Both the position numbers and the translations under genes were made by a program. Below the pieces are notes generated by a model. It was not told the DNA's origin. It searched no databases and was given only the letters and a program-made list of their open reading frames with translations. From Squalus acanthias (lineage: Eukaryota), in assembly GCA_030390025.1 (NCBI GenBank), contig CM059432.1:96226001-96290000 (forward strand): DNA of 64,000 nucleotides, given 5' to 3'. Below are positions 1-64,000 of the stretch, piece by piece. Position 1 is the first letter of the stretch; every line of letters starts with the position of its first letter.

Positions 1-64
1 GTCGGAGACAAGGGCTATCTACTCTCCACCTGGCTTATGACTCCCCTCCGCAACCCCAACACTC

Positions 65-370
65 TGATAGCGTAGTGGTAATGTCACTGGGCCAGTAATC
101 CAGTGGCCTGAACTAATGATGCAGAGACGTGAGTTCAAATACCACCACGGCAGCTGGGGAATTTAAATTCAGTTAATTCAATAAATCTGGAATAAAAAGT
201 TAGTATCAGTAATGGTAACCATGAAACTATCGGATTGTCGTAAAAACCCATCTGGTTCATTAATATCCTTTAGGGAAGGAAATCTGGCCTATATGTGACT
301 CCAGACCCACAGCAATGTGGTTGACTCTTAACTGCCCTCTTAAATGGCCTAACAAGCCACTCAGGTTGTA
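65..370 (+). promoter_or_regulatory. tRNA-derived SINE-like head with Pol III A/B boxes at the LINE 5' end
   Basis: A-box TAGCGTAGTGG 68-78, B-box GAGTTCAAATACC 131-143; body (GGTTCATTAATATCCTTTAGGGAAGGAAATCTG...GTGACTCCAGACCCACAGCAATGTGGTTGACTC) resembles the MetaSINE-type domain from memory. Confidence 0.65.
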
Positions 371-3239
371 ACAAACTGCTACCAAACAATATAATAAGAA
401 AGAAACCGGACGGACCACCAGGCACCGGTTACAGACACGGCACCGGCACACCCAGCCCAGTCAACCCTGCAAAGTCCTCCTCACCAAGATCTGGGCACTT
501 GTGCCAAAATTGGGAGAGCTGTCCCACAGACTAGTCACGCAGCAGCCTGCACAGTCATACTCACAGAATCATACCTTTCAGCCAATGTCCCAAACTCCTC
601 CATCACCATCCCTGGGTATGTCCTGTCCCACCAGCAGGACAGACCCACCAGGGGTGGTGGCACAGTGGTGTACAGTTGGGAAGGAGTGGCCCTGGGAGTC
701 CACAACATTGACTCCGGACCCCATGAAGTCTCACGGCTTCAGGTCAAGCATGGGCAAGGAAACCTCCTGCTGATTACTGCCCTCCATCAGCTGATGATTC
801 AGTATTCCGCCATGTTGAACACCACTTGGAAGAAACACTGAGAGTAGCAAGGGCACAGAATGTACTCTGGGTGGGGGACTTCAATGTCCATCACCAAGAA
901 TGGCTCGGTAGCGCCGAGTCCTGAAGGACATAACTGCCAGTCTGGGCCTGCGACAGGTGGTGAGAGAACCAACACGAGGGAAAAACCTATTTGCCCTCAC
1001 CAATCTACCTGTCACAGATGCATCTTTCCATGACAGTATTGATAGCAGTGACCACTGCACAGTCATTGTGGAGACAAAGTCCCATTTTCACACTGAGAAC
1101 ACCCTCCATCGTGTTGTGTGGCAGTACCACCGTGCTAAATGGGATAGATTCAGAACAGATCTAGCAGCTCAAAACTGGGCATCCATGAGGTGCTGTGGGG
1201 CAGCAGCAGAATTGTATTCCACCACAATCTGTAACCTCATGGGCCGGCATATCCCTCACTCTACCATTACCATCAAGCCAGGGGACCAACTCTGGTTCAA
1301 TAAGGAGTGTAGAAGAGCATGCCAGGAGCAGCATCAGGCGTACCTAAAAATGAGGTGCCAACCTGGGGAAACTGCAACACAGGACTACCTGAATGCTAAA
1401 AAGCGGAAGCAGCATGCTATAGACAGGGTTAACGGATCAGATCAAAGCACTGCAGTCGAGAATGGTGGTGGACCATTAAACAACTAACGGGAGGAGGAGG
1501 CTCCATGAATATCCCCATCCTCAAAGATGGTGGAGCCCAGCACGTGAGTGCAAAAGAAAAGGCTGAAGCGTTTGCAACCATCTTCAGCCAGAAGTGCCGA
1601 GTGGATGATCCATATCGGCCTCCTCCTGAGGTCCCCACCATCACAGTAGCCAGTCTTCAGCCAATTCGATTCACTCCACGTGATATCAAGATACAGCTCA
1701 GCGCACTGGATGCAGCAAAGGCTATGGGCCCTGAAACATCCCGGCTATCGTGCTGAAGACTTGTGCTCCAGAAGTAGCCGCGCCTCTAGCAAAGCTGTTC
1801 CAGTACAGCTACAACACTGGCATCTATCTGAAAATGTGGAAAACTGCCCAGGTATGTCCTGTTCACAAAAAGCAGGACAAATGCAATCTGGCCAATTACC
1901 GCCCCATCAGTCAACTCTCAATCATCAGCAAAGTAATGGAAGGTATCGTTGACAGTGCTATCAAGCAGCACTTACTCACCAATAACCTGCTCACCGATGC
2001 CCAGTTTGGGTTCCACCAAGACCACTCTGCTCCCGACCTTATTACAGATTTGGTCCAAACATGGACAAAGGAGCTGAATTCCAGAGGTGAGGTGAGAGTG
2101 ACTGCCCTTGACATCAAGGCAGCATTTGACCGAGTGTGGCATGAAGGAGCCCTAGTAAAACTGAAGTCAATGGGAATCGGGGGGAAAACTCCACTGGCTG
2201 GAGTCATACCTAGCGCAAAGGAAGATAGTTGTGGTGATTGAAGGTCAATCATCACAGCCCCAGGACATCGCTGCAGGAGTTCCTCAGGGCAGTGTCCTCG
2301 GCCAAACCATCTTCAGCTGCTTCATCAATGACCTTCCCTCCAACATAAGGTTAGAAATGGGGATGTTTGCTGATGACTGCACAGTGTTCAGTGCCATTCA
2401 CAACTCCTCAGATAATAAAGCAGTCCATGCCCGCATGCAACAAGACCTGGCCAACGTTCAGGTTTGGGCTGATAAGTGGCAGGTAACATTCGCGCCACAG
2501 AAGTGCCAGGCAATGACTATCTCCAACAAGTGAGAGTCTAACTACCACCCCTTGACAGTCAGTAGCATTACCATTGTCGAATCCCCCACCATCAACATCC
2601 TGGACCAGAAACTTAACTGGACCAGCCACATAAATACTGTGGCAACAAGAGCAGGTCAGAGGCTAGGTATTCTGTGTCGAGTGTATCACCTCCTGACTCC
2701 CCAAAGCCTTTCCACCATCTACAAGGCACAAGTCAGGAGTGTGATGGAATGCAGCTCCAACAACACTCAAGAAGCTCGACACCATACAGGACAAAGCAGC
2801 CCGCTTGATTGGCACCCCATCTACCACCTTAAACATTCACTCCCTCCACCACCGGCGTACTGTGGCTGCAGTGTGTACCATCTACAAGATGCACTGCAGC
2901 AACTCGCCAAGGCTTCTTTGGCAGCACCTCCCAAACCTGTGGCCTCTTCCACCTAGAACGACAGGGGCAGCAGGCGCATGGGAACACCACCACCTCCAAG
3001 TTCCCCTCCAAGTCACACACCATCCTGACTTAGAAGTATATCGCCGATCCTTCATCATCGCTGGGTCAAAATCCTGGAACTCCCTCCCTAACAGCATTGT
3101 GGGAGTACCATCACCACACGGACTGCAGCGGTTTAAGAAGGCGGCTCACCACCACCTTCTCAAGGGCAATTAGGGATGGGCAATAAATGCTGGCCTTGCC
3201 AGCGACGCCTACATCCCATAAAAAACGAACAAAAAAAGA
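65..3239 (+). mobile_element. CR1-group non-LTR retrotransposon (APE + RT, frameshifted), no ORF1 visible
   Basis: APE-like start near 465-501, GDFN-like motif near 875, RT motifs NYRPIS, QFGF, DIKAAFDRVWH, PQGSVLG, FADD; AATAAA and A-rich tail 3182-3239; ACTC duplicated at 61-64 and 3240-3243. Confidence 0.9.
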
Positions 3240-3751
3240 ACTCCTTCTCAGCACTTAAATAATGAGAGCCATGCTGCCACCAGGACCATCATTGAGCAGG
3301 CCATCGGAGTGCTCAAGCAACGGTTCCACTGCCTTGACTGCTTGGGAGGAGCCCTCTGGTACTTGGCTGAGCAGCTGTCCCATTTTGTTGCGGTCCGCTG
3401 CACGCTCCACAACTTTACCATCATGAGGGCCTAGCCCTTGCCAGCAGGGATTGCGGAACCACCTCAGGAGGAGGACGAAGACGAGGATGAGGACGAGGAG
3501 GGAGGGAGGAGGAACAGGAGCGAGGGAGGACGCGGCCTTCCGGAAGGGCGGTCCATGACCGCCTCATCAGACTGCGGTTCCAATAAATTGAACCCCAGAT
3601 CCCCGTTGCTCACCACATCCCCATCATTCCATCCCCGTCGCAGGCCATTACACTGCGCAAAGCTGAAATGAGAGACACCAAAAAATCATCCAAAGCTAAT
3701 TAATAAATTTATTAATAATCAGTGAACATATATTTACAACAACATTATTAG

Positions 3752-5690
3752 CTATTCACCCTTGTGTAATCCCTTAGTGCCCCTCGTTACAGTGCCTTTG
3801 CCTACTCTCGTGCTCCTATGAAGTGTTGGCCCAGTGGCTGCAGCAGGGCTGGTGGAAGGCTGCTGAGTGTCCGTGCGGGAGACTTCAGATGGCTTTGCAG
3901 GACGCCCTCGACCAACTCTGGGCCTGGAAGGCCCAGCTGTAGACTGCACCACCTCAGCATGGGCGGCAGTAGTCTGGGCTGTCTGGATGTCAGTGGCGGA
4001 GTGCCAGTGGTGGGAGCAGGAATGCTGTCATCCTGAGAGAGGACAGCAGCTTCTTGCTCCACTGACCCACTGCCATTTCCCCGGGGCAGCACCTCAGCAT
4101 CACTACCAATTTGCTGGAGCACAGATTGCTGGCCTGCTGCGACACCATGAAAGCTCCGGTGAACGGTGGTCGACACAGCCACGATGGCAGCAGTCAGAGC
4201 TTGCGTGGCATCAAGCTAAGACTGCATGAGAGCAGTCTGAGAATCGATGGCACCAAGCATAGACTGCATTACAGCACTAAGATGTTGTGTGGCTTCCGCC
4301 TGTGCTCCAATGGAAGGTGCGACATCGCCCATCACATGCGGCATGAGGTCTGGGTCGCCACGGTCTCTCTGGGAGTCCACCATCTTTTGCAGACTGCAAA
4401 TGATGGGCTCCATGGTGTGCGCAGAGCTCTGTGCAATTTTGGAGGTGGACTCCTCCACGCTCCTTACCATTGCCGAGAGGCTCTCAGGCACCCTTGCCAT
4501 TGCACCTATCATCTCCGTGTGCATGCCCATCACCCTTCTAAAGTCCTCCCCATCGAGGTCCTCATCTGAGTCCTGTGCAGCAGAACTCGCGCGCGAACTC
4601 GCCATCCGGGGAGCTGATTCCCGAGCTATCCTTTCCCCCTGGCCTTGCTGCAGCCTGCTCGTCCCGGGTGCAACACCATGTACAGATCCCGCTACTATAC
4701 TAGCCTCTAAAGAATGCGTAGTGCCAGTATCTGAGCTGGTGCCTGCGGGTGAGACATGCAGTGACGCGGTGTGTTCTTCGTCCACCTCTTCTTCCGCTTC
4801 GCTCTCTACGGTGCCCTCACGGACAGGCTGCTCAGCTGCTTGCTCATTATCTGAAAGCATAAAGGCACAAGAGTTGGGTTAAGGTGAGGGGAGGGGGGCA
4901 GGAAGGGAGAAAGGCAGGCATACAGCATGATTAGCTGGAAAGTGGGAAAGGCTTGTGTGGTGAGGGGGAAGTGGGATGTGAGAAGAAGGAGTAGGGATGA
5001 ACATACCGTTGTTGTCCCCAATGGGGTTAATGTCGCCAGTGGCCACGGCGCCCACCACCTGGCACCCAATGATTTGCAGCACTCTTTCCTCCAGCTCAGA
5101 AAGTGGTTTGGTGTCAGACTGTCCCCCACCTGTGGGCTCCTGCTCCCTCCTGTTGTGAGCAACATTGGCCTGCAAGAGAGAGCAAAGTGTGTGTGTGAGT
5201 GTGGAGCAATGTGTTTGGGTGACGTGCCTGCCATAGTTGAATAGCTCTCATTGTGTGCAAGGTGTGAGATGTGGGTGTGAGTGTTGGTAGGTGGAGATTG
5301 TTGGTGGGTGAGTGCTGAGGGTGTGGTGCTTTGGGCAGTGTGTGCAGACTGAGGTTCAGATGGTGGTATGTAGCATTTGTTGAAGCATTGACTCACCCTG
5401 ACCACCCGAGTGAGGTTGTTAAATTTCTCCCTGCACTGTGTGGGGGTCCTGGGGACCACAGTGCTACCCGAGTCCTGCTGCGCTACCTCCCTCCACATGG
5501 TGTGGAAGACTTGCGGCAAGGACCTCCTGCCACTTGCTGGGTACAGCAGCGCCCTCCGTCTCTCCACAGCGAGGACCAAGGCCTCCAATGCTTGGTGGCA
5601 GAATCTGCGCGCTCTCTCCCTGGGCTGTTGATCTGCTATAATGACACCTCCTTCAGTGGTCCGGTTCCTTCTCCTTGGCCTTCTGCTACT
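3752..5690 (-). pseudogene. Harbinger A Myb/SANT-like DNA-binding protein gene, 3 exons (~5690-5397, 5169-5007, 4850-3752)
   Basis: RARRFCHQALEALV...WREVA...QCREKFNNL motif; GT-AG sites in phase (cagg|gtgagt, ttgcag|gcc, aacg|gtatgt, tttcag|ata); stops and frameshifts in exon 3. Confidence 0.8.
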
Positions 5691-5999
5691 TACTGAGACA
5701 GCTGCAGAACCAGCAATGCTGAGAATGAAGTTCTGCAGCATGATTGAGCCTCCCCTTTGAGAACTGGAAAGTGCCTGTGGCAATGATGACTAGTGATTAG
5801 ACTGCACCTGAAATTGCTTAGCGCTTTGAGTCTAGTGCCACTGAGTTAGGCCATTAGCGCTTGATTTAGCGCTCCAGTCCTTTCTTTGAGCACAAACACT
5901 TAATTTTGCATGCAGCCAGATTCATTAGCGCCTGGTGCTAAATCTCAAACTTTTCAGAAGTTAACGCCCATCCCTGGGCTATAATGAATTTCTCTCCCT

Positions 6000-6268
6000 T
6001 TCTATTTAGTCATCCAGGGAGCTATAGTTTTGGATTCCATCCCTTTTCGCCTTGTAGGAATGTGTCTAGTCTGTAGCTGAACTATCTCTTCTTTGAAGGC
6101 CCCCATTGCTCATTTATTGCTTTACCTGCCAATCTTTGATTCAAATCCACCTGGGCCAGATCCCTTTCAATTCATTGAAATCAGCCCTCCTCCAGCTGAG
6201 TATTTTTACAATGATTGTTCCTTGTCCTTTTCCATAAACCTAATAATATTGTGATCATACTTTCCCAA
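6000..6268 (-). mobile_element. Old CR1 ORF2 fragment
   Basis: Resembles the post-endonuclease CR1 region at 53770-53920 (gtcatccagggagc...ggaatg, cttgtccttttccat). Confidence 0.55.
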
Positions 6269-6269
6269 A

Positions 6270-6400
6270 TGACGAAGGGTCATTGACCTGAAACGTTAAC
6301 TCTGTTTCTCTCTCCACAGATGCTGCCTGACCTGCTGAGTATTTCCAGCATTTTCTGTTTTTATTTCAGATTGCCAGCATCCACAGTATTTTGCTTTTGT
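6270..6400 (+). mobile_element. Penelope-like pseudo-LTR fragment with 5'-truncated hammerhead core
   Basis: TGACGAAGGGTCATTGACCTGAAACGTTAACTC matches the reverse complement of 31517-31549; tail matches 31808-31870. Confidence 0.7.
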
Positions 6401-6496
6401 AATAGCATTTTTATTGGTTAGTTTAGTTCAGCACAAAATGGTTTAAAGGTCTTGAGGTCAAACTTTGTAGCATCACTACTTGCAGCAGTACTTTAA

Positions 6497-6730
6497 CCTT
6501 AATTTACTTTCTGAAGGTCAGCCATTTTTCTTCTCTCAACTTTCCAGGTCCACTGGGTTATTAATATGATTCACCCTATCTGCTACCTGTTTCCAAGCCT
6601 GTTGCAGCAGCTCCTTCTGAGGACGGTTTCCAACTGTTCATAATAATATTTCTTTCCTCTCCCTAACTTTGTAGATAAACCCTTCCAGCACCCGGTCATT
6701 AAATCACCTTTTCCATGGCCTGGGTGCCTT
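6497..6730 (-). pseudogene. Highly decayed Myb/SANT exon of an ancient Harbinger
   Basis: Minus-strand translation fragments FNDRVLEGFIYKVRERKE and RPQKELLQQAWKQVADRVN parallel exon 1 of the other Myb genes. Confidence 0.5.
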
Positions 6731-8190
6731 TATGGTGCAGAACCCTGCTGTTTCTCTGTACTGAGCAGGATTACTATTGCAACAACACATCATCAGTAGA
6801 TAAAACTAACATGACAGACTAAACTAAGCACACGTTCCTATTGAATAGTTGATAAACATTTGCCTTGCTGTCCTCTGTGCTAATCCAGGGGTTTAAAGGG
6901 CTCTTTCATGAGTTAATGGTCTGGAATTCACTGCAATGATGACAAATGCCATAAATTAGACCATTGTGCTCCCCGATCTTCTAGTGGCAAATTCACGCCA
7001 CAATTTGCTGGAAAAATAGTTAGAATACACGGCAGTGAGCACTGCGGTGGATTGGGAGCGGCGCGGTTAATGCCTGATCCAAGGTACTGGGGCCCGACAC
7101 AGAGCGGGACAACAGGTTATTTAGCAGGGACACGTTTGGGAGCAATGGCTCCAATCTGATAATGTGGGGGTGGGTCACAGTATGTATGGACAGAATGTCC
7201 AGGTTGGGTTCAATTTGATTGAAGAGATTGTACTGAAACAGTATAAATATATAAATCGGCATTAAGAAGGGACCCGTATGCATAGGATTGCCTCCCGAAC
7301 TGCATCCGATTACTAGCCACATTTCATTACCTGCTGCAATCCATGATTAGCACACAATCTCAATAAATATTAATGTAAAAATATTGGCCCGGATTTTACG
7401 TACGTCGTCATACGCCTTCCAAAAGGGTCCACAAGCTCCGGGTTTCCGCATGCGCTGTGCATGCGCGAAAACTTGGAACTTGCGATCTGTCAAAGTTTTC
7501 CTTGACAGATCTACCGCACTGACTAAGAATTAACTTTCGCTGGCGCAGAGTTGGGCTATGAAACCCTTCCACCTGGTAAAAGCAGGCCTGCTTTCATCAG
7601 CGTAAGGGTTAATATAAATCTTAAATTAAAAATAAAAAAATAAAAAGTTATGCACAAACACTTAGGCCGTGATTTTGCAGATGCTCAGAGGGCGGGTTTG
7701 GAGGCGGGTCCCGAGTTAAAATCAAAATGATTGACGGCGGGTTGTGAACCCACCACCGTCCCGCCTCCATGCAACTTTACAAAGTGTCAGACACGACACC
7801 AAGCAGCGGGAGAGCCACTTAAGGCAGTTAACAGCTTGTTAACTGCCTGGATAATCCTATTTTAAGAATATAATTATTCTTCCCATTTTGCAACATTTTC
7901 AGCGTGTTGCACATCGTGCGACAAACACCAGTTGATTGTGCCGGGTTCAGCAACTTGCTGAATAGTTGACAGCTGCACCTGCAGCATAAAAGCTGACCTG
8001 TAACATGAGCTCACTTTCAGATGGCAGAACTTTCTGTTTTGAGGTTTTGGAACACATTTTGCAGGTTTATTGAGTTTGTAAGTGTTTAAGCTGAGATCCA
8101 TATGCACTGCGACCTCCTTGGAAAACCCTCTCCCCACATTGACTGAGCGCTTCTAACATCTATTCCTCAACTGAGATATATACCAGTGGA

Positions 8191-9444
8191 ATGGAAACCA
8201 TTTATACCCTCTCATCCTGGTCCTCAGAGTCAGAGGAAGAGCAGCCATGGCAGCAGCAGAACCAAGCACACCAGCAGCAGCAACAACAGGAGCGCCAACC
8301 TCCTCCTCACCCACCTGATGCTGCACAGGGCAGAGGGCGTCAGCGCAGGGCTGAACCGCACCGCAGGAGATACCCCCAACACAGGGTTTACAGGCCGAGG
8401 ATGAGCTTCCTCAACATGAGTGAGCAGCAGTGCCAAAGGAGGCTGAGACTTTCATGAGAGGTAGTCGCTGACATCTGCACAATGCTGCACCAACACCTGG
8501 AGCCCAGAGGAGCGGGTGGACACTCCTTACCAGTGACTGTCAAAGTCACCACCACCCTCAACTTCTTTGTTTCAGGGTCCTTCCAGGGAACAGCAGCAGA
8601 CATTAGCGGCATCTCCCAGTTGGCTGCACACAGTTGCATCACACAGGTTACTGATACCCTCTTTGCAAAGTCGCACAATTACATCCACTTCTCCACGGAT
8701 GAAGCAAGTGTAACCGCGCGTGCGCTTGGCTTTGCAAATATGGCAGACTTCCCAAGAGTGTAGGACGTCATAGACTGCACACATTTGGCCATTAGGGCAC
8801 CACATCACAACCCAGCTGTATGTGTCAACTGCAAGGGCTTCCACTCCCTTAACATCCAGCTGGTGTGTAACCACAGGAAGAACATTATGCATGTTTGCGC
8901 CAAGTTCCCTGGCAGTTGCCATGACTCCTTCATCCTGCGGCACTCTACTGTGCCTCAGCTGTTCAATCCACCAACCCAACTTTCCAAATGGCTACTTGGA
9001 GACAAGGGCTATCCCCTGAAGACGTGGCTAATGACACCGATGAGGAGGCCATCAAACGAAGCTGAGGAGCACTACAATGAGAGCCACATTTCTACCAGAA
9101 GCATCATAGAGCAAAGAATTGGCTTGCTCAAAATGTGATTCAGATGACTTGACAGATCTGGTGAAGCCCTCCAGTACTCACCACCCAGGGTCTCCAGAAT
9201 CATTGCTGTCTGCTGTGCCCTGCACAACATCGCACACCAGTGTGGCTTACCGCTGCCTGAGGAACAAGTGGTTCAGCGCACAGCCTCCTCAGAAGAGGAG
9301 GAGCAGGAGGAAGAGGTGGAGGAGGTGGTGAAGGCAGCAGATGAGGAAGACCTTGCAGAGGCGGATATGCCAGTTCCACCAGCATGCAAGCACATTGCTG
9401 GTCATGAGGTAAAGGATACACTAATCCATGCCAGATTCATGTAA
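8191..9444 (+). pseudogene. Harbinger DDE transposase (HARBI1-like), single frame with 4 premature stops
   Basis: ORFs at 8191, 8482 and 8785 share one frame; motifs [46 protein letters not shown]. Confidence 0.92.
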
Positions 9445-9717
9445 ACACATGTGGCTGGCACATGGAAATAAGTGTCTGCCCGACCTTCTTAACACACCAT
9501 ACAGCATCTGTACAATAAACTGTGGGATCCTATCACTCTCATCACCATCTTTACAGATGAAAGGCGCCCTGACCCCTCACTGTGCAATTTCCATTTCTGA
9601 GCACACATAGGCCAACTCTTTGAATCTTTGACATCGCTATTCTTTAATACAATTGAAATAACGATGAGAAATGTAACTTTGTATTAGATCCAAACATGCA
9701 AGTGACTACCCTTGTGA

Positions 9718-11541
9718 CTATTTGTGTGTTAACTTTCTCTTACACATGCTTCTACATGGTGCTTCCCCTGTGGCTTCAGAAGATGTAGAAGCACCTTGCT
9801 CACTTCTGTGCTGCGCCTGCTTAGATGCCTTTGGCGGGCGTCCTCTGGGTTTGGAAGCGTGGGAGGTCTCTGCAACAGTCTGCTCCTCCTGTGGCTGTGC
9901 AGGGGCTGAGCTGGCCATCTCAGTTGGGTGAGGAATCTGGGGCTCTGACCGAGGGCTTCGCAATGGCATGGGAGTGCGAGCGCTTGGAGCCCACATTTTC
10001 TTCTTATGGACCACCAACATCCCTCTCATGGGTCACCGCACTTCACTGCTAGCAAGTGGCTGGAGAGCACATTGCTGCACATCAGTGGGGCCATGAGGAC
10101 CCGTCTCTGTACTGACAGTCCTCATAACGGGGACGTCCATGTACCTCTGGTTCTTCTCCTCAATAGATGCCCATCTATCCTTCATAGCAGACCATCTATT
10201 TAGAAAAGTCACCATGTTCATTTGAGTCTGGCGATTTATGTCCTCCATGGAGGTTGCCATCCTTTCCATGGCGACACCTACATTCGCCATTGCGTGCACA
10301 AAGGCATTGCTCATGCTTGAGATGGACTCCTCCATTCTCTCCACACTCGCAGTTACCGTGGTTGCAAACACTGTCAGAGACTCCTGCACTTGATCCTGAA
10401 GTTCCAGCACCGCTCTCTCTGCTGTCCCTGTCTCCACCATCTGCTGATGCTCACTTGTGAGTTGTGATACACCAGGTGACAACACTAATCTATCTCACGA
10501 ATGACCCACCAAGGTGTGCGTCTCTGCGCTGGTGCTGGGTGCGCTCATTTCTGCTGACGCTGTTCCCTCAGAGGCTGCAGGTTCCTCTGAGGAGTCATCC
10601 TGCTCTTCCTCCTGGACAGTGGGGAGGGGGCTCTCGATGGTCCTGTGGGGGAGTAAAGACATGAGTTAGACATGTGATATTAACATAGCAGACACATCCC
10701 ATTGTGCAGATGGTCAGAACTCAATCTGCATGAACATCAGATGCCATATCAGTCACTCATAAAATCTAAATGGGAGAGTTGCAAATCTGTTCTGTCACCA
10801 GCTTGCTCTACTGCGCCCGTCTCTCCGTCCCCCACTTCCAGCTCCTCTGCACCTCCAACGATCTCGATAGCAGCCTCCTCAGCGGTGGGTAAATGCGCCA
10901 TGGAAGGTGGCCCTCCTTCTGTCCTCCCCCTCGCTCTCTTATTGTGGGCTCTCTTTTCCTGCAATGAGGGAGACAAGTGGAGTTTGAGCGAGAATTTTGG
11001 AGTGAGTGTAGAGAATCCATAGCGTAGATGCTTAGAGGGAGACAAAGATGGAGTGAGGTGCCAATACCAAAGGCCCTCCCTGTGCGTTGTTAGTTGTTGT
11101 CATTGCATAACAGTGAGAGCGAGTGTGAGGGGTGCATAGTAGAAATGTGGAGTGATTCTGTACATAGAGAGAGAGGGATGGTTAAGGGTGAAAGGGATGT
11201 AAGGGTAAAGTGGGATGTGCAGGAGTAGGTTGACAATGCAGAATGCTGGTGATGAGAGGAGATGGGGAGCAGATTGAAGGTAAGTGTGATGTTATGCTCA
11301 CTTTTGCTGAACGTAGCAGATCATTGAACCTTTTCCTGCACTGAACCCAGGTGCGTGAGCACAATGACCTGGTTCTAACATCCTCAACAATTTGCAGCCA
11401 GGCTGCCTTGGTTTGCTGAGGAGGCTTCCTACGTCCATTGGAGGGAAACAGAACCTCCTTGCGCCCTCTCACTCCCTCCACAAGAGCCTGGAGGGAGTCA
11501 TCATCAAATCGGGGAGCAGCCTTGGCTCTTGAGGCAGTCAT
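9718..11541 (-). pseudogene. Harbinger B Myb/SANT-like gene, 3 exons (11541-11302, 10958-10799, 10642-9718)
   Basis: MTASRAKAAPRFDDDSLQALVEGV...WLQI...QCRKRFNDL; splice sites aaa|gtgagc, ttgcag|gaa, gctg|gtgaca, cacag|gac; exon 3 disrupted. Confidence 0.85.
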
Positions 11542-14069
11542 CTCGCTATCAGTAACACCGAGAAGTATCAGAATGTGAATGAAACACCACAAGGCTGCAT
11601 GGGCCCCTTAAAGCAGCTGAATTGAAGATGTCAGCAGAGGCGAGCAGCAGACCCGAACCCACTGATTGGGCCGGGTAACGCACACGGCGGGCTTAATAAG
11701 CCCAGTTAAGTCAAAATTGTTATTTCAGTGTGGCTGAAACCGGCAGTGGGACCGGAACCCGCTGAGCAGCCAACCCGACGCAAACCCGCCTCCGATGGCA
11801 AAATTGCAGCCCTAAAGTTAGTTTATGCAAATTATGCGGATTAAAATGTTTTAAATTATTTTTCAAAAAATTATATTTTTATTGTATTTGCTTTATTGAA
11901 GGGACTTTTAATTAAATTTGAAAATGAGAGCATTTATTTTTATTGCAGTTGTCAAAATTATTAATCATTTGGGGATTCCTAATATGCTTATGGGGATTCC
12001 GTTTGTAAATGGAATCCCCATAAGCATATTAGGAATTGTCCTTTCTGATTGGACGACCTGGCCCACGTGATCCCAGGGACGCTTCCGAGCCGCTGGCGTC
12101 CTTGGGATCTGTGGGCCTTTACGCAGGCGTATGCCTGCAGGCCCAGGACCCGAAGTCTCCGCAGCCCGGGAGCCTGAAGGTAAGTGCGTCTATTTTTGGC
12201 GGGTTGGAGGCATACTCCAGAGGTAAGAACATGCCAGGCTGTCAAAACACTTATTTTGTTACTTTCTGCAATGGTCTAAGTGGCTATGGCCTTTACAGTG
12301 GCGTCAATTCAGCAAACTTGATCTCGCCATTGATTTTAATTGGTGGGGCGGAGCTATGATAATTAACTGTTCAATTTTTCTCTGTGGAGTAATACAAAAC
12401 TCTCAACAAATTATGGCGTGGCATAGGCAATGTCATAAGTCACTTACGGCATAACTTCCTGGATTTACTACATCATAATAATGGCGTACAACGTTACTAT
12501 GGCGCAAGTTTTCAGCAAATTCAGGGCTGTCGATGAGTCTCACTATTATTGTCGCTGCTCCACTGGCCAGCCCACTGTGCAGGCATTGTAGCACTTAGTT
12601 TCCTTCTGCTACTAAATCAGTGTTAACCAGAAGGCCTTAATACTCCCCAAAACATTTAATAACCCACCGTTATCCCTGAATAATGCAACAACAGCAATAT
12701 CTAGGCTTTTACTGTAACACAAAATCGCAGCTCGGGAGTGTGTAATTTTGCTCCCAGCGCTCCAGGTGTGGTGCAGCAGAATTTTAACCCTATGTGGCTT
12801 CAAAGAAACACGCTTTACAGCACTTTTCTGTTTATTACACCAGCCATCCTTATGGCCTATGAGGGTGAGATGGTCAATTTAGAACCAAATTGTGACAAAA
12901 TTATGGGCAGTTGTGTGCTCTAGATGTACGACTGCTCAAATCTATTTCATGTTGTCAGCACACAGAGACTTCCATCCCATCAGTCTGGAATGGATTTCAC
13001 CCTAGAACTCGGGTGAAAGGACAATGTGCCAGCTCACTGGTCCACCCTCACAACTACATTAAAAAAAAATTACTTTGTCCTTCACAACCGCATGCAATTT
13101 AACAGGACCAATTACAAAGAAATAAGCATATATGTAGATTAAATCAAAATCGAGCTATTTATAAAATTTTGATTAATACAAGTTAAATATGGGAGGCCTG
13201 AAACATAAAGTTAGCATGCTTTCCTATCTGTTTAAAGAGCCAGCTGATTTCCATAATGTGTTAAATTAAGGTAAAATTATATTTTTTTTATACGGTACTG
13301 TCGAATAAGGTAATCAGTGTCACATGCTGCTACGTTCTCCCAGCCTGCCTCTGATATGCATATCTTCAGGGGAGGGTGACATGATTCTAAATTAAGGTGG
13401 AGTGATTGTACAGAGAAGTTAATTGCTTACTAGAGGCAAAAAATGTATGCTGTGCTAAATATAATGAGGCAACAGATCGTTTTTGAGTTTGCACCCTAAT
13501 TAAAATTTAACTCCAGGAAATAATTTCTCAAATATTTATCTGTTGCTGATTCAATGTGTGGCACACGCATCCCTGTAGAGTTTTACTGACTAGATGATCT
13601 GAACAGCTGAACATGACTTATGAGCCTGTGGCCAATTTGCCATGAAAAAAGAACTGGTCAGGTATTCAGCTACTGCTTAATTTTGCATGAAATTATTGCA
13701 TTTTTGGTGTATCTAGATTGTAACATAAATTGATACACTGCATCAAATATTCGACTAAAGCTTTCTATGAACGCATTTTCTTTTAGTGACCTAATTAGAA
13801 TGCTGTAAACAACAAACTCTACCATCTGTTCCTGCTTCAACTGATGGTATCCAAGATGATGGATAATCTATCATCAACTCATATTTCATTTACATAACAA
13901 ATTGCCATTTTCACAACAATTTAGTTTTCAGCCACACTGACCAACCATTGTCTTGCTAACTTATGTGTACTGGGACTGGTCAGACATACTAGAAACTCTG
14001 GAGAAATTAATGTTGGTATCAGCTGTTGAAAAGAACATTTGCCCATCAAACCCATTCTACCAATAGACC

Positions 14070-14362
14070 ATGCATATTCCTAGAAGTAAAGGGAATTAAG
14101 GGTTACGGGGAGCGGGCAGGAATTTGGACATGAGTCTAGGTTCGGATCGGTCATGGCCCTGTGGGTAGCGTAGCGGGCCCAGGGGCCGTGTAGCCTGATC
14201 CTGCTCCTATTTCATGTGTCCAATTCTGTTAGGTTCAGGAGATGGTTCTGTGATAGTAGATTGGCGGTTAGGATCAGATCAGCCATGATCTTATTGAATG
14301 GCGGAGCAGGCTCGAGGGGCCAATTGGCCTACTCCTGCTCCTATTTCTTATGTTCTTATGTT
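14070..14362 (+). mobile_element. CR1 3'-end fragment with two tandem 3'UTR units
   Basis: KGIKGYGERAG-type ORF2 end, two ...cctgctcctattt units, TTCTTATG-repeat tail. Confidence 0.75.
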
Positions 14363-14980
14363 CTAATCTACTCTATCTCCAAAGGACCTATTCAATTCTT
14401 CTGAGGAAGTTTTTGTCAAGTTTCTCCCTGTCCTCAAAAGTAAGCCAAGCAAAACTCCAGAATATGTATTTAACCTTACATTATTCATCTTTGGTTTAAT
14501 TCCTTGTTTCCATGGTCCCAGTAGCTCAAACCCATGATAAGAATTAGATAGGTGATCAATTGTTTTGCTTCAGGAACAGGCTTGGTGAAATGAATGGTCT
14601 CTTCTTGTGTCCCACTTGCTTTCTTAGGTTCTGCTCGCAAATGACAGAGGGCAGTTAGTTGCACATGCTTTTTCATTTACAAATTGTAAATAAATCAAGG
14701 AGACAGTGGTACTATAAACAAGAGAATATCTGGGCTCTAATTCCACATAATCAAAATGAAAAATGTACATGTAAATCAGTTTCAAAATTTTCAAGAAATG
14801 TTGATGTAACTTGTTTGTGTATGTTTACCAAGGTGAAGGATGTCATTGCTGGACAATAGGAAGCTTTTCACTTTACCAGTTTCAGCAATGAGCACACCAA
14901 AGTAAATCCAATAGAGTTCTTTAGTTAGAGTTGTTGGCTGGCAATTCGAAGCTTGTACAAACACCTAAATTAAAAAAAAT

Positions 14981-17900
14981 AGGACCTCAAAGGTAGTAAT
15001 CTCAGGATTGCTACCAGTGCCACGTGCTAGTCAGAGTAGAAATAGAAGGATATTTCAGATGAATACGTGGCTAGAGGAATGGTGCAAGGGGGAGGGATTC
15101 AAATTCCTGGGACATTGGAACCAGTTCTGGGGGAGGTGGGACCAGTACAAACTGGATGGTTTGCACCTGGGCAGGACCGGGACTGATGTCCTAGGGGGAG
15201 TGTTTGCTAGTGCTGTTGGGGAGGGTTTAAACAAAAATGGCAGGGGGTTGGGAACCTGTGCAGGGAGACAGAGGAAAGGGAAGCAAGGATAGAAGCAAAA
15301 GACAGGAAGGAGAAAAGCAAAAGTGGCAGTCAGAGAAATCAAGGGTGTAAATCAAACATGGCCACAGTAAATAATAATTCTAAAAGGTCTAAGAGTGTTA
15401 AAAAAACAAGCCTGAAGGCTTTGTGTCTTAATGCGAGGAGCATTCGTAATAAGGTGGATGAATTAGCTGCGCAAATAGATGTAAACGGATATGATATAAT
15501 TGGGATTACGGAGACGTAGCAGCAAGGTGACCAAGGCTGGGAATTCAACATCCAGGGGTATTTAATATTCAGGAGGGACAGGCAAAAAGGAAAAGGAGGT
15601 GGGGTAGCATTGCTGGTTAAAGAGGAGATTAACACAATAGTAAGGAAGGATATTAGCTCTGATGATGTGGAAAATGTATGGGTAGAGCTGAGAAATACCA
15701 TGGGGCAGAAAACATGAGTGGGAGTTGTATACAGACCCCCAAACAGTAATGCTGAGGTTGGGGATGGCATTAAACGGGAAATTAGAGACACATGCAATAA
15801 GGGCACCGCAGTTATCATGGGTGACTTTAATCCACATATAGATTGGGCTAACCAAATTAGTAACAATACTGTGGAGGAGGAATTCCTAGAGTGTATACGG
15901 GATGGTTTCCTGGACCAATATGTCGAGGAACCAACTAGAGATGAGGCCATCTTAGGCTGGGTATTATGTAATGAGAAAGGATTAATTAGCAATCTTGTTG
16001 TGCGAGGCCCCTTGGGGAGGAGCGATCATAGTATGATAGAATTCTTCATTAAGATGGAGAGTGAAGTAGTTGACTCAGAGACTAGGGTCCTGAATTTAAA
16101 TAAAGGAAACTACGATGGTATGAGGCGCGAATTGGCTAGGATGGATTGGGGAATGTTACTTAAAGGGTTGACAGTGGAGAGGCAATGGCAAACATTTAAA
16201 GATCGCATGGATGAACTACAGAATTTGTTCATCCCTGTTTGGCATAAAAATAAAACAAAAAAGGTGATTCAACCGTGGCTAACAAGGGAAATTAGGGATA
16301 GCATAAGATCCAAGGAGAGGGCATATAAATTGGCCAGAAAAAGCTGCAAACCTGAGGATTGGGAGCAGTTTAGGATTCAGCAAAGGAGGACAAAGGGATT
16401 AATTAAGAGGGGGAAAATAGAGTATGAAAGTAAGCTTGCAGGGAACATAAAAACTGACTGTAAAAGCTTCTATAGATATGTGAAGAGAAAAAGATTGGTG
16501 AAGTCAAGCGTAGGTCCCTTGCAGTCAGAATCAGGGGAATTTATAATGGGGAACAAAGAAATGGCTGACGAATTAAATACATACTTTGGTTCTGTCTTCA
16601 CAAAGGAGGACACAAATAACCTCCCAGAGATGTCGGGGAACATAGGGTCTTATGAGAGGGAAGAACTGAATGAAATCAGTATTTGTAGGGAAATGGTGTT
16701 AGGGAAATTGACGGGATTGAAGGCCGATAAATCCCCAGGGCCTGATAATCTACATCCTAGGGTACTTAAGGAAGTGGCCCTAGAAATAGTAGATGCATTG
16801 CTGGTCATCTTCCAAAATTCTATAGACTCTGGAACAGTTCCCATGGATTGGAGGGTAGCTAATGTAACCCCACTATTTAAAAAAGGTGGGAGAGAGAAAA
16901 CGGGGAATTATAGACCGGTAAGCGTGACATCGGTAGTGGGGAAAATGCTAGAGTCCATTATAAAAGATGTAATAGCAGAGCACTTGGAAAACAGTGACAG
17001 GATCGGACAAACTCAACATGGATTTACAAAAGGTAAATCATGCTTGACTAATCTACTGGAATTTTGTGAGGATGTAACTGGTAGAATAGATAAGAGAGAA
17101 CCAGTGTATGTGGTGTATTTGGACTTTCAGAAGGCTTTCGATAAGGTCCCGCATAAGAGATTGGCGTGCAAAGTTAAAGCACATGGGATTGGGGGTAAGG
17201 TACTGACTTGGGTAGAGAACTGGTTGGCAGACAGGAAGCAAAGAGTTGGAATAAACGGGTCTTTTTCCGAGTGGCTGGCAGTGACTAGTGGGATACCGCA
17301 GGGATCGGTGCTAGGACCCCAGTTATTCACAATATATATTAATGATCTAGACGAGGGAACTAGATGTAATATCTCCAAGTTTGCAGACGACACAAAGCTG
17401 GGTGGGCATGTGTGTTGTGAGGAGGATGCCGAGAAACTGCAGTATGATTCGGACAAGTTGGGTGATTGGGCAGATGCATGGCAGATGCAGTATAATATGG
17501 ATAAATGTGAGGTTATCCACTTTGGTGGCAAAAACAGGAAGGCAGATTATTATCTGAATGGCAATAGATTGGGAAAAGGGGAAGTGCAACGAGACCTGGG
17601 TGTCCTTGTGCACCAGTCGTTGAAGGTAAGCATGCAGGTGCAGCAGGCGGTTAAGAAGGCAAATGGTATGTTGGCCTTCATAGCGAGAGGATTCGAGTAC
17701 AGGAGCAAGGATGTCTTGCTGCAGTTGTACAGGGCCTTGGTGAGACCACACCTTGAGTACTGTGTGCAGTTTTGGTCGCCTTATCTGAGGAAGGATGTTC
17801 TTGCCATGGAGGGAGTGCAGCGAAGATTCACCAGACTGATACCTGGGATGGCAGGAATGACGTACGAAGAGAGATTGGGTCGATTGGGCTTGTATTCGCT

Positions 17901-18313
17901 GGAGTTTAGAAGAATGAGAGGGGATCTCATTGAAACTTATAAAATTCTAACAGGACTAGACAGACTAGATGCAGGAAGGATGTTCCCGATGGCAGGGGAG
18001 TCCAGAACCAGGGGTCACAGTCTAAGGATAAGGGGTCAACCATTTAAGACTGAGATGAGGAGGAATTTCTTCACCCAGAGAGTGGTGAACCTGTGGAATT
18101 CTCTACCACAGAAAGCAGTTGAGGCCAATTCATTAAATATATTCAAGAAGGAGTTAGATATATTTCTTAAGGCTAAAGGGATCAAGGGATATGGGGAGAA
18201 AGCAGGGACAGGGTACTGAATTTGGATGATTAGCCATGATCTCGTTAAATGGCAGAGCAGGCTCGAGGGGCCGAATGGCCTACTCCTGCTCCTATCTTCT
18301 ATGTTTCTATGTT
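14981..18313 (+). mobile_element. 5'-truncated CR1 LINE (end of ORF1 esterase plus complete ORF2)
   Basis: SGNH esterase end LLPVPRA...DGLHL; ORF2 LNARSI, ITET, YRPP, GDFN, RT; 3' stem and TTCTATGT tail. Confidence 0.95.
15718..18219 (+). CDS. CR1 ORF2 endonuclease/reverse transcriptase (833 aa open; N-terminus cut by upstream stops)
   Basis: YRPP, GDFN, SDH, NYRPVS, DFQKAFDKV, PQGSVLGP, FADD. Confidence 0.9.
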   Translation: MGVVYRPPNSNAEVGDGIKREIRDTCNKGTAVIMGDFNPHIDWANQISNNTVEEEFLECIRDGFLDQYVEEPTRDEAILGWVLCNEKGLISNLVVRGPLGRSDHSMIEFFIKMESEVVDSETRVLNLNKGNYDGMRRELARMDWGMLLKGLTVERQWQTFKDRMDELQNLFIPVWHKNKTKKVIQPWLTREIRDSIRSKERAYKLARKSCKPEDWEQFRIQQRRTKGLIKRGKIEYESKLAGNIKTDCKSFYRYVKRKRLVKSSVGPLQSESGEFIMGNKEMADELNTYFGSVFTKEDTNNLPEMSGNIGSYEREELNEISICREMVLGKLTGLKADKSPGPDNLHPRVLKEVALEIVDALLVIFQNSIDSGTVPMDWRVANVTPLFKKGGREKTGNYRPVSVTSVVGKMLESIIKDVIAEHLENSDRIGQTQHGFTKGKSCLTNLLEFCEDVTGRIDKREPVYVVYLDFQKAFDKVPHKRLACKVKAHGIGGKVLTWVENWLADRKQRVGINGSFSEWLAVTSGIPQGSVLGPQLFTIYINDLDEGTRCNISKFADDTKLGGHVCCEEDAEKLQYDSDKLGDWADAWQMQYNMDKCEVIHFGGKNRKADYYLNGNRLGKGEVQRDLGVLVHQSLKVSMQVQQAVKKANGMLAFIARGFEYRSKDVLLQLYRALVRPHLEYCVQFWSPYLRKDVLAMEGVQRRFTRLIPGMAGMTYEERLGRLGLYSLEFRRMRGDLIETYKILTGLDRLDAGRMFPMAGESRTRGHSLRIRGQPFKTEMRRNFFTQRVVNLWNSLPQKAVEANSLNIFKKELDIFLKAKGIKGYGEKAGTGY

Positions 18314-19235
18314 ACTGACTCTTCCTATTCTCCATCCCCCCAAGCCCCACCACCACATGCGACCCACCCCAATCCTTAATGCATGTATTATTTTTCAGAA
18401 CTAGGCCACAGGCAATGGTAGGTTAAGAAATTTCTGAAGAGGAATGCAAGAAATTGTATTTATTTTCTAGCATTTTCCAGGGGCATGTTAATACTGTAAG
18501 TCTATTGACCCCATTTTGAGGCTGTTACCGTTCCATTAATGCCAGTTATATCTGATGTGTCCATGGCCACAACCCTACTTCCACGATATGATATTTTCTA
18601 TTTCTCACATCCGCCATCCTTGTGGCCTCTCAGAGTGAAATTCCAATTTAGCAACAATTATACCTGGTTTGTATGCCAGAGGAACTGGGTTGAGTTTGAT
18701 AAACTTATTTATGTAGGACTTTTGACTGGTAGGAACAGGAGCCTTAAATCCCATCACTCTAGGTGGATTTTAACCCAAATCACAGGAGTTAAAGAACAAG
18801 TTTACTACACCTACACTCAGCTATTCAGTTTTTACCTTTAAATTGAAAGATGCCCAAGTATTTTTGTCTTCCCCCCCTTCATGAATATGAGGAACTTCCA
18901 CTGAAAAAAACACATTTGAATAGAAAAAAAGCCTTTCTTCTGCTTCATTTCTGCAACTACACTATCACATTATTATAACTGCTACTAAGGCCGCGATTTT
19001 CCCAGCGGAGGCGGATTGGAGTCGGGTTGAGTGTTCAGTGGCTTCCAGTCCCGCTGCCGGCTTCAGCCGCTCCGAAATCAGGATTTTAATTTAACTGGGC
19101 TTATTAAGCACGTCAGTGGGTTTGGGTGTGCTGCTCGCCCCTGCTGACGTCTTCCATTCAGGAGCTTTTAAGGAGCCCATGTAGCCTTTACATTTCATTT
19201 GGTTTATGCTGCTCCTGTAAAGGGGTCCTCTGAAA

Positions 19236-20499
19236 ATGACTGCTGCAAGATCGAAGGCTGCTCCTAGATTTGATGATGACTCCCTCCATTCTCTTGTGGA
19301 GGGAGTAAGAGGGCGCAGGGAGGTTCTGTTCCCTCCCGATGGCCGGAGGAAGCCTCCTCAGCAGACAAAGGCAGCCTGGCAGCAAGTTGCTGAGGAGGTA
19401 ATTGCAAGGTCCTTGTGCTCACGCACCTGGGTGCGGTGCCGAAAACGGTTCAATGATCTGCTACGCTCAGCAAAAGTGAGTATAACATCACACTTACCTT
19501 CAATCTGCTTCCCATCTGTTCTCATCACCAGCACTATGTATTGTCAACCTACTCCTCCACATCCCAACTTATCCTTACTTCCCTTGCACCCTTACCTATC
19601 CTTCTCTCTCTCTTTGTACAGAATCACTTCACCATTCTACTATGCACCCCTCACACTCGCTCTCACTGTTATGCAATGACAACAACTAACAAGGCACAGG
19701 GAGGCACCTTGGTTTTGGCACCTCACTCCATCATTGTTTGCCTCTAAACTTCTATGTAATGGAATCTTTACACTCACTCCATCAATCTCGCTGAAACTCC
19801 ACTTGTGTCCTTCATTGCGGGAAAAGAGGGCCCAAATAAGAGGGAGAGAGCGAGGACAGGAGGAGGCCCGCCATCCCTTGCAACTTTAACGAATGCTGAG
19901 TAGGCTGCTCTCGACATGGTCGGAGGTGCTAAGAAGCTGGAAGTGGGGAATGGAGAGACGGGGACAGTAGAGCAAGCTGGTGACAGAATAGATTTGCAAA
20001 CCTCTCATTTCGATTTCATTAATGACTGATATGGCATCTGATGTTCATACAGATTGACTTCTGATCATCTGCACAAGAGGTTCTGTCTGCTACCTAAATA
20101 TCACATGTCTAACTTATGCCTTTACTCTCCCACAGGACCATCGAGAGCCCCCCTCCCCACTGTCCAGGAGGAAGAGCCGGACGGCTCCTCGGAGGAACCT
20201 GGAGCCTCTGAGGGAGCAGCATCACCAGAAATCAGCACACCCAGCACCAGCGCAGAGACGCACACCTCGGTGGGTCCTTCGCGACATAGAGTAGTATTGT
20301 CACCTGGTGTATCACAGCTCACAAATGAGCATCAGCAGATAGTGGAGACAGCGACAGCACTGGAGAGTCCACGTCGGAGGTCACAGGACGCTGCTAAGTC
20401 TGCTCAGCTGCATGTAGACGCTGTGCCTCTGGGGACATCCAGAAAGAGAGCGGTGCTGGAACTCCAGGAACAAGTGCAGGAGTCTCTGACAGGGTTGCA
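19236..20499 (+). pseudogene. Harbinger C Myb/SANT gene (3' part deleted)
   Basis: MTAARSKAAPRFDDDSL...CRKRFNDL, near-identical to the 11541 gene; exon 2 acceptor mutated and in-frame TAG. Confidence 0.85.
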
Positions 20500-20650
20500 C
20501 AGTGAGGGGTCAGGGCGCCTTTCTTTTGTAATGATGGTGGTGAGAGTGATTAAAGAACACAGTTTATTGTACAGATGCTGTATGGTGTGTTAAGAAGGTT
20601 GGCCAGACATTCATTTTCATGTGCCAGCCATATGTGTTTAATGTGTCAAA

Positions 20651-21103
20651 TTACGCAAATCTGGCATGGATAAGTGCATCCCTTGCCTCACGGCCAGCAA
20701 TGTGCTCACTTGCTGGTGGAATTGGCACATCCGCCCCTGCAAGGCGTCCCTCATCTGCCACCTCCACCTCCTCCTCCTCCTTCTTCTCCTCCTCCTCCTC
20801 TTCCGAGGTGGCTATGCGCTGAGCCACTTGTTCCTCAGGCAGCGGTAAGCAATGCTGCTGTGCGATGTTGTGCAGTGCACAGCAGACAATGATGATTCTG
20901 GAGACCCTGGCTGGTGCGTACTGCAGGGCTCCACTAGATCTGTCGAGGCATCTGAATCGCATTTTGAGCAAGCCGATGGTTTGCTTTATAATGCATCTGG
21001 TGGAAATGTGGCTCACATTGTACCGCTCCTCAGCTTCATTTGATGGCCTCCTCATCGGTGTCATGAGCCACTTTTTCAGGGAATAGCGCTTGTCTCCAAG
21101 TAG
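20651..21103 (-). pseudogene. Harbinger C transposase C-terminal fragment
   Basis: [19 protein letters not shown]...[14 protein letters not shown]...CCALHN...IHARFA*. Confidence 0.9.
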
Positions 21104-21110
21104 CACCCCT

Positions 21111-22042
21111 ACCATCCTGACTTAGAAATATATCGCCGATCCTTCATCATCGCTGGGTCAAAATCCTGGAACTCCCTCCCTAACAGCACTGTGGGAGTAC
21201 CTTCACCACACGGACTGCAACAAGACCTGGACGACGTTCAGGCTTGGGCTGATAAGGGCAGGTAACATTCGCGTCACAGAAGTGCCAGGCAATGACTATC
21301 TCCAACAAATGAGAGTCTAACCACCTCCCCTTGGCATTCAACGCCATTACCATCGCCGAATCCCCCACCATCAACACACTGGGGGTCACATTGACCAGAA
21401 ACTTAACTGGACCAACCACTTAAATACTGTGGCAACAAAAGCAGGTCAGAGGCTAGGTATTCTGTGGTGAGTGTCTCACCTCCTGACTCCCCAAAGCCTT
21501 TCCACCATCTACAAGGCACAAGTCATGAGTGTGATGGAATACTCTCCACTTGCCTGGATGAGTGCAGCTGCAACAACACTCAAGAAGCTCGACACCATCC
21601 AGGACAAAGCAGCCCGTTTGATTGGCACCCCATCTTAAACATTCACTCCCTCCACCACCGGCGTACTGTGGCTGCAGTGTGTACCATCTACAAGATGCAC
21701 TGCAGCAACTCACCAAGGCTTCTTTGGCAGCACCTCCCAAACCTGCGACCTCTTCCACCTAGACGGACAAGGGCAGCAGGCGCATGGGAACACCACCACC
21801 TCCAAGTTCCCCTCCAAGTCACACACCATCCTGACTTAGAAGTATATCACCGATCCTTCATCGTCACTGGGTCAAAATCCTGGAACTCCCTCCCTAACAG
21901 CACTGTGGGAGTACCTTCACCACATGGACTGCAGCGGTTCAAGAAGGCGGCTCACCACCACCTTCTCAAGGGCAACTAGGGATGGGCAATAAATGCTGGT
22001 CTTGCCAGCGACGCCCAGATCCCAGAAGCGAATAAAAAAAAA
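21111..22042 (+). mobile_element. 5'-truncated copy of the 65-3239 LINE family with internal duplication
   Basis: High similarity to 2436-3239; same 3' end and poly-A. Confidence 0.9.
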
Positions 22043-23399
22043 CTATCCAACCAATTAGTGACAGCACTCAGCGTAGTTTGACAGTGTAAACATATCAAAA
22101 TATGTCAGTCACAGCGGTACAGAGGTGGGATGTAGATCATTCTGTGATTCTGCGAACTGACCCACATCTGGGATGTGGCTCAATTCACCAATCAGTTCCT
22201 AAACACTGCAGAGATGGTTTTGGCGGTGAAGGTGGACTTGAAGAGTGAGATCTGCTGAACAAAGTCTCATTGGGAAAAAAGGACTTCACCAACATGAGTG
22301 ATAATAAATAAACTAGCTGTAACTCTTCTATAATTTAATAAGTACTTTACTTTATAACTTTTTAAATTTTCTTTACATTTGTTCTTGAGGCATGACGGTA
22401 GTTTTGGCACCAAACATAGGTATTTATTTTGTTCCTTTTTATTTAATTTTATTGTTGGTAATTTTCATTGATATATGTTCCATTTCTTTCACTTAGAATG
22501 CAATAAATACATTTATTTTGTGCTCACAATGTTCCATAATAGATGCATTTTTCTTATATATAATCACATTGAATCTCCGCCTTTACAATTCCACTCATCT
22601 CAGAATCCCATTAATGCTTCATTTTGATTAGTTTCCAGGGCCTAAAGCAGCCCCTGAACTCCAACCAATATATCTTCAGCACACAGCTGAGTTTTCATTC
22701 TCATTAAAAAATCCGCAGGTTGGAAGTTTTGCTACCTCCTCTGATTTCTGGTTATTGTAGCTTTAAAAATAACTAAGTGTACATTTCCAGGAACACAAAT
22801 TGACATGTCTCCCTGAAGTACAGTGCAGATATTGTGGGATGTGCAGTCACACCTCTAATAATATAAGCTGGCGTTCTTCATGTTGTTTGCAGTTGATGGT
22901 ACTTCAGTATAGTGTGCTAACTTGACAGGCCCAATCTGTGGTGGCACACTATCATATGACTTCAATCATAAACTGCTATAATTAAGGATGCTGTCTGTGC
23001 TTCTCATCCACGAGCTGCTGCTGCTATTGCCAAATATCTTTCCCTGCGGGTTCTTGTTGGAGTTTCTGCCTGTGTTACATCCAATCATTGATTTATAATG
23101 ACATTTTGAATAGCATCAATCATTATGTCCCAAAGCTCAGAACATGTTCTTCTTATAAGGATGTCATTTTTTATTGACATTGAGATTTTGTTGGCTGTAA
23201 ATTCATTTCAAGAATTCAAGAATGTGTGACCAACACTACAAGAGATATTATCAATTTATTTACAATTTTTCCAAGTAAAAGACCGTTAATACTTTGCTGT
23301 TGTTTTCTGAACTATTAATTTTCTATACATACAAATGTAAATATACATTAACCATAATATTTTAAAACATATTAAGTGACTGAGGTTTTCTCTTGCATT

Positions 23400-24015
23400 A
23401 TATATGTTCTGTTTTGGGCATTCAATACAAAAGCCAGGAGGTGACTAGGAATCTATATAGGACATTGATTAGGGCAGAGTTGGAGCACTATATGCAGTTT
23501 TTACAGAAAGAATATTGGGGTCATGGAAAAGATGCCACGAGGATGATATCAGTGATGAGAGGATATAGTTATGATGAGCTATTTGAAAAAGTAGGACTAT
23601 CAGAGAAGGGTTAATAGTGAAAAATAATTTTCACTCATTAGCGAATTAGTATCAAAACATTAGGATTAGAATGCCAGGAAGAACTTGCATTTATATAGCA
23701 CCTTTCACAACCTCAGAATGTCCCAATGCGCTTTACAACCAATTAAGTACTTTTTGAAGTGTAGTCACCATTGTAATGATTCGTACAAAAAGTATCAAGG
23801 AGGAGGTTAGAAGAATTATTTTTCACACTAAAAATGATTACATCATGGAAGATTTCAAATACTCAAGTATTTATTGCAGCCAAGTAAAGCTTGGCATTTA
23901 AGGGGGAAGTAGAATACTTGAAGAAAATATTAAACTGTATAGAGACATGAATTAGAGGTAGATAGCTCTGATGTGGGCATGATGGCCCCCTATGCTGAAA
24001 TTTCTATGATTCTAT
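23400..24015 (+). mobile_element. Old CR1 3' fragment, interrupted by a SINE tail at ~23682-23779
   Basis: IQYKSQEVTRNLYRTLIRAELEHYMQF; TTCTATGA tail. Confidence 0.6.
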
Positions 24016-24621
24016 GAATGAATTTGTATTTAATTTAAAAGAATGTTGTCTGTAAGTGCATATTATAGAATCATAGAAACTACAGTACAGAAGGAGGCCA
24101 TTCAGCTCATCATTCCTGTGCCAGTATCACCTCTTCAACTGGAAGCCATCTACTCTAACCCTTTCTCTTGATAGAAAAATATTCATTGGAAGAATGTTAT
24201 TTACAATAGATTAGGCAAAAATAAAATTGCTTTTATAATAATACTCCAGCGATGAGCAGCACAGTATCTAAAGCATCAAAATGCTGTACCGTAATATCAT
24301 AAAATATGGGTTCACAACTGTGATCCTGCACAGATTAAGTTATTGATGTCAATTGTACCAGGGCGGTGAGGGCAGGTACAGAGCAGAGGGCAGGCACTTT
24401 CTTACAAGAAGGAAAAGAAAATCAATGTCCCCTCATCCTGATCTCACACACATAGCAGCTGGTTTCAGAGCACCACTGGGACTCACCCTCAGGGGTGTGT
24501 GTGGAACATAATGCCACAAGAAGTAAATGGGCTGAAGAAAAGGCTGGAATTCCTTGGATGCGTAGAGAAATTAAAATTAAAATGTGACTCAAAAGAGAGG
24601 CATCTGATAAATCTGGGACTT

Positions 24622-24700
24622 CATTGGCAATGTATTTTATTGGTCGTAAAGCGCTTTGGGACGACCTGAGGCCGTGGAAGGCGCTATATAAATGCAAGAG
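24622..24700 (+). mobile_element. SINE 3' tail (L2-like)
   Basis: GTAAAGCGCTTTGGGACG..TGAGG..GTGGAAGGCGCTATATAAATGCAAG; reverse-orientation relative at 23682-23779. Confidence 0.6.
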
Positions 24701-24929
24701 TTTCTATCTTTTTTTCTAATAACATGAAAGAATTTCAAGCTGAGTATAGAAAATATAGATGGGAGCAAAGAGATAAGAAAAACTAAGAAATATTTGAAGG
24801 AAGTCCTGCAGGTAAGATAAAGTGAAATAGTAAAGGATTTTAAAAACACATAAAAAGTAAAACAAAGGAAGTCAAAGGAAGGGTAAAGCTGATTTAAGAT
24901 GAAAAAGAAATTAATCTTTCAGAGTAGGA

Positions 24930-25965
24930 AGGAATGGCAGCTTGTAAGTGGGAAGAGATTGTGGGATGAGGGGGAAGTGGGATGTGAGAAGAAGGATTAT
25001 GAATGAGCGTACCGTTGTTGTCCCAAAGGGCTTCAACTTCATCCGTTACCAAGGCTTCGGTGACTTCCTCTCCAATGATGTTGAGCACTCGCTCCTCCAG
25101 TTGGCTCAAGGCCTATATCGCGGCTTGCCCACCCCCTCCCCCGCCTGTCTGCCGCTGCTCCCGGTGATTGTGCGCGACCTTAGCCTGAAGTGTGTCAGTG
25201 AGTGTGGTGCGATGTGTTTGGGTGATGTGCTTGCCATAGCTGAATAGCTGTGAGGGTGAAGTGAAGCTATGATTGTGAGTTCTGAGTGGTGATAGCTAGA
25301 GATTGCTGGTAGGTGAGCGCTGGGGGTGTGGTGCATTGAGCATTGTGTGAGGCTTGTGGTGAAGATGGTGGGATATGGCAATTGCTGAAGCCTTCACTCA
25401 CCTTGACCACCTGTGCGAGGTCATTAACCTTCTTGCGGCATTGGATGGAGTACCTGGGAACCACGCTGTTGGCCATCTCAAAAGCAGATATCTCCTGCCA
25501 CAGCCTTTTACACGTATGGGCCGATGGCTTCCTGCTGGCTTGCAGGAAGAGGACAGCCCGTCTCCTCTCCACGACCACCACCAGTGACTCCAGAGCTGCT
25601 CTCTCCCTCTGTTGCTCTCTCCCTCTGCTTTCGCTCAGCCATTTCTCCCTAGTCAGTTCTGCTTCCAATTGGAGTTCTAAATGAAATAACAATGAGGTGC
25701 TGTTGCATCAAAGCACCTCCCCTTTAAGTCGTGGAGAAAGCCTAGGCCAAACATGACTTGGAATTAGACTGCACCCAATATTGGCCCACCTGTCGAGCAG
25801 TAAGCCAATGAGCAGTGGTTATAGCATTGAGATCAGCACTATAATCATGTAAATGAGCACTCAGCATGAATTTTGCGTGCTACCTAGACCACTTTGACCC
25901 GGTGCAGCTAAATAGTGCTGGGCCATGACACCACCCGTTTTCAGGTCATATCCAATTTCTAGGCC
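24930..25965 (-). mobile_element. Harbinger D remnant with Myb exons 1-2
   Basis: ALESLVVVVERRRAVL...LWQEI...QCRKKVNDL|gtgagt; exon 2 LEERVLNIIG; introns similar to element A; candidate TIR AATTTCTAGGCC near 25964. Confidence 0.75.
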
Positions 25966-27104
25966 AAGGCCTTCTCCACTTGCAGCAAAACTCCCTGTGA
26001 CCTCAGAAACTTTAAAGAAGTTTAGAAAGCTCCAAGTGTTGCAGAAACTTATCCAGAGCCAATAGAGCTGACAAAGCATGTCAGCTGCAAGTTGTTGATG
26101 ATGATCCCTTTACATAGTGCTGCTGAGGGCTCCTTCCTGCTACTGAACGTTTGGTCAGCTGGTCGTGATTAAGAGAGGGAGGAGCAGCGACGTCAAAAAT
26201 GCCAGATTATGCGTCAAATGAGCGTTGCACACTCACTGACATCACAATCTGCCTCATTTTCATTTCTGCAACGAGCGCAGGCAATGGTAGCGTTGCTGAC
26301 CTGCCCAAAATGGCGGCTGCTGCGGGACCCGCCGGAACTTGGCAGAAGTGAAGCAGCTGCCATTTTTTCTTGAAATGGGCCTTAATGGCTGGCGCTAACC
26401 CCCCGAATATCTAGGCCCATAATTCAGGATAAAGTTAATATGCACCTAAAAAGATATGGGTTAATTAGGGGTAGCCAGCATGCATTATAATTTCAAACTT
26501 CTCTGTAAGGGTCATTTTCCAACTTTGCACTGCTGATAGGAGCCATACCCACTGACAGTGCCTATTGGAAATTTGGGCATGCGCTGAGCATGACTTTCTA
26601 AACATTAATTGAAATGGTCAGAAAAATATGCATGGTGTAAACCCAAATTTCTGACATGTGCTGCTGCCTGGCATGTGTTGAGACTGGGCACTTTTCAGCA
26701 GCCAGAAAGATAATTTCAGGACAATGGTGACCACCTGTATGCCTAGGGAACATTGCACTGAATTTCCATATGGCTTGTTCCAATCTCCTGCCACTTTTGT
26801 TTCTTTCTTTGTAAAACTCACTTGCAACGTTATTGTTCGTGAGTTGTAAGGGTAAATTTTGCAAATTCACACTCCTGCCATGGAGCTTCGCCTGTTGGGA
26901 GCATATCAAGAATTTGTGTTCAGAGGTCAATGATCAGTCCAGATTTTCCATTCATTAATTTTAATGAATATAAAATTCTGCAACGCCCACTGGTCGCTAT
27001 GCCCAAATTACTGAGATGCGCTCCCAATGGGCAAAGCTGTCCGCTGGGTGTGGAAATTTGTAAAATTTCTACAACCTCTACCACCCAAACAACATGACAA
27101 AAAC

Positions 27105-27625
27105 AACTTACATTTATATAGCACCTTTAAAGTAGAAAACCATCTTGAGGTGCTTCATAGAGGAGAAAAGGAATATCTGCCAAGCTTTTGTGGCGGAGTT
27201 ACAAGAATGCTTTGAAAGATGGGAAACAAAGTAAAGATTCAGGGGAATGGGTTAGGAAGAGCATTCCAGAGATTAGGGTCAAGTTGGCTGAAAGCTCTCC
27301 CACAAAAGGAATAGGGAGGAAGGGATGCACAGGGTCAGAGGACCTGAGGCCTGCGATGGGACATATGGCTCGAGAAGTTTGCAGAAGTGTGAAGGCATGA
27401 AGAAATTTGTACATGAGATCAAGGATTTTCAATTTGATCCATTGGACGATGGGAAGCCAGTGTAGTTCAGCGAGGATAGAGTTGATAGACTTAGTGCGGT
27501 ACAGAATGTGGGCAATGGAGTTTTGGATAATTTGGATTTGTGGAGCTCAGGAGGCCGGCAAGGAGGGCATTGGGGAAACCCAGTCTGGAGGTAATGAAGG
27601 CATGGATGAGAGTTTCAGCAGCAGT
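27105..27625 (-). mobile_element. Old L2-like LINE 3' fragment
   Basis: Similar to 59805-60200 (gaggattttcaattt, aggcatggatgag). Confidence 0.55.
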
Positions 27626-28516
27626 GGAGGTGTATCTTGGATTTATACTGCACTATCTGTTCAGAGAAGGTCATTTATCCATTTCTGTTTGTGGGACATT
27701 GCTGACAGAGTGGCTGCTGCATATGCCTGTTTAACAACAGTCAATTCACTCTAAAAATCATTCATTGTGTGAAGCATGTTGAGGCATTTTGATGCGATGA
27801 GATACTATAAAAATGGAAATATTAGTATTATAATAGGCTGGAGATTGCACTGCATTGTCAACATTAATGTCGGATTGTCTCTGGCTGTGAAATACAAAAC
27901 TGTTCTGAAAACACTTCATGTTACCAGTCCACATGTACAAGAGCAATAAGATTATCTTATCAGTGTTAACATTCTACTCGCTAAAAGGTTAAACATATTC
28001 AAAAACACGCACAGCAAGAACCATAACCCCCATGCTGATGCGGCCAGTATAATATTTTTCCATCGCAGTCACACACATAGAAAGTGTGCTCATTGATTAA
28101 AAGTGTGGAGAAGAAATAAGCATCATCACATAGTGTGAGATTCCCAGTGGAGCTGTTCCATTTATCTCTGAGTGAAGTGACTGCCAGTTTTAGCTTGTTA
28201 ACAAAAATCTATTTGACTTAGTATAAAACCTTTGTATAGGCTCTATGATTTACTAATTAATTTTTATTTAATACTCCATAGAACTAGTAATTGATAGGTT
28301 CACCCTGCATTTTGTTTTGTTGTATTTTACAAAATGCTATGAAGACGCTTGTGTAATCAACCTGAGTAGCAGTTTATCCATGTTCAAATAATGTAAAATT
28401 ACAATTTTTAGATGTGGATAACCATAGGCATTAATACTTTCTTTGCCCTCACAACATTCTGTAATATCAAATGTTGCTTTGCAGTAGATCATGAAGAAAA
28501 TCACTTTCAAGTCTTA

Positions 28517-29179
28517 GGGGGAGAAATTGAGTCGCGCCCCTTTTGGGCGCTAACTTCACTGGGGCGCTACTTTTAACGCCACGGATAAATTAGCGCCCCC
28601 GCGGCTGAAATTGAGTGGTAGCACCCCAAGAGGGAAGTGGGGCACTACTGGAAGCGCCCCGCGTCCCTCTTGGGGCACTGCGAGGGAATATCGCGGCGCT
28701 ACATGCCATGGTACTGCAGGCCTTCCTCCCCTTCTTAAAGGGGAGGGGCCTAGCGCAGTGCGACCCGGGGCCCAGCTGGGCCACCGGGGATCGGAGTGCC
28801 GGCAAAAGAGCCCTCCGCGGGAGGTGGGGGGGTGGGGGGGCAGGTCAGGAGCCGTGGACGGCAGCGGAGGCAGGTACTGGCAGGCAGCCAGCAACAAAAA
28901 TGGCCGCCCGGCCCCTCGCCTTTAAATAGCGCTGCCCCGGCCGCAGGTAGGCTCCCCTGACCTCGTCGGACATAGCGTTCGGCGGTAAGTCAGGGGGCGC
29001 TACTGAAGATCACGGCCAGGGTGCAAGCGGGGCGCTGCACACGGTGATGACGTCATTGCCGGCGGTGGGGCGCTAACGGTTACCGCCGCCGCCAACCTCT
29101 CACTGAATTTCGCGGGAGGCGTTGGTGGCGCCGCACCCGGGCGCTAACAGGAGGCGCAAAGCAACCGAATTTTTCCCCC
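28517..29179. mobile_element. GC/CpG-rich Harbinger-type MITE (663 bp)
   Basis: TIRs GGGGGAGAAATT / AATTTTTCCCCC, flanks TTA/ATA; about 10 GGCGCT/AGCGCC repeats; no coding capacity. Confidence 0.85.
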
Positions 29180-30757
29180 ATAGAAACTTTAAAAATACCC
29201 TTGAATCTTCAAAGGCTTATAATCAGCTGAGACCTCAGCCATAGAGTAGTTCCAACATACAGCAGTTATAAGCACTGTTGCACAGTGCCAACATGTTTTA
29301 ACATCCATCATAATTTAACTATCAAACCATACTCTGTTTATGGGGCAACTTGGTCACACACTTTGAAGCACGAGTGAAAGGATTCAGATTTGTTCCTTTA
29401 ATTCACAAAGAACCAGATTCACACCAGGCACTCATAAGCTCTTAGCTAGCTAGGCAGCTGAATTTGCAGATGCCTGGCATCAGGTTATTTGCCCTTTCCA
29501 TGGCGCAAGAAGACACTGAAGAGCTGAAAATGAGAAAACAACTTACAAAAAACCACTGTTGGCTATATCATCTTTGCTACACCGCAACAGACAAGTGTTA
29601 TATTTTTTTCTTAAACAGTACTATAAAAAAGACTACTTGGTATACCTTATTATCTGAGTAAACATCTGCTTCTAATTAGTAGGAGTTTTAATTCTGCAGA
29701 GGGTTAAAGTATGAAACAGTATCATGCCTTTACAGAAAGAAGGTTTTTGTTTCAATATTTCATATTTGATTCTAAAGTTAATATTCTACTGTGACTGAAA
29801 AGAACCAAGTGAAAATTGGGACATTATGAAGGAATTTCAGTAAATGGATAATTCAATTCCTAATTAGTGATGTTTTCATATCGATATATGTATGTGAGAA
29901 AACCATTATAAATACTTTACATTGGCTCATTTTGCATTGCTAATTTTGAATCTCATAAATTCAGTGTTGTATTGGAATTTCAATTTTGGTAGACAGATTT
30001 ACCTTGCATGCTTTTCCATTTTGTTATTACTGTCAGTCAAAATCTTTAACTGTTCCTCTTCCATATTATTTAAATGGCTGTATATCTAACAAGATCCTAG
30101 TTTTAGATTTATCGTTAAGCAGTTACTGCAATCATAAGGTACTGGGCATTTCATTAGTTGCTGTTTGAAATATTTTGACATCTACTAGTAGGTGGTGTTG
30201 CTCACGGGTAGTCCGGATCCTGATGTTTACCATGATGTAACCTAAATGTTCTTCTCTTGCATAATACAGTAAATTTACTAAAGCAATATATCACAAGACT
30301 CATAAACATTCTCTTTCAGTCCCAACACAAACATCAGTCCTCCTCAGTGACAAAAAGGAACCTCATCACAAACAACACTGTTAGCTCCAAATTTTTATTT
30401 AATAGTGTCAACTGCTGGAAAGTCTGAAATATTTTTATTTTTGTTCTTTTCTGCTGCTTACACCTCACAGTAAATTTGTACATTTTCTGCCTAGTTGCCA
30501 TGTGATTTAGGTTAAGATGTTAAATTCTGGATATTGAGCAAGATGAAAACTATGGCTCCTGTAATGTCTCTCTCTCTCTCGTTCTCTCACATACAAGATT
30601 TGTACACAGCAGCTGAACTACCCAGCACCCAAGGCCCAGATGAGATTTCAAACTCAAGCCCAGCCACTAGACAGGAAGGATGGGGCTCTAACCAACATAA
30701 AACATTCTTGTCAAATATACATATCAGGGTTAGGCAGCATCTGTGGAGAGAGAAACA

Positions 30758-31037
30758 GGGCTGGATTTTGTCTTGGGGTCGGGTTGGGGTCGTGTCATCC
30801 GCATTTCGTGTTCCCCCCACCAACTCCAGATTAATGTGGATGAATGATGCAATTTTAACTTAATTGGGCAATTGAGTTCCAGCATGTGGGAACCCATGAA
30901 CTAATTAGTGGTTTCAGTCTGAAAGTTGCCTCTGATGATGTCATCATTGCTGCTGCATTGCAGGTCAGAGTGTGCCTGGTTTCAGAGACTGACTGGCTGT
31001 TGCTGAGAGAGGATCTTCCTGGCTTGTGCTGTGAGTG

Positions 31038-31070
<33 letters not shown>

Positions 31071-31513
31071 AATTGTTTTTGCATCTCACACCAAATGCCA
31101 TGCAGTCTCTGAAGACATTCAATGTAGCAGCATCAGAGGCGACTTTCACACCTAATACTACTACTACCTTCATCACATCTCCTTTGTAATAGTGGACCTG
31201 CAGCCTATAGTCAGCTATCCACTTGTGCTCCCACCAGGTTTCACTGGAGTGTTTCACACCAGGCGTGCTTCACGTCAGAAAAGGGTTAAACTAGCTAAAA
31301 CGTTTCAAAATGGCATTACAGAGCCAATTTAGGGCTTGTTAAGGGCTTTAATGGCCTCTCCCGCCTCTTGGAGGCGGAACGGAGTCGGGAACCCCGCGCC
31401 TGATTTTGTCAAAATTGCGTGGAGGCGGGATGGGGTCGGGACCCCCGACCCCGCAAATTTAACCCCCCACACGCCTCCAAACCCGACTCCATGGGTCATT
31501 CAAAATCCAGCCC
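30758..31513. mobile_element. Harbinger-type MITE, copy 1 (756 bp)
   Basis: Perfect 13-bp TIR GGGCTGGATTTTG/CAAAATCCAGCCC, 3-bp TSD ACA; (GA)n core. Confidence 0.92.
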
Positions 31514-31517
31514 ACAG

Positions 31518-31554
31518 AGTTAACGTTTCAGGTCAATGACCCTTCGTCAGAACT
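31518..31554 (-). ncRNA. Minimal type I hammerhead ribozyme motif
   Basis: AGTT-CTGACGA-agggtcattgacct-GAAACGT-T-AACT: stem I AGTT/AACT, conserved core, stem II, palindromic ACGT stem III. Confidence 0.7.
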
Positions 31555-34070
31555 GGAAAAAGCTGGAGATCGAACAGGTTTTTAAGTAAGTGCAGGGGCA
31601 GAGAAAGGGGGAGGGGAGGAAAGAACAAAAGGGAAGGTCTGTGATAGGATGGAAAGCAGGAGAGATTAAGAGACATTAAGAGATGATGCAAGGCAAAAGG
31701 AGATGTTAATGGGACAAGTTAAGAAACAAAAGATGGCTCGAGATGAAGTGTCAATGGCACAGAATGAAAGACAGCTGCCATGTGGGAGAGAGAAAAAAAA
31801 ATTAAATAAGTATTTCCAGCATTTTCTGTTTTTATTTCAGATTTCCAGTATCCGCAGTATTTCGCTTTTGTATACATATCAGGGTATTGGCTTCTTTTTT
31901 TCTGTCATGCTACATAAGGGGTTAAAAACCAGCTTCACTCACTGAAAATATGTCGTAGTTTATTTTGATACAGAAGTTAGAGAAATAGTTGGCTTGTCTG
32001 AGCCAGTGTTCAATGGAAGTCTCAAGCCATTCAATTCAATCTTATGGGATTGGTTTGAATATATTATATGATTGGCAGCTCACCTGCAGTGAGGAGGATT
32101 CACTGTTTTATGGATGTAATTGTGCGCCTTTGCAAAGAGGGCATCGGTAACCTGCGTGATGCAAGTGTGTGTGGCTGACTGGGAGATGCCGCTGATGTCT
32201 GAGGAGGAGGAGGCTGTGCGCTGAGCCACTTACTCCTCAGGCCATGCTGCTGTACAATGTTGTCCAGTGCACAGCAGACCACAATGATTCTGGAGACCCT
32301 GGCTGGTGAGTACTGTAGGGCTCTAACAGATCTGTCGAGGCATCTGAATCACATTTTGAGGAAATGGGAGCTCTGACCAAGGGCTCCACAGTGACATGGG
32401 AGTGTGAGCGCTTGGAGAGGAGCCCACACTTCCTTGTTGTTGACCACCAACATCCCTCTTACCCACACTTCACTGCTAGCAAGTAGCTGGAGAGCACCTT
32501 GCTGCACTTCAGTGGGGCCATGAGGACCCATCTCTGTACTGACAGTCCTCATAACGGGGACGCCATGTAACTCTAGTTCCTCTCCTCAATAGATGCCCAT
32601 CTATCCTCCATAGCAGACCATCTATTTAGAAGAGTCACCATGTTCCTTTACATTTGGCGATTTATGTCCTCCATGGAGGTTGCCATTTTTTTCCATGGTG
32701 GCACCTACATTCGCCATTGAGTGCACCACGGCATTGCTAATGTTTGAGATGGACTCCTCCATTCTCTGCACACTCGCAGTTACAGTGGTTGCAAACCTTG
32801 TCAGAGACTCCTGCACTTGTTCCTGAAGTTCCAGCACCGCTCTCTTTCTGGATGGCCCCAGAGGCACAGCGTCCATATGCAGCTGAGCAGAGCTAGGAGC
32901 GTCCCGTGCCCTCCGACGAGGACTCTCCACTTCTATTCCTGTCTCCACCATCTGCTGATGCTCACTTGTGAGCTGTGATACACCAGTTGACAACATTAAT
33001 CTATCTCGCGAATGACCCTCCGAGGTGCGCGTCTCTGCGCTGGTGCTGGGTGCGCTCAATTCTGCTGACGCTGCTCCCTCAGAGGCTGCAGCTTCCCGAG
33101 GAGTCTTCCGGCTCTTCCTCCTGGACAGTGGGGAGGGGGGCTCTCAATGGTCCTGTGGGGGAGTAAAGGCATGAGTTAGACATGTGATATGAATGTAGCA
33201 GACACATCCCATTGTGCAGATGATCAGAACTCAATCTGTATGAACATCAGATGCCACATCAGTCACTCATGCAATCTAAATGAGAGGGTTACAAATCTAT
33301 TCTGTCACCAGCTTGCTCTACTGCACCCGTCTCTCCGTCCCTCACTTCCAGCTCCTCAGCATCTCTGACGATGTCGATAGCAGCCTCCTCAGCGGTGGTC
33401 AAGTGCGCCCTCCCCCTGTCCGCCCCCTCTCCCTCTTAGTGTGGGCTCTCATTTCCTGCCATGAGGGAGACAAGTGGAGCTTGAACGAGAATGGTGGAGT
33501 GAGTGTAGAGAATCCATAGCGTAGATGCTTAGAGGGAGACAAAGATGGAGTGAGGTGCCAATACTCTGTGCGTTGTTAGTTGTTGTAATTGCATAACAGT
33601 GATAGCGAGTGTGAGGGGTGCATAGTAGAATGATGAAGTGATTGTGTACATAGAGAGAGAGGGATGGTTAAGGGTGCAAGGGATGTAAGGTTTAGTTGGG
33701 ATGTGCAGGAGTAGGTTAACAATCCAGAGTGCTGGTGAGGCGAGGAGATGGGGAGCAGATTGAAGGCAAGTGTGATGTTATACTCAATTTTGCTGAGTGT
33801 AGCAGATCATTGAACCTTTTCCTGCACTGAACCCAGGTGCGTGAGCACAAAGACCTGGCGCTCACCTCCTCAGCAATTTGCAGCCAGATTGCCTTGGTTT
33901 GCTGAGGAGGCCTCCTCCGTCCATTTGAGGGGAACAGAACCTCTTTGCACCCTCTCACTCCCTCCACAAGAGCATAAGAACATAAGAACATATGAAATAG
34001 GAGCAGGAGTAGGCCATTCGGCCTTCGAGCCTGCTCTGCCATTCAATGAGATCATGGCTGATCTTCTGCC

Positions 34071-35579
34071 TCAACTCCATTCAGCGGCCCTATTGACATA
34101 TCCCTTGATGCCCTTACTAGTCAGAAATCTATCGACTTCTGTTTTGAATATACCCAATGACTGAGCCTCCACAGCCCTCTGGGGGAGAGAATTCCAAAGA
34201 TTCACCACCCTCTGTGTGAAGAAATTTCTTCTCATCTCAGTCCTGAATGGCCTACCCTTTATCCTGAGGCTGTGGCCCCTGGTTCTAGACTCCCCAGCCA
34301 AGGGAAACATTCTCCCAGCATCCACCCTATCAAGCCCTGTAATAATTTTGTATGCTTCAATGAAATCCCCTCTCATTCTTCTGAATTCAAGAGAATACAG
34401 GCCTAGTTTACTCAACCTCTTCTCATACGACAGTCTCGCCATCCCAGGAATCAATCTCGTGAACCTTCGTTGCACTCCCTCTATGGCAAGTATATCCTTC
34501 CTTAGGTAAGGAGACCAAAATTGTACACAGTAGACCAGGTGTGGTCTCACCAAGGCCCTATATAATTGGAGTAAGACTTCTTTACTCCTGTACTCAAATC
34601 CTCTTGTAATGAAGACCAGCATACCATTTGCCTTCCTAATGGCTTGCTGCACCTGCACATTCACTTTCAGTGACTCATGTACAAGGACACCCAGGTCCCT
34701 TTGAGCATCTGCATTCCCCAATCTTTCACCATTTAGGAAATTCTCTGCCTTTCTGTTTTTTCTACCAAAGTGGATAACTTCACATTTATCCACATTATAT
34801 TTCATCTGCCATGTTCTCGCCCACTCACTGAGCCTGTCGAGATCCCCTTGAAGCCTCTTCACATCCTCTTCACAACTGACAATGCCACCTAGCTTTGTAT
34901 CATCAGCAAATTTGGAAATGTTACATTTAGTCCCCTCATCCAAATCATTGATATAGATTGTGAATAGCTGGGGCCCTAGCACCGATCCTTGCGGTACCCC
35001 ACTAGTCACAGCCTGCCATCCTGAAAAAGACCCGTTTATCCCTACTCTTTGTTTTCTGTCTGTTAACCAATTCTCAATCCATGCTAGTATATTACCCCCA
35101 ATTCCATGTGCCCTAATTTTGTTCACCAACCTCTTGTGTGGGACCTTATCGAAGGCCTTCTGAAAATCCAAATACACCTCATCTACCAGCTCCCCTTTGT
35201 CTACTCCACTAGTTACATCCGCAAAGAACTCCAATAGATTTGTTAAACAGGATTTCCCTTTCATAAATCCATGTTGACTCTGCCCAATCTTACTATTAGT
35301 TTCTAAGTGGCCAGTTATTGCATCCTTTATAATAGATTCCAGCATTTTCCCAACTATTGATGTGAGGTTAACAGGTCTGTAGTTCCCCGTTTTCTCCCTC
35401 TCTCCTTTCTTAAATAGCGGGGTTACATTTGCTATTCTCCAATCTGTAGGAACCATTCCAAAATCTATAGAATTTTGGAAGATGACAACCAATGCGTCCA
35501 CTATCCCAATGGCCACCTCTTTCAAAACCCTAGGATGTAGGTCATCCGGTCCTTGGGATTTATCGACTTTTAGTCCCAT
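34071..35579 (-). CDS. CR1 ORF2 reverse transcriptase portion (502 aa open)
   Basis: NYRPV, DFQKAFDKV, PQGSVLGP, FADD; close homolog of 15718-18219. Confidence 0.9.
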   Translation of the reverse strand: MGLKVDKSQGPDDLHPRVLKEVAIGIVDALVVIFQNSIDFGMVPTDWRIANVTPLFKKGEREKTGNYRPVNLTSIVGKMLESIIKDAITGHLETNSKIGQSQHGFMKGKSCLTNLLEFFADVTSGVDKGELVDEVYLDFQKAFDKVPHKRLVNKIRAHGIGGNILAWIENWLTDRKQRVGINGSFSGWQAVTSGVPQGSVLGPQLFTIYINDLDEGTKCNISKFADDTKLGGIVSCEEDVKRLQGDLDRLSEWARTWQMKYNVDKCEVIHFGRKNRKAENFLNGERLGNADAQRDLGVLVHESLKVNVQVQQAIRKANGMLVFITRGFEYRSKEVLLQLYRALVRPHLVYCVQFWSPYLRKDILAIEGVQRRFTRLIPGMARLSYEKRLSKLGLYSLEFRRMRGDFIEAYKIITGLDRVDAGRMFPLAGESRTRGHSLRIKGRPFRTEMRRNFFTQRVVNLWNSLPQRAVEAQSLGIFKTEVDRFLTSKGIKGYVNRAAEWS

Positions 35580-36764
35580 TAATTTTGCTAGTACTGTTTT
35601 TTACTAATAATAATTTCTTTAAGTTTCTCATTCTTGCTACACCCTTGGTATTTCTGGGAGTTTTTTTGTGTCTTCCTCCGTGAAGACAGAAACAAAGTAT
35701 TTATTTAATTTCTCAGCCTTTTCCTCATTCCCCATTATAAATTCTCCCGTCTCTGACTGTAAAGGACCTACATTTACCTTCACCAGTCTTTTCCTTTTCA
35801 CATACCTATAGAAGCTTTTACAATCCGATTTTATATTTTTCGCTAGTTTATGCTCATATTCCATTTCTTTATCAATTTCTTGGTCCCCCCTTGCTGATTT
35901 CTAAATAGATCCCTATCCTCAGGCTGACCACTTTTTCTGGCAACTTTTTAAGTGTCCTCCTTTGACTAAATACTAGCTTTAATTTCTTTTGTTAGCCATG
36001 GTTGGATCGCTTTTCCTTTTGGGTTTTTATGCCCTAGAGGAATATATGTTTGTTGCAAATTATGCATTATTTCCTTGAATGTTAGCCATTGTATGTCCAC
36101 CTTCATACCTTTTAGTGTAGTCTCCCAATCTACCATGGCCAACTTGTCCCTCATACCATTGTAGTTTCCTCTGTTTAGATTGAAGACCTTAGTTTCAGAT
36201 TGGACTACATCACTCTCAAACTTAATGTAAAATTCAATCATATTATAGTCACTTGTCTGTAAAGGCCCCTTTACCACAAGATTATTGATTAGCCCTTTCT
36301 CATTACACAGTACCAGAATAGTCTGTTCCCTGGTTGGTTCCTCCACATACTGATCCAGGAAACCATCTTGCATGCATTCCAAGAATTCGTCCTCCACACC
36401 ATTAGTGGTAATTTGATTTGCCCAGTCAATATGTAGATTAAAGTCCCCCATGATTACCGTATGGCCCTTGTTACATGCACTTCTAATTTCTTGATTGATA
36501 CTGTGCCCTACATTACCACTACTGTTTGGTGGCCTATACACAACTCCCACCAATGTTTTCCACCCTTTGCTGTTTCTTAGCACCACCCAAATTGATTCCA
36601 GTTCAACATCACGATCTGCCGAGCCAAGATCTTTTATCTCTACCGTACCGATCCCATCCCTTATTAACAGCGCCAAGCCACCTTCTTTTCCTTTTTGTCT
36701 GTCCTTCCTAAATGTTGAGTACCCTGGAACATTCAGTTCCCAGCTTTGGTTACCCTGTAACTAT

Positions 36765-37219
36765 GGGATGGATTTTCAATGACCCGTGGAGTCGGGTTTG
36801 GAGGCGTGTGGGGGGTTAAAATAGCGAAAAGTGGCAGGCGGACATGATCCCGACTCCATTCCGTCTCCATGCAATTTTGACAAAATCGGTCGCGGTGTTC
36901 CCGACTCCATCCCGCCTCCAAGAGGCGGGAGAGGCCATTAAAGCCCTTAACAAGCCCTAAATTGGCACTGTAATGCCATTTTGAAACATTTTAGCTAGTT
37001 TAACCCTTTTCCGACGTGAAGCATGCCTGATGTGAAACACGCCAGTGAAACCTGGCGGAAGCACAAGTGGATAGCTGACAGGTCCACTATTACAACGGAG
37101 ATGTGATGAAGGTAGTAGTAGTATTAGGTCTGAAAGTCGCCTCTGATGCTGCTGCATTGAATGTCTTCAGAGACTACCTGGCCTTTGCTGTGAGAGGACC
37201 TGGATGCAAAAAAGATAGT

Positions 37220-37254
<35 letters not shown>

Positions 37255-37509
37255 GCTGCTCATTTTGCATCCAGGTCATCTCACAGCAAAGGTCAGGCAG
37301 TCTCTGAGACCAGGCAGTCTCTGAAATGCAGCAGCAATGATGACATCATCAGAGGCGACTTTCAGACTGAAACCACTAATTGGTTCATGGGTTTCCACAT
37401 GCTGGAACTCAATTGCCCAATTAGGTGAAAATTCCATCAATCTCCCACATCCAATTCCATTCGGGTGGATAACACGACCCCAACCCGCCCCAGTATCAAA
37501 ATCCAGCCC
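36765..37509. mobile_element. Harbinger-type MITE, copy 2 (inverted relative to 30758)
   Basis: TIRs GGGATGGATTTTC/CAAAATCCAGCCC, flanks TAT/CAT; splits the CR1 endonuclease right after ITETW. Confidence 0.9.
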
Positions 37510-37774
37510 CATGTCTCTGTAATGACAATTACATCATACCCATTTACTTCGATTAGTGCCATTAATTCATCCACCTTGTTGCGAATGCTACGTGCATTTA
37601 GATAAAGTGCCTTCAACTTTGCCTGTTTAATATTTTTCTGCATTTTGACCCTCTTTACTGTTGGCCTTTGTTTCTGCTCCCTACTAGCTTTGCTGACTAC
37701 TTTTCTAACTTGCACTTCCAGCTTTGTTTCTCTCCATTCTGGGCCCACACTTAGGTTCCCAGCCCCCTGACAAA

Positions 37775-38580
37775 CTAGTTTAAATCCTTCCCAACAGCAC
37801 TAGCAAACCCCCCTGCGAGGATATTGGTCCCGGTTCTGCCGAGGTGTAACCCGTCCAGCTTGTACAGGTCCCACCTTCCCCAGAATCGGTCCCAATGCCT
37901 CAGGAATTTAAATCCCTCCCGCCGACACCATCTCTCCAGCCATGCATTCATCTGGTCTATTCTCCTATTTCTGCTCTCGCTAGCACGTGGCACTGGGAGT
38001 AATCCTGAGATTGCTACCTTTGAGGTCCTGCTTTTTAATTTATTTCCTAGCTCCCTATATTCTGCTTGCAGGACCTCATCCCTCTTTCTACCTATGTCAT
38101 TGGTACCGATATGGACCATGACCTCTGGCTGTTCACCCTCCCCCTTCAGTATGTCCTGCAGCCGCTCAGTGACATCCTTGACCCTGGCACCAGGGAGGCA
38201 ACATATCATCCTGGAGTCACGTCTGCGGCCACAGAAACGTGTGTCTGTTCCCCTTATGATAGAATACCCTATCACTATTGCTCTCCCACTCTTTTTCCTC
38301 CCCTCCTATGCAGCTGAGCCACTCATAGTGCCACGGACTTGGCTCTTGCTGCATTCCCCTGAGAAACCATCTCCCCCAGCAGTATCCAAAATGGAAAAGC
38401 TGGTGGTCACCCATTCCCTTTCTGCCTGTGCAATCTTTACCTGCGGTGTGACTACCTCATTAAACGTGCTATCCACGAGGATCTCAGCCTCGCAGATGCT
38501 CCACAGTGACTCCAGCCGCAGCTCCAGATCCGAAACATAGCACAGGAGGAGCACTCCATGCTGCCGAGCTGCCCTGCCAT
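37775..38580 (-). pseudogene. CR1 ORF1 (Cys-rich/leucine zipper plus SGNH esterase), frameshifted
   Basis: MAGQLGSMECSSCAM start; IGYSIIR, CLPGA, VHIGTND, DGLHL. Confidence 0.85.
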
Positions 38581-38880
38581 GACCTACCCTTAATTTACTC
38601 CCTTTACTTCCTCTAAATTAAAGAATATTAAATACACTAGTGACCTTACTTCAGTTTACACACTACTTACTCTAAACTAGAGACCTTACGTTTAATTTAA
38701 CGACTGGACTGTAGAAATACTCACCAGGTCTTACTTACCAATCAGCTCCTTCGCTGGTTGCGACATAAATTTAGCAGTTTTGCAGTTGTTGTTGTTGTTT
38801 GACTGCTCCTGCTCTCAGACTCTTTCCTTGGTGTAAAGTAAGAACCAATTCCTACAGGGTGAAAAGTTAGGAAAAGCAAA

Positions 38881-39100
38881 GGCAAAGCAAGGGAGCTCCT
38901 CCTTCCACTCCTCACCTAACTCCCTCACTCACCCAACTCTAGCACTCTGTTCAAACCACACTCAGTGCAAATCGCACTGTCAAGCCTGTTTTTATAGGCC
39001 CTGAATCAACGGAGCTGGCTGAGCCCTGCTACAGGAAAACCAGTTTAATCTAGTTTCCCTAATTAATTGCCTTCAGCTGCTCTGAATTGTAGGCCTTGTA
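38881..39100. repeat. 220-bp direct repeat copy A (TATA-containing unit)
   Basis: 12 mismatches in 220 bp versus 45389-45608 by manual alignment; TATAAAAA on - strand at 38996-38989. Confidence 0.9.
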
Positions 39101-39172
39101 CTCTTTTGAGTAAACATAAAACTACTGTAAATTAACAGAACTTCAAATAAAACTTATCACATTAAATTAAAA

Positions 39173-42100
39173 TTACGTTGTCCGGGCAGATGATGCACTC
39201 CAGTCCCCACGGCGCCCACCGGTCTCGGAAGGCTTCAAGTGTGCCAGCGGACACCGTGTGCTCCATCTCCAGGGCCACCCGGGTGCGAACATAGCCGCGG
39301 AAGAGAGGCAGGCAATTGGGCCGAACGACCCCTCGACCGCCCGCTGCCTGGACCTGTTAATGGCCACTTTGGCCAGGCCCAGGAGCAGTCCTATGAGGAG
39401 GTCCTCCGACCTGCCCGCTCCCCTCCGCACCGGGTGACCGTAGATCAGGAGCGTGGGACTGAAGTGCAACCAAAAATCGAGGAGCAGCCCCTTCAAATAA
39501 TAGAACAGGGGCTGCAACCTTTCACATTCCACATACACGTGGAACACGGACTCTTCCAGGCCACAAAAAAGACAGGCGGCCTGGGAGTCCGTGAACCTAC
39601 TTAAAAGCTGATTGCATGGGACTGCTCCGTGCAACACCCTCCAGGCCAAGTCCCCAATAGAAAAGGGGAGGACTCCCGCGTAGAGAGCCCTCCATTGGGG
39701 ACCTCCGCCTCCGCCGGACGACAAGATGGCACGCCAAGGCGTGTCCGGACGGCAGGCGAAGATGGCAAAGTGGAGAGTGTGCAGGAGCAGCCCGTACAGG
39801 AAATCCCTCCGCGCAGAACTAAAAGGCACGGAGGGCATTTCCCCGAGATGGCTCAAGTTGTGAGGTGCCGGTTCCCGAGAGGGGTTTCGGGGCCGCGTGC
39901 CGATGAGGAATTCCGTCCGAACGGGGGTCAGTTCGGACGGGATCGCCCCACGTGCTTGAGCCTCCTCGATACACCTAGTGGAGTCGGGGCCCAGTGCCAC
40001 TTTCAGCGACTCGATGGCTTTGGCCACGCGCCAGACGTCGACCCAGGAGAGGCGCCGCACCAACTCCTCCGGCACCATCCAGCCCGCTCCTCCGCCATCG
40101 AGCAGGTCCCCAACTCTGGTCACCTTGCCAGGCACAGCCCTGCCCTCTGCCAGCCACCCGATCCGTCGGACGTGGAGGTGCGGATTCCTGAGCAGCGGCT
40201 CCCGAAGGAGAGCCGCCACTCTTGACGGGGGAGAACTCCGCCTGGAGGCGACTTGGTTCCAGACCCATAGCAGTTCCTGGTAGAAGACAGGCAGCTCCCA
40301 CAGGTAGGCACACATGCGGCCCAATTCCACAAACAGGAGCTGCGTGTCATAGTTGAGGCCATGCAGCTGGTGGAAGAAATACGTCGCCAGCGCACACCAT
40401 CTGGGAGGATTCTCAACGTAAAGGTATCTCTGCAGCGTCTGAAGATGGAAAGTCGCCGCCTGGGTGCGAAGGCACACCAGCGCCTGACCACCCTCCCTAA
40501 GCGGGAGACACAGAACCGCGGCAGAGACCCAGTGCTTCCTTTTGTCCCAGAAGAAGTCGATGAGCTTCTTCTGTATCTTGGCGACAAACGCAGGGGGAGG
40601 GATCAAAGTGACCAACCGGTACCACAACATGGCGGCCACCAGCTGGTTTATGACCAGCGCTCGGCCCCTGTAGGACAACACTCGGAGCAACCCCGTCCAG
40701 CGTCCAAGGCGAGCGGTGACTTTTGCCTCCAGCTCTTGCCAGTTCGCCGGCCAGGTGTCCTCAGCAGGGCCGAGGTAGACTCCCAGGTAGAGGAGGTGCG
40801 TTGTGCTCCAGGCGAAGGGCCTGAACTCCTCCGGCAGGGAGTCCACCCGCCACTGGCCCACCAGGAGTCCAGAACATTTCTCTTAGTTGATCCTGGCAGA
40901 GGATGCGTCCGAGTAAATCTGCTGGCATTCTCGCATCCTCCACATCGACGGGATCCGTGACCATGAGGAGCACGTCATCGGCGTAAGCCGAGAGGACGAC
41001 CTCCACGCCCGGCCCTTGCAGAGCCAGTCCCGTCAACCTCTTCCACAAGAGGCGCAGGAAAGGCTCCACGCAAACGGCGTATAACTGACCGGACATGGGG
41101 CATCCCTGACGTACCCCACTCCCGAAGCGAAGGGGCGCCGTCAAAGACCCATTAACTTTAATCAGACACTCCGGCGAGGCGTATAGAAGTCGGATCCGGG
41201 CGACAAAATGCGTCCCGAATCCGAATGCGCGCAGAGTTCCGAAAAGATACTCGTGATCCACCCTGTCGAACGCCTTCTCCTGATCCAGGGAGAGGAAGGC
41301 GACCGACAGACCAGCCCTCTGGGAATGGTGGACCAGGTCCCGGACCAGATGGATGTTGTCAGGGATGGACCGGCCCGGGACCGTGTAGGACTGGTCGGGG
41401 TGGATCATGTGGGCCAGCACGGTGCCAAGGTGGGCAGACATGGCCCTGGCAAAAATTTTATAGTCCGTGCTGAGGAGGAGACCGGGCGCCAGTTTTGTAA
41501 GAGGCGGAGATCACCCCTCTTGGGCAGCATGACGATGACCGCCCTGCGCCAAGAGAGGGGCATCTCCTTGGTCGCCAGACTTTCCCCCAGGACCCGCGCG
41601 TAGTCACCCCCCAAGACGTCCCAGAACGCCCTGTGGAACTCCACGGTGAGCCCATCCAGCCCCGGGGACTATCCCCTCGAGAGCTGGCCGAGGGCACCGG
41701 TCAGCTCCGCCAAGCTTAGCGGAGCGTCCAATTTTTCGGCGCCTTCCGGGCCAACCTTCGGCAGGTCCTCCCACAAAACTCTGCGCGCATCCTCGCTGGA
41801 TGGATCCGGAGAGAACAGAACCCCGTAGTAGGCCCGGGTCTCCGCGCTGATCCCCTCCGGATCCAAGACCGGAGATCCGTCGTCGGCCAGCAGCCCCAAG
41901 AGCTGCTTACGGACCCCCCATCTTTTTTCCAGCGAGTAGAAGAAGGGGGAGCCACGGTCCAGGTCCTGCAGGAACTGGATCTGCGACCTCACGAACGCGC
42001 CTCGGGACCCGACCAGCTGCAGGTCCTTCAGCGCGCCCTTCTTCTCTTTGTACACCTTCCGCAGGGCCGGGTCTTCGACGACTTGACCGAGACGGGACTC

Positions 42101-43053
42101 CAGGTCGAGCACCTCCCTCTCCAACCGCCCGACCCGGGCCTCCCGCCTCTTGGTCGACCCCCTCGCGTACTCTTGACAGAAGAGACGGACGTGAGCCTTG
42201 CCTACGTCCCACCATAGCCTCAAGGAGGGGAAGCCCCCCCGCTTCCTTCTCCAGTCGGCCCAGAACCGACAAAACGAATCCCGGAACCGCTCGTCCTCCA
42301 GCAGCAGGTTGTTAAAATGCCAGTACGCGGACCTCCCCAGCGCGCGCAACGGAGCGAGCTCCGCCCACACCAGGTGGTGGTCCGTGCACGGCACCGGCTG
42401 CATGGAAGCCACCGGAACGCAGGAGACGTACGCCCGGGAAATATAAACGTGGTCGATTCTGGACCTTCCTCCTCCAGACCTCACCCAAGTGAAGGCGCTG
42501 GAGTCGGGATGGAGATTCCGCCAGACGTCCACCAAGTCGAAGGACCCGACCAGGTCCCTCAACTTCACCATCGCCGCCAGGCTTCACGGAGGACCCGAAC
42601 GGTCCCTCGCCTCGAGGTACAATTAAAATCCCCCCCGAGGATGACGCACTCGCCGACGTCGATGGTGCCCAGAAGAGCGGACACTTCTTCGAAGAAGCGC
42701 ACTTGCTGCGCACTGGCCTGGGGGGCGTACACGTTCACTAAATGGAGCGGCACGCCCCCCAAGCGGCCCGGCAGATGCTCCTTGACCCCCAAGATCTCCG
42801 GCTGAAAATGCGGGGCCAGCAAGATAGCCACCCCGCCAGAAATGTTGGAGAGGTGACTCATGTTGACCCCTCCTCGCCACTCCAGGAGCCACGTGGCCTC
42901 GTCTCCCGGAATGGTGTGGGTTTCTTGCAGGAAGCACACCGCATACTTCCCGTCCCGAAGGACCGAGAAGTTATTAAATCTACAGCGTGCCTCCCTGCTG
43001 CCATTGATGTTGAGGCTGGCTATGGTTATCTTCATGACAAGAGCATAGTGCAA
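39173..43053 (-). pseudogene. Tx1 ORF2 (APE-RT-CCHC) across ORFs 42565-43053, 41669-42571, 41405-41644, 40761-41441, 39173-40861
   Basis: Consecutive domain motifs in frameshifted ORFs. Confidence 0.9.
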
Positions 43054-43066
43054 CCTCTACCTAACC

Positions 43067-44860
43067 CTAACGGGAGGAGGGAGCGCGGCCGCTAGTTGAC
43101 CGCCACTCCCTTCTCAGCCCAGCGAGGAACTTCCGGATCCGACGCCGCTCGGCCGGGCCCACGCCCCCGTCCGCGCCCATGGTTTTGACGGCGGCGCGGA
43201 CGGAGCAAACGAGCAGCGCCAGATCCGACCATTTATCAATGGCCAGCTGGATTATATCTTGGCGACCCTGGCCGATGGCCACAAAGTCCCGGAGTTCCAC
43301 AACGGGGATCAGGGGGGACCCGGAGGGGGGCACGAGGGTATCCGCCGCCTCGCTGGCGACGGAGTCCATGTCATCCTCAGTGTCCTCCGCCGGGTCCCCG
43401 TCCTCCTCCGGGGGGTCGCCATCAGCCGGCCCTACCTCTGCCCCGATCCCATCCCCAGGATCGGCGGCAGAGGAGTCCTCCCTGGGCTCCTCCAGAGGCG
43501 CCGGGTCAGGAAGCGGCGGCGGCTCGGGGCCCCCCTCCGCCCCCGGCACCGGGGTGCACGGGGAAACCGGGGAGCACATTAATGCCAGTTCCCCCAACAC
43601 CCCCGGCACCAGTGTCGGAGATGGAGTCAGGGGGCCTTCCCCTTCACCGCCACCATCCCCTGACCCAGCGGACCGGGGACCCTGGCTGAATTCCTCAACC
43701 AGGTCGAGCAGCACCTGGGAATAGTCTTGACCGTATACGGCGGGCTCAGCCTCATTGACCTCGCCCACCACGGTTCCCAGGACGCCCGACCTGGCGAGAA
43801 ACAACGGTTCGATATATAGTTCCTCCGCGGGTAGTTCCACGGCCCCCCCCCACGAGCAGGGTCTCTTCACCATCCCCGGGAGGCACAGGCTGGACAGACT
43901 CATCTGTTGTACCCTCCCGGGGGACAGGCGACTCCTGCCGGATGTCGGTGACGGTGACGGTGGGGGGGGGTGCACAGCACCCACGGCGAGCGATGACTCC
44001 CCTTGCGAGGGGGGACCCTGTTCCTCGCGGTCCTCCTCCTCCTCCAGGGCATTGCGCCTCCTTTTCAATGTGAAGGGACACGGAGGTTGGGAGACCTCCA
44101 TGTGTACTGAGGCCTCCACCTCCGCTCCCCACTGTCAAACAGTTTGCTCGGGTCTCTCGGGCCCGGGCCCGGCCGCAGGTCTTGATTTTGCTGCCTCGGC
44201 GGTTGCGGCCACAGGCTCGGGCACGAGGCCCCTCGCACTCTCGAACTCCGCCAGGTAACGGGGGCGTAAGTTCGGGTAAATCGTCCTGTACGTCAAGGGG
44301 ACCCGCCTGAAGGTGTTTACTTTTCCTCCGCGCCTTCCTTCCGATCGGACGCTCCCCCTCCCCTCCACCGGAGGCCGCGACGGCGTTGACCTCCAGCGTC
44401 GACCGCGCATCGGGTGTCGCGGACGCGTGGACAGAAATGGGGGCAGGAGCGGCGGCGGCGCCAGCCTTGGCTGCCTCAGATGTTTTGGCGGCCTTGGAGG
44501 CGGGGCAGTTCTTTCTTATGTGCCCCACCTCCTTGCAGGCGTGGCACCGCACACCGTCCGACGTCTAGAAGACGCGGTGGGCGGTACACTCGTGTTGGAC
44601 GACAAACGCGCCCTCTGTGTCCTCCTCCCGCACCAGCTGGATAAACAGCTGGCGCTGGAAGGAGAAGATGTGCCGAAGGCTGGCCTCCCTGCAGCCGAGC
44701 GGGATCGGATTAATCCCCGACCTCACCTCCCCCAGTTGACGTAGGTGGGGGAGGAGGAGCTCAACCGGAACAAAGGTCGGGACGTTTGAAAGGACAATTC
44801 GCTGCACGGTGGCCTCAAGCGGATCCACCGGCAGGAAGGTCCCGCCCACAGTGAGCCACA
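43067..44860 (-). pseudogene. Tx1 ORF1 (gag-like), N-terminus apparently missing
   Basis: LTVGGTFLPVDPLE...LSNVP, CX2CX4HX4C knuckle, long Pro/acidic region; starts abruptly at a (GT)n tract. Confidence 0.75.
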
Positions 44861-45388
44861 CACACTCACACACACCCCTTGCTGTCCCGGTCTTCTCTTT
44901 CTTCTTTCCTCCCCCCACCTAAAATACAAAGTCTTTTGGAGAGTGCCCTTTTTAACACCCACCTCTAGATGTTGTTTTCTTCTCAATGGCTCTCCCTCCT
45001 TCCAAGCAGATGTTGGTCTTGGTTTTCTTCTCCCTTCTTTCCCTCTCCTGTAATGGAGACCAGTTGGGGAGGCAATGATGTAATGGCTTCCTTCTGTTGT
45101 TGTTTTGGTCTCCTCTCCTCACTCTCCTCTCCTCTCTCCCTTCTGGCACCTCAGCAGTAGCTTTGGTAGTAGCAACAGGCGTGCTGGAGGTGGAAAGGGT
45201 CTCCACTCTTACCTTCGTGGCTCTGTCTTCTTCTCCTAGGCACAGAGAGAGACCTTTCCTCTCCTCTCCTCTCCTCTTCTCAGCACTCTGTTCAAACTGC
45301 ACTCAGTCCCGTTCACACAGCACTGAGCTGAGCTGAGCTGAGCTGAGAATCTCGCAGCCTGTGTCTCTCCAACAAAGGCGAAGGTGAA

Positions 45389-45608
45389 GGCGAAGCAAGG
45401 GAGCTCCTCCTTCCACTCCTCACCTAACTCCCTCACTCACCCAACTCCAGCACTCTGTTCAAACTGCACTTAGTGCAAATCGCACTGTGAAGCCTGTTTT
45501 TAAAGGCCCTGAAACAAAGGAGCTGGCTGAGCCCTGCTACAGGAATACCAGTTTAATCTAGTTTCCCTAATTAACTGCCTTCAGCTACTCTGAATTGTAG
45601 GCCTTGTA
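45389..45608. repeat. 220-bp direct repeat copy B; partial copies at 45710-45756 and 45281-45307
   Basis: Direct alignment to 38881-39100. Confidence 0.9.
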
Positions 45609-47020
45609 TATCCCTGTATATCCTTGCTTAAGGCTGGGAAACTTAGATTTTAACCAGTAATAATTAATGTGAAACAAACAAAAGTTTGATTTTTTAGAAA
45701 ATAGTTAAGACTCCCTCACTCACCCAACTCCAGCACTCTGTTCAAACCACACTCAGGAATGGAGGGAGTCATCATCAAATCTTGGAGAGGCCTTTGATCT
45801 TGAACCACTCATCTCTCTATCTTCCACATTGAAAAGCATCAGAAAATGAATGAAGAACCACAAGGCTGCATAGGCCCCTTAAATGCAGCTGAATGGAAGA
45901 CGTCAGCAGAAGCGAGCAGCAGACCTGAACCCACTGATTGGGCCGGGCAACGCGCACGACGGGCTTAATAAGCCCAGTTAAGGGAAAATAGTTAATGCAG
46001 AACGGATTAAACCAGCTGTGGGACCGGAACCTGCCGACCAGCCAAACTGACTCCAACCCGCCTCCACTCGGAAAATCGTGGCCTTAGTGTCTGTACAACT
46101 GAGAATCCTCAAGATTCCTCTGTAAATTCAAAGCCAACTCAACCTTAATGCATAGACCTGTCTCTCAGTAATTTTGTTTGCGCCTTCCCATGTCTCACAC
46201 CATTCTATAGTTGACAATGTGCACACCGTCTCTGTGACACATTGTGAGGAATCATAACTTTGAATCAGCATCTCACTGCTCTGTGGTGCATACATAAGAG
46301 CACCAACATAATGCACTACAGCACCATATGGTTGATATCAGTAAATGGGAAATTGATTGAACAAATACATTCCTGCTCAAGGAACATTTTCCCATGTACC
46401 TAATGCATTTAAATCAGTACTGATGAGTTTTGCCTAAAGAGCATAAGTTGATAGATGGACTAATTTAATTCCTAATTAAAAGGATCATCCATGTCCACCA
46501 TATATCATTACGTCTCTTATTTGTCTTCGTAATTCTCTCTATATCTAAATTTCCAGCCCTGTTAAATTCTCTATAGTTGTTGAACTTAGTGGCACGCTAT
46601 TACATTTTGTATACTATGGCCAGGAACGTCCTTGGTGCTGCTCCCACTCTGCTGCCGTAACTTCACAGGGAGTACGGATGAAACCCCGTTTATTCACGTA
46701 AACATTGACCCGTATTTTGCGGTAGGAATAATGGTGAAGCTATCAGCGTCAGTACAAATTTTCAATGAAATCTGGATTTTTTGGCTGCAGCCAATTGGCT
46801 TTCAGCTCTGCCGAGGCACTTTGCTGCACCATAGAAGGAAAGATGAAAACTTACCTGAGATGCTAGAAGGTTGCTGGCAATCCCTTTACAGATGTTCTGA
46901 TCTGACGGGTCTGACTAGCAACTTCTAATGCTACCCAGTTTCCGTGAGTGCTCTTCTTTTCTGCCTGATGCCATTAAGATGTCACTCATAAAATGTAAAT
47001 ACTCCTCCCTGTCTCAAAGA

Positions 47021-47323
47021 AACATAAGAAACATATGAAATAAGAGCAGGAGTAGGCCATACGGCCCCTCGAGCCTGCTCCGCCATTCAATAAGATCATG
47101 GCTGATCATCGACCTCAACTCCACTTTCCCACCCGATCTCCGTATCCCTTGATTCACCGAGAATCCAAAAATCTATCTAGCTCAGTCTTGAATGTACTCA
47201 AAGACTCAGCATTCACAGCCCTCTGGGGCAGAGAATTCCAAAGATTCACAACCCTCTGAGTGATGAAATTCCTCCTCATCTCAGTCTTAAATGGCCGACC
47301 CCTTATCCTGAGATTATGCCCCT
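47021..47323 (-). mobile_element. Short 5'-truncated CR1 3' end
   Basis: GHNLRIRGRPFKTEMRRNF..., 3'UTR and CATAAGAA tail; abuts an older CR1 fragment 47324-47654. Confidence 0.85.
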
Positions 47324-48253
47324 CAAGTGGGAGCTTTCCACCAATGCCAAGAATGTCCCAGGAAATGCACGTCAAGTGCAAAGACCTGAAGTTATTGGTC
47401 TCTGCTCTATCATCATTTACCTGACATCCAGAAACTGGTGCACAGGAGACATTAGTCAGAGTAAAACTGGCCCTATTAAGTTTAGCTGTAGAACATCCTA
47501 TGTTAGGTATCATGCTGCTAGTGTCTTCCCCAATGAATACTTCTGCGAAGTAATAATTCAGTATGTTAATTAATACTATTTGATCCTCAATTTCAACACC
47601 ATGTGTTTCCTTAAGAGATCTATCAAATTCTTCTTTGATAGCCCTCTTTAGAGACATACGGCACAGAAGAAGGCCATTTGGCCCATCGAGTCCGTGCCGG
47701 CTCTCTGTAGCGCAATCCAGTCAGTCCCATTCTCCCGCTCTATCCCCATAGCCCTGCAAGTTTATTTCCCTCAAGTACCTATCCAGTCTCCCCTTGAAAA
47801 CATTGAGTGTCTCCGCTTCCACCACTTCCGTCGGCAGCGAGTTCCAGGTCCTCACCACTCGCTGCGTAAAAAAGTTTTTCCTCACATCCCCCCTGTATCT
47901 CTTGTCCAAAACCTTAAATCTTTGTCCCCTAGTCCTTGTACCATCAACTAGTGGGAACAGCCTTTCCCTGTCTAGCCTATCCAAACCCGTCATAATCTTG
48001 TACACCTCTATCAAATCACCCCTCAACCTCCTTTGCTCTAATGAAAACAAATCCAGCTTCTCCAACCTGTCCTTGTAGCTAAGATGCCCCATCCCCAGAA
48101 CCATTCTGGTAAATCTTCTCTGCACCCTCTCAAGGGCCTTCACATCCTTCCTAAAGTGTGGTGACCAGATCTGGACGCAATACTCCAGTTGTGGCCGAAC
48201 CAGCGCTTTATAAAGGTTCAGCATAACTTCTCTACTTTTGTACTCAATACCTC

Positions 48254-48468
48254 TGACGTAATAAGGACTCACTACGCACTTGAACATAAAGCAAGGCTTT
48301 AATCAACTTGTAACAAAACATGGAGGTCTAGTTAGCAGTCACTAGCTTCCTGTTTCCAGATTGTCTCTCCCCAAGGTGGGCCCATGCCTGAGTATTTATA
48401 CTCCCTGGACGGCGCCCCAGCTGGCCACCCAGTAGTACTTCCTGAGTTGTTACTTGCGATTTATGACA
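48254..48468 (-). repeat. Gypsy 3' LTR (215 bp)
   Basis: TGTCATAA...TTACGTCA termini, preceded by polypurine tract AGGGAGGAAGAA; TATAAATA and ATTAAA inside. Confidence 0.88.
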
Positions 48469-48506
48469 TTCTTCCTCCCTAAAAGGTTTGGAAGTCCAGT
48501 CTTCCT

Positions 48507-50050
48507 TTAACGGACTAGGCGGACCAGAAATAGCCGCAGACGTTTAGCTCTCTGCTTGTGACTGGAAGGCACGTCTCCCCGGACCGTGTCCTGGTCCCTG
48601 GGTCGCTTGGCCCGTACCGGTAAGTCAGTAGAGTCCGCGTCATCTTGATCATCCTGTGGAGGACTGGGAATATCATGACTCCGGGTGCGGGTCCCCACAG
48701 GTGCTGAGCTGGCCTCATCCCGGGTCGTGGCTGGAGATTGTCCGGCGTCCTGGTTTCGGGTGGCCATCCTACGGGGAGCGTCCAGCTCCCTGAGTTGATC
48801 CGGTAGCGTTGCCGGCAGATCCCCCGATGTCCCAGGCGGGGCGTCATTTTCATAGGGGTGCGGAGTGTTGATATCATTGTCGGGGGATCCTTCATCATTC
48901 GGGCCCGTGTGACCGGTTGGGCAGGGAGCCAGATCTCGGAGCGAGACGGTGGTCTCCCGGCCATCAGGGTACTGTACGTGCGCATACGTGGGGTTTACCT
49001 CCGTTAACTCCACCTCGTCAACGAGAGGGTCGTTTTTGGCAGACCGGACGAACCTCCGTAGTAGTACCGGGCCTGGAGCCACCAACCATGACGGTAGAGA
49101 CGTCCCATATGTAGAGCGACGCCGGAATTTGAAGAATCGCTCATGAGGCGTGACATTAGTAGATGTGGAGAGAAGAGACCTGATAGAGTGTAACGCGTCG
49201 GGGAGCACCGTTTCCCACTGCTGGTCCAGCAGGTTGCGTGACCTTAGTGCCAGACGGACAGCGTTCCAGATGATGGCATTGTATCGTTCAACCTGTCCGT
49301 TACCGATTGGGTGATATGGTGTCGTCTTACTTGAGGCGATTCCCCGTTGGGAGAGATAACTTTTAAGTTCACTCGACATAAAGGAGGGACCCCGATCAGT
49401 GTGGATAAAATTGGCCGTCCCGCAAAGGGAAAAGACCTGATCGAGGCATTTAATTACCGTAGAGGTAAGCATATTAGGGCAGGGGAAGGCGAAGGGAAAG
49501 CGTGAATACTCGTCCACCATCGTAAGTAGGTAGGTGTTCCTTGTCGACGAAGGCAATGGCCCTTTAAAGTCTATGCTGAGCCTCTGCATAGGCTGCATTG
49601 CATGTATGAGTAAGCCATCTGATGGGCGAAAGAATTGTGGTTTCAATTCTGCACAAATCCTACAGGAGGAGCATGTTTTCTTTACGTCCTCGGTTGAAAA
49701 TGGTAGATTTTTGGAGCGCACAAAGTGCAACATGCGGGTCACACCAGGATGGCATAAGTCCATATGCAAATCCGCCAGAGTCGACGTTGACATTGAGGAG
49801 CAAAATGCCCGTGTGAAGGTATCTGGGGCCACGTTCTGTTTGCTGGGTCGGTAACAGATAGTATATCCAAAGGCAGCCAGCTCCATCCTCCAGAGTTGAA
49901 TTTTATTATTTTTGATTTTCGTGCGCCTCCGGTTATCCAACATGAAGGCCACAGAGCGCTGGTCAGTTATAAGCGTAAAATGACGCCGAGCAAGAAAATT
50001 ACCCCATTGGCGTACAGCCTCGATGATGGCCGTAGCCTCCTTCTCGACGG
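48507..50050 (-). CDS. Gypsy RNase H C-terminus plus integrase (continuation after frameshift)
   Basis: VEKEA, TDQRS, HPG..CRIC, DDE core. Confidence 0.88.
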
Positions 50051-52806
50051 GGGGGGTAATGGAGCTCGCTACCCTGCAAGGTTCTGGATAGGAATGCCAC
50101 GGGTCGGCCACCTTGATTCAAGGTAGCGGAGATCGCCACCTCCGATGCATCGCATTCGACCACAAAAGGAAGATTTTCGTCAATGGAGCGAAGCGTGGCT
50201 TTCTCCAGCTGTCGTTTGAGGAGGTTGAAGGCAGAAATAGCCGTAGCTTCCAATGGAAAAGACTTCGCATGGAGCAGGGGCTGTATTTTATCGGAGAAGT
50301 GTGGTATCCATTTTGCGTAATAAGCAAACATGCCAAGTGCCCGACGAAGAGAGCCGAGGTTCGTCGGGGGAGGGAGCTCCTGAAGTGGACGAAGTCGCTC
50401 TGGGTCCGGTTTAATAACACCGTTGCCCACCCAGTAGCCAAGAATGTTCACCGATGGCACCGACTTCACCGATTTGGATTCGTTTAACGTTAAGTGGCGA
50501 CGGCGGAGTACGTCAAAAAATCTCTGAAGATTGGCGTCATGCTCCTTTTGATCATGGCCGGCAATAGTGATATTGTCTAAATACGGAAAGGTATCCGTCA
50601 AGTTCTCTTGCCGGACTAGGCCATCCATGGCCCGTTGGAAGACGGCCACCCCATTGGTGACCCCGAATGGAAGGCGGCGAAACTGGAAAAGCCGACCATT
50701 GGCCTCAAAGGCCGTATACTTCTTGTCGGAGTCTTGCAGTGGCACCTGATGGTACGCGCTTTTTAAATCGAAGGTCAAGAATACCTTGTATTTGGCAAGG
50801 TTGTTGACCATGTCATCTATGCGTGGCAGCGAGTAGGCATCCAGATCGGTATATAGATTAATAGTCTGCGAATAATCGATACACAGACGTTTTTTATGTT
50901 GTTTTAAGGGATTCCTCACGATGACGACCTGAGCCCGCCAGGGAGATGAACATGGCTCGATAATACCGTCGACTAAAAGGCGAGAGATTTCCGCCTCAAT
51001 AAACGCTCGATCATCTTGGCTAAAGCGCCGCGATTTGGTGGCTATGGGTTTACAGCGGGGGGGAAGATTGGCAAACAGGGAGGGTTCACCGAGTAAGGCC
51101 GCCGAGAGTGCACAAAACGGCACCTTAGAAATGGTAAGCTCCGGCCTTGACCCTCCAAACTCAAAAGTGATCTTCTTGTGCTGCTTCTGGAAGTCCTGTC
51201 CCAGAAGCACATCGCTGCATAAGTTTGCGAGTACTCCGAGCCGGGTGGAGAGATACGTGCGGCCGTTGAGGATGAGGTTGACCAGACAGAAGCCAGAAGA
51301 ATTGGTGGTCAGAGTCGTCAGAGCCATTGCAATCTCCCTGTCCGAGGGATAAATGTGCAGTTTTAACCTGTTGACAGCCCGCTTACTAATGAAGCTGTCA
51401 GAGCTGCAGGAGTCGATTAGTGCGCTTAGAGTGTGCCCATTTACTGAAACCTTCGTGGCTGCATGGGACAAACTTTGGGGAAAAACAGCCGTGATGGGAG
51501 GAGGGGCAATTTTCCCTTCGGCAACTGTAGCCTTAACAGTAGTTCTTGGGGGAGGAGCAGCTCCATAGATAGCAGCTGTGAAGCTAACAGGAGCTCTCGA
51601 CCGGTATACTTTAGAGGAGCGGCCTTTCTTGTTAGCAAAGGCCCGTGACTGGCATACCTTGGAAAAGTGTCCTTTCTTGCTGCAATGATTGCAGGTCACA
51701 TTACGAGCCGGGCAAAATTTTCTGTGATGGCACGCCCCTCCACAAAAGAAACACTTTCTTCCTGATTGCCAGGATGCTGCTAGGGCGGGGTCGTCATCAG
51801 CGAAGGCCTCTAGGGTAGGGTCGTCGTCCATTAGAGTAGAGTCAACATCAGTGGGGGCATCCGCCCGAGACCTACCGAAAGACTCATTAAAGGAGATAGC
51901 CGCCGCCCGTGCACGTGGTGGGAGATAAGTGTCTGCATTTTTCTTGGCCAAGTCCAAGGAACACGCCTGGTCATAAGCAGCCCGTAAATTGAGGGTTTTA
52001 TTTTCCAGCAGGCGCTGACGTATAAAAGGGGACGCGATTCCATTGATAAAGGAATCGCGGATTAGTTCCTCTTGATACTGTTCAGCTGAAACTGCTTTAA
52101 GGTTACAATCCTTGCTGAGCCTGCGAAGTTTCTGGAGAAATTCATCGAGTGATTCCCCAGGCTGCTGCCGAGTTGTGGCCAGTAGGTGTCGAGCAAAGAT
52201 TTCATTTGGGGACTTGACATATAGCTGCTGTAAGATTTCGATAGCAGTGTCATAGTCTATACAGTCCTCAATATAATCATACACATGAGGAGACACGTGG
52301 TTGATAAGCATTCGTAACTTATTAGGGACATCCGCCCCACATTCTTCAAGAAAGTTGCTAAAGGTACGAAACCAATGCTTCCATACCTTTGCATTTATGA
52401 AGCCCAAGATCCCATATGCTTTGCTAACCATTCTCTCAATATGTCCTGCCACTTTCAGGGACCTTTGCACATTAACTCCCAGGTCCCTCTGTCCCTGCAC
52501 ACTCTTTAAAACTGTGCCATTAAGTGTATATTGCCTCTCCCTGTTCCTTCTGCCAAAATGCATCACCCCACATTTCTCTGTATTAAATTCCATCTGCCAC
52601 TTGTTTGCCCATTCTGCTAGCCTTTCTATGTCCTGTTGCAATTGATTGGTATCATTCTCACTGTTTGCCACACCCCCAAGTTTGGTCTCATCGGCAAATT
52701 TAGAAATTCTACTCTGTATTCCAATATCCAGGTCATTTATATATATCAAAAATAGCAGTGGCCCCAGCATTGACCCTTGGGGAACACCACTGTCTACCAT
52801 CTCCAT
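49999..52806 (-). CDS. Chimeric 935-aa ORF: CR1 RT fragment fused in frame to Gypsy gag-PR-RT-RNaseH
   Basis: PQGSMLGP..FADE..GILGFIN (CR1) | AKVWKHWFRTF (gag); junction at 52392/52393. Confidence 0.8.
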   Translation of the reverse strand: MEMVDSGVPQGSMLGPLLFLIYINDLDIGIQSRISKFADETKLGGVANSENDTNQLQQDIERLAEWANKWQMEFNTEKCGVMHFGRRNRERQYTLNGTVLKSVQGQRDLGVNVQRSLKVAGHIERMVSKAYGILGFINAKVWKHWFRTFSNFLEECGADVPNKLRMLINHVSPHVYDYIEDCIDYDTAIEILQQLYVKSPNEIFARHLLATTRQQPGESLDEFLQKLRRLSKDCNLKAVSAEQYQEELIRDSFINGIASPFIRQRLLENKTLNLRAAYDQACSLDLAKKNADTYLPPRARAAAISFNESFGRSRADAPTDVDSTLMDDDPTLEAFADDDPALAASWQSGRKCFFCGGACHHRKFCPARNVTCNHCSKKGHFSKVCQSRAFANKKGRSSKVYRSRAPVSFTAAIYGAAPPPRTTVKATVAEGKIAPPPITAVFPQSLSHAATKVSVNGHTLSALIDSCSSDSFISKRAVNRLKLHIYPSDREIAMALTTLTTNSSGFCLVNLILNGRTYLSTRLGVLANLCSDVLLGQDFQKQHKKITFEFGGSRPELTISKVPFCALSAALLGEPSLFANLPPRCKPIATKSRRFSQDDRAFIEAEISRLLVDGIIEPCSSPWRAQVVIVRNPLKQHKKRLCIDYSQTINLYTDLDAYSLPRIDDMVNNLAKYKVFLTFDLKSAYHQVPLQDSDKKYTAFEANGRLFQFRRLPFGVTNGVAVFQRAMDGLVRQENLTDTFPYLDNITIAGHDQKEHDANLQRFFDVLRRRHLTLNESKSVKSVPSVNILGYWVGNGVIKPDPERLRPLQELPPPTNLGSLRRALGMFAYYAKWIPHFSDKIQPLLHAKSFPLEATAISAFNLLKRQLEKATLRSIDENLPFVVECDASEVAISATLNQGGRPVAFLSRTLQGSELHYPPRREGGYGHHRGCTPMG

Positions 52807-55800
52807 TTTGAAAAACAGCCATTTACCACAACTCGCTGTTTTCTATCCTTAAGCCAATTCCTTATCCAAGCTGCCACTGACTCACTTATTCCACGAGCCT
52901 AAATTTTGTTAACCAGCCTTCTATGTGGAACTTTGTCAAACGCTTTCCTAAAATCCATGAAGACAACAGCCATTGCATTCCCTTCATCAATCCTCCCTGT
53001 TACTTCATCAAAAAATTCAATTAGATTAGTCAAACACGATCTGCCTTTTACAAATCCGTGTTGGCTCTCCTCAATTAGCTTAAACCTCTCCAAGTGCACA
53101 TTAATTTTTTCCTTGATTATTGTTTCTAAAACTTTACCCACCACTGATGTTAAACTGACCGGCCTATAGTTACTAGAATTGTCCTTACACCCTTTCTTCA
53201 ATAATGGTGTCACATTTGCCACTTTCCAATTCTCAGGCACCTCCCCCGCATCTAGGGAAGATTGGAAAATTATGGCAAGCCCTTCCGCTATCTCCTCCCC
53301 CAATTCCCTTAGCAACCTGGGATGCAAGTCATCTGGGCCAGGCGACGTGTCCACTCTAAGCATGCCCAGCCTTTCTAGTACATCCTGTCTATCAATTTTC
53401 ACCCCTTCTACCTTTTCCACTTCTACCGATATTTTTCAGCATCCACCTCCTTAGTAAACACCGATACGAAGTATACATTGCGTATTCTAGCCTTGCCCTG
53501 CGTCTCTAAGCATATATCACCTTCTTTGTCCCTAATAGGCCCCACCCTGCCTCTTACTACCTGCTTACTGTTTACATGCCGGTAGAAGATTTTTGGATTC
53601 CCTTTTATGTTAATCGCCATTCTACTCTCATATTCTCTCTTTGCCAATCTTATTTTCATCTTCACTTCCCCTCTCAACTGATTGTATTTGGTCTGGTTCT
53701 CCCTTGAAGAATTCACCTGACATGCATCATACACGCTCTTTTTTTTTCATCATCTTCTCTATCTCCTTTGTCATCCAAGGAGCCCTGGCTTTGGTTCCCT
53801 TACCCTTCCCTCTTGTTGGAATGTACCTAGCCTGTACTTGGAACATCTTGGAAGTTCCACTCTAGATTGTTCCTTGCTCCTCTCCATTGTTAATCTAAAT
53901 CTTATGATACGATGATCACTCCTAGCCAAGCGTTCTCCCACAAACACTTGGTCGACCTGGCCCACCTCATTCCCCAGCACCAGGTGCATTTCCTCCTTCC
54001 TAGTTGGGCCAAGAAAATATTGGTCAAGGAAATTCTCCTGAACACATTTCAGAAATTCCTCCCCCTCATTTCTCTTGACCCTAGCATCATCCCAATCGAT
54101 ATTTGGGTAATTAAAGTCCCCCAATATCACCACTCTATAGCTCTTGCATATCTCTGTGATTTCCCTGCAGATTTGCTCCTCTACTTCCCTCTCACTATTT
54201 GGAGGCCTATAGAATACCCCCACTCGCGTGATCATACCCTTTTTGCTCCTCAACTCTAACCAAATGGATTCTGGCCTTGTCCCCTCAAGAACATCCTCCC
54301 TTTCCAACACTACAATGTCTTCCTTAATCAGCACTGCCACCCCACCTCCCTTTTTTCCTTCCCTATCTTTTCTGAACACCTTGTACCCTTGAATATTAAG
54401 TGCCCAGTCCTCACTGCTTTCGTTATTGCCACAACATCATATTGCCACACGACTAATTGTGCCTATATCTCAACAACCTTATTCACCACACTTTGTGCAT
54501 TTATGTACATGTATTCTAAACCCATTTTTGAATTTTTCGGAGTCTTTCTTGGTCTGCTCCTATCTAATATGGTACTACTTCCGCCTCTCATACTTCTTTC
54601 TTCTCTAGTACTATCCAACACACTCACTCTTTTATGCACCTTATTCCTCTTTTCTACTCCTATATGTTGGTGCCCATCACCCTGCCAAGCCAATTTAAAT
54701 GCTCCCCAACAGCACCAGCAAACCCCCCTGCGAGAATATTGGTCCTGGCTCTGTTGAGGTATAACCCGTCCAGCTTGTACAGGAGATTACTACCTTTGAG
54801 GTCGTGCTTTTTAATATCTTTTCTAGCTCCCTATAGTCTGCCTGCAGGATCTCATCCCTCTTTCTGCCTATGTCATTGGTACCGATATGGACAACGACCT
54901 CTGGCTGTTCACCCTCCCCCCTCAGAGTGTCCTGCAGCCGCTCAGTGACTTCCTTGACCCTGGCACCAGGGAGGCAACATACCATCCTGGAGTAGCGTCT
55001 ACATCCACAGAAACGTCTATCTGCTTCCCTAACTAATGAATCCCCTATCACTATTGCTCTTCCACTCTTCTTCCTCCCCCCCTGTGCAGCTGAGCCACCC
55101 GTGGTGCGGTGACCTTGGCTGTGGCTGCTCTCCCCAGAGGAACCATCACCCCCACCAGTTTCCAGAACTGTGAACCGGTTAGTGAGTGAGATGCACTCTG
55201 GGGATTCCTGCCCTACCTGCCTGGTCCTCCTTCTCTGTCTGCTCGGTCACCCATTCCCTCTCTGCCTGCACATTCTGAGGCTGCGGGGTGACCACTTCTA
55301 GAAATGTGCTTTCCAAGTATTTCTCAGCCTCGCGGATGCACTGTAGTGACTTCAGCTGCCGCTCAAGCTCTGAAACCCGGAGCTCGAGTTACTGCAGTTG
55401 GCGACACTTCCTGCACACATCGTCGTCCAGGCCGCAAGAAGCATCCAGGATTTCCCACATGGCACAGGATGTGCAAATCACAGGACTGAGCTGCCCTGCC
55501 ATGCCTCTATTTACCAGACTATGGAGGTAATTTGGCAGAAATAAACTTAAAACTTAACAAGAAACACTCAACAGCTACCCACCAATCAGCACTTCCCTCT
55601 ATTAGATAGGCTATGAACTACTTAGCAGAAATATACTCAAACAGAACGAAAAAAAACTTACCACAAATACTCACCCGACACTCACCCGATACTCACCTCC
55701 CAGCTCCCTTGTGCCAGCAACACCTTCAAATTCTGATGTCACTCCTTCGTTGTGTCACTTGCCGACTGTTTCCCTTGCAGATCGTCCGCTCACTCAGACT

Positions 55801-56199
55801 CTTGTTCAAATAATTCTGGAAAAAAAATGTTGTGTTTGACTTCTAGTTATAGTTAATTATAGTACCCTCTTGGTGCTTCTGAATGCTTCTTGTACATTTT
55901 TTGGAACATCCTCTGTTCTTCTTGGCGGTTTGGCTCACCTTTCTCCCTCAGGCTTTGTAGCGATTGTCTTTACTTACTCATTTCACATTGTATTGCCGTG
56001 CTAATTCACTTAGGATCATGCCAAATAGTGTATCAGCTGCAACAGCTGAAAGAGAAAGGAGCTGTGCTGTTAAAGTACCTTATCCTATCTCAGAATCATT
56101 TCAAAGTGCTTTACATATTGACTGTTATTATGTAAGAAAATGTTGCAACCATTTTGCTTGCACCAAATTTCCATAAACATGAATGAGACATATGACTAG

Positions 56200-56410
56200 T
56201 TGTTAGCACTCTTTCCCCTGAGTCAGAAGGTTGTGGGTTGAAGCCTCACTCCAAAGAATTGAGTTCATAATCTAGACTGACACCTCAATGCACTGCTGAG
56301 GGAGTGCTGCACTGTCAGAGTTGCTGTCTTTTGGATGAGATGCTAAACCGAGGCCCCATGTATCCTCTCAGGTGGGCATAAAAGATCCCATGGAACTATT
56401 TGAAGAACAG
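56200..56410 (+). mobile_element. Deu-domain SINE (SacSINE1/AmnSINE1-like), truncated
   Basis: tRNA-like head then GAGTGCTGCACTGTCAGAG..GTCTTTTGGATGAGATGCTAAACCGAGGCCCC..CTCAGGTGG..TAAAAGATCCCATGG, recognised from memory as the Deu domain. Confidence 0.7.
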
Positions 56411-56639
56411 TGCAATTGGTTGAGGAGGATTTTTGATCAGAAAATAGTGCCATTTCATCTTCAATGTCCTTCCTATTAGACCTTCTACTGAGTCTAATAC
56501 AAGGTGGGGACAGCATTTCAAACAGAAGGTTTTGTCATGTTCGGTGCATAGCCAATCTTGCTTCAATAATTCTGGTGTTTTAATGACACATCCTATTTTT
56601 TGACAAGCAAAGAATTCTCTTAAATACAACCTTCTCAAT

Positions 56640-57005
56640 AGGTGCTGGAGGTAAGCCACTCGCTGTAGAATACCCAGTCTCTGACTTGTTCTAGTAGCCA
56701 CTGAATTTATGTGGCTGGTCAATAGTGGTCCCCCCAGGATATTTTTGGTGGGGGACTCAGAGATGGTAATGTAATTGAATGTCAAGGGGAGGTGGTTAGG
56801 CTCTCTCTTGTTGGAGATGGTCATGGCTTGGCACTTGTGTGGCATGAATGTTACTTGCCACTAATCAGTTCAAGCCTGGATGTTGTCCAGGTCTTACTGC
56901 ATGCAGGCACTGACTGTTTCATTATCTGAGGAATTGTGAATGGAGCTGAACACTGTGCTATCAGTGAACAGCCCTACTTCTGACCTTTTTATGGGAAGGT
57001 CATTA
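56640..57005 (-). mobile_element. Older fragment of the 65-3239 LINE family
   Basis: PHKCQAMTISNKRE...TSHINSVATR matches 2495-2690. Confidence 0.85.
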
Positions 57006-57940
57006 ATGGAGAGCATAGCTCCTTCAAGCCAGCCTATTTCCAGTGTGAATTAGTTCACTTCCTATACTAGCCATCTTCTTACCTAACCAGATGAGGTTAC
57101 CAGTTTGTTTCACTTCATTTGTAGCTTTGTGCTGTGGTGCCACACACTCTGAAAACTGAAAAAACCCAAAGAATAGAACAAAGCAAAAATTGATTAATAT
57201 TAATCATAATTAATTGTAACAGTTTGATTTTAAGAGGGCATCTTGGTAGCAGCACTCTTCCTTTAATTTATTTTTTCTTTCTTTCTGAATCAAAATTGAA
57301 TCTAAAAATAGTGATAATAGCAATTTGGGATCTTCTCACATCTTGCAGCTTATGATGTTGTGTAGCTAATGATAGGCAAAATTAGTCCCATGAAAAAGTG
57401 GTGTCACATTGGTGTTATGACAGTGCTCTTGAGGCAGCAGCCATTGTATAAATTGCAGTTAGAGCTGTTCTGTGATCTATCTATTTGGCTTGAGGATTAA
57501 ATGTAATTTGATTGCCTATATTGCATTGATATTCCAAGTATATTTATTCAAACACTTTCAGGCTTCAAAACAATCAAACTTTACTTACTAACACTTCTGC
57601 TGTAAAAATTATTACTGTTGCTGCTTTTAAAATTAAATGGTAAATCTTGTCATCCAAAGCTAAAACTAGGTCAGGCACATTAAGCTAAAATTTAGAACCA
57701 CGAGGATCATCAGAGAATTAAATTAGATTAGCAAATGAACGATGGCATCAAAATAGAACTGAAAGATTCTCGAAGGAATAACTGATAACCTTTATGGTGT
57801 GACAAAAAGTGTCACATTTTGTTAGTTGGAGGCAGCTAGGGAATTTTCATAATGGAATAAAAATAAGACCTCAAACTTGAGATTACTACCATTAAAAGGT
57901 ATGAAGTAGTTAAAGAAATTAATCACCAGATCAAGATTAC

Positions 57941-59237
57941 ATGGGCTAGACAGTAACATTTTACATGGGCCCTACATAGGAGCGCCACTCAGCTGGTGAT
58001 GCTGTGTCCAGGAATTTCCTGCTTTAATACCACTACTGCACTCTGGGCAAGTTACAGCCATATGAAACAGGTGCAGCTGCTTCACCAGTCACCTGATTCA
58101 GGTGTAAGTGTGGAGTTTGAGAGCTATAAAGGCTCATACAATAATTGCGAGGCGGGAAGGGAGCAGGGAGGAGATTTAATGGTCAGGAAACCTGTGCGGG
58201 GGGAAGATCGGAGGCCAGAGTGGTGGAGGGAAGAGATCAGCGGCCAAAGGGGTGGGGGGGGAGAAATCGGAGGCCGGTGTCGGGGGTTGATTGGAAGGGT
58301 TGGGGAGGAGCTTGGAAGGGTCGGGGGAGGGCGTGAGATCGAAAGCCTGGGGGCGGGTGGGAGATCGGAGGCCAGAGTCGCCCACCTCCTCCATATATTC
58401 AAAATGACTCTGGAGAATGTGTGGCATTCCCCATGGGCACACCTCTCCATGGAAGATGAGGAGGAATTGCAGCACGTAGAGGTGAGGAGAATAAGGTAGC
58501 ATGGCAGAAGACATCAGCCCACCAGGTACTACCCTCCACAGCATGTCTATAGACAGTACAGGCCCTTCGAGGACCTTTCAGAGGAGCTCTATGTTTGAAG
58601 GGTGTGATTATCCAAGGCTGCCATTGCACAGCTGTGCAACCTTTTTCAAAAGGATCTTAAACCTCGCTTCAGCACCAGAACAGCTCTGTCTGTTGCTATG
58701 AAAGTGACCACTGACCTGCATTTATTCTGCATCAAAACCTTGAAAGCGCTACAGGGAATCTATGCAATTTCACCCAGGAGACAGTCCCTCCAGTCTCTCA
58801 TCTCTTCCTGGAGGGCTAGTGGATCTTCCTGTGAAATATTCACAGCCCTTTGACGAAATGCTAACCTGTCATGTTGCCCTGTAACAATAGCTGGCCTGTT
58901 CCTGCTCGTGGCTCTGGCAAGAGCTACTTCAGATGAAGGTGAACGATGCCTTGAGTGGATAAAATGCAAAGGGGTAGAGGAAAGAATCTCTGCAACCTCC
59001 CCTTGCCATCCCCAAGTGCTGCAATGAAGACTACAGTCTTTACAGCAGCTATACTGCTTCTGCACTGAGGTTTCCTGGGGCCTAAGCTGCTCACTGCGCT
59101 TTTAGAACACAATTACACCAGAACTTCGTATGCAATTTAACTTACACAGGAAACTTGCATGCAACTCCCTCTGTGGGTGAATGGGTAACTTTCTGGTACA
59201 ACAATGGCACAACGGACATTGAAGAAATTCAGAGCCA
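57941..59237 (+). mobile_element. Decayed Harbinger derivative with transposase N-terminal remnant (~58450-58790)
   Basis: YPP.HVYR and ALSVAMKVTTDL-like segments parallel 8370-8600; GGGCTAGA / TCAGAGCC ends. Confidence 0.5.
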
Positions 59238-59619
59238 TGGTGAGCATTGATACAACTACCTTTTTTAGCTAGACAGATTTTGCCGTGAACATGGATGAAA
59301 ATTAGCAGGTAGGAATTGTGGTAATGATAAGTGTTATTTTCTCACTATGTTCCCCATGAGAACTAGACTGTGTTCACATAGACCTGAGGAAGGAACTATT
59401 GGGCTGATTGGACACTTCTGGCATAGAGCAGCATTCGCAGAAAGCAATTCCTGGGAAACTACAAGCCCACAGTGCCTGATTGATCTGTCCCAACTGTGGA
59501 ATCAGCCCTATGTGTGTACTAATTGGCTACAGTTCAGTGCAGTGAGAAGAGCTGTGCCCTTGATTGGGTGAAAAATATTGAAAAACTAGGCTTCAGCTTT
59601 CCTGATGGCATATTAAGTA

Positions 59620-59800
59620 ACAGCACTGGTTATAACATTGAGTAATACAGACCTAGAAGTTCCCTATTCTGCGAAGTTAGCTGATCTTAGCTGGGGCAGC
59701 AGTTGGGATGCTATAGTTGGCTTAAACATCTTGGGCCAGGGAGGCAGCTCAGGTCATGTCCTTAGTTCTGATTGCTATCCAGTGACCACATGCTGAAAAG
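59620..59800 (+). mobile_element. Old SINE-like fragment, family unassigned
   Basis: GTTAGCTGATCTTAGCTGGGGC...CTGATTGCTATCCAGTGACC resembles a fish/shark SINE body from memory. Confidence 0.35.
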
Positions 59801-59804
59801 TACA

Positions 59805-61190
59805 ACAACCTGCATTCACATAGCTCTAAAGACTCTCCCATTGAGGAAGGAACAGAGGGAATGCACAGGAGGCTGGAGTTGGAGGACGGAAAGGTATGGG
59901 ACGAGATGTAAGGCTGGAGGTGTTTTTGAAATGTAGGAAGGGACAAGGCTAAGGACAGATTTGTAGATAATGATGAGGATTTTGACTTCAATGCAGTGGG
60001 GAACAAGGAGCTGGCAAAGACTAGGATGAGGGCTGAGCAGATGGTATAGGATGCGGGGAATAGAATTTTGGATAAGTTGGAGTTCATGGGGCATAAAGAT
60101 TGGGGGACTGGTAAGGAAGCCATTGAAGAAATCAAGTTTAGAGATAATAAAAGCATGGACAAGGATTTTATGGCAACAGGAGTGAGATGGAAATAGAGAC
60201 AGACAGAGTGAACAACCAGGCAAGAGTTGGTGGCAAGGTTTGAAGTTTTTGGCAGGAGCTGAATAAAATGGCTTCAGTCTTTCCAGTGTTCACTGGAAGA
60301 AATTCTGTCTAATTCAAGATTTGATGTTGGACAGTCTGACAACACAAAGGCGATCATGAAGTCAAGGGAAGCAGTGGAGAAGTAGAGCTGTGTACTATCA
60401 GCATAAATATAGAAACTGATCCTGTGCCGACAGATGATGTCAGTGAGACCAGTGTGTAAATCAAGGAATTGATGAGGTCAAGATTGAATCTTTGGATATA
60501 CCGGAGATGGCCATGCAGGATTGGAAAAAGAAACCATTTCTGCAGATGCTGTGACTGCATTCGGACAGATAGGGTGCAACCACACAAGAACAATCCTGAG
60601 GACGTGGACCACGGAGGAAAGGCAGTGGAGAAAGTTGACATAACCCACTATGTTTAATACTACCAAAAAGTCAAGGAGGCATAGTGCACTGCTGTCAACA
60701 GTCACAGAGGATGTCATGGGTGACTTTGACTAGGATGGTCTCAGTGTTGTGGACAAGGCAGAACCCAGACTGAAATGATTCAAATAGTGAGTTATGGGAG
60801 AGGCAAGCACAGAGTTGAAAGGTGCCGATGCATTCGAGGAATTCAGAGAGGAAAGGGAAGTTTGAGATGGTCCAGTAGATGGAAGGGCCACGGATGGGCT
60901 TTTTAAGGAGGGGATAAACGTTTTGAATGAGGGATGAATGTTTCCTGAGCAAAGGAAGCTATTAACAATGTCATCGAGCATTACAGCACAGAAAGCTAGT
61001 TGACTGGGAAAGGGATTGAGGCAGCAGAAGATGGGTCACATGGAGAAGCTACAGAGATAAGGGATTGGGATAGGGCGAGGGAATGACGGGAGGATGGGAG
61101 TCAGGGATGGAAGGAGAAGGCATTGGTGGCTGTGAGGATTTCCAGTATCTTTGAGACAAAGAGGTCCAATAAGTTTCTTGCATTTGATAT
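59805..61190 (-). mobile_element. Old L2 LINE RT/3' region
   Basis: FQSGF..HNTETILVKVTHDIL and LVHAFIISKLDFFN, L2-type motifs, many frameshifts. Confidence 0.8.
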
Positions 61191-62678
61191 GGATATCAGA
61201 TCAGAACAGGATCAGGCTTTGCTGGAATCTGCTCCCATCCCCTACCCCATCCCTTCACTGCCAAATATGCACCACACAAGAAGAATGACCACTCATTGAG
61301 GTACTGGAAGGTTTTTGGCATCAATAAAACTGTTAACCCAGCAAGAGTAAGAGCCTTCAAAGAAAGGAAAGGAGAAAATTGGTCAAATAAACATCCATGG
61401 GGATAATTTTAACTTTTATTGCCTGGCTAAAAATGAGTGATAGCGAATACACCTCACAAGTTGGAAAACAGGCTGCCAATTCACTTTCACCCATTTTACA
61501 CCTGGTAATAAAAGTTAAAATTGCATCCCTAGCCTCTAATAAATCCAGAATTAATTACAATTGGACACAAAAGTCACTTTCCAACATAATTTCAGTAACT
61601 TTGGCACTTCAAAATGAAAATAAAACAAATGCCTGTAGAAAACTAGTAAGAATGAAGTTCAAATTACCAAGCAACTGTTCCTAATTTTTCTTATGGGCCT
61701 TGAGATTAATTTCATGCCCATTTTTCACATTGAATTGGGATACAGATTTTGAAAATTTGCCTCTTAGTAAAAACTGAGGACATTCAAAAAGTAATTCTCA
61801 AAATATAAATATGCCAGACTACTTTCCAAACAGTTAACAGGCGAATCAGAATATAAAAACATGTTCTTACTAAAAGCAAAAGGCCAATGGTTTTCTCACA
61901 AGCCCTTTATCATTCAACTGGATCTAAATATAGATAGAGAGCAAGCAAAGTTGCAGAATTGTGTTGCTTGACAAAAAAGCATCCAAAGCCAATACACTGA
62001 ATTGAGAGGTCAAAGAAAGCATCCCATCCCGAAGACTGCACGTTTTTCAAATACTTGGTTGAGGATGTTTCAAAAACAGTTCTAAATTGGGAAGAGCTGT
62101 ATCAGAATTCTGTATAAGACTATGGGTGACCCTGCAACCAAATATTCTCTTAAAAATAATATTAGTTTGTAAGGTGATTGGATACATGCTGCCTGTTAAA
62201 AGTTTAGAGTAGTACCTTAGACATTTTCTTGGTTACAGCAGTGCAATCTACTTCTGTAAGTAGTGAAGTAAGACTAAGTGGCTTATCCTGTTTCCTTTTT
62301 CTGATGAGGGGAGTTACTTATGCCACCCTTCAATCTTCTGATACAATTTCCTTTCCATAGAATATCAGAAAATTACAGTCACAGCCTCCATTATTTTTGC
62401 CCTACCTTCCCTCAGAATCCTTAGTGGTAAACTGTCAGGTCCCATTATTTTATCTACCTTAATTTGGGTAATTTCTTTAGTGCCATCTCCCTTTGAATAA
62501 TAACCTCAACTAACTAGTCTACAACCGATCACCACAAAATTGTCTTCTTCAACTCAGAGGTCCTACCATTAATTTACTACTAATATGCCTATAGAAAGCC
62601 TCTTTTATTGCCTTTTATGCTTATACTAATTTTCTGTCATACTTTCATCCTAAATAAACTCCCTCTTTGTGGCTCTAA

Positions 62679-63436
62679 TGGCCCAGAATTTGCGGCCAGC
62701 AGCGAAGTGATGACAAACGCAGCGGACCTCGAAGAAAGCTGCCCAGAAAGATCTAGCGATCTTTATGGCGTGAATTTCACCTCTCCTGATGTTAGTTTGA
62801 ATCTGGCGCTGAATCTCCAGTGTCCAACAACAGTGATGTCCTCAAGTAGGCTAAGCAGCCAAACAATTTGTAGAATTCTTACAGACAGCAAACCAGGAAG
62901 TAAAATGCACAGATTATAATTTACTTTTTATAAATTTTATAGAGAGCAAAATAATGATTGGGATATATACATAGGATTAAGGTAGAAGCTGAAAGATCAT
63001 AAACAAACTTAAAAATATATATATTTAAAAACCTTTGTATTTCTTATCATATTAATCAAAAAATTTGACATTCCAAAAATATAAAATTAGTTTTTCAAGG
63101 CCAGAATGGTTGTTCAGCAGTCAATACGCTGTTAAAAACCCAGTTACACCTCTTTCAACAATGCTTAACTTTTCAGGGGGTGGCGGGGGGTTTAACAGCG
63201 ATATTCTAGAGTAATAGGGGAAGTTTTCATCCTTCAGTGCGATTTGAATTGATTGTCGGCTCCGGGGAGTTACACAGCACAACCTGTGAAGGAGCAGGGA
63301 ATGACTGACAGCAGTTTCTGGATTTCCACATTTATCTGCGCATGCACTGACTCCAGAAGTTGTTGTCATTTTCTAAGGAGTAATGATGGTGAATGCTTAC
63401 AGTTTCAGTGTCATTACCACCACAAAATCCAGGCCA
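62679..63436. mobile_element. Old Harbinger-type MITE
   Basis: TGGCCCAGAATTTGCG / CACAAAATCCAGGCCA ends with TAA/TTA flanks. Confidence 0.55.
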
Positions 63437-63819
63437 TTATAGTGGTTATATTTGTCTTGATTTTCAGTTTTTATTATCTGCCCTGTAAACACTAAATGCT
63501 CTTTTATTTAGTTTCAAATTTCTAATCCCTCCATTAATCCATGAAACCCAATTTTTGACACATTCACTTTATTTCATTACTGGAAAGCATTTGATTATAC
63601 CCTTTCCATCTTTTTAAATATTTTCCATTGCTGACCAAAAGTTCTACTTGTCAACTTTTCCTCCCATTTGACCAAATCAAGGACCCTTTTTATCACAGAA
63701 TCATAGAAACTTACAGCACAGAGGAGGCCATTCAGCCTGTCGTGCCACTTCCACCCACCTCCCCCAAACCCTACTTCTTTCTGAGTCCGCCCCTGGAAAA
63801 AACTCTCTCCCAACTCTCT

Positions 63820-64000
63820 TAGAACTGCACTTATGAAATCCCAACTGTCCAGCCTTTGGCCCTCCATTCACCATGACATTTCTGCAGCTACCGATCTGCT
63901 CAACCATACCCTCACCACCATCTTTGATGCCCTAGTCCCTACTAAAACAATTACCCTCCCTCATCCTGGCAGTTCCCCCTGGCACGGCCCTCATCTTCAC
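63820..64000 (+). mobile_element. L2-like ORF2 fragment running off the window
   Basis: LLNHTLTTIFDALVP.K......PWHG-like translation. Confidence 0.45.

Follow-up and report, generated by a model that had tools for sequence, protein, structure and literature searches.

A Tx1-Clade LINE Between Two Copies of a CR1 Head in Squalus acanthias: a Candidate Route to Promoter Duplication

Introduction

A decayed LINE of the Tx1 clade occupies positions 39101-45386 of the window, the 64-kb stretch of Squalus acanthias DNA analyzed here, and is enclosed by two 222-bp copies of the 5' head of the CR1-type LINE that hosts it. The sequence-only reading had called these flanks LTR-style, which holds as a description of the arrangement but not of their nature, as the repeats are host CR1 DNA and not LTRs. 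On balance, we lean toward an explanation in which this Tx1 subfamily targets a site lying 135 bp upstream of the CR1 start, has an RNA headed by the CR1 leader, and restores the promoter when its new copy pairs with target DNA.

Results

Within-window comparison aligns the two direct repeats (38879-39100 and 45387-45608) over 222 bp with no gaps and 12 mismatches (E=3e-97), confirming the repeat-flanked Tx1 reported earlier and lengthening its repeats by 2 bp. The CR1 head has the order R-X-U-R-L, with Tx1 inserted exactly at the X|U boundary, and the composite reads X-U-R-L-Tx1-U-R-L-CR1 (Table 1). A third copy of the head at 45710-45756 matches copy A at 46/47 positions and copy B at 44/47, and a fourth, R4 (45281-45307, within the Tx1 leader), matches copy B at 26/27 (E=3.6e-6, within the window); both had been noted from the sequence as 47-bp and 27-bp copies. 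A degenerate fifth copy begins in the same leader at 45328 (15/20). The Tx1 3' tip abuts the first base of copy A without a poly(A), again as first read; a run of four A's is all that stands there, and the host spacer shows no microhomology to it. Rfam gave no matches within the window.

Table 1. Features of the composite locus, listed from its 5' end.
Feature	Coordinates	Strand	Remarks
R1	45710..45756	-	First 47 bp of the CR1 insertion, forming the 5' end of the block; ends in a donor-like GT motif at 45724
X	45609..45709	-	AT-rich spacer (101 bp) within the CR1 head; in Tx1-free copies the unit follows its end
U, copy B	45474..45608	-	Segment of 135 bp with a mutated TATA; a probable duplicate of target DNA
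R-L, copy B	45387..45473	-	CR1 leader of 87 bp that probably headed the Tx1 RNA; allele at 45471 (=38963)
Tx1 5' leader	44862..45386	-	Non-coding; relic heads R4 and a degenerate fifth copy; acceptor-like site at 45236
Tx1 ORF1 remnant	43070..44861	-	Broken; zinc knuckle; no start codon seen
Tx1 ORF2	39174..43038	-	Carries APE, RT and a zinc motif; now in 5 pieces with 4 frame changes and 3 stops
Tx1 3' UTR	39101..39173	-	Last ~23 bp subfamily-specific (organism A only among the runs compared); no poly(A)
U, copy A	38966..39100	-	Target site 39100/39101; TATAAAAA at 38996-38989; initiator-like TGCACT, A at 38966
R-L, copy A	38879..38965	-	CR1 leader; donor-like motif at 38933
Host CR1-type LINE	33974..38878	-	Leader remainder, ORF1, ORF2, short-repeat 3' tail

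By its domains and its closest ORF2, rather than by an RT tree, the inserted element is a Tx1-clade LINE. Profile searches of its ORF pieces recovered APE (PF03372), RT (PF00078), a zf-RVT motif, and a zinc knuckle, the ORF1 CCHC knuckle (PF00098) at E=2.5e-4 and the C-terminal zinc motif of ORF2 (PF13966) at 27.4 bits against a cut-off of 27.5. The C-terminal ORF2 piece is 44% identical over 91% of its length to Xenopus Tx1 ORF2 (best of five hits), residues 1-1294 of 1308 of that protein are covered by the five pieces, and the PDB matches are L1-type endonucleases. Protein searches with two ORF1 pieces gave no matches, and the missing ORF1 start was judged from the translation and from the general build of Tx1 ORF1s. 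The element does not fall in the class of LTR retrotransposons because the repeat occurs without Tx1 in CR1 heads and because no integrase or RNase H domain was found in the six Tx1 ORF pieces scanned.

The host has an SGNH-esterase ORF1 (from 38581), an APE and RT ORF2 with stops and a 760-bp insert (36761-37518), a short tandem-repeat 3' tail, and little or no target duplication, features that we take to define CR1-type elements and on which, rather than on an RT tree, the assignment was made. Two other CR1 copies in the window lack the unit, one being 5'-truncated and one having a different head. The CR1 and Tx1 block as a whole interrupts an older repeat. This repeat is found twice more in the window without interruption, near 11487 and 19290, and those copies align to the block's left flank up to ~33974 and to its right flank from 45757-45760, with 0-2 shared bases. 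The block has a single 5' end, a single 3' end, and a CR1-type scar, and the comparison with the empty sites independently fixes the 5' end of the insertion at 45756.

That end agrees with the position predicted from the TATA. On the minus strand, copy A carries TATAAAAA with its first T at 38996, and copy B has a T>A variant. Position 38965, the base equivalent to 45756, lies 31 nt downstream of the first T, and the repeat begins 135 nt before 38965; the TATA and its spacing to the 5' end of the block, as proposed from the sequence, are thus upheld both by the coordinates and by the empty sites. The TGCACT with its A at 38966 is initiator-like by the initiator consensus, and two separate 5' footprints fit the predicted start, with R4 beginning on the initiator A itself and R1 at the following base. 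Judged from these positions, U is a putative TATA promoter from which transcription would start ~30 nt downstream of the box. In each of the four runs described below, most of the depth has the TATA allele seen in copy A, so both copies probably had a TATA at insertion; the earlier claim that parasite and host each keep one would hold for that time but not for today, when the TATA of copy B is mutated.

Copies of these sequences were compared in public contigs of four runs (X1, X3, X6, and X9), with 32 of 2485 pieces and 24 of 280 loose-end rows displayed and with summed contig depth not equating to copy number. Among the displayed contigs, Tx1-free CR1 heads have X before U in 8 contigs of X1 and 14 of X9, and the loose ends behind 39100 match the spacer at 45609-45638 at 23/30 positions (X1) and 26/30 (X9); the six rows displayed for X3 or X6 include none of this kind, most rows lying outside the display. 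None of the eight joints listed leads from 39100 back to 38879. The reading of the repeat as a CR1 head, not a two-unit array, agrees with these displayed heads, which have one unit after the spacer. Pattern scans of metagenome contigs and viral contigs gave no matches.

Allelic variation in these runs bears on the origin of the repeat. The T at 38980 (=45488) is common to copies A and B, while 97.8-99.5% of the depth in the four runs has another letter, leaving the shared allele at most 2.2% of the depth. The copies also agree at all seven other sites of U with a listed common variant that is not itself a difference between them. The shared rare allele and the seven agreeing sites indicate that U of both copies came from one molecule, and from these alleles the duplication of this 135-bp TATA part probably took place at the locus itself. 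For R-L, the allele of copy B at 38963 (=45471) makes up 26% and 20% of the depth in organism A, against 3% and 2% in B and D. The Tx1 tip (depths of 3733 and 4766 in organism A against 0 and 0 in B and D) and the Tx1 leader (781 and 1577 against 0 and 0.09) show the same organism split, which suggests that the R-L allele tracks the lineage of the Tx1 subfamily. The 222 bp probably have two origins, with 135 bp derived from the target and the head of the Tx1 RNA supplying up to 87 bp. For R-L, this donor origin depends on the single site 38963, and we estimate the chance of a private change hitting one of the ~8 polymorphic sites at roughly 1 in 10. Against two origins also stands the even spread of mismatches between A and B (7/135 in U and 5/87 in R-L; Fisher p=1.0), as a plain 222-bp target duplication would give. 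Since the duplication, copy A has gained six private changes and copy B five or six, and both ORF sets have decayed too. At 38957-38958, A agrees with R1 and B agrees with R4, but this pairing was not accepted as a lineage signal, the majority letters being a CpG and both groups reflecting CpG decay.

In one contig of X3, the unit continues into 19 letters that match the Tx1 leader at 45355-45373 without a difference. This join sits one 6-mer closer than in the window copy, which indicates that it probably belongs to another Tx1 copy; X3 record 12 was rejected, on its coordinates, as being this unit/leader contig. At the 3' junction, X1 depth is smooth (1.0, 0.99, 0.79, 0.60) and fits a population spanning the junction. 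The runs without the Tx1 tip drop there (1.0, 0.62, 0.15, 0 and 1.0, 0.54, 0.13, 0), and X3 (1.0, 0.51, 0.16, 0.10) is unlike X1. None of the 12 loose-end rows shown for X1 and X3 falls at 39101, and none of the displayed contigs (32/2485 pieces, 24/280 loose-end rows) has a bridge of 31 letters on both sides of either junction, X1 record 4 passing the 3' junction by 7 letters only, too short for a bridge. In each of the four runs, Tx1 relatives that have a different 3' tail diverge at 39124-39125 and do not join the unit; these account for ~70% of the 3'-UTR depth in organism A and for the whole of that depth in B and D. An apparent excess of Tx1 3' ends over units of ~25 to 1 was dropped, as the high depth belongs to these other tails and to ORF2. 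The proposal of a cut ~135 bp upstream of the CR1 start with a regenerated promoter copy survives in part: the shared allele at 38980 and the second unit/leader junction speak for it, but the other-tail relatives do not follow it.

Discussion

The favored explanation would proceed in the following way. The TATA in U would start transcription at R, so that a Tx1 behind U-R-L would be transcribed with an R-L head and would need no promoter of its own. The Tx1 endonuclease would nick X|U of another CR1 head and prime reverse transcription there, and the cDNA end complementary to R-L may then pair with, or jump onto, the target R-L, 135-222 bp downstream of the nick. Resolution would duplicate U from the target and yield the order seen here, with both elements leaving with a TATA. 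From R4 and the fifth copy, the relic heads in the Tx1 leader, it would seem that heads had been captured in previous rounds as well. Pairing or jumping of the cDNA to the target before second-strand cleavage is an established model (PMC6895275; PMC2718515). In the R1 models considered, pairing is with the upstream target and is said to be impossible after downstream cleavage (PMC2718515), and pairing 135 bp downstream of the nick is an extrapolation from them.

An alternative, which we consider unlikely, is that one or a few old Tx1 insertions in a CR1 head spread further within composite transcripts that CR1 drove from R1, so that repeated junctions reflect amplification and not repeated targeting. 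The single 5' end, single 3' end, and CR1-type scar of the block fit such copying, as does the combination of one shared rare allele with 12 differences, which would date the duplication close to this CR1's exit from the active pool; sister composites could likewise be the source of the X3 junction and of the organism-A allele. However, copying alone does not explain R4 and the fifth relic head, and alleles private to copy A are rare in the runs (e.g., 0-1.4% at 39006), so the A/B pair is not an abundant composite there. Composite copying is compatible with promoter rebuilding as a second route.

It is rather improbable that a Tx1 without target preference simply landed in a CR1 head and left an unusually long, plain 222-bp target-site duplication. 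CR1 heads are abundant, the even mismatch spread and the symmetric private changes suit a single event, and long duplications exist, R9 having one of 126 bp (PMC6895275). Such an event is at odds with the Tx1 leader, which already holds a near-perfect copy of the host start motif beginning on the initiator base, with the second unit/leader junction in X3, and with the 10-20 bp duplications that APE LINEs usually make (PMC6895275). We give very little weight to a CR1 head that already had two full U-R-L units with Tx1 landing between them, or to later recombination or gene conversion homogenizing the copies: the head is monomer-like, with R present twice at a period of 283 bp and this copy holding a single complete R-X-U period and a further R, and invites comparison with mouse L1 monomers (PMC6454616), but its repeat unit is R-X-U and not U-R-L, and the single unit behind X in the displayed Tx1-free heads, with no back-joint among the rows listed, makes two pre-existing units unlikely.

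Promoter rebuilding by the Tx1 subfamily has partial likenesses among known systems. Other Tx1 families insert into transposons, as in Xenopus Tx1L in Tx1D, crocodilian Tx1-Mar in Mariner-N4_AMi, Tx1-8_Crp and Tx1-4_AMi in LTR elements, and Tx1-9_AMi in Harbinger, a family counting as target-specific when >20% of its flanks share the target (Kojima, 2015; PMC4494074). These families share with the window element the clade, insertion into another transposon, and, as is probable here, heads from other RNAs, and transcription from the flanking target has been proposed for SINEU, much as is supposed for this Tx1 (PMC4494074). Kojima's targets are DNA transposons, LTR elements, snRNA genes, and microsatellites, whereas here a LINE promoter is involved; the duplications are ~10-16 bp as opposed to 222 bp, and the portion of that paper at hand describes no rebuilding of a TATA promoter (PMC4494074). 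R9 of Adineta vaga is a site-specific LINE that also has a very long duplication (126 bp), but it is RLE-type and lies in rDNA, and the duplicated DNA is not a Pol II promoter (PMC6895275). R2Bm and melanogaster-type R1A are transcribed from target promoters, with 5' target sequence in the RNA pairing at the 5' junction, but the shared sequence is upstream of the nick and the junctions are precise or deleted, while here it is 135 bp downstream and would duplicate the promoter (PMC6895275; PMC2718515). Drosophila HeT-A draws its promoter from outside the copied unit, and a template jump has been proposed to regenerate the 5' repeat of TART; those repeats are element-owned, whereas here they belong to an unrelated host LINE (PMC1636488). 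Mouse L1Md monomers resemble the host CR1 head as a short monomer array cut at a common start, though the latter has only one full period plus R with a 283-bp TATA-type unit, and the likeness concerns the host and not Tx1 (PMC6454616). No description of a Tx1 system rebuilding a CR1 promoter was found in the open-access literature.

Tentatively, and at somewhat less than even confidence, the locus may represent a promoter-less vertebrate LINE lineage that parasitizes the promoter of another LINE, with a cut at one fixed base before the CR1 TATA segment, the CR1 leader as RNA head, the promoter duplicated through that homology at each full-length insertion, LTR-like flanks made of host DNA, the host promoter left intact, and stacked relic heads recording earlier rounds. 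The locus touches on two open questions, namely how LINE integration is finished (second-strand priming) and how promoters are kept despite loss of 5' sequence. If this explanation is true, duplication length would be set by the homology between RNA head and target downstream of the nick, so that full-length copies would have long duplications and truncated copies short ones, and the locus would illustrate one way in which LTR-like flanks and the promoter monomers of LINEs could form. LINE promoters would then join the known targets of Tx1 elements.

Structure of the Composite Element

The feature is real. Two ungapped 222-bp direct repeats with 12 mismatches, copies A and B, flank a minus-strand Tx1-clade LINE within the head of a CR1-type host LINE, which bears out a sequence-only reading as to the repeats, the TATA position with its 31-nt spacing, a 47-bp third copy (R1) and a 27-bp fourth copy (R4), and a Tx1 tail without poly(A). 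The inner LINE features APE, RT, zf-RVT, and zinc-knuckle domains, and its best named relative among five matches is Xenopus Tx1 ORF2 (44% over 91% of the C-terminal piece). This Tx1 copy is dead, since its ORF2 consists of five pieces, spanning residues 1-1294 of Xenopus Tx1 ORF2, with four frame changes and three stops. Downstream of A the CR1 host continues with an esterase ORF1, a broken ORF2, and a short-repeat tail. The whole block splits an older repeat, and two uninterrupted copies of that repeat elsewhere in the window fix the block's 5′ end with 0-2 shared bases.

Coordinates of features in the window
Feature	Coordinates	Strand	Remarks
Copy A	38879-39100	-	Private differences: 38884, 38940, 38958, 39006, 39010, 39067
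Copy B	45387-45608	-	Private differences: 38957, 38981, 38995, 39038, 39079 (A numbering)
Block 5′ end (R1)	45756	-	
R4	45281-45307	-	In Tx1 leader
Stacked relic heads	45281-45328	-	Adjoining (CTGAG)5 array repeats first letters of start motif R
Splice-donor-like motifs	38933, 45441, 45724		Close R in three copies
Splice-acceptor-like sites	38852, 45236		In CR1 leader and Tx1 leader
Tx1 leader, ahead of ORF1	44862-45386	-	ORF1 has no start codon; ORF1-like reading directly after GT run suggests internal deletion
CR1 esterase ORF1	from 38581	-	
CR1 tail	ends near 33974	-	
760-bp element	36761-37518		In host CR1 ORF2; inverted 82% copy 5 kb away, 30749-31517
Unclassified 1.5-1.9 kb repeat	9929-11814; 18986-20496; 32357-33975 + 45757-46088		Three copies; third split by block
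Gypsy-type LTR retroelement ORFs	48507-52842		Protease, RT, RNase H, integrase; interrupt second CR1
Second CR1	52396-55700		Donor-like motifs in an 11-bp tandem at its head; unit absent
327-aa frame	4809-5789		Weak Myb/SANT match (PF13837, E=1.9e-4); possibly part of Harbinger-type element

On the sense strand, the order is R1 (47 bp), spacer X (101 bp), TATA segment U (135 bp), start motif R with leader L (87 bp together), Tx1, and then a second U-R-L unit followed by CR1. Without Tx1 and one unit, the host head reads R-X-U-R-L, i.e., one 283-bp period plus R, and resembles a short monomer array with a fixed start, comparable to mouse L1Md monomers (PMC6454616).

The strongest case that sequence makes for U as a putative promoter comes from two independent 5′ footprints at the predicted start. 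R4 starts on the A of TGCACT, an initiator-like motif, and matches B at 19/20 letters; this A lies 30 nt downstream of the first T of the TATA, and R1 starts one base after it. A fifth, degenerate head copy is found 21 bp before R4 (15/20 letters, a score reached at just 2 of the ~128,000 positions of the two strands).

How Copies A and B Probably Arose

Parts of the stretch occur in twenty public runs, with no run containing more than 0.39 of its words; this is the share that a repeat copy ~3% from its family gives with the locus itself absent. Four of these were compared: X1 and X3 (organism A, two studies), X6 (organism B), and X9 (organism D). The data are contigs only, in which depth is not copy number, and the comparisons draw on 24 of 280 loose-end rows and 32 of 2485 pieces and, separately, on 24 of 5146 loose-end rows.

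The near-even private changes, six in A and five in B, fit copies that were identical at insertion; the CpG at 38957-38958 has decayed in opposite directions in the two. In none of the four runs is position 38995 listed as variable at a 10% threshold, and therefore the TATA of A is the family state and that of B a later change. Within U, the letter common to both copies at 38980 accounts for no more than 0.5-2.2% of depth across runs, and A and B agree at seven other common variant sites listed; thus, U was most likely duplicated from the window's own target. Copy B's allele at the third base of R (38963) accounts for 26% and 20% of the depth in the two organism A runs, 3% in organism B, and 2% in organism D. 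Its depth (636 in X1, 1166 in X3) is near that of the Tx1 leader bin (at least 781 in X1, 1577 in X3), so this one site suggests that R-L of B arrived with the Tx1 RNA. The leader bin has a depth of 0 in organism B and 0.09 in organism D. Against such an origin of R-L, the mismatch rate does not differ between U and R-L (7/135 vs. 5/87, p=1.0).

Proposed Mechanism

The explanation that we favor, by a modest measure of confidence, is that Tx1 nicks the X-U boundary, that cDNA headed by R-L pairs downstream, and that the promoter is rebuilt for both elements. For Tx1 placed behind U-R-L, the host-type TATA would drive transcription, and R-L would form the RNA head. Reverse transcription would follow the nick, the end of the cDNA would pair with the target's R-L a short way downstream or jump to it, and resolution of this pairing would copy U, resulting in the observed layout with one TATA per element. 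Target-driven transcription and 5′ pairing are known in R2 and R1A. Precedent also exists for a template jump that takes place before second-strand cleavage, with the duplicated stretch melted, and a 126-bp duplication is reported for R9 (PMC6895275, PMC2718515). Tx1 families with transposon targets and foreign RNA heads are described, and transcription from the flank has been proposed (PMC4494074; more targets may be named in its supplement). Promoter rebuilding through pairing on the downstream side of the nick extrapolates beyond these known cases.

Junctions in Other Copies

The last bases of Tx1 (39106-39117) have a depth of 3733 in X1, 4766 in X3, and 0 in both X6 and X9. In organism A, this amounts to ~0.3 of the depth at positions deeper in the 3′ UTR. 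Over the 3′ junction, X1 depth is smooth (1.0, 0.99, 0.79, 0.60), the runs lacking the tip fall off (1.0, 0.62, 0.15, 0 and 1.0, 0.54, 0.13, 0), and X3 (1.0, 0.51, 0.16, 0.10) differs from the X1 pattern and does not decide. No loose end at 39101 for the Tx1 subfamily with the window's tip was among 12 rows listed, and no piece bridging the 3′ junction by 31 letters was among the 32 of 2485 pieces listed. Other Tx1 tails depart at 39124-39125 in 4/4 runs and are not joined to the unit; therefore, any targeting would be a property of one Tx1 subfamily. The earlier proposal, that Tx1 cuts ~135 bp upstream of the CR1 start site and regenerates the promoter, is partly supported.

Hitchhiking of a few composites is unlikely and would be compatible with nicking and promoter rebuilding. 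A one-off long duplication is less probable still. In one X3 contig, the unit runs into 19 letters that agree fully with Tx1 leader 45355-45373; because the leader is placed one 6-mer closer there than in the window, the contig probably represents another copy of the 5′ junction. Least credible are pre-existing double units or later recombination: two full units in Tx1-free CR1 heads, which the sequence-only reading had named as a refutation, were not found among the rows listed. Beyond 39100, other copies show sequence that matches X in at least 8 contigs of X1 (23/30 letters) and at least 14 of X9 (26/30), with no such row among the 6 listed for X3 or X6, and no return joint from 39100 to 38879 is among 8 joints listed; the Tx1-free heads in these listings therefore carry one unit.

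Other CR1 heads also vary. In them, the end of X has another TATAAA-like motif, which lies 7-12 bases short of the insertion site; the window copy shows two changes there (45609-45620). A U variant missing ~50 bp immediately upstream of the TATA (38999-39050) occurs in X3, X6, and X9, and another head variant departs at 39088 in X1 and X3.

A description of such a CR1-promoter-duplicating Tx1 system was not found in searches of an open-access library. The system would belong with the TE-targeting Tx1 elements, with family-wide targeting and promoter function as candidate properties, and the case is both unusual and directly testable.
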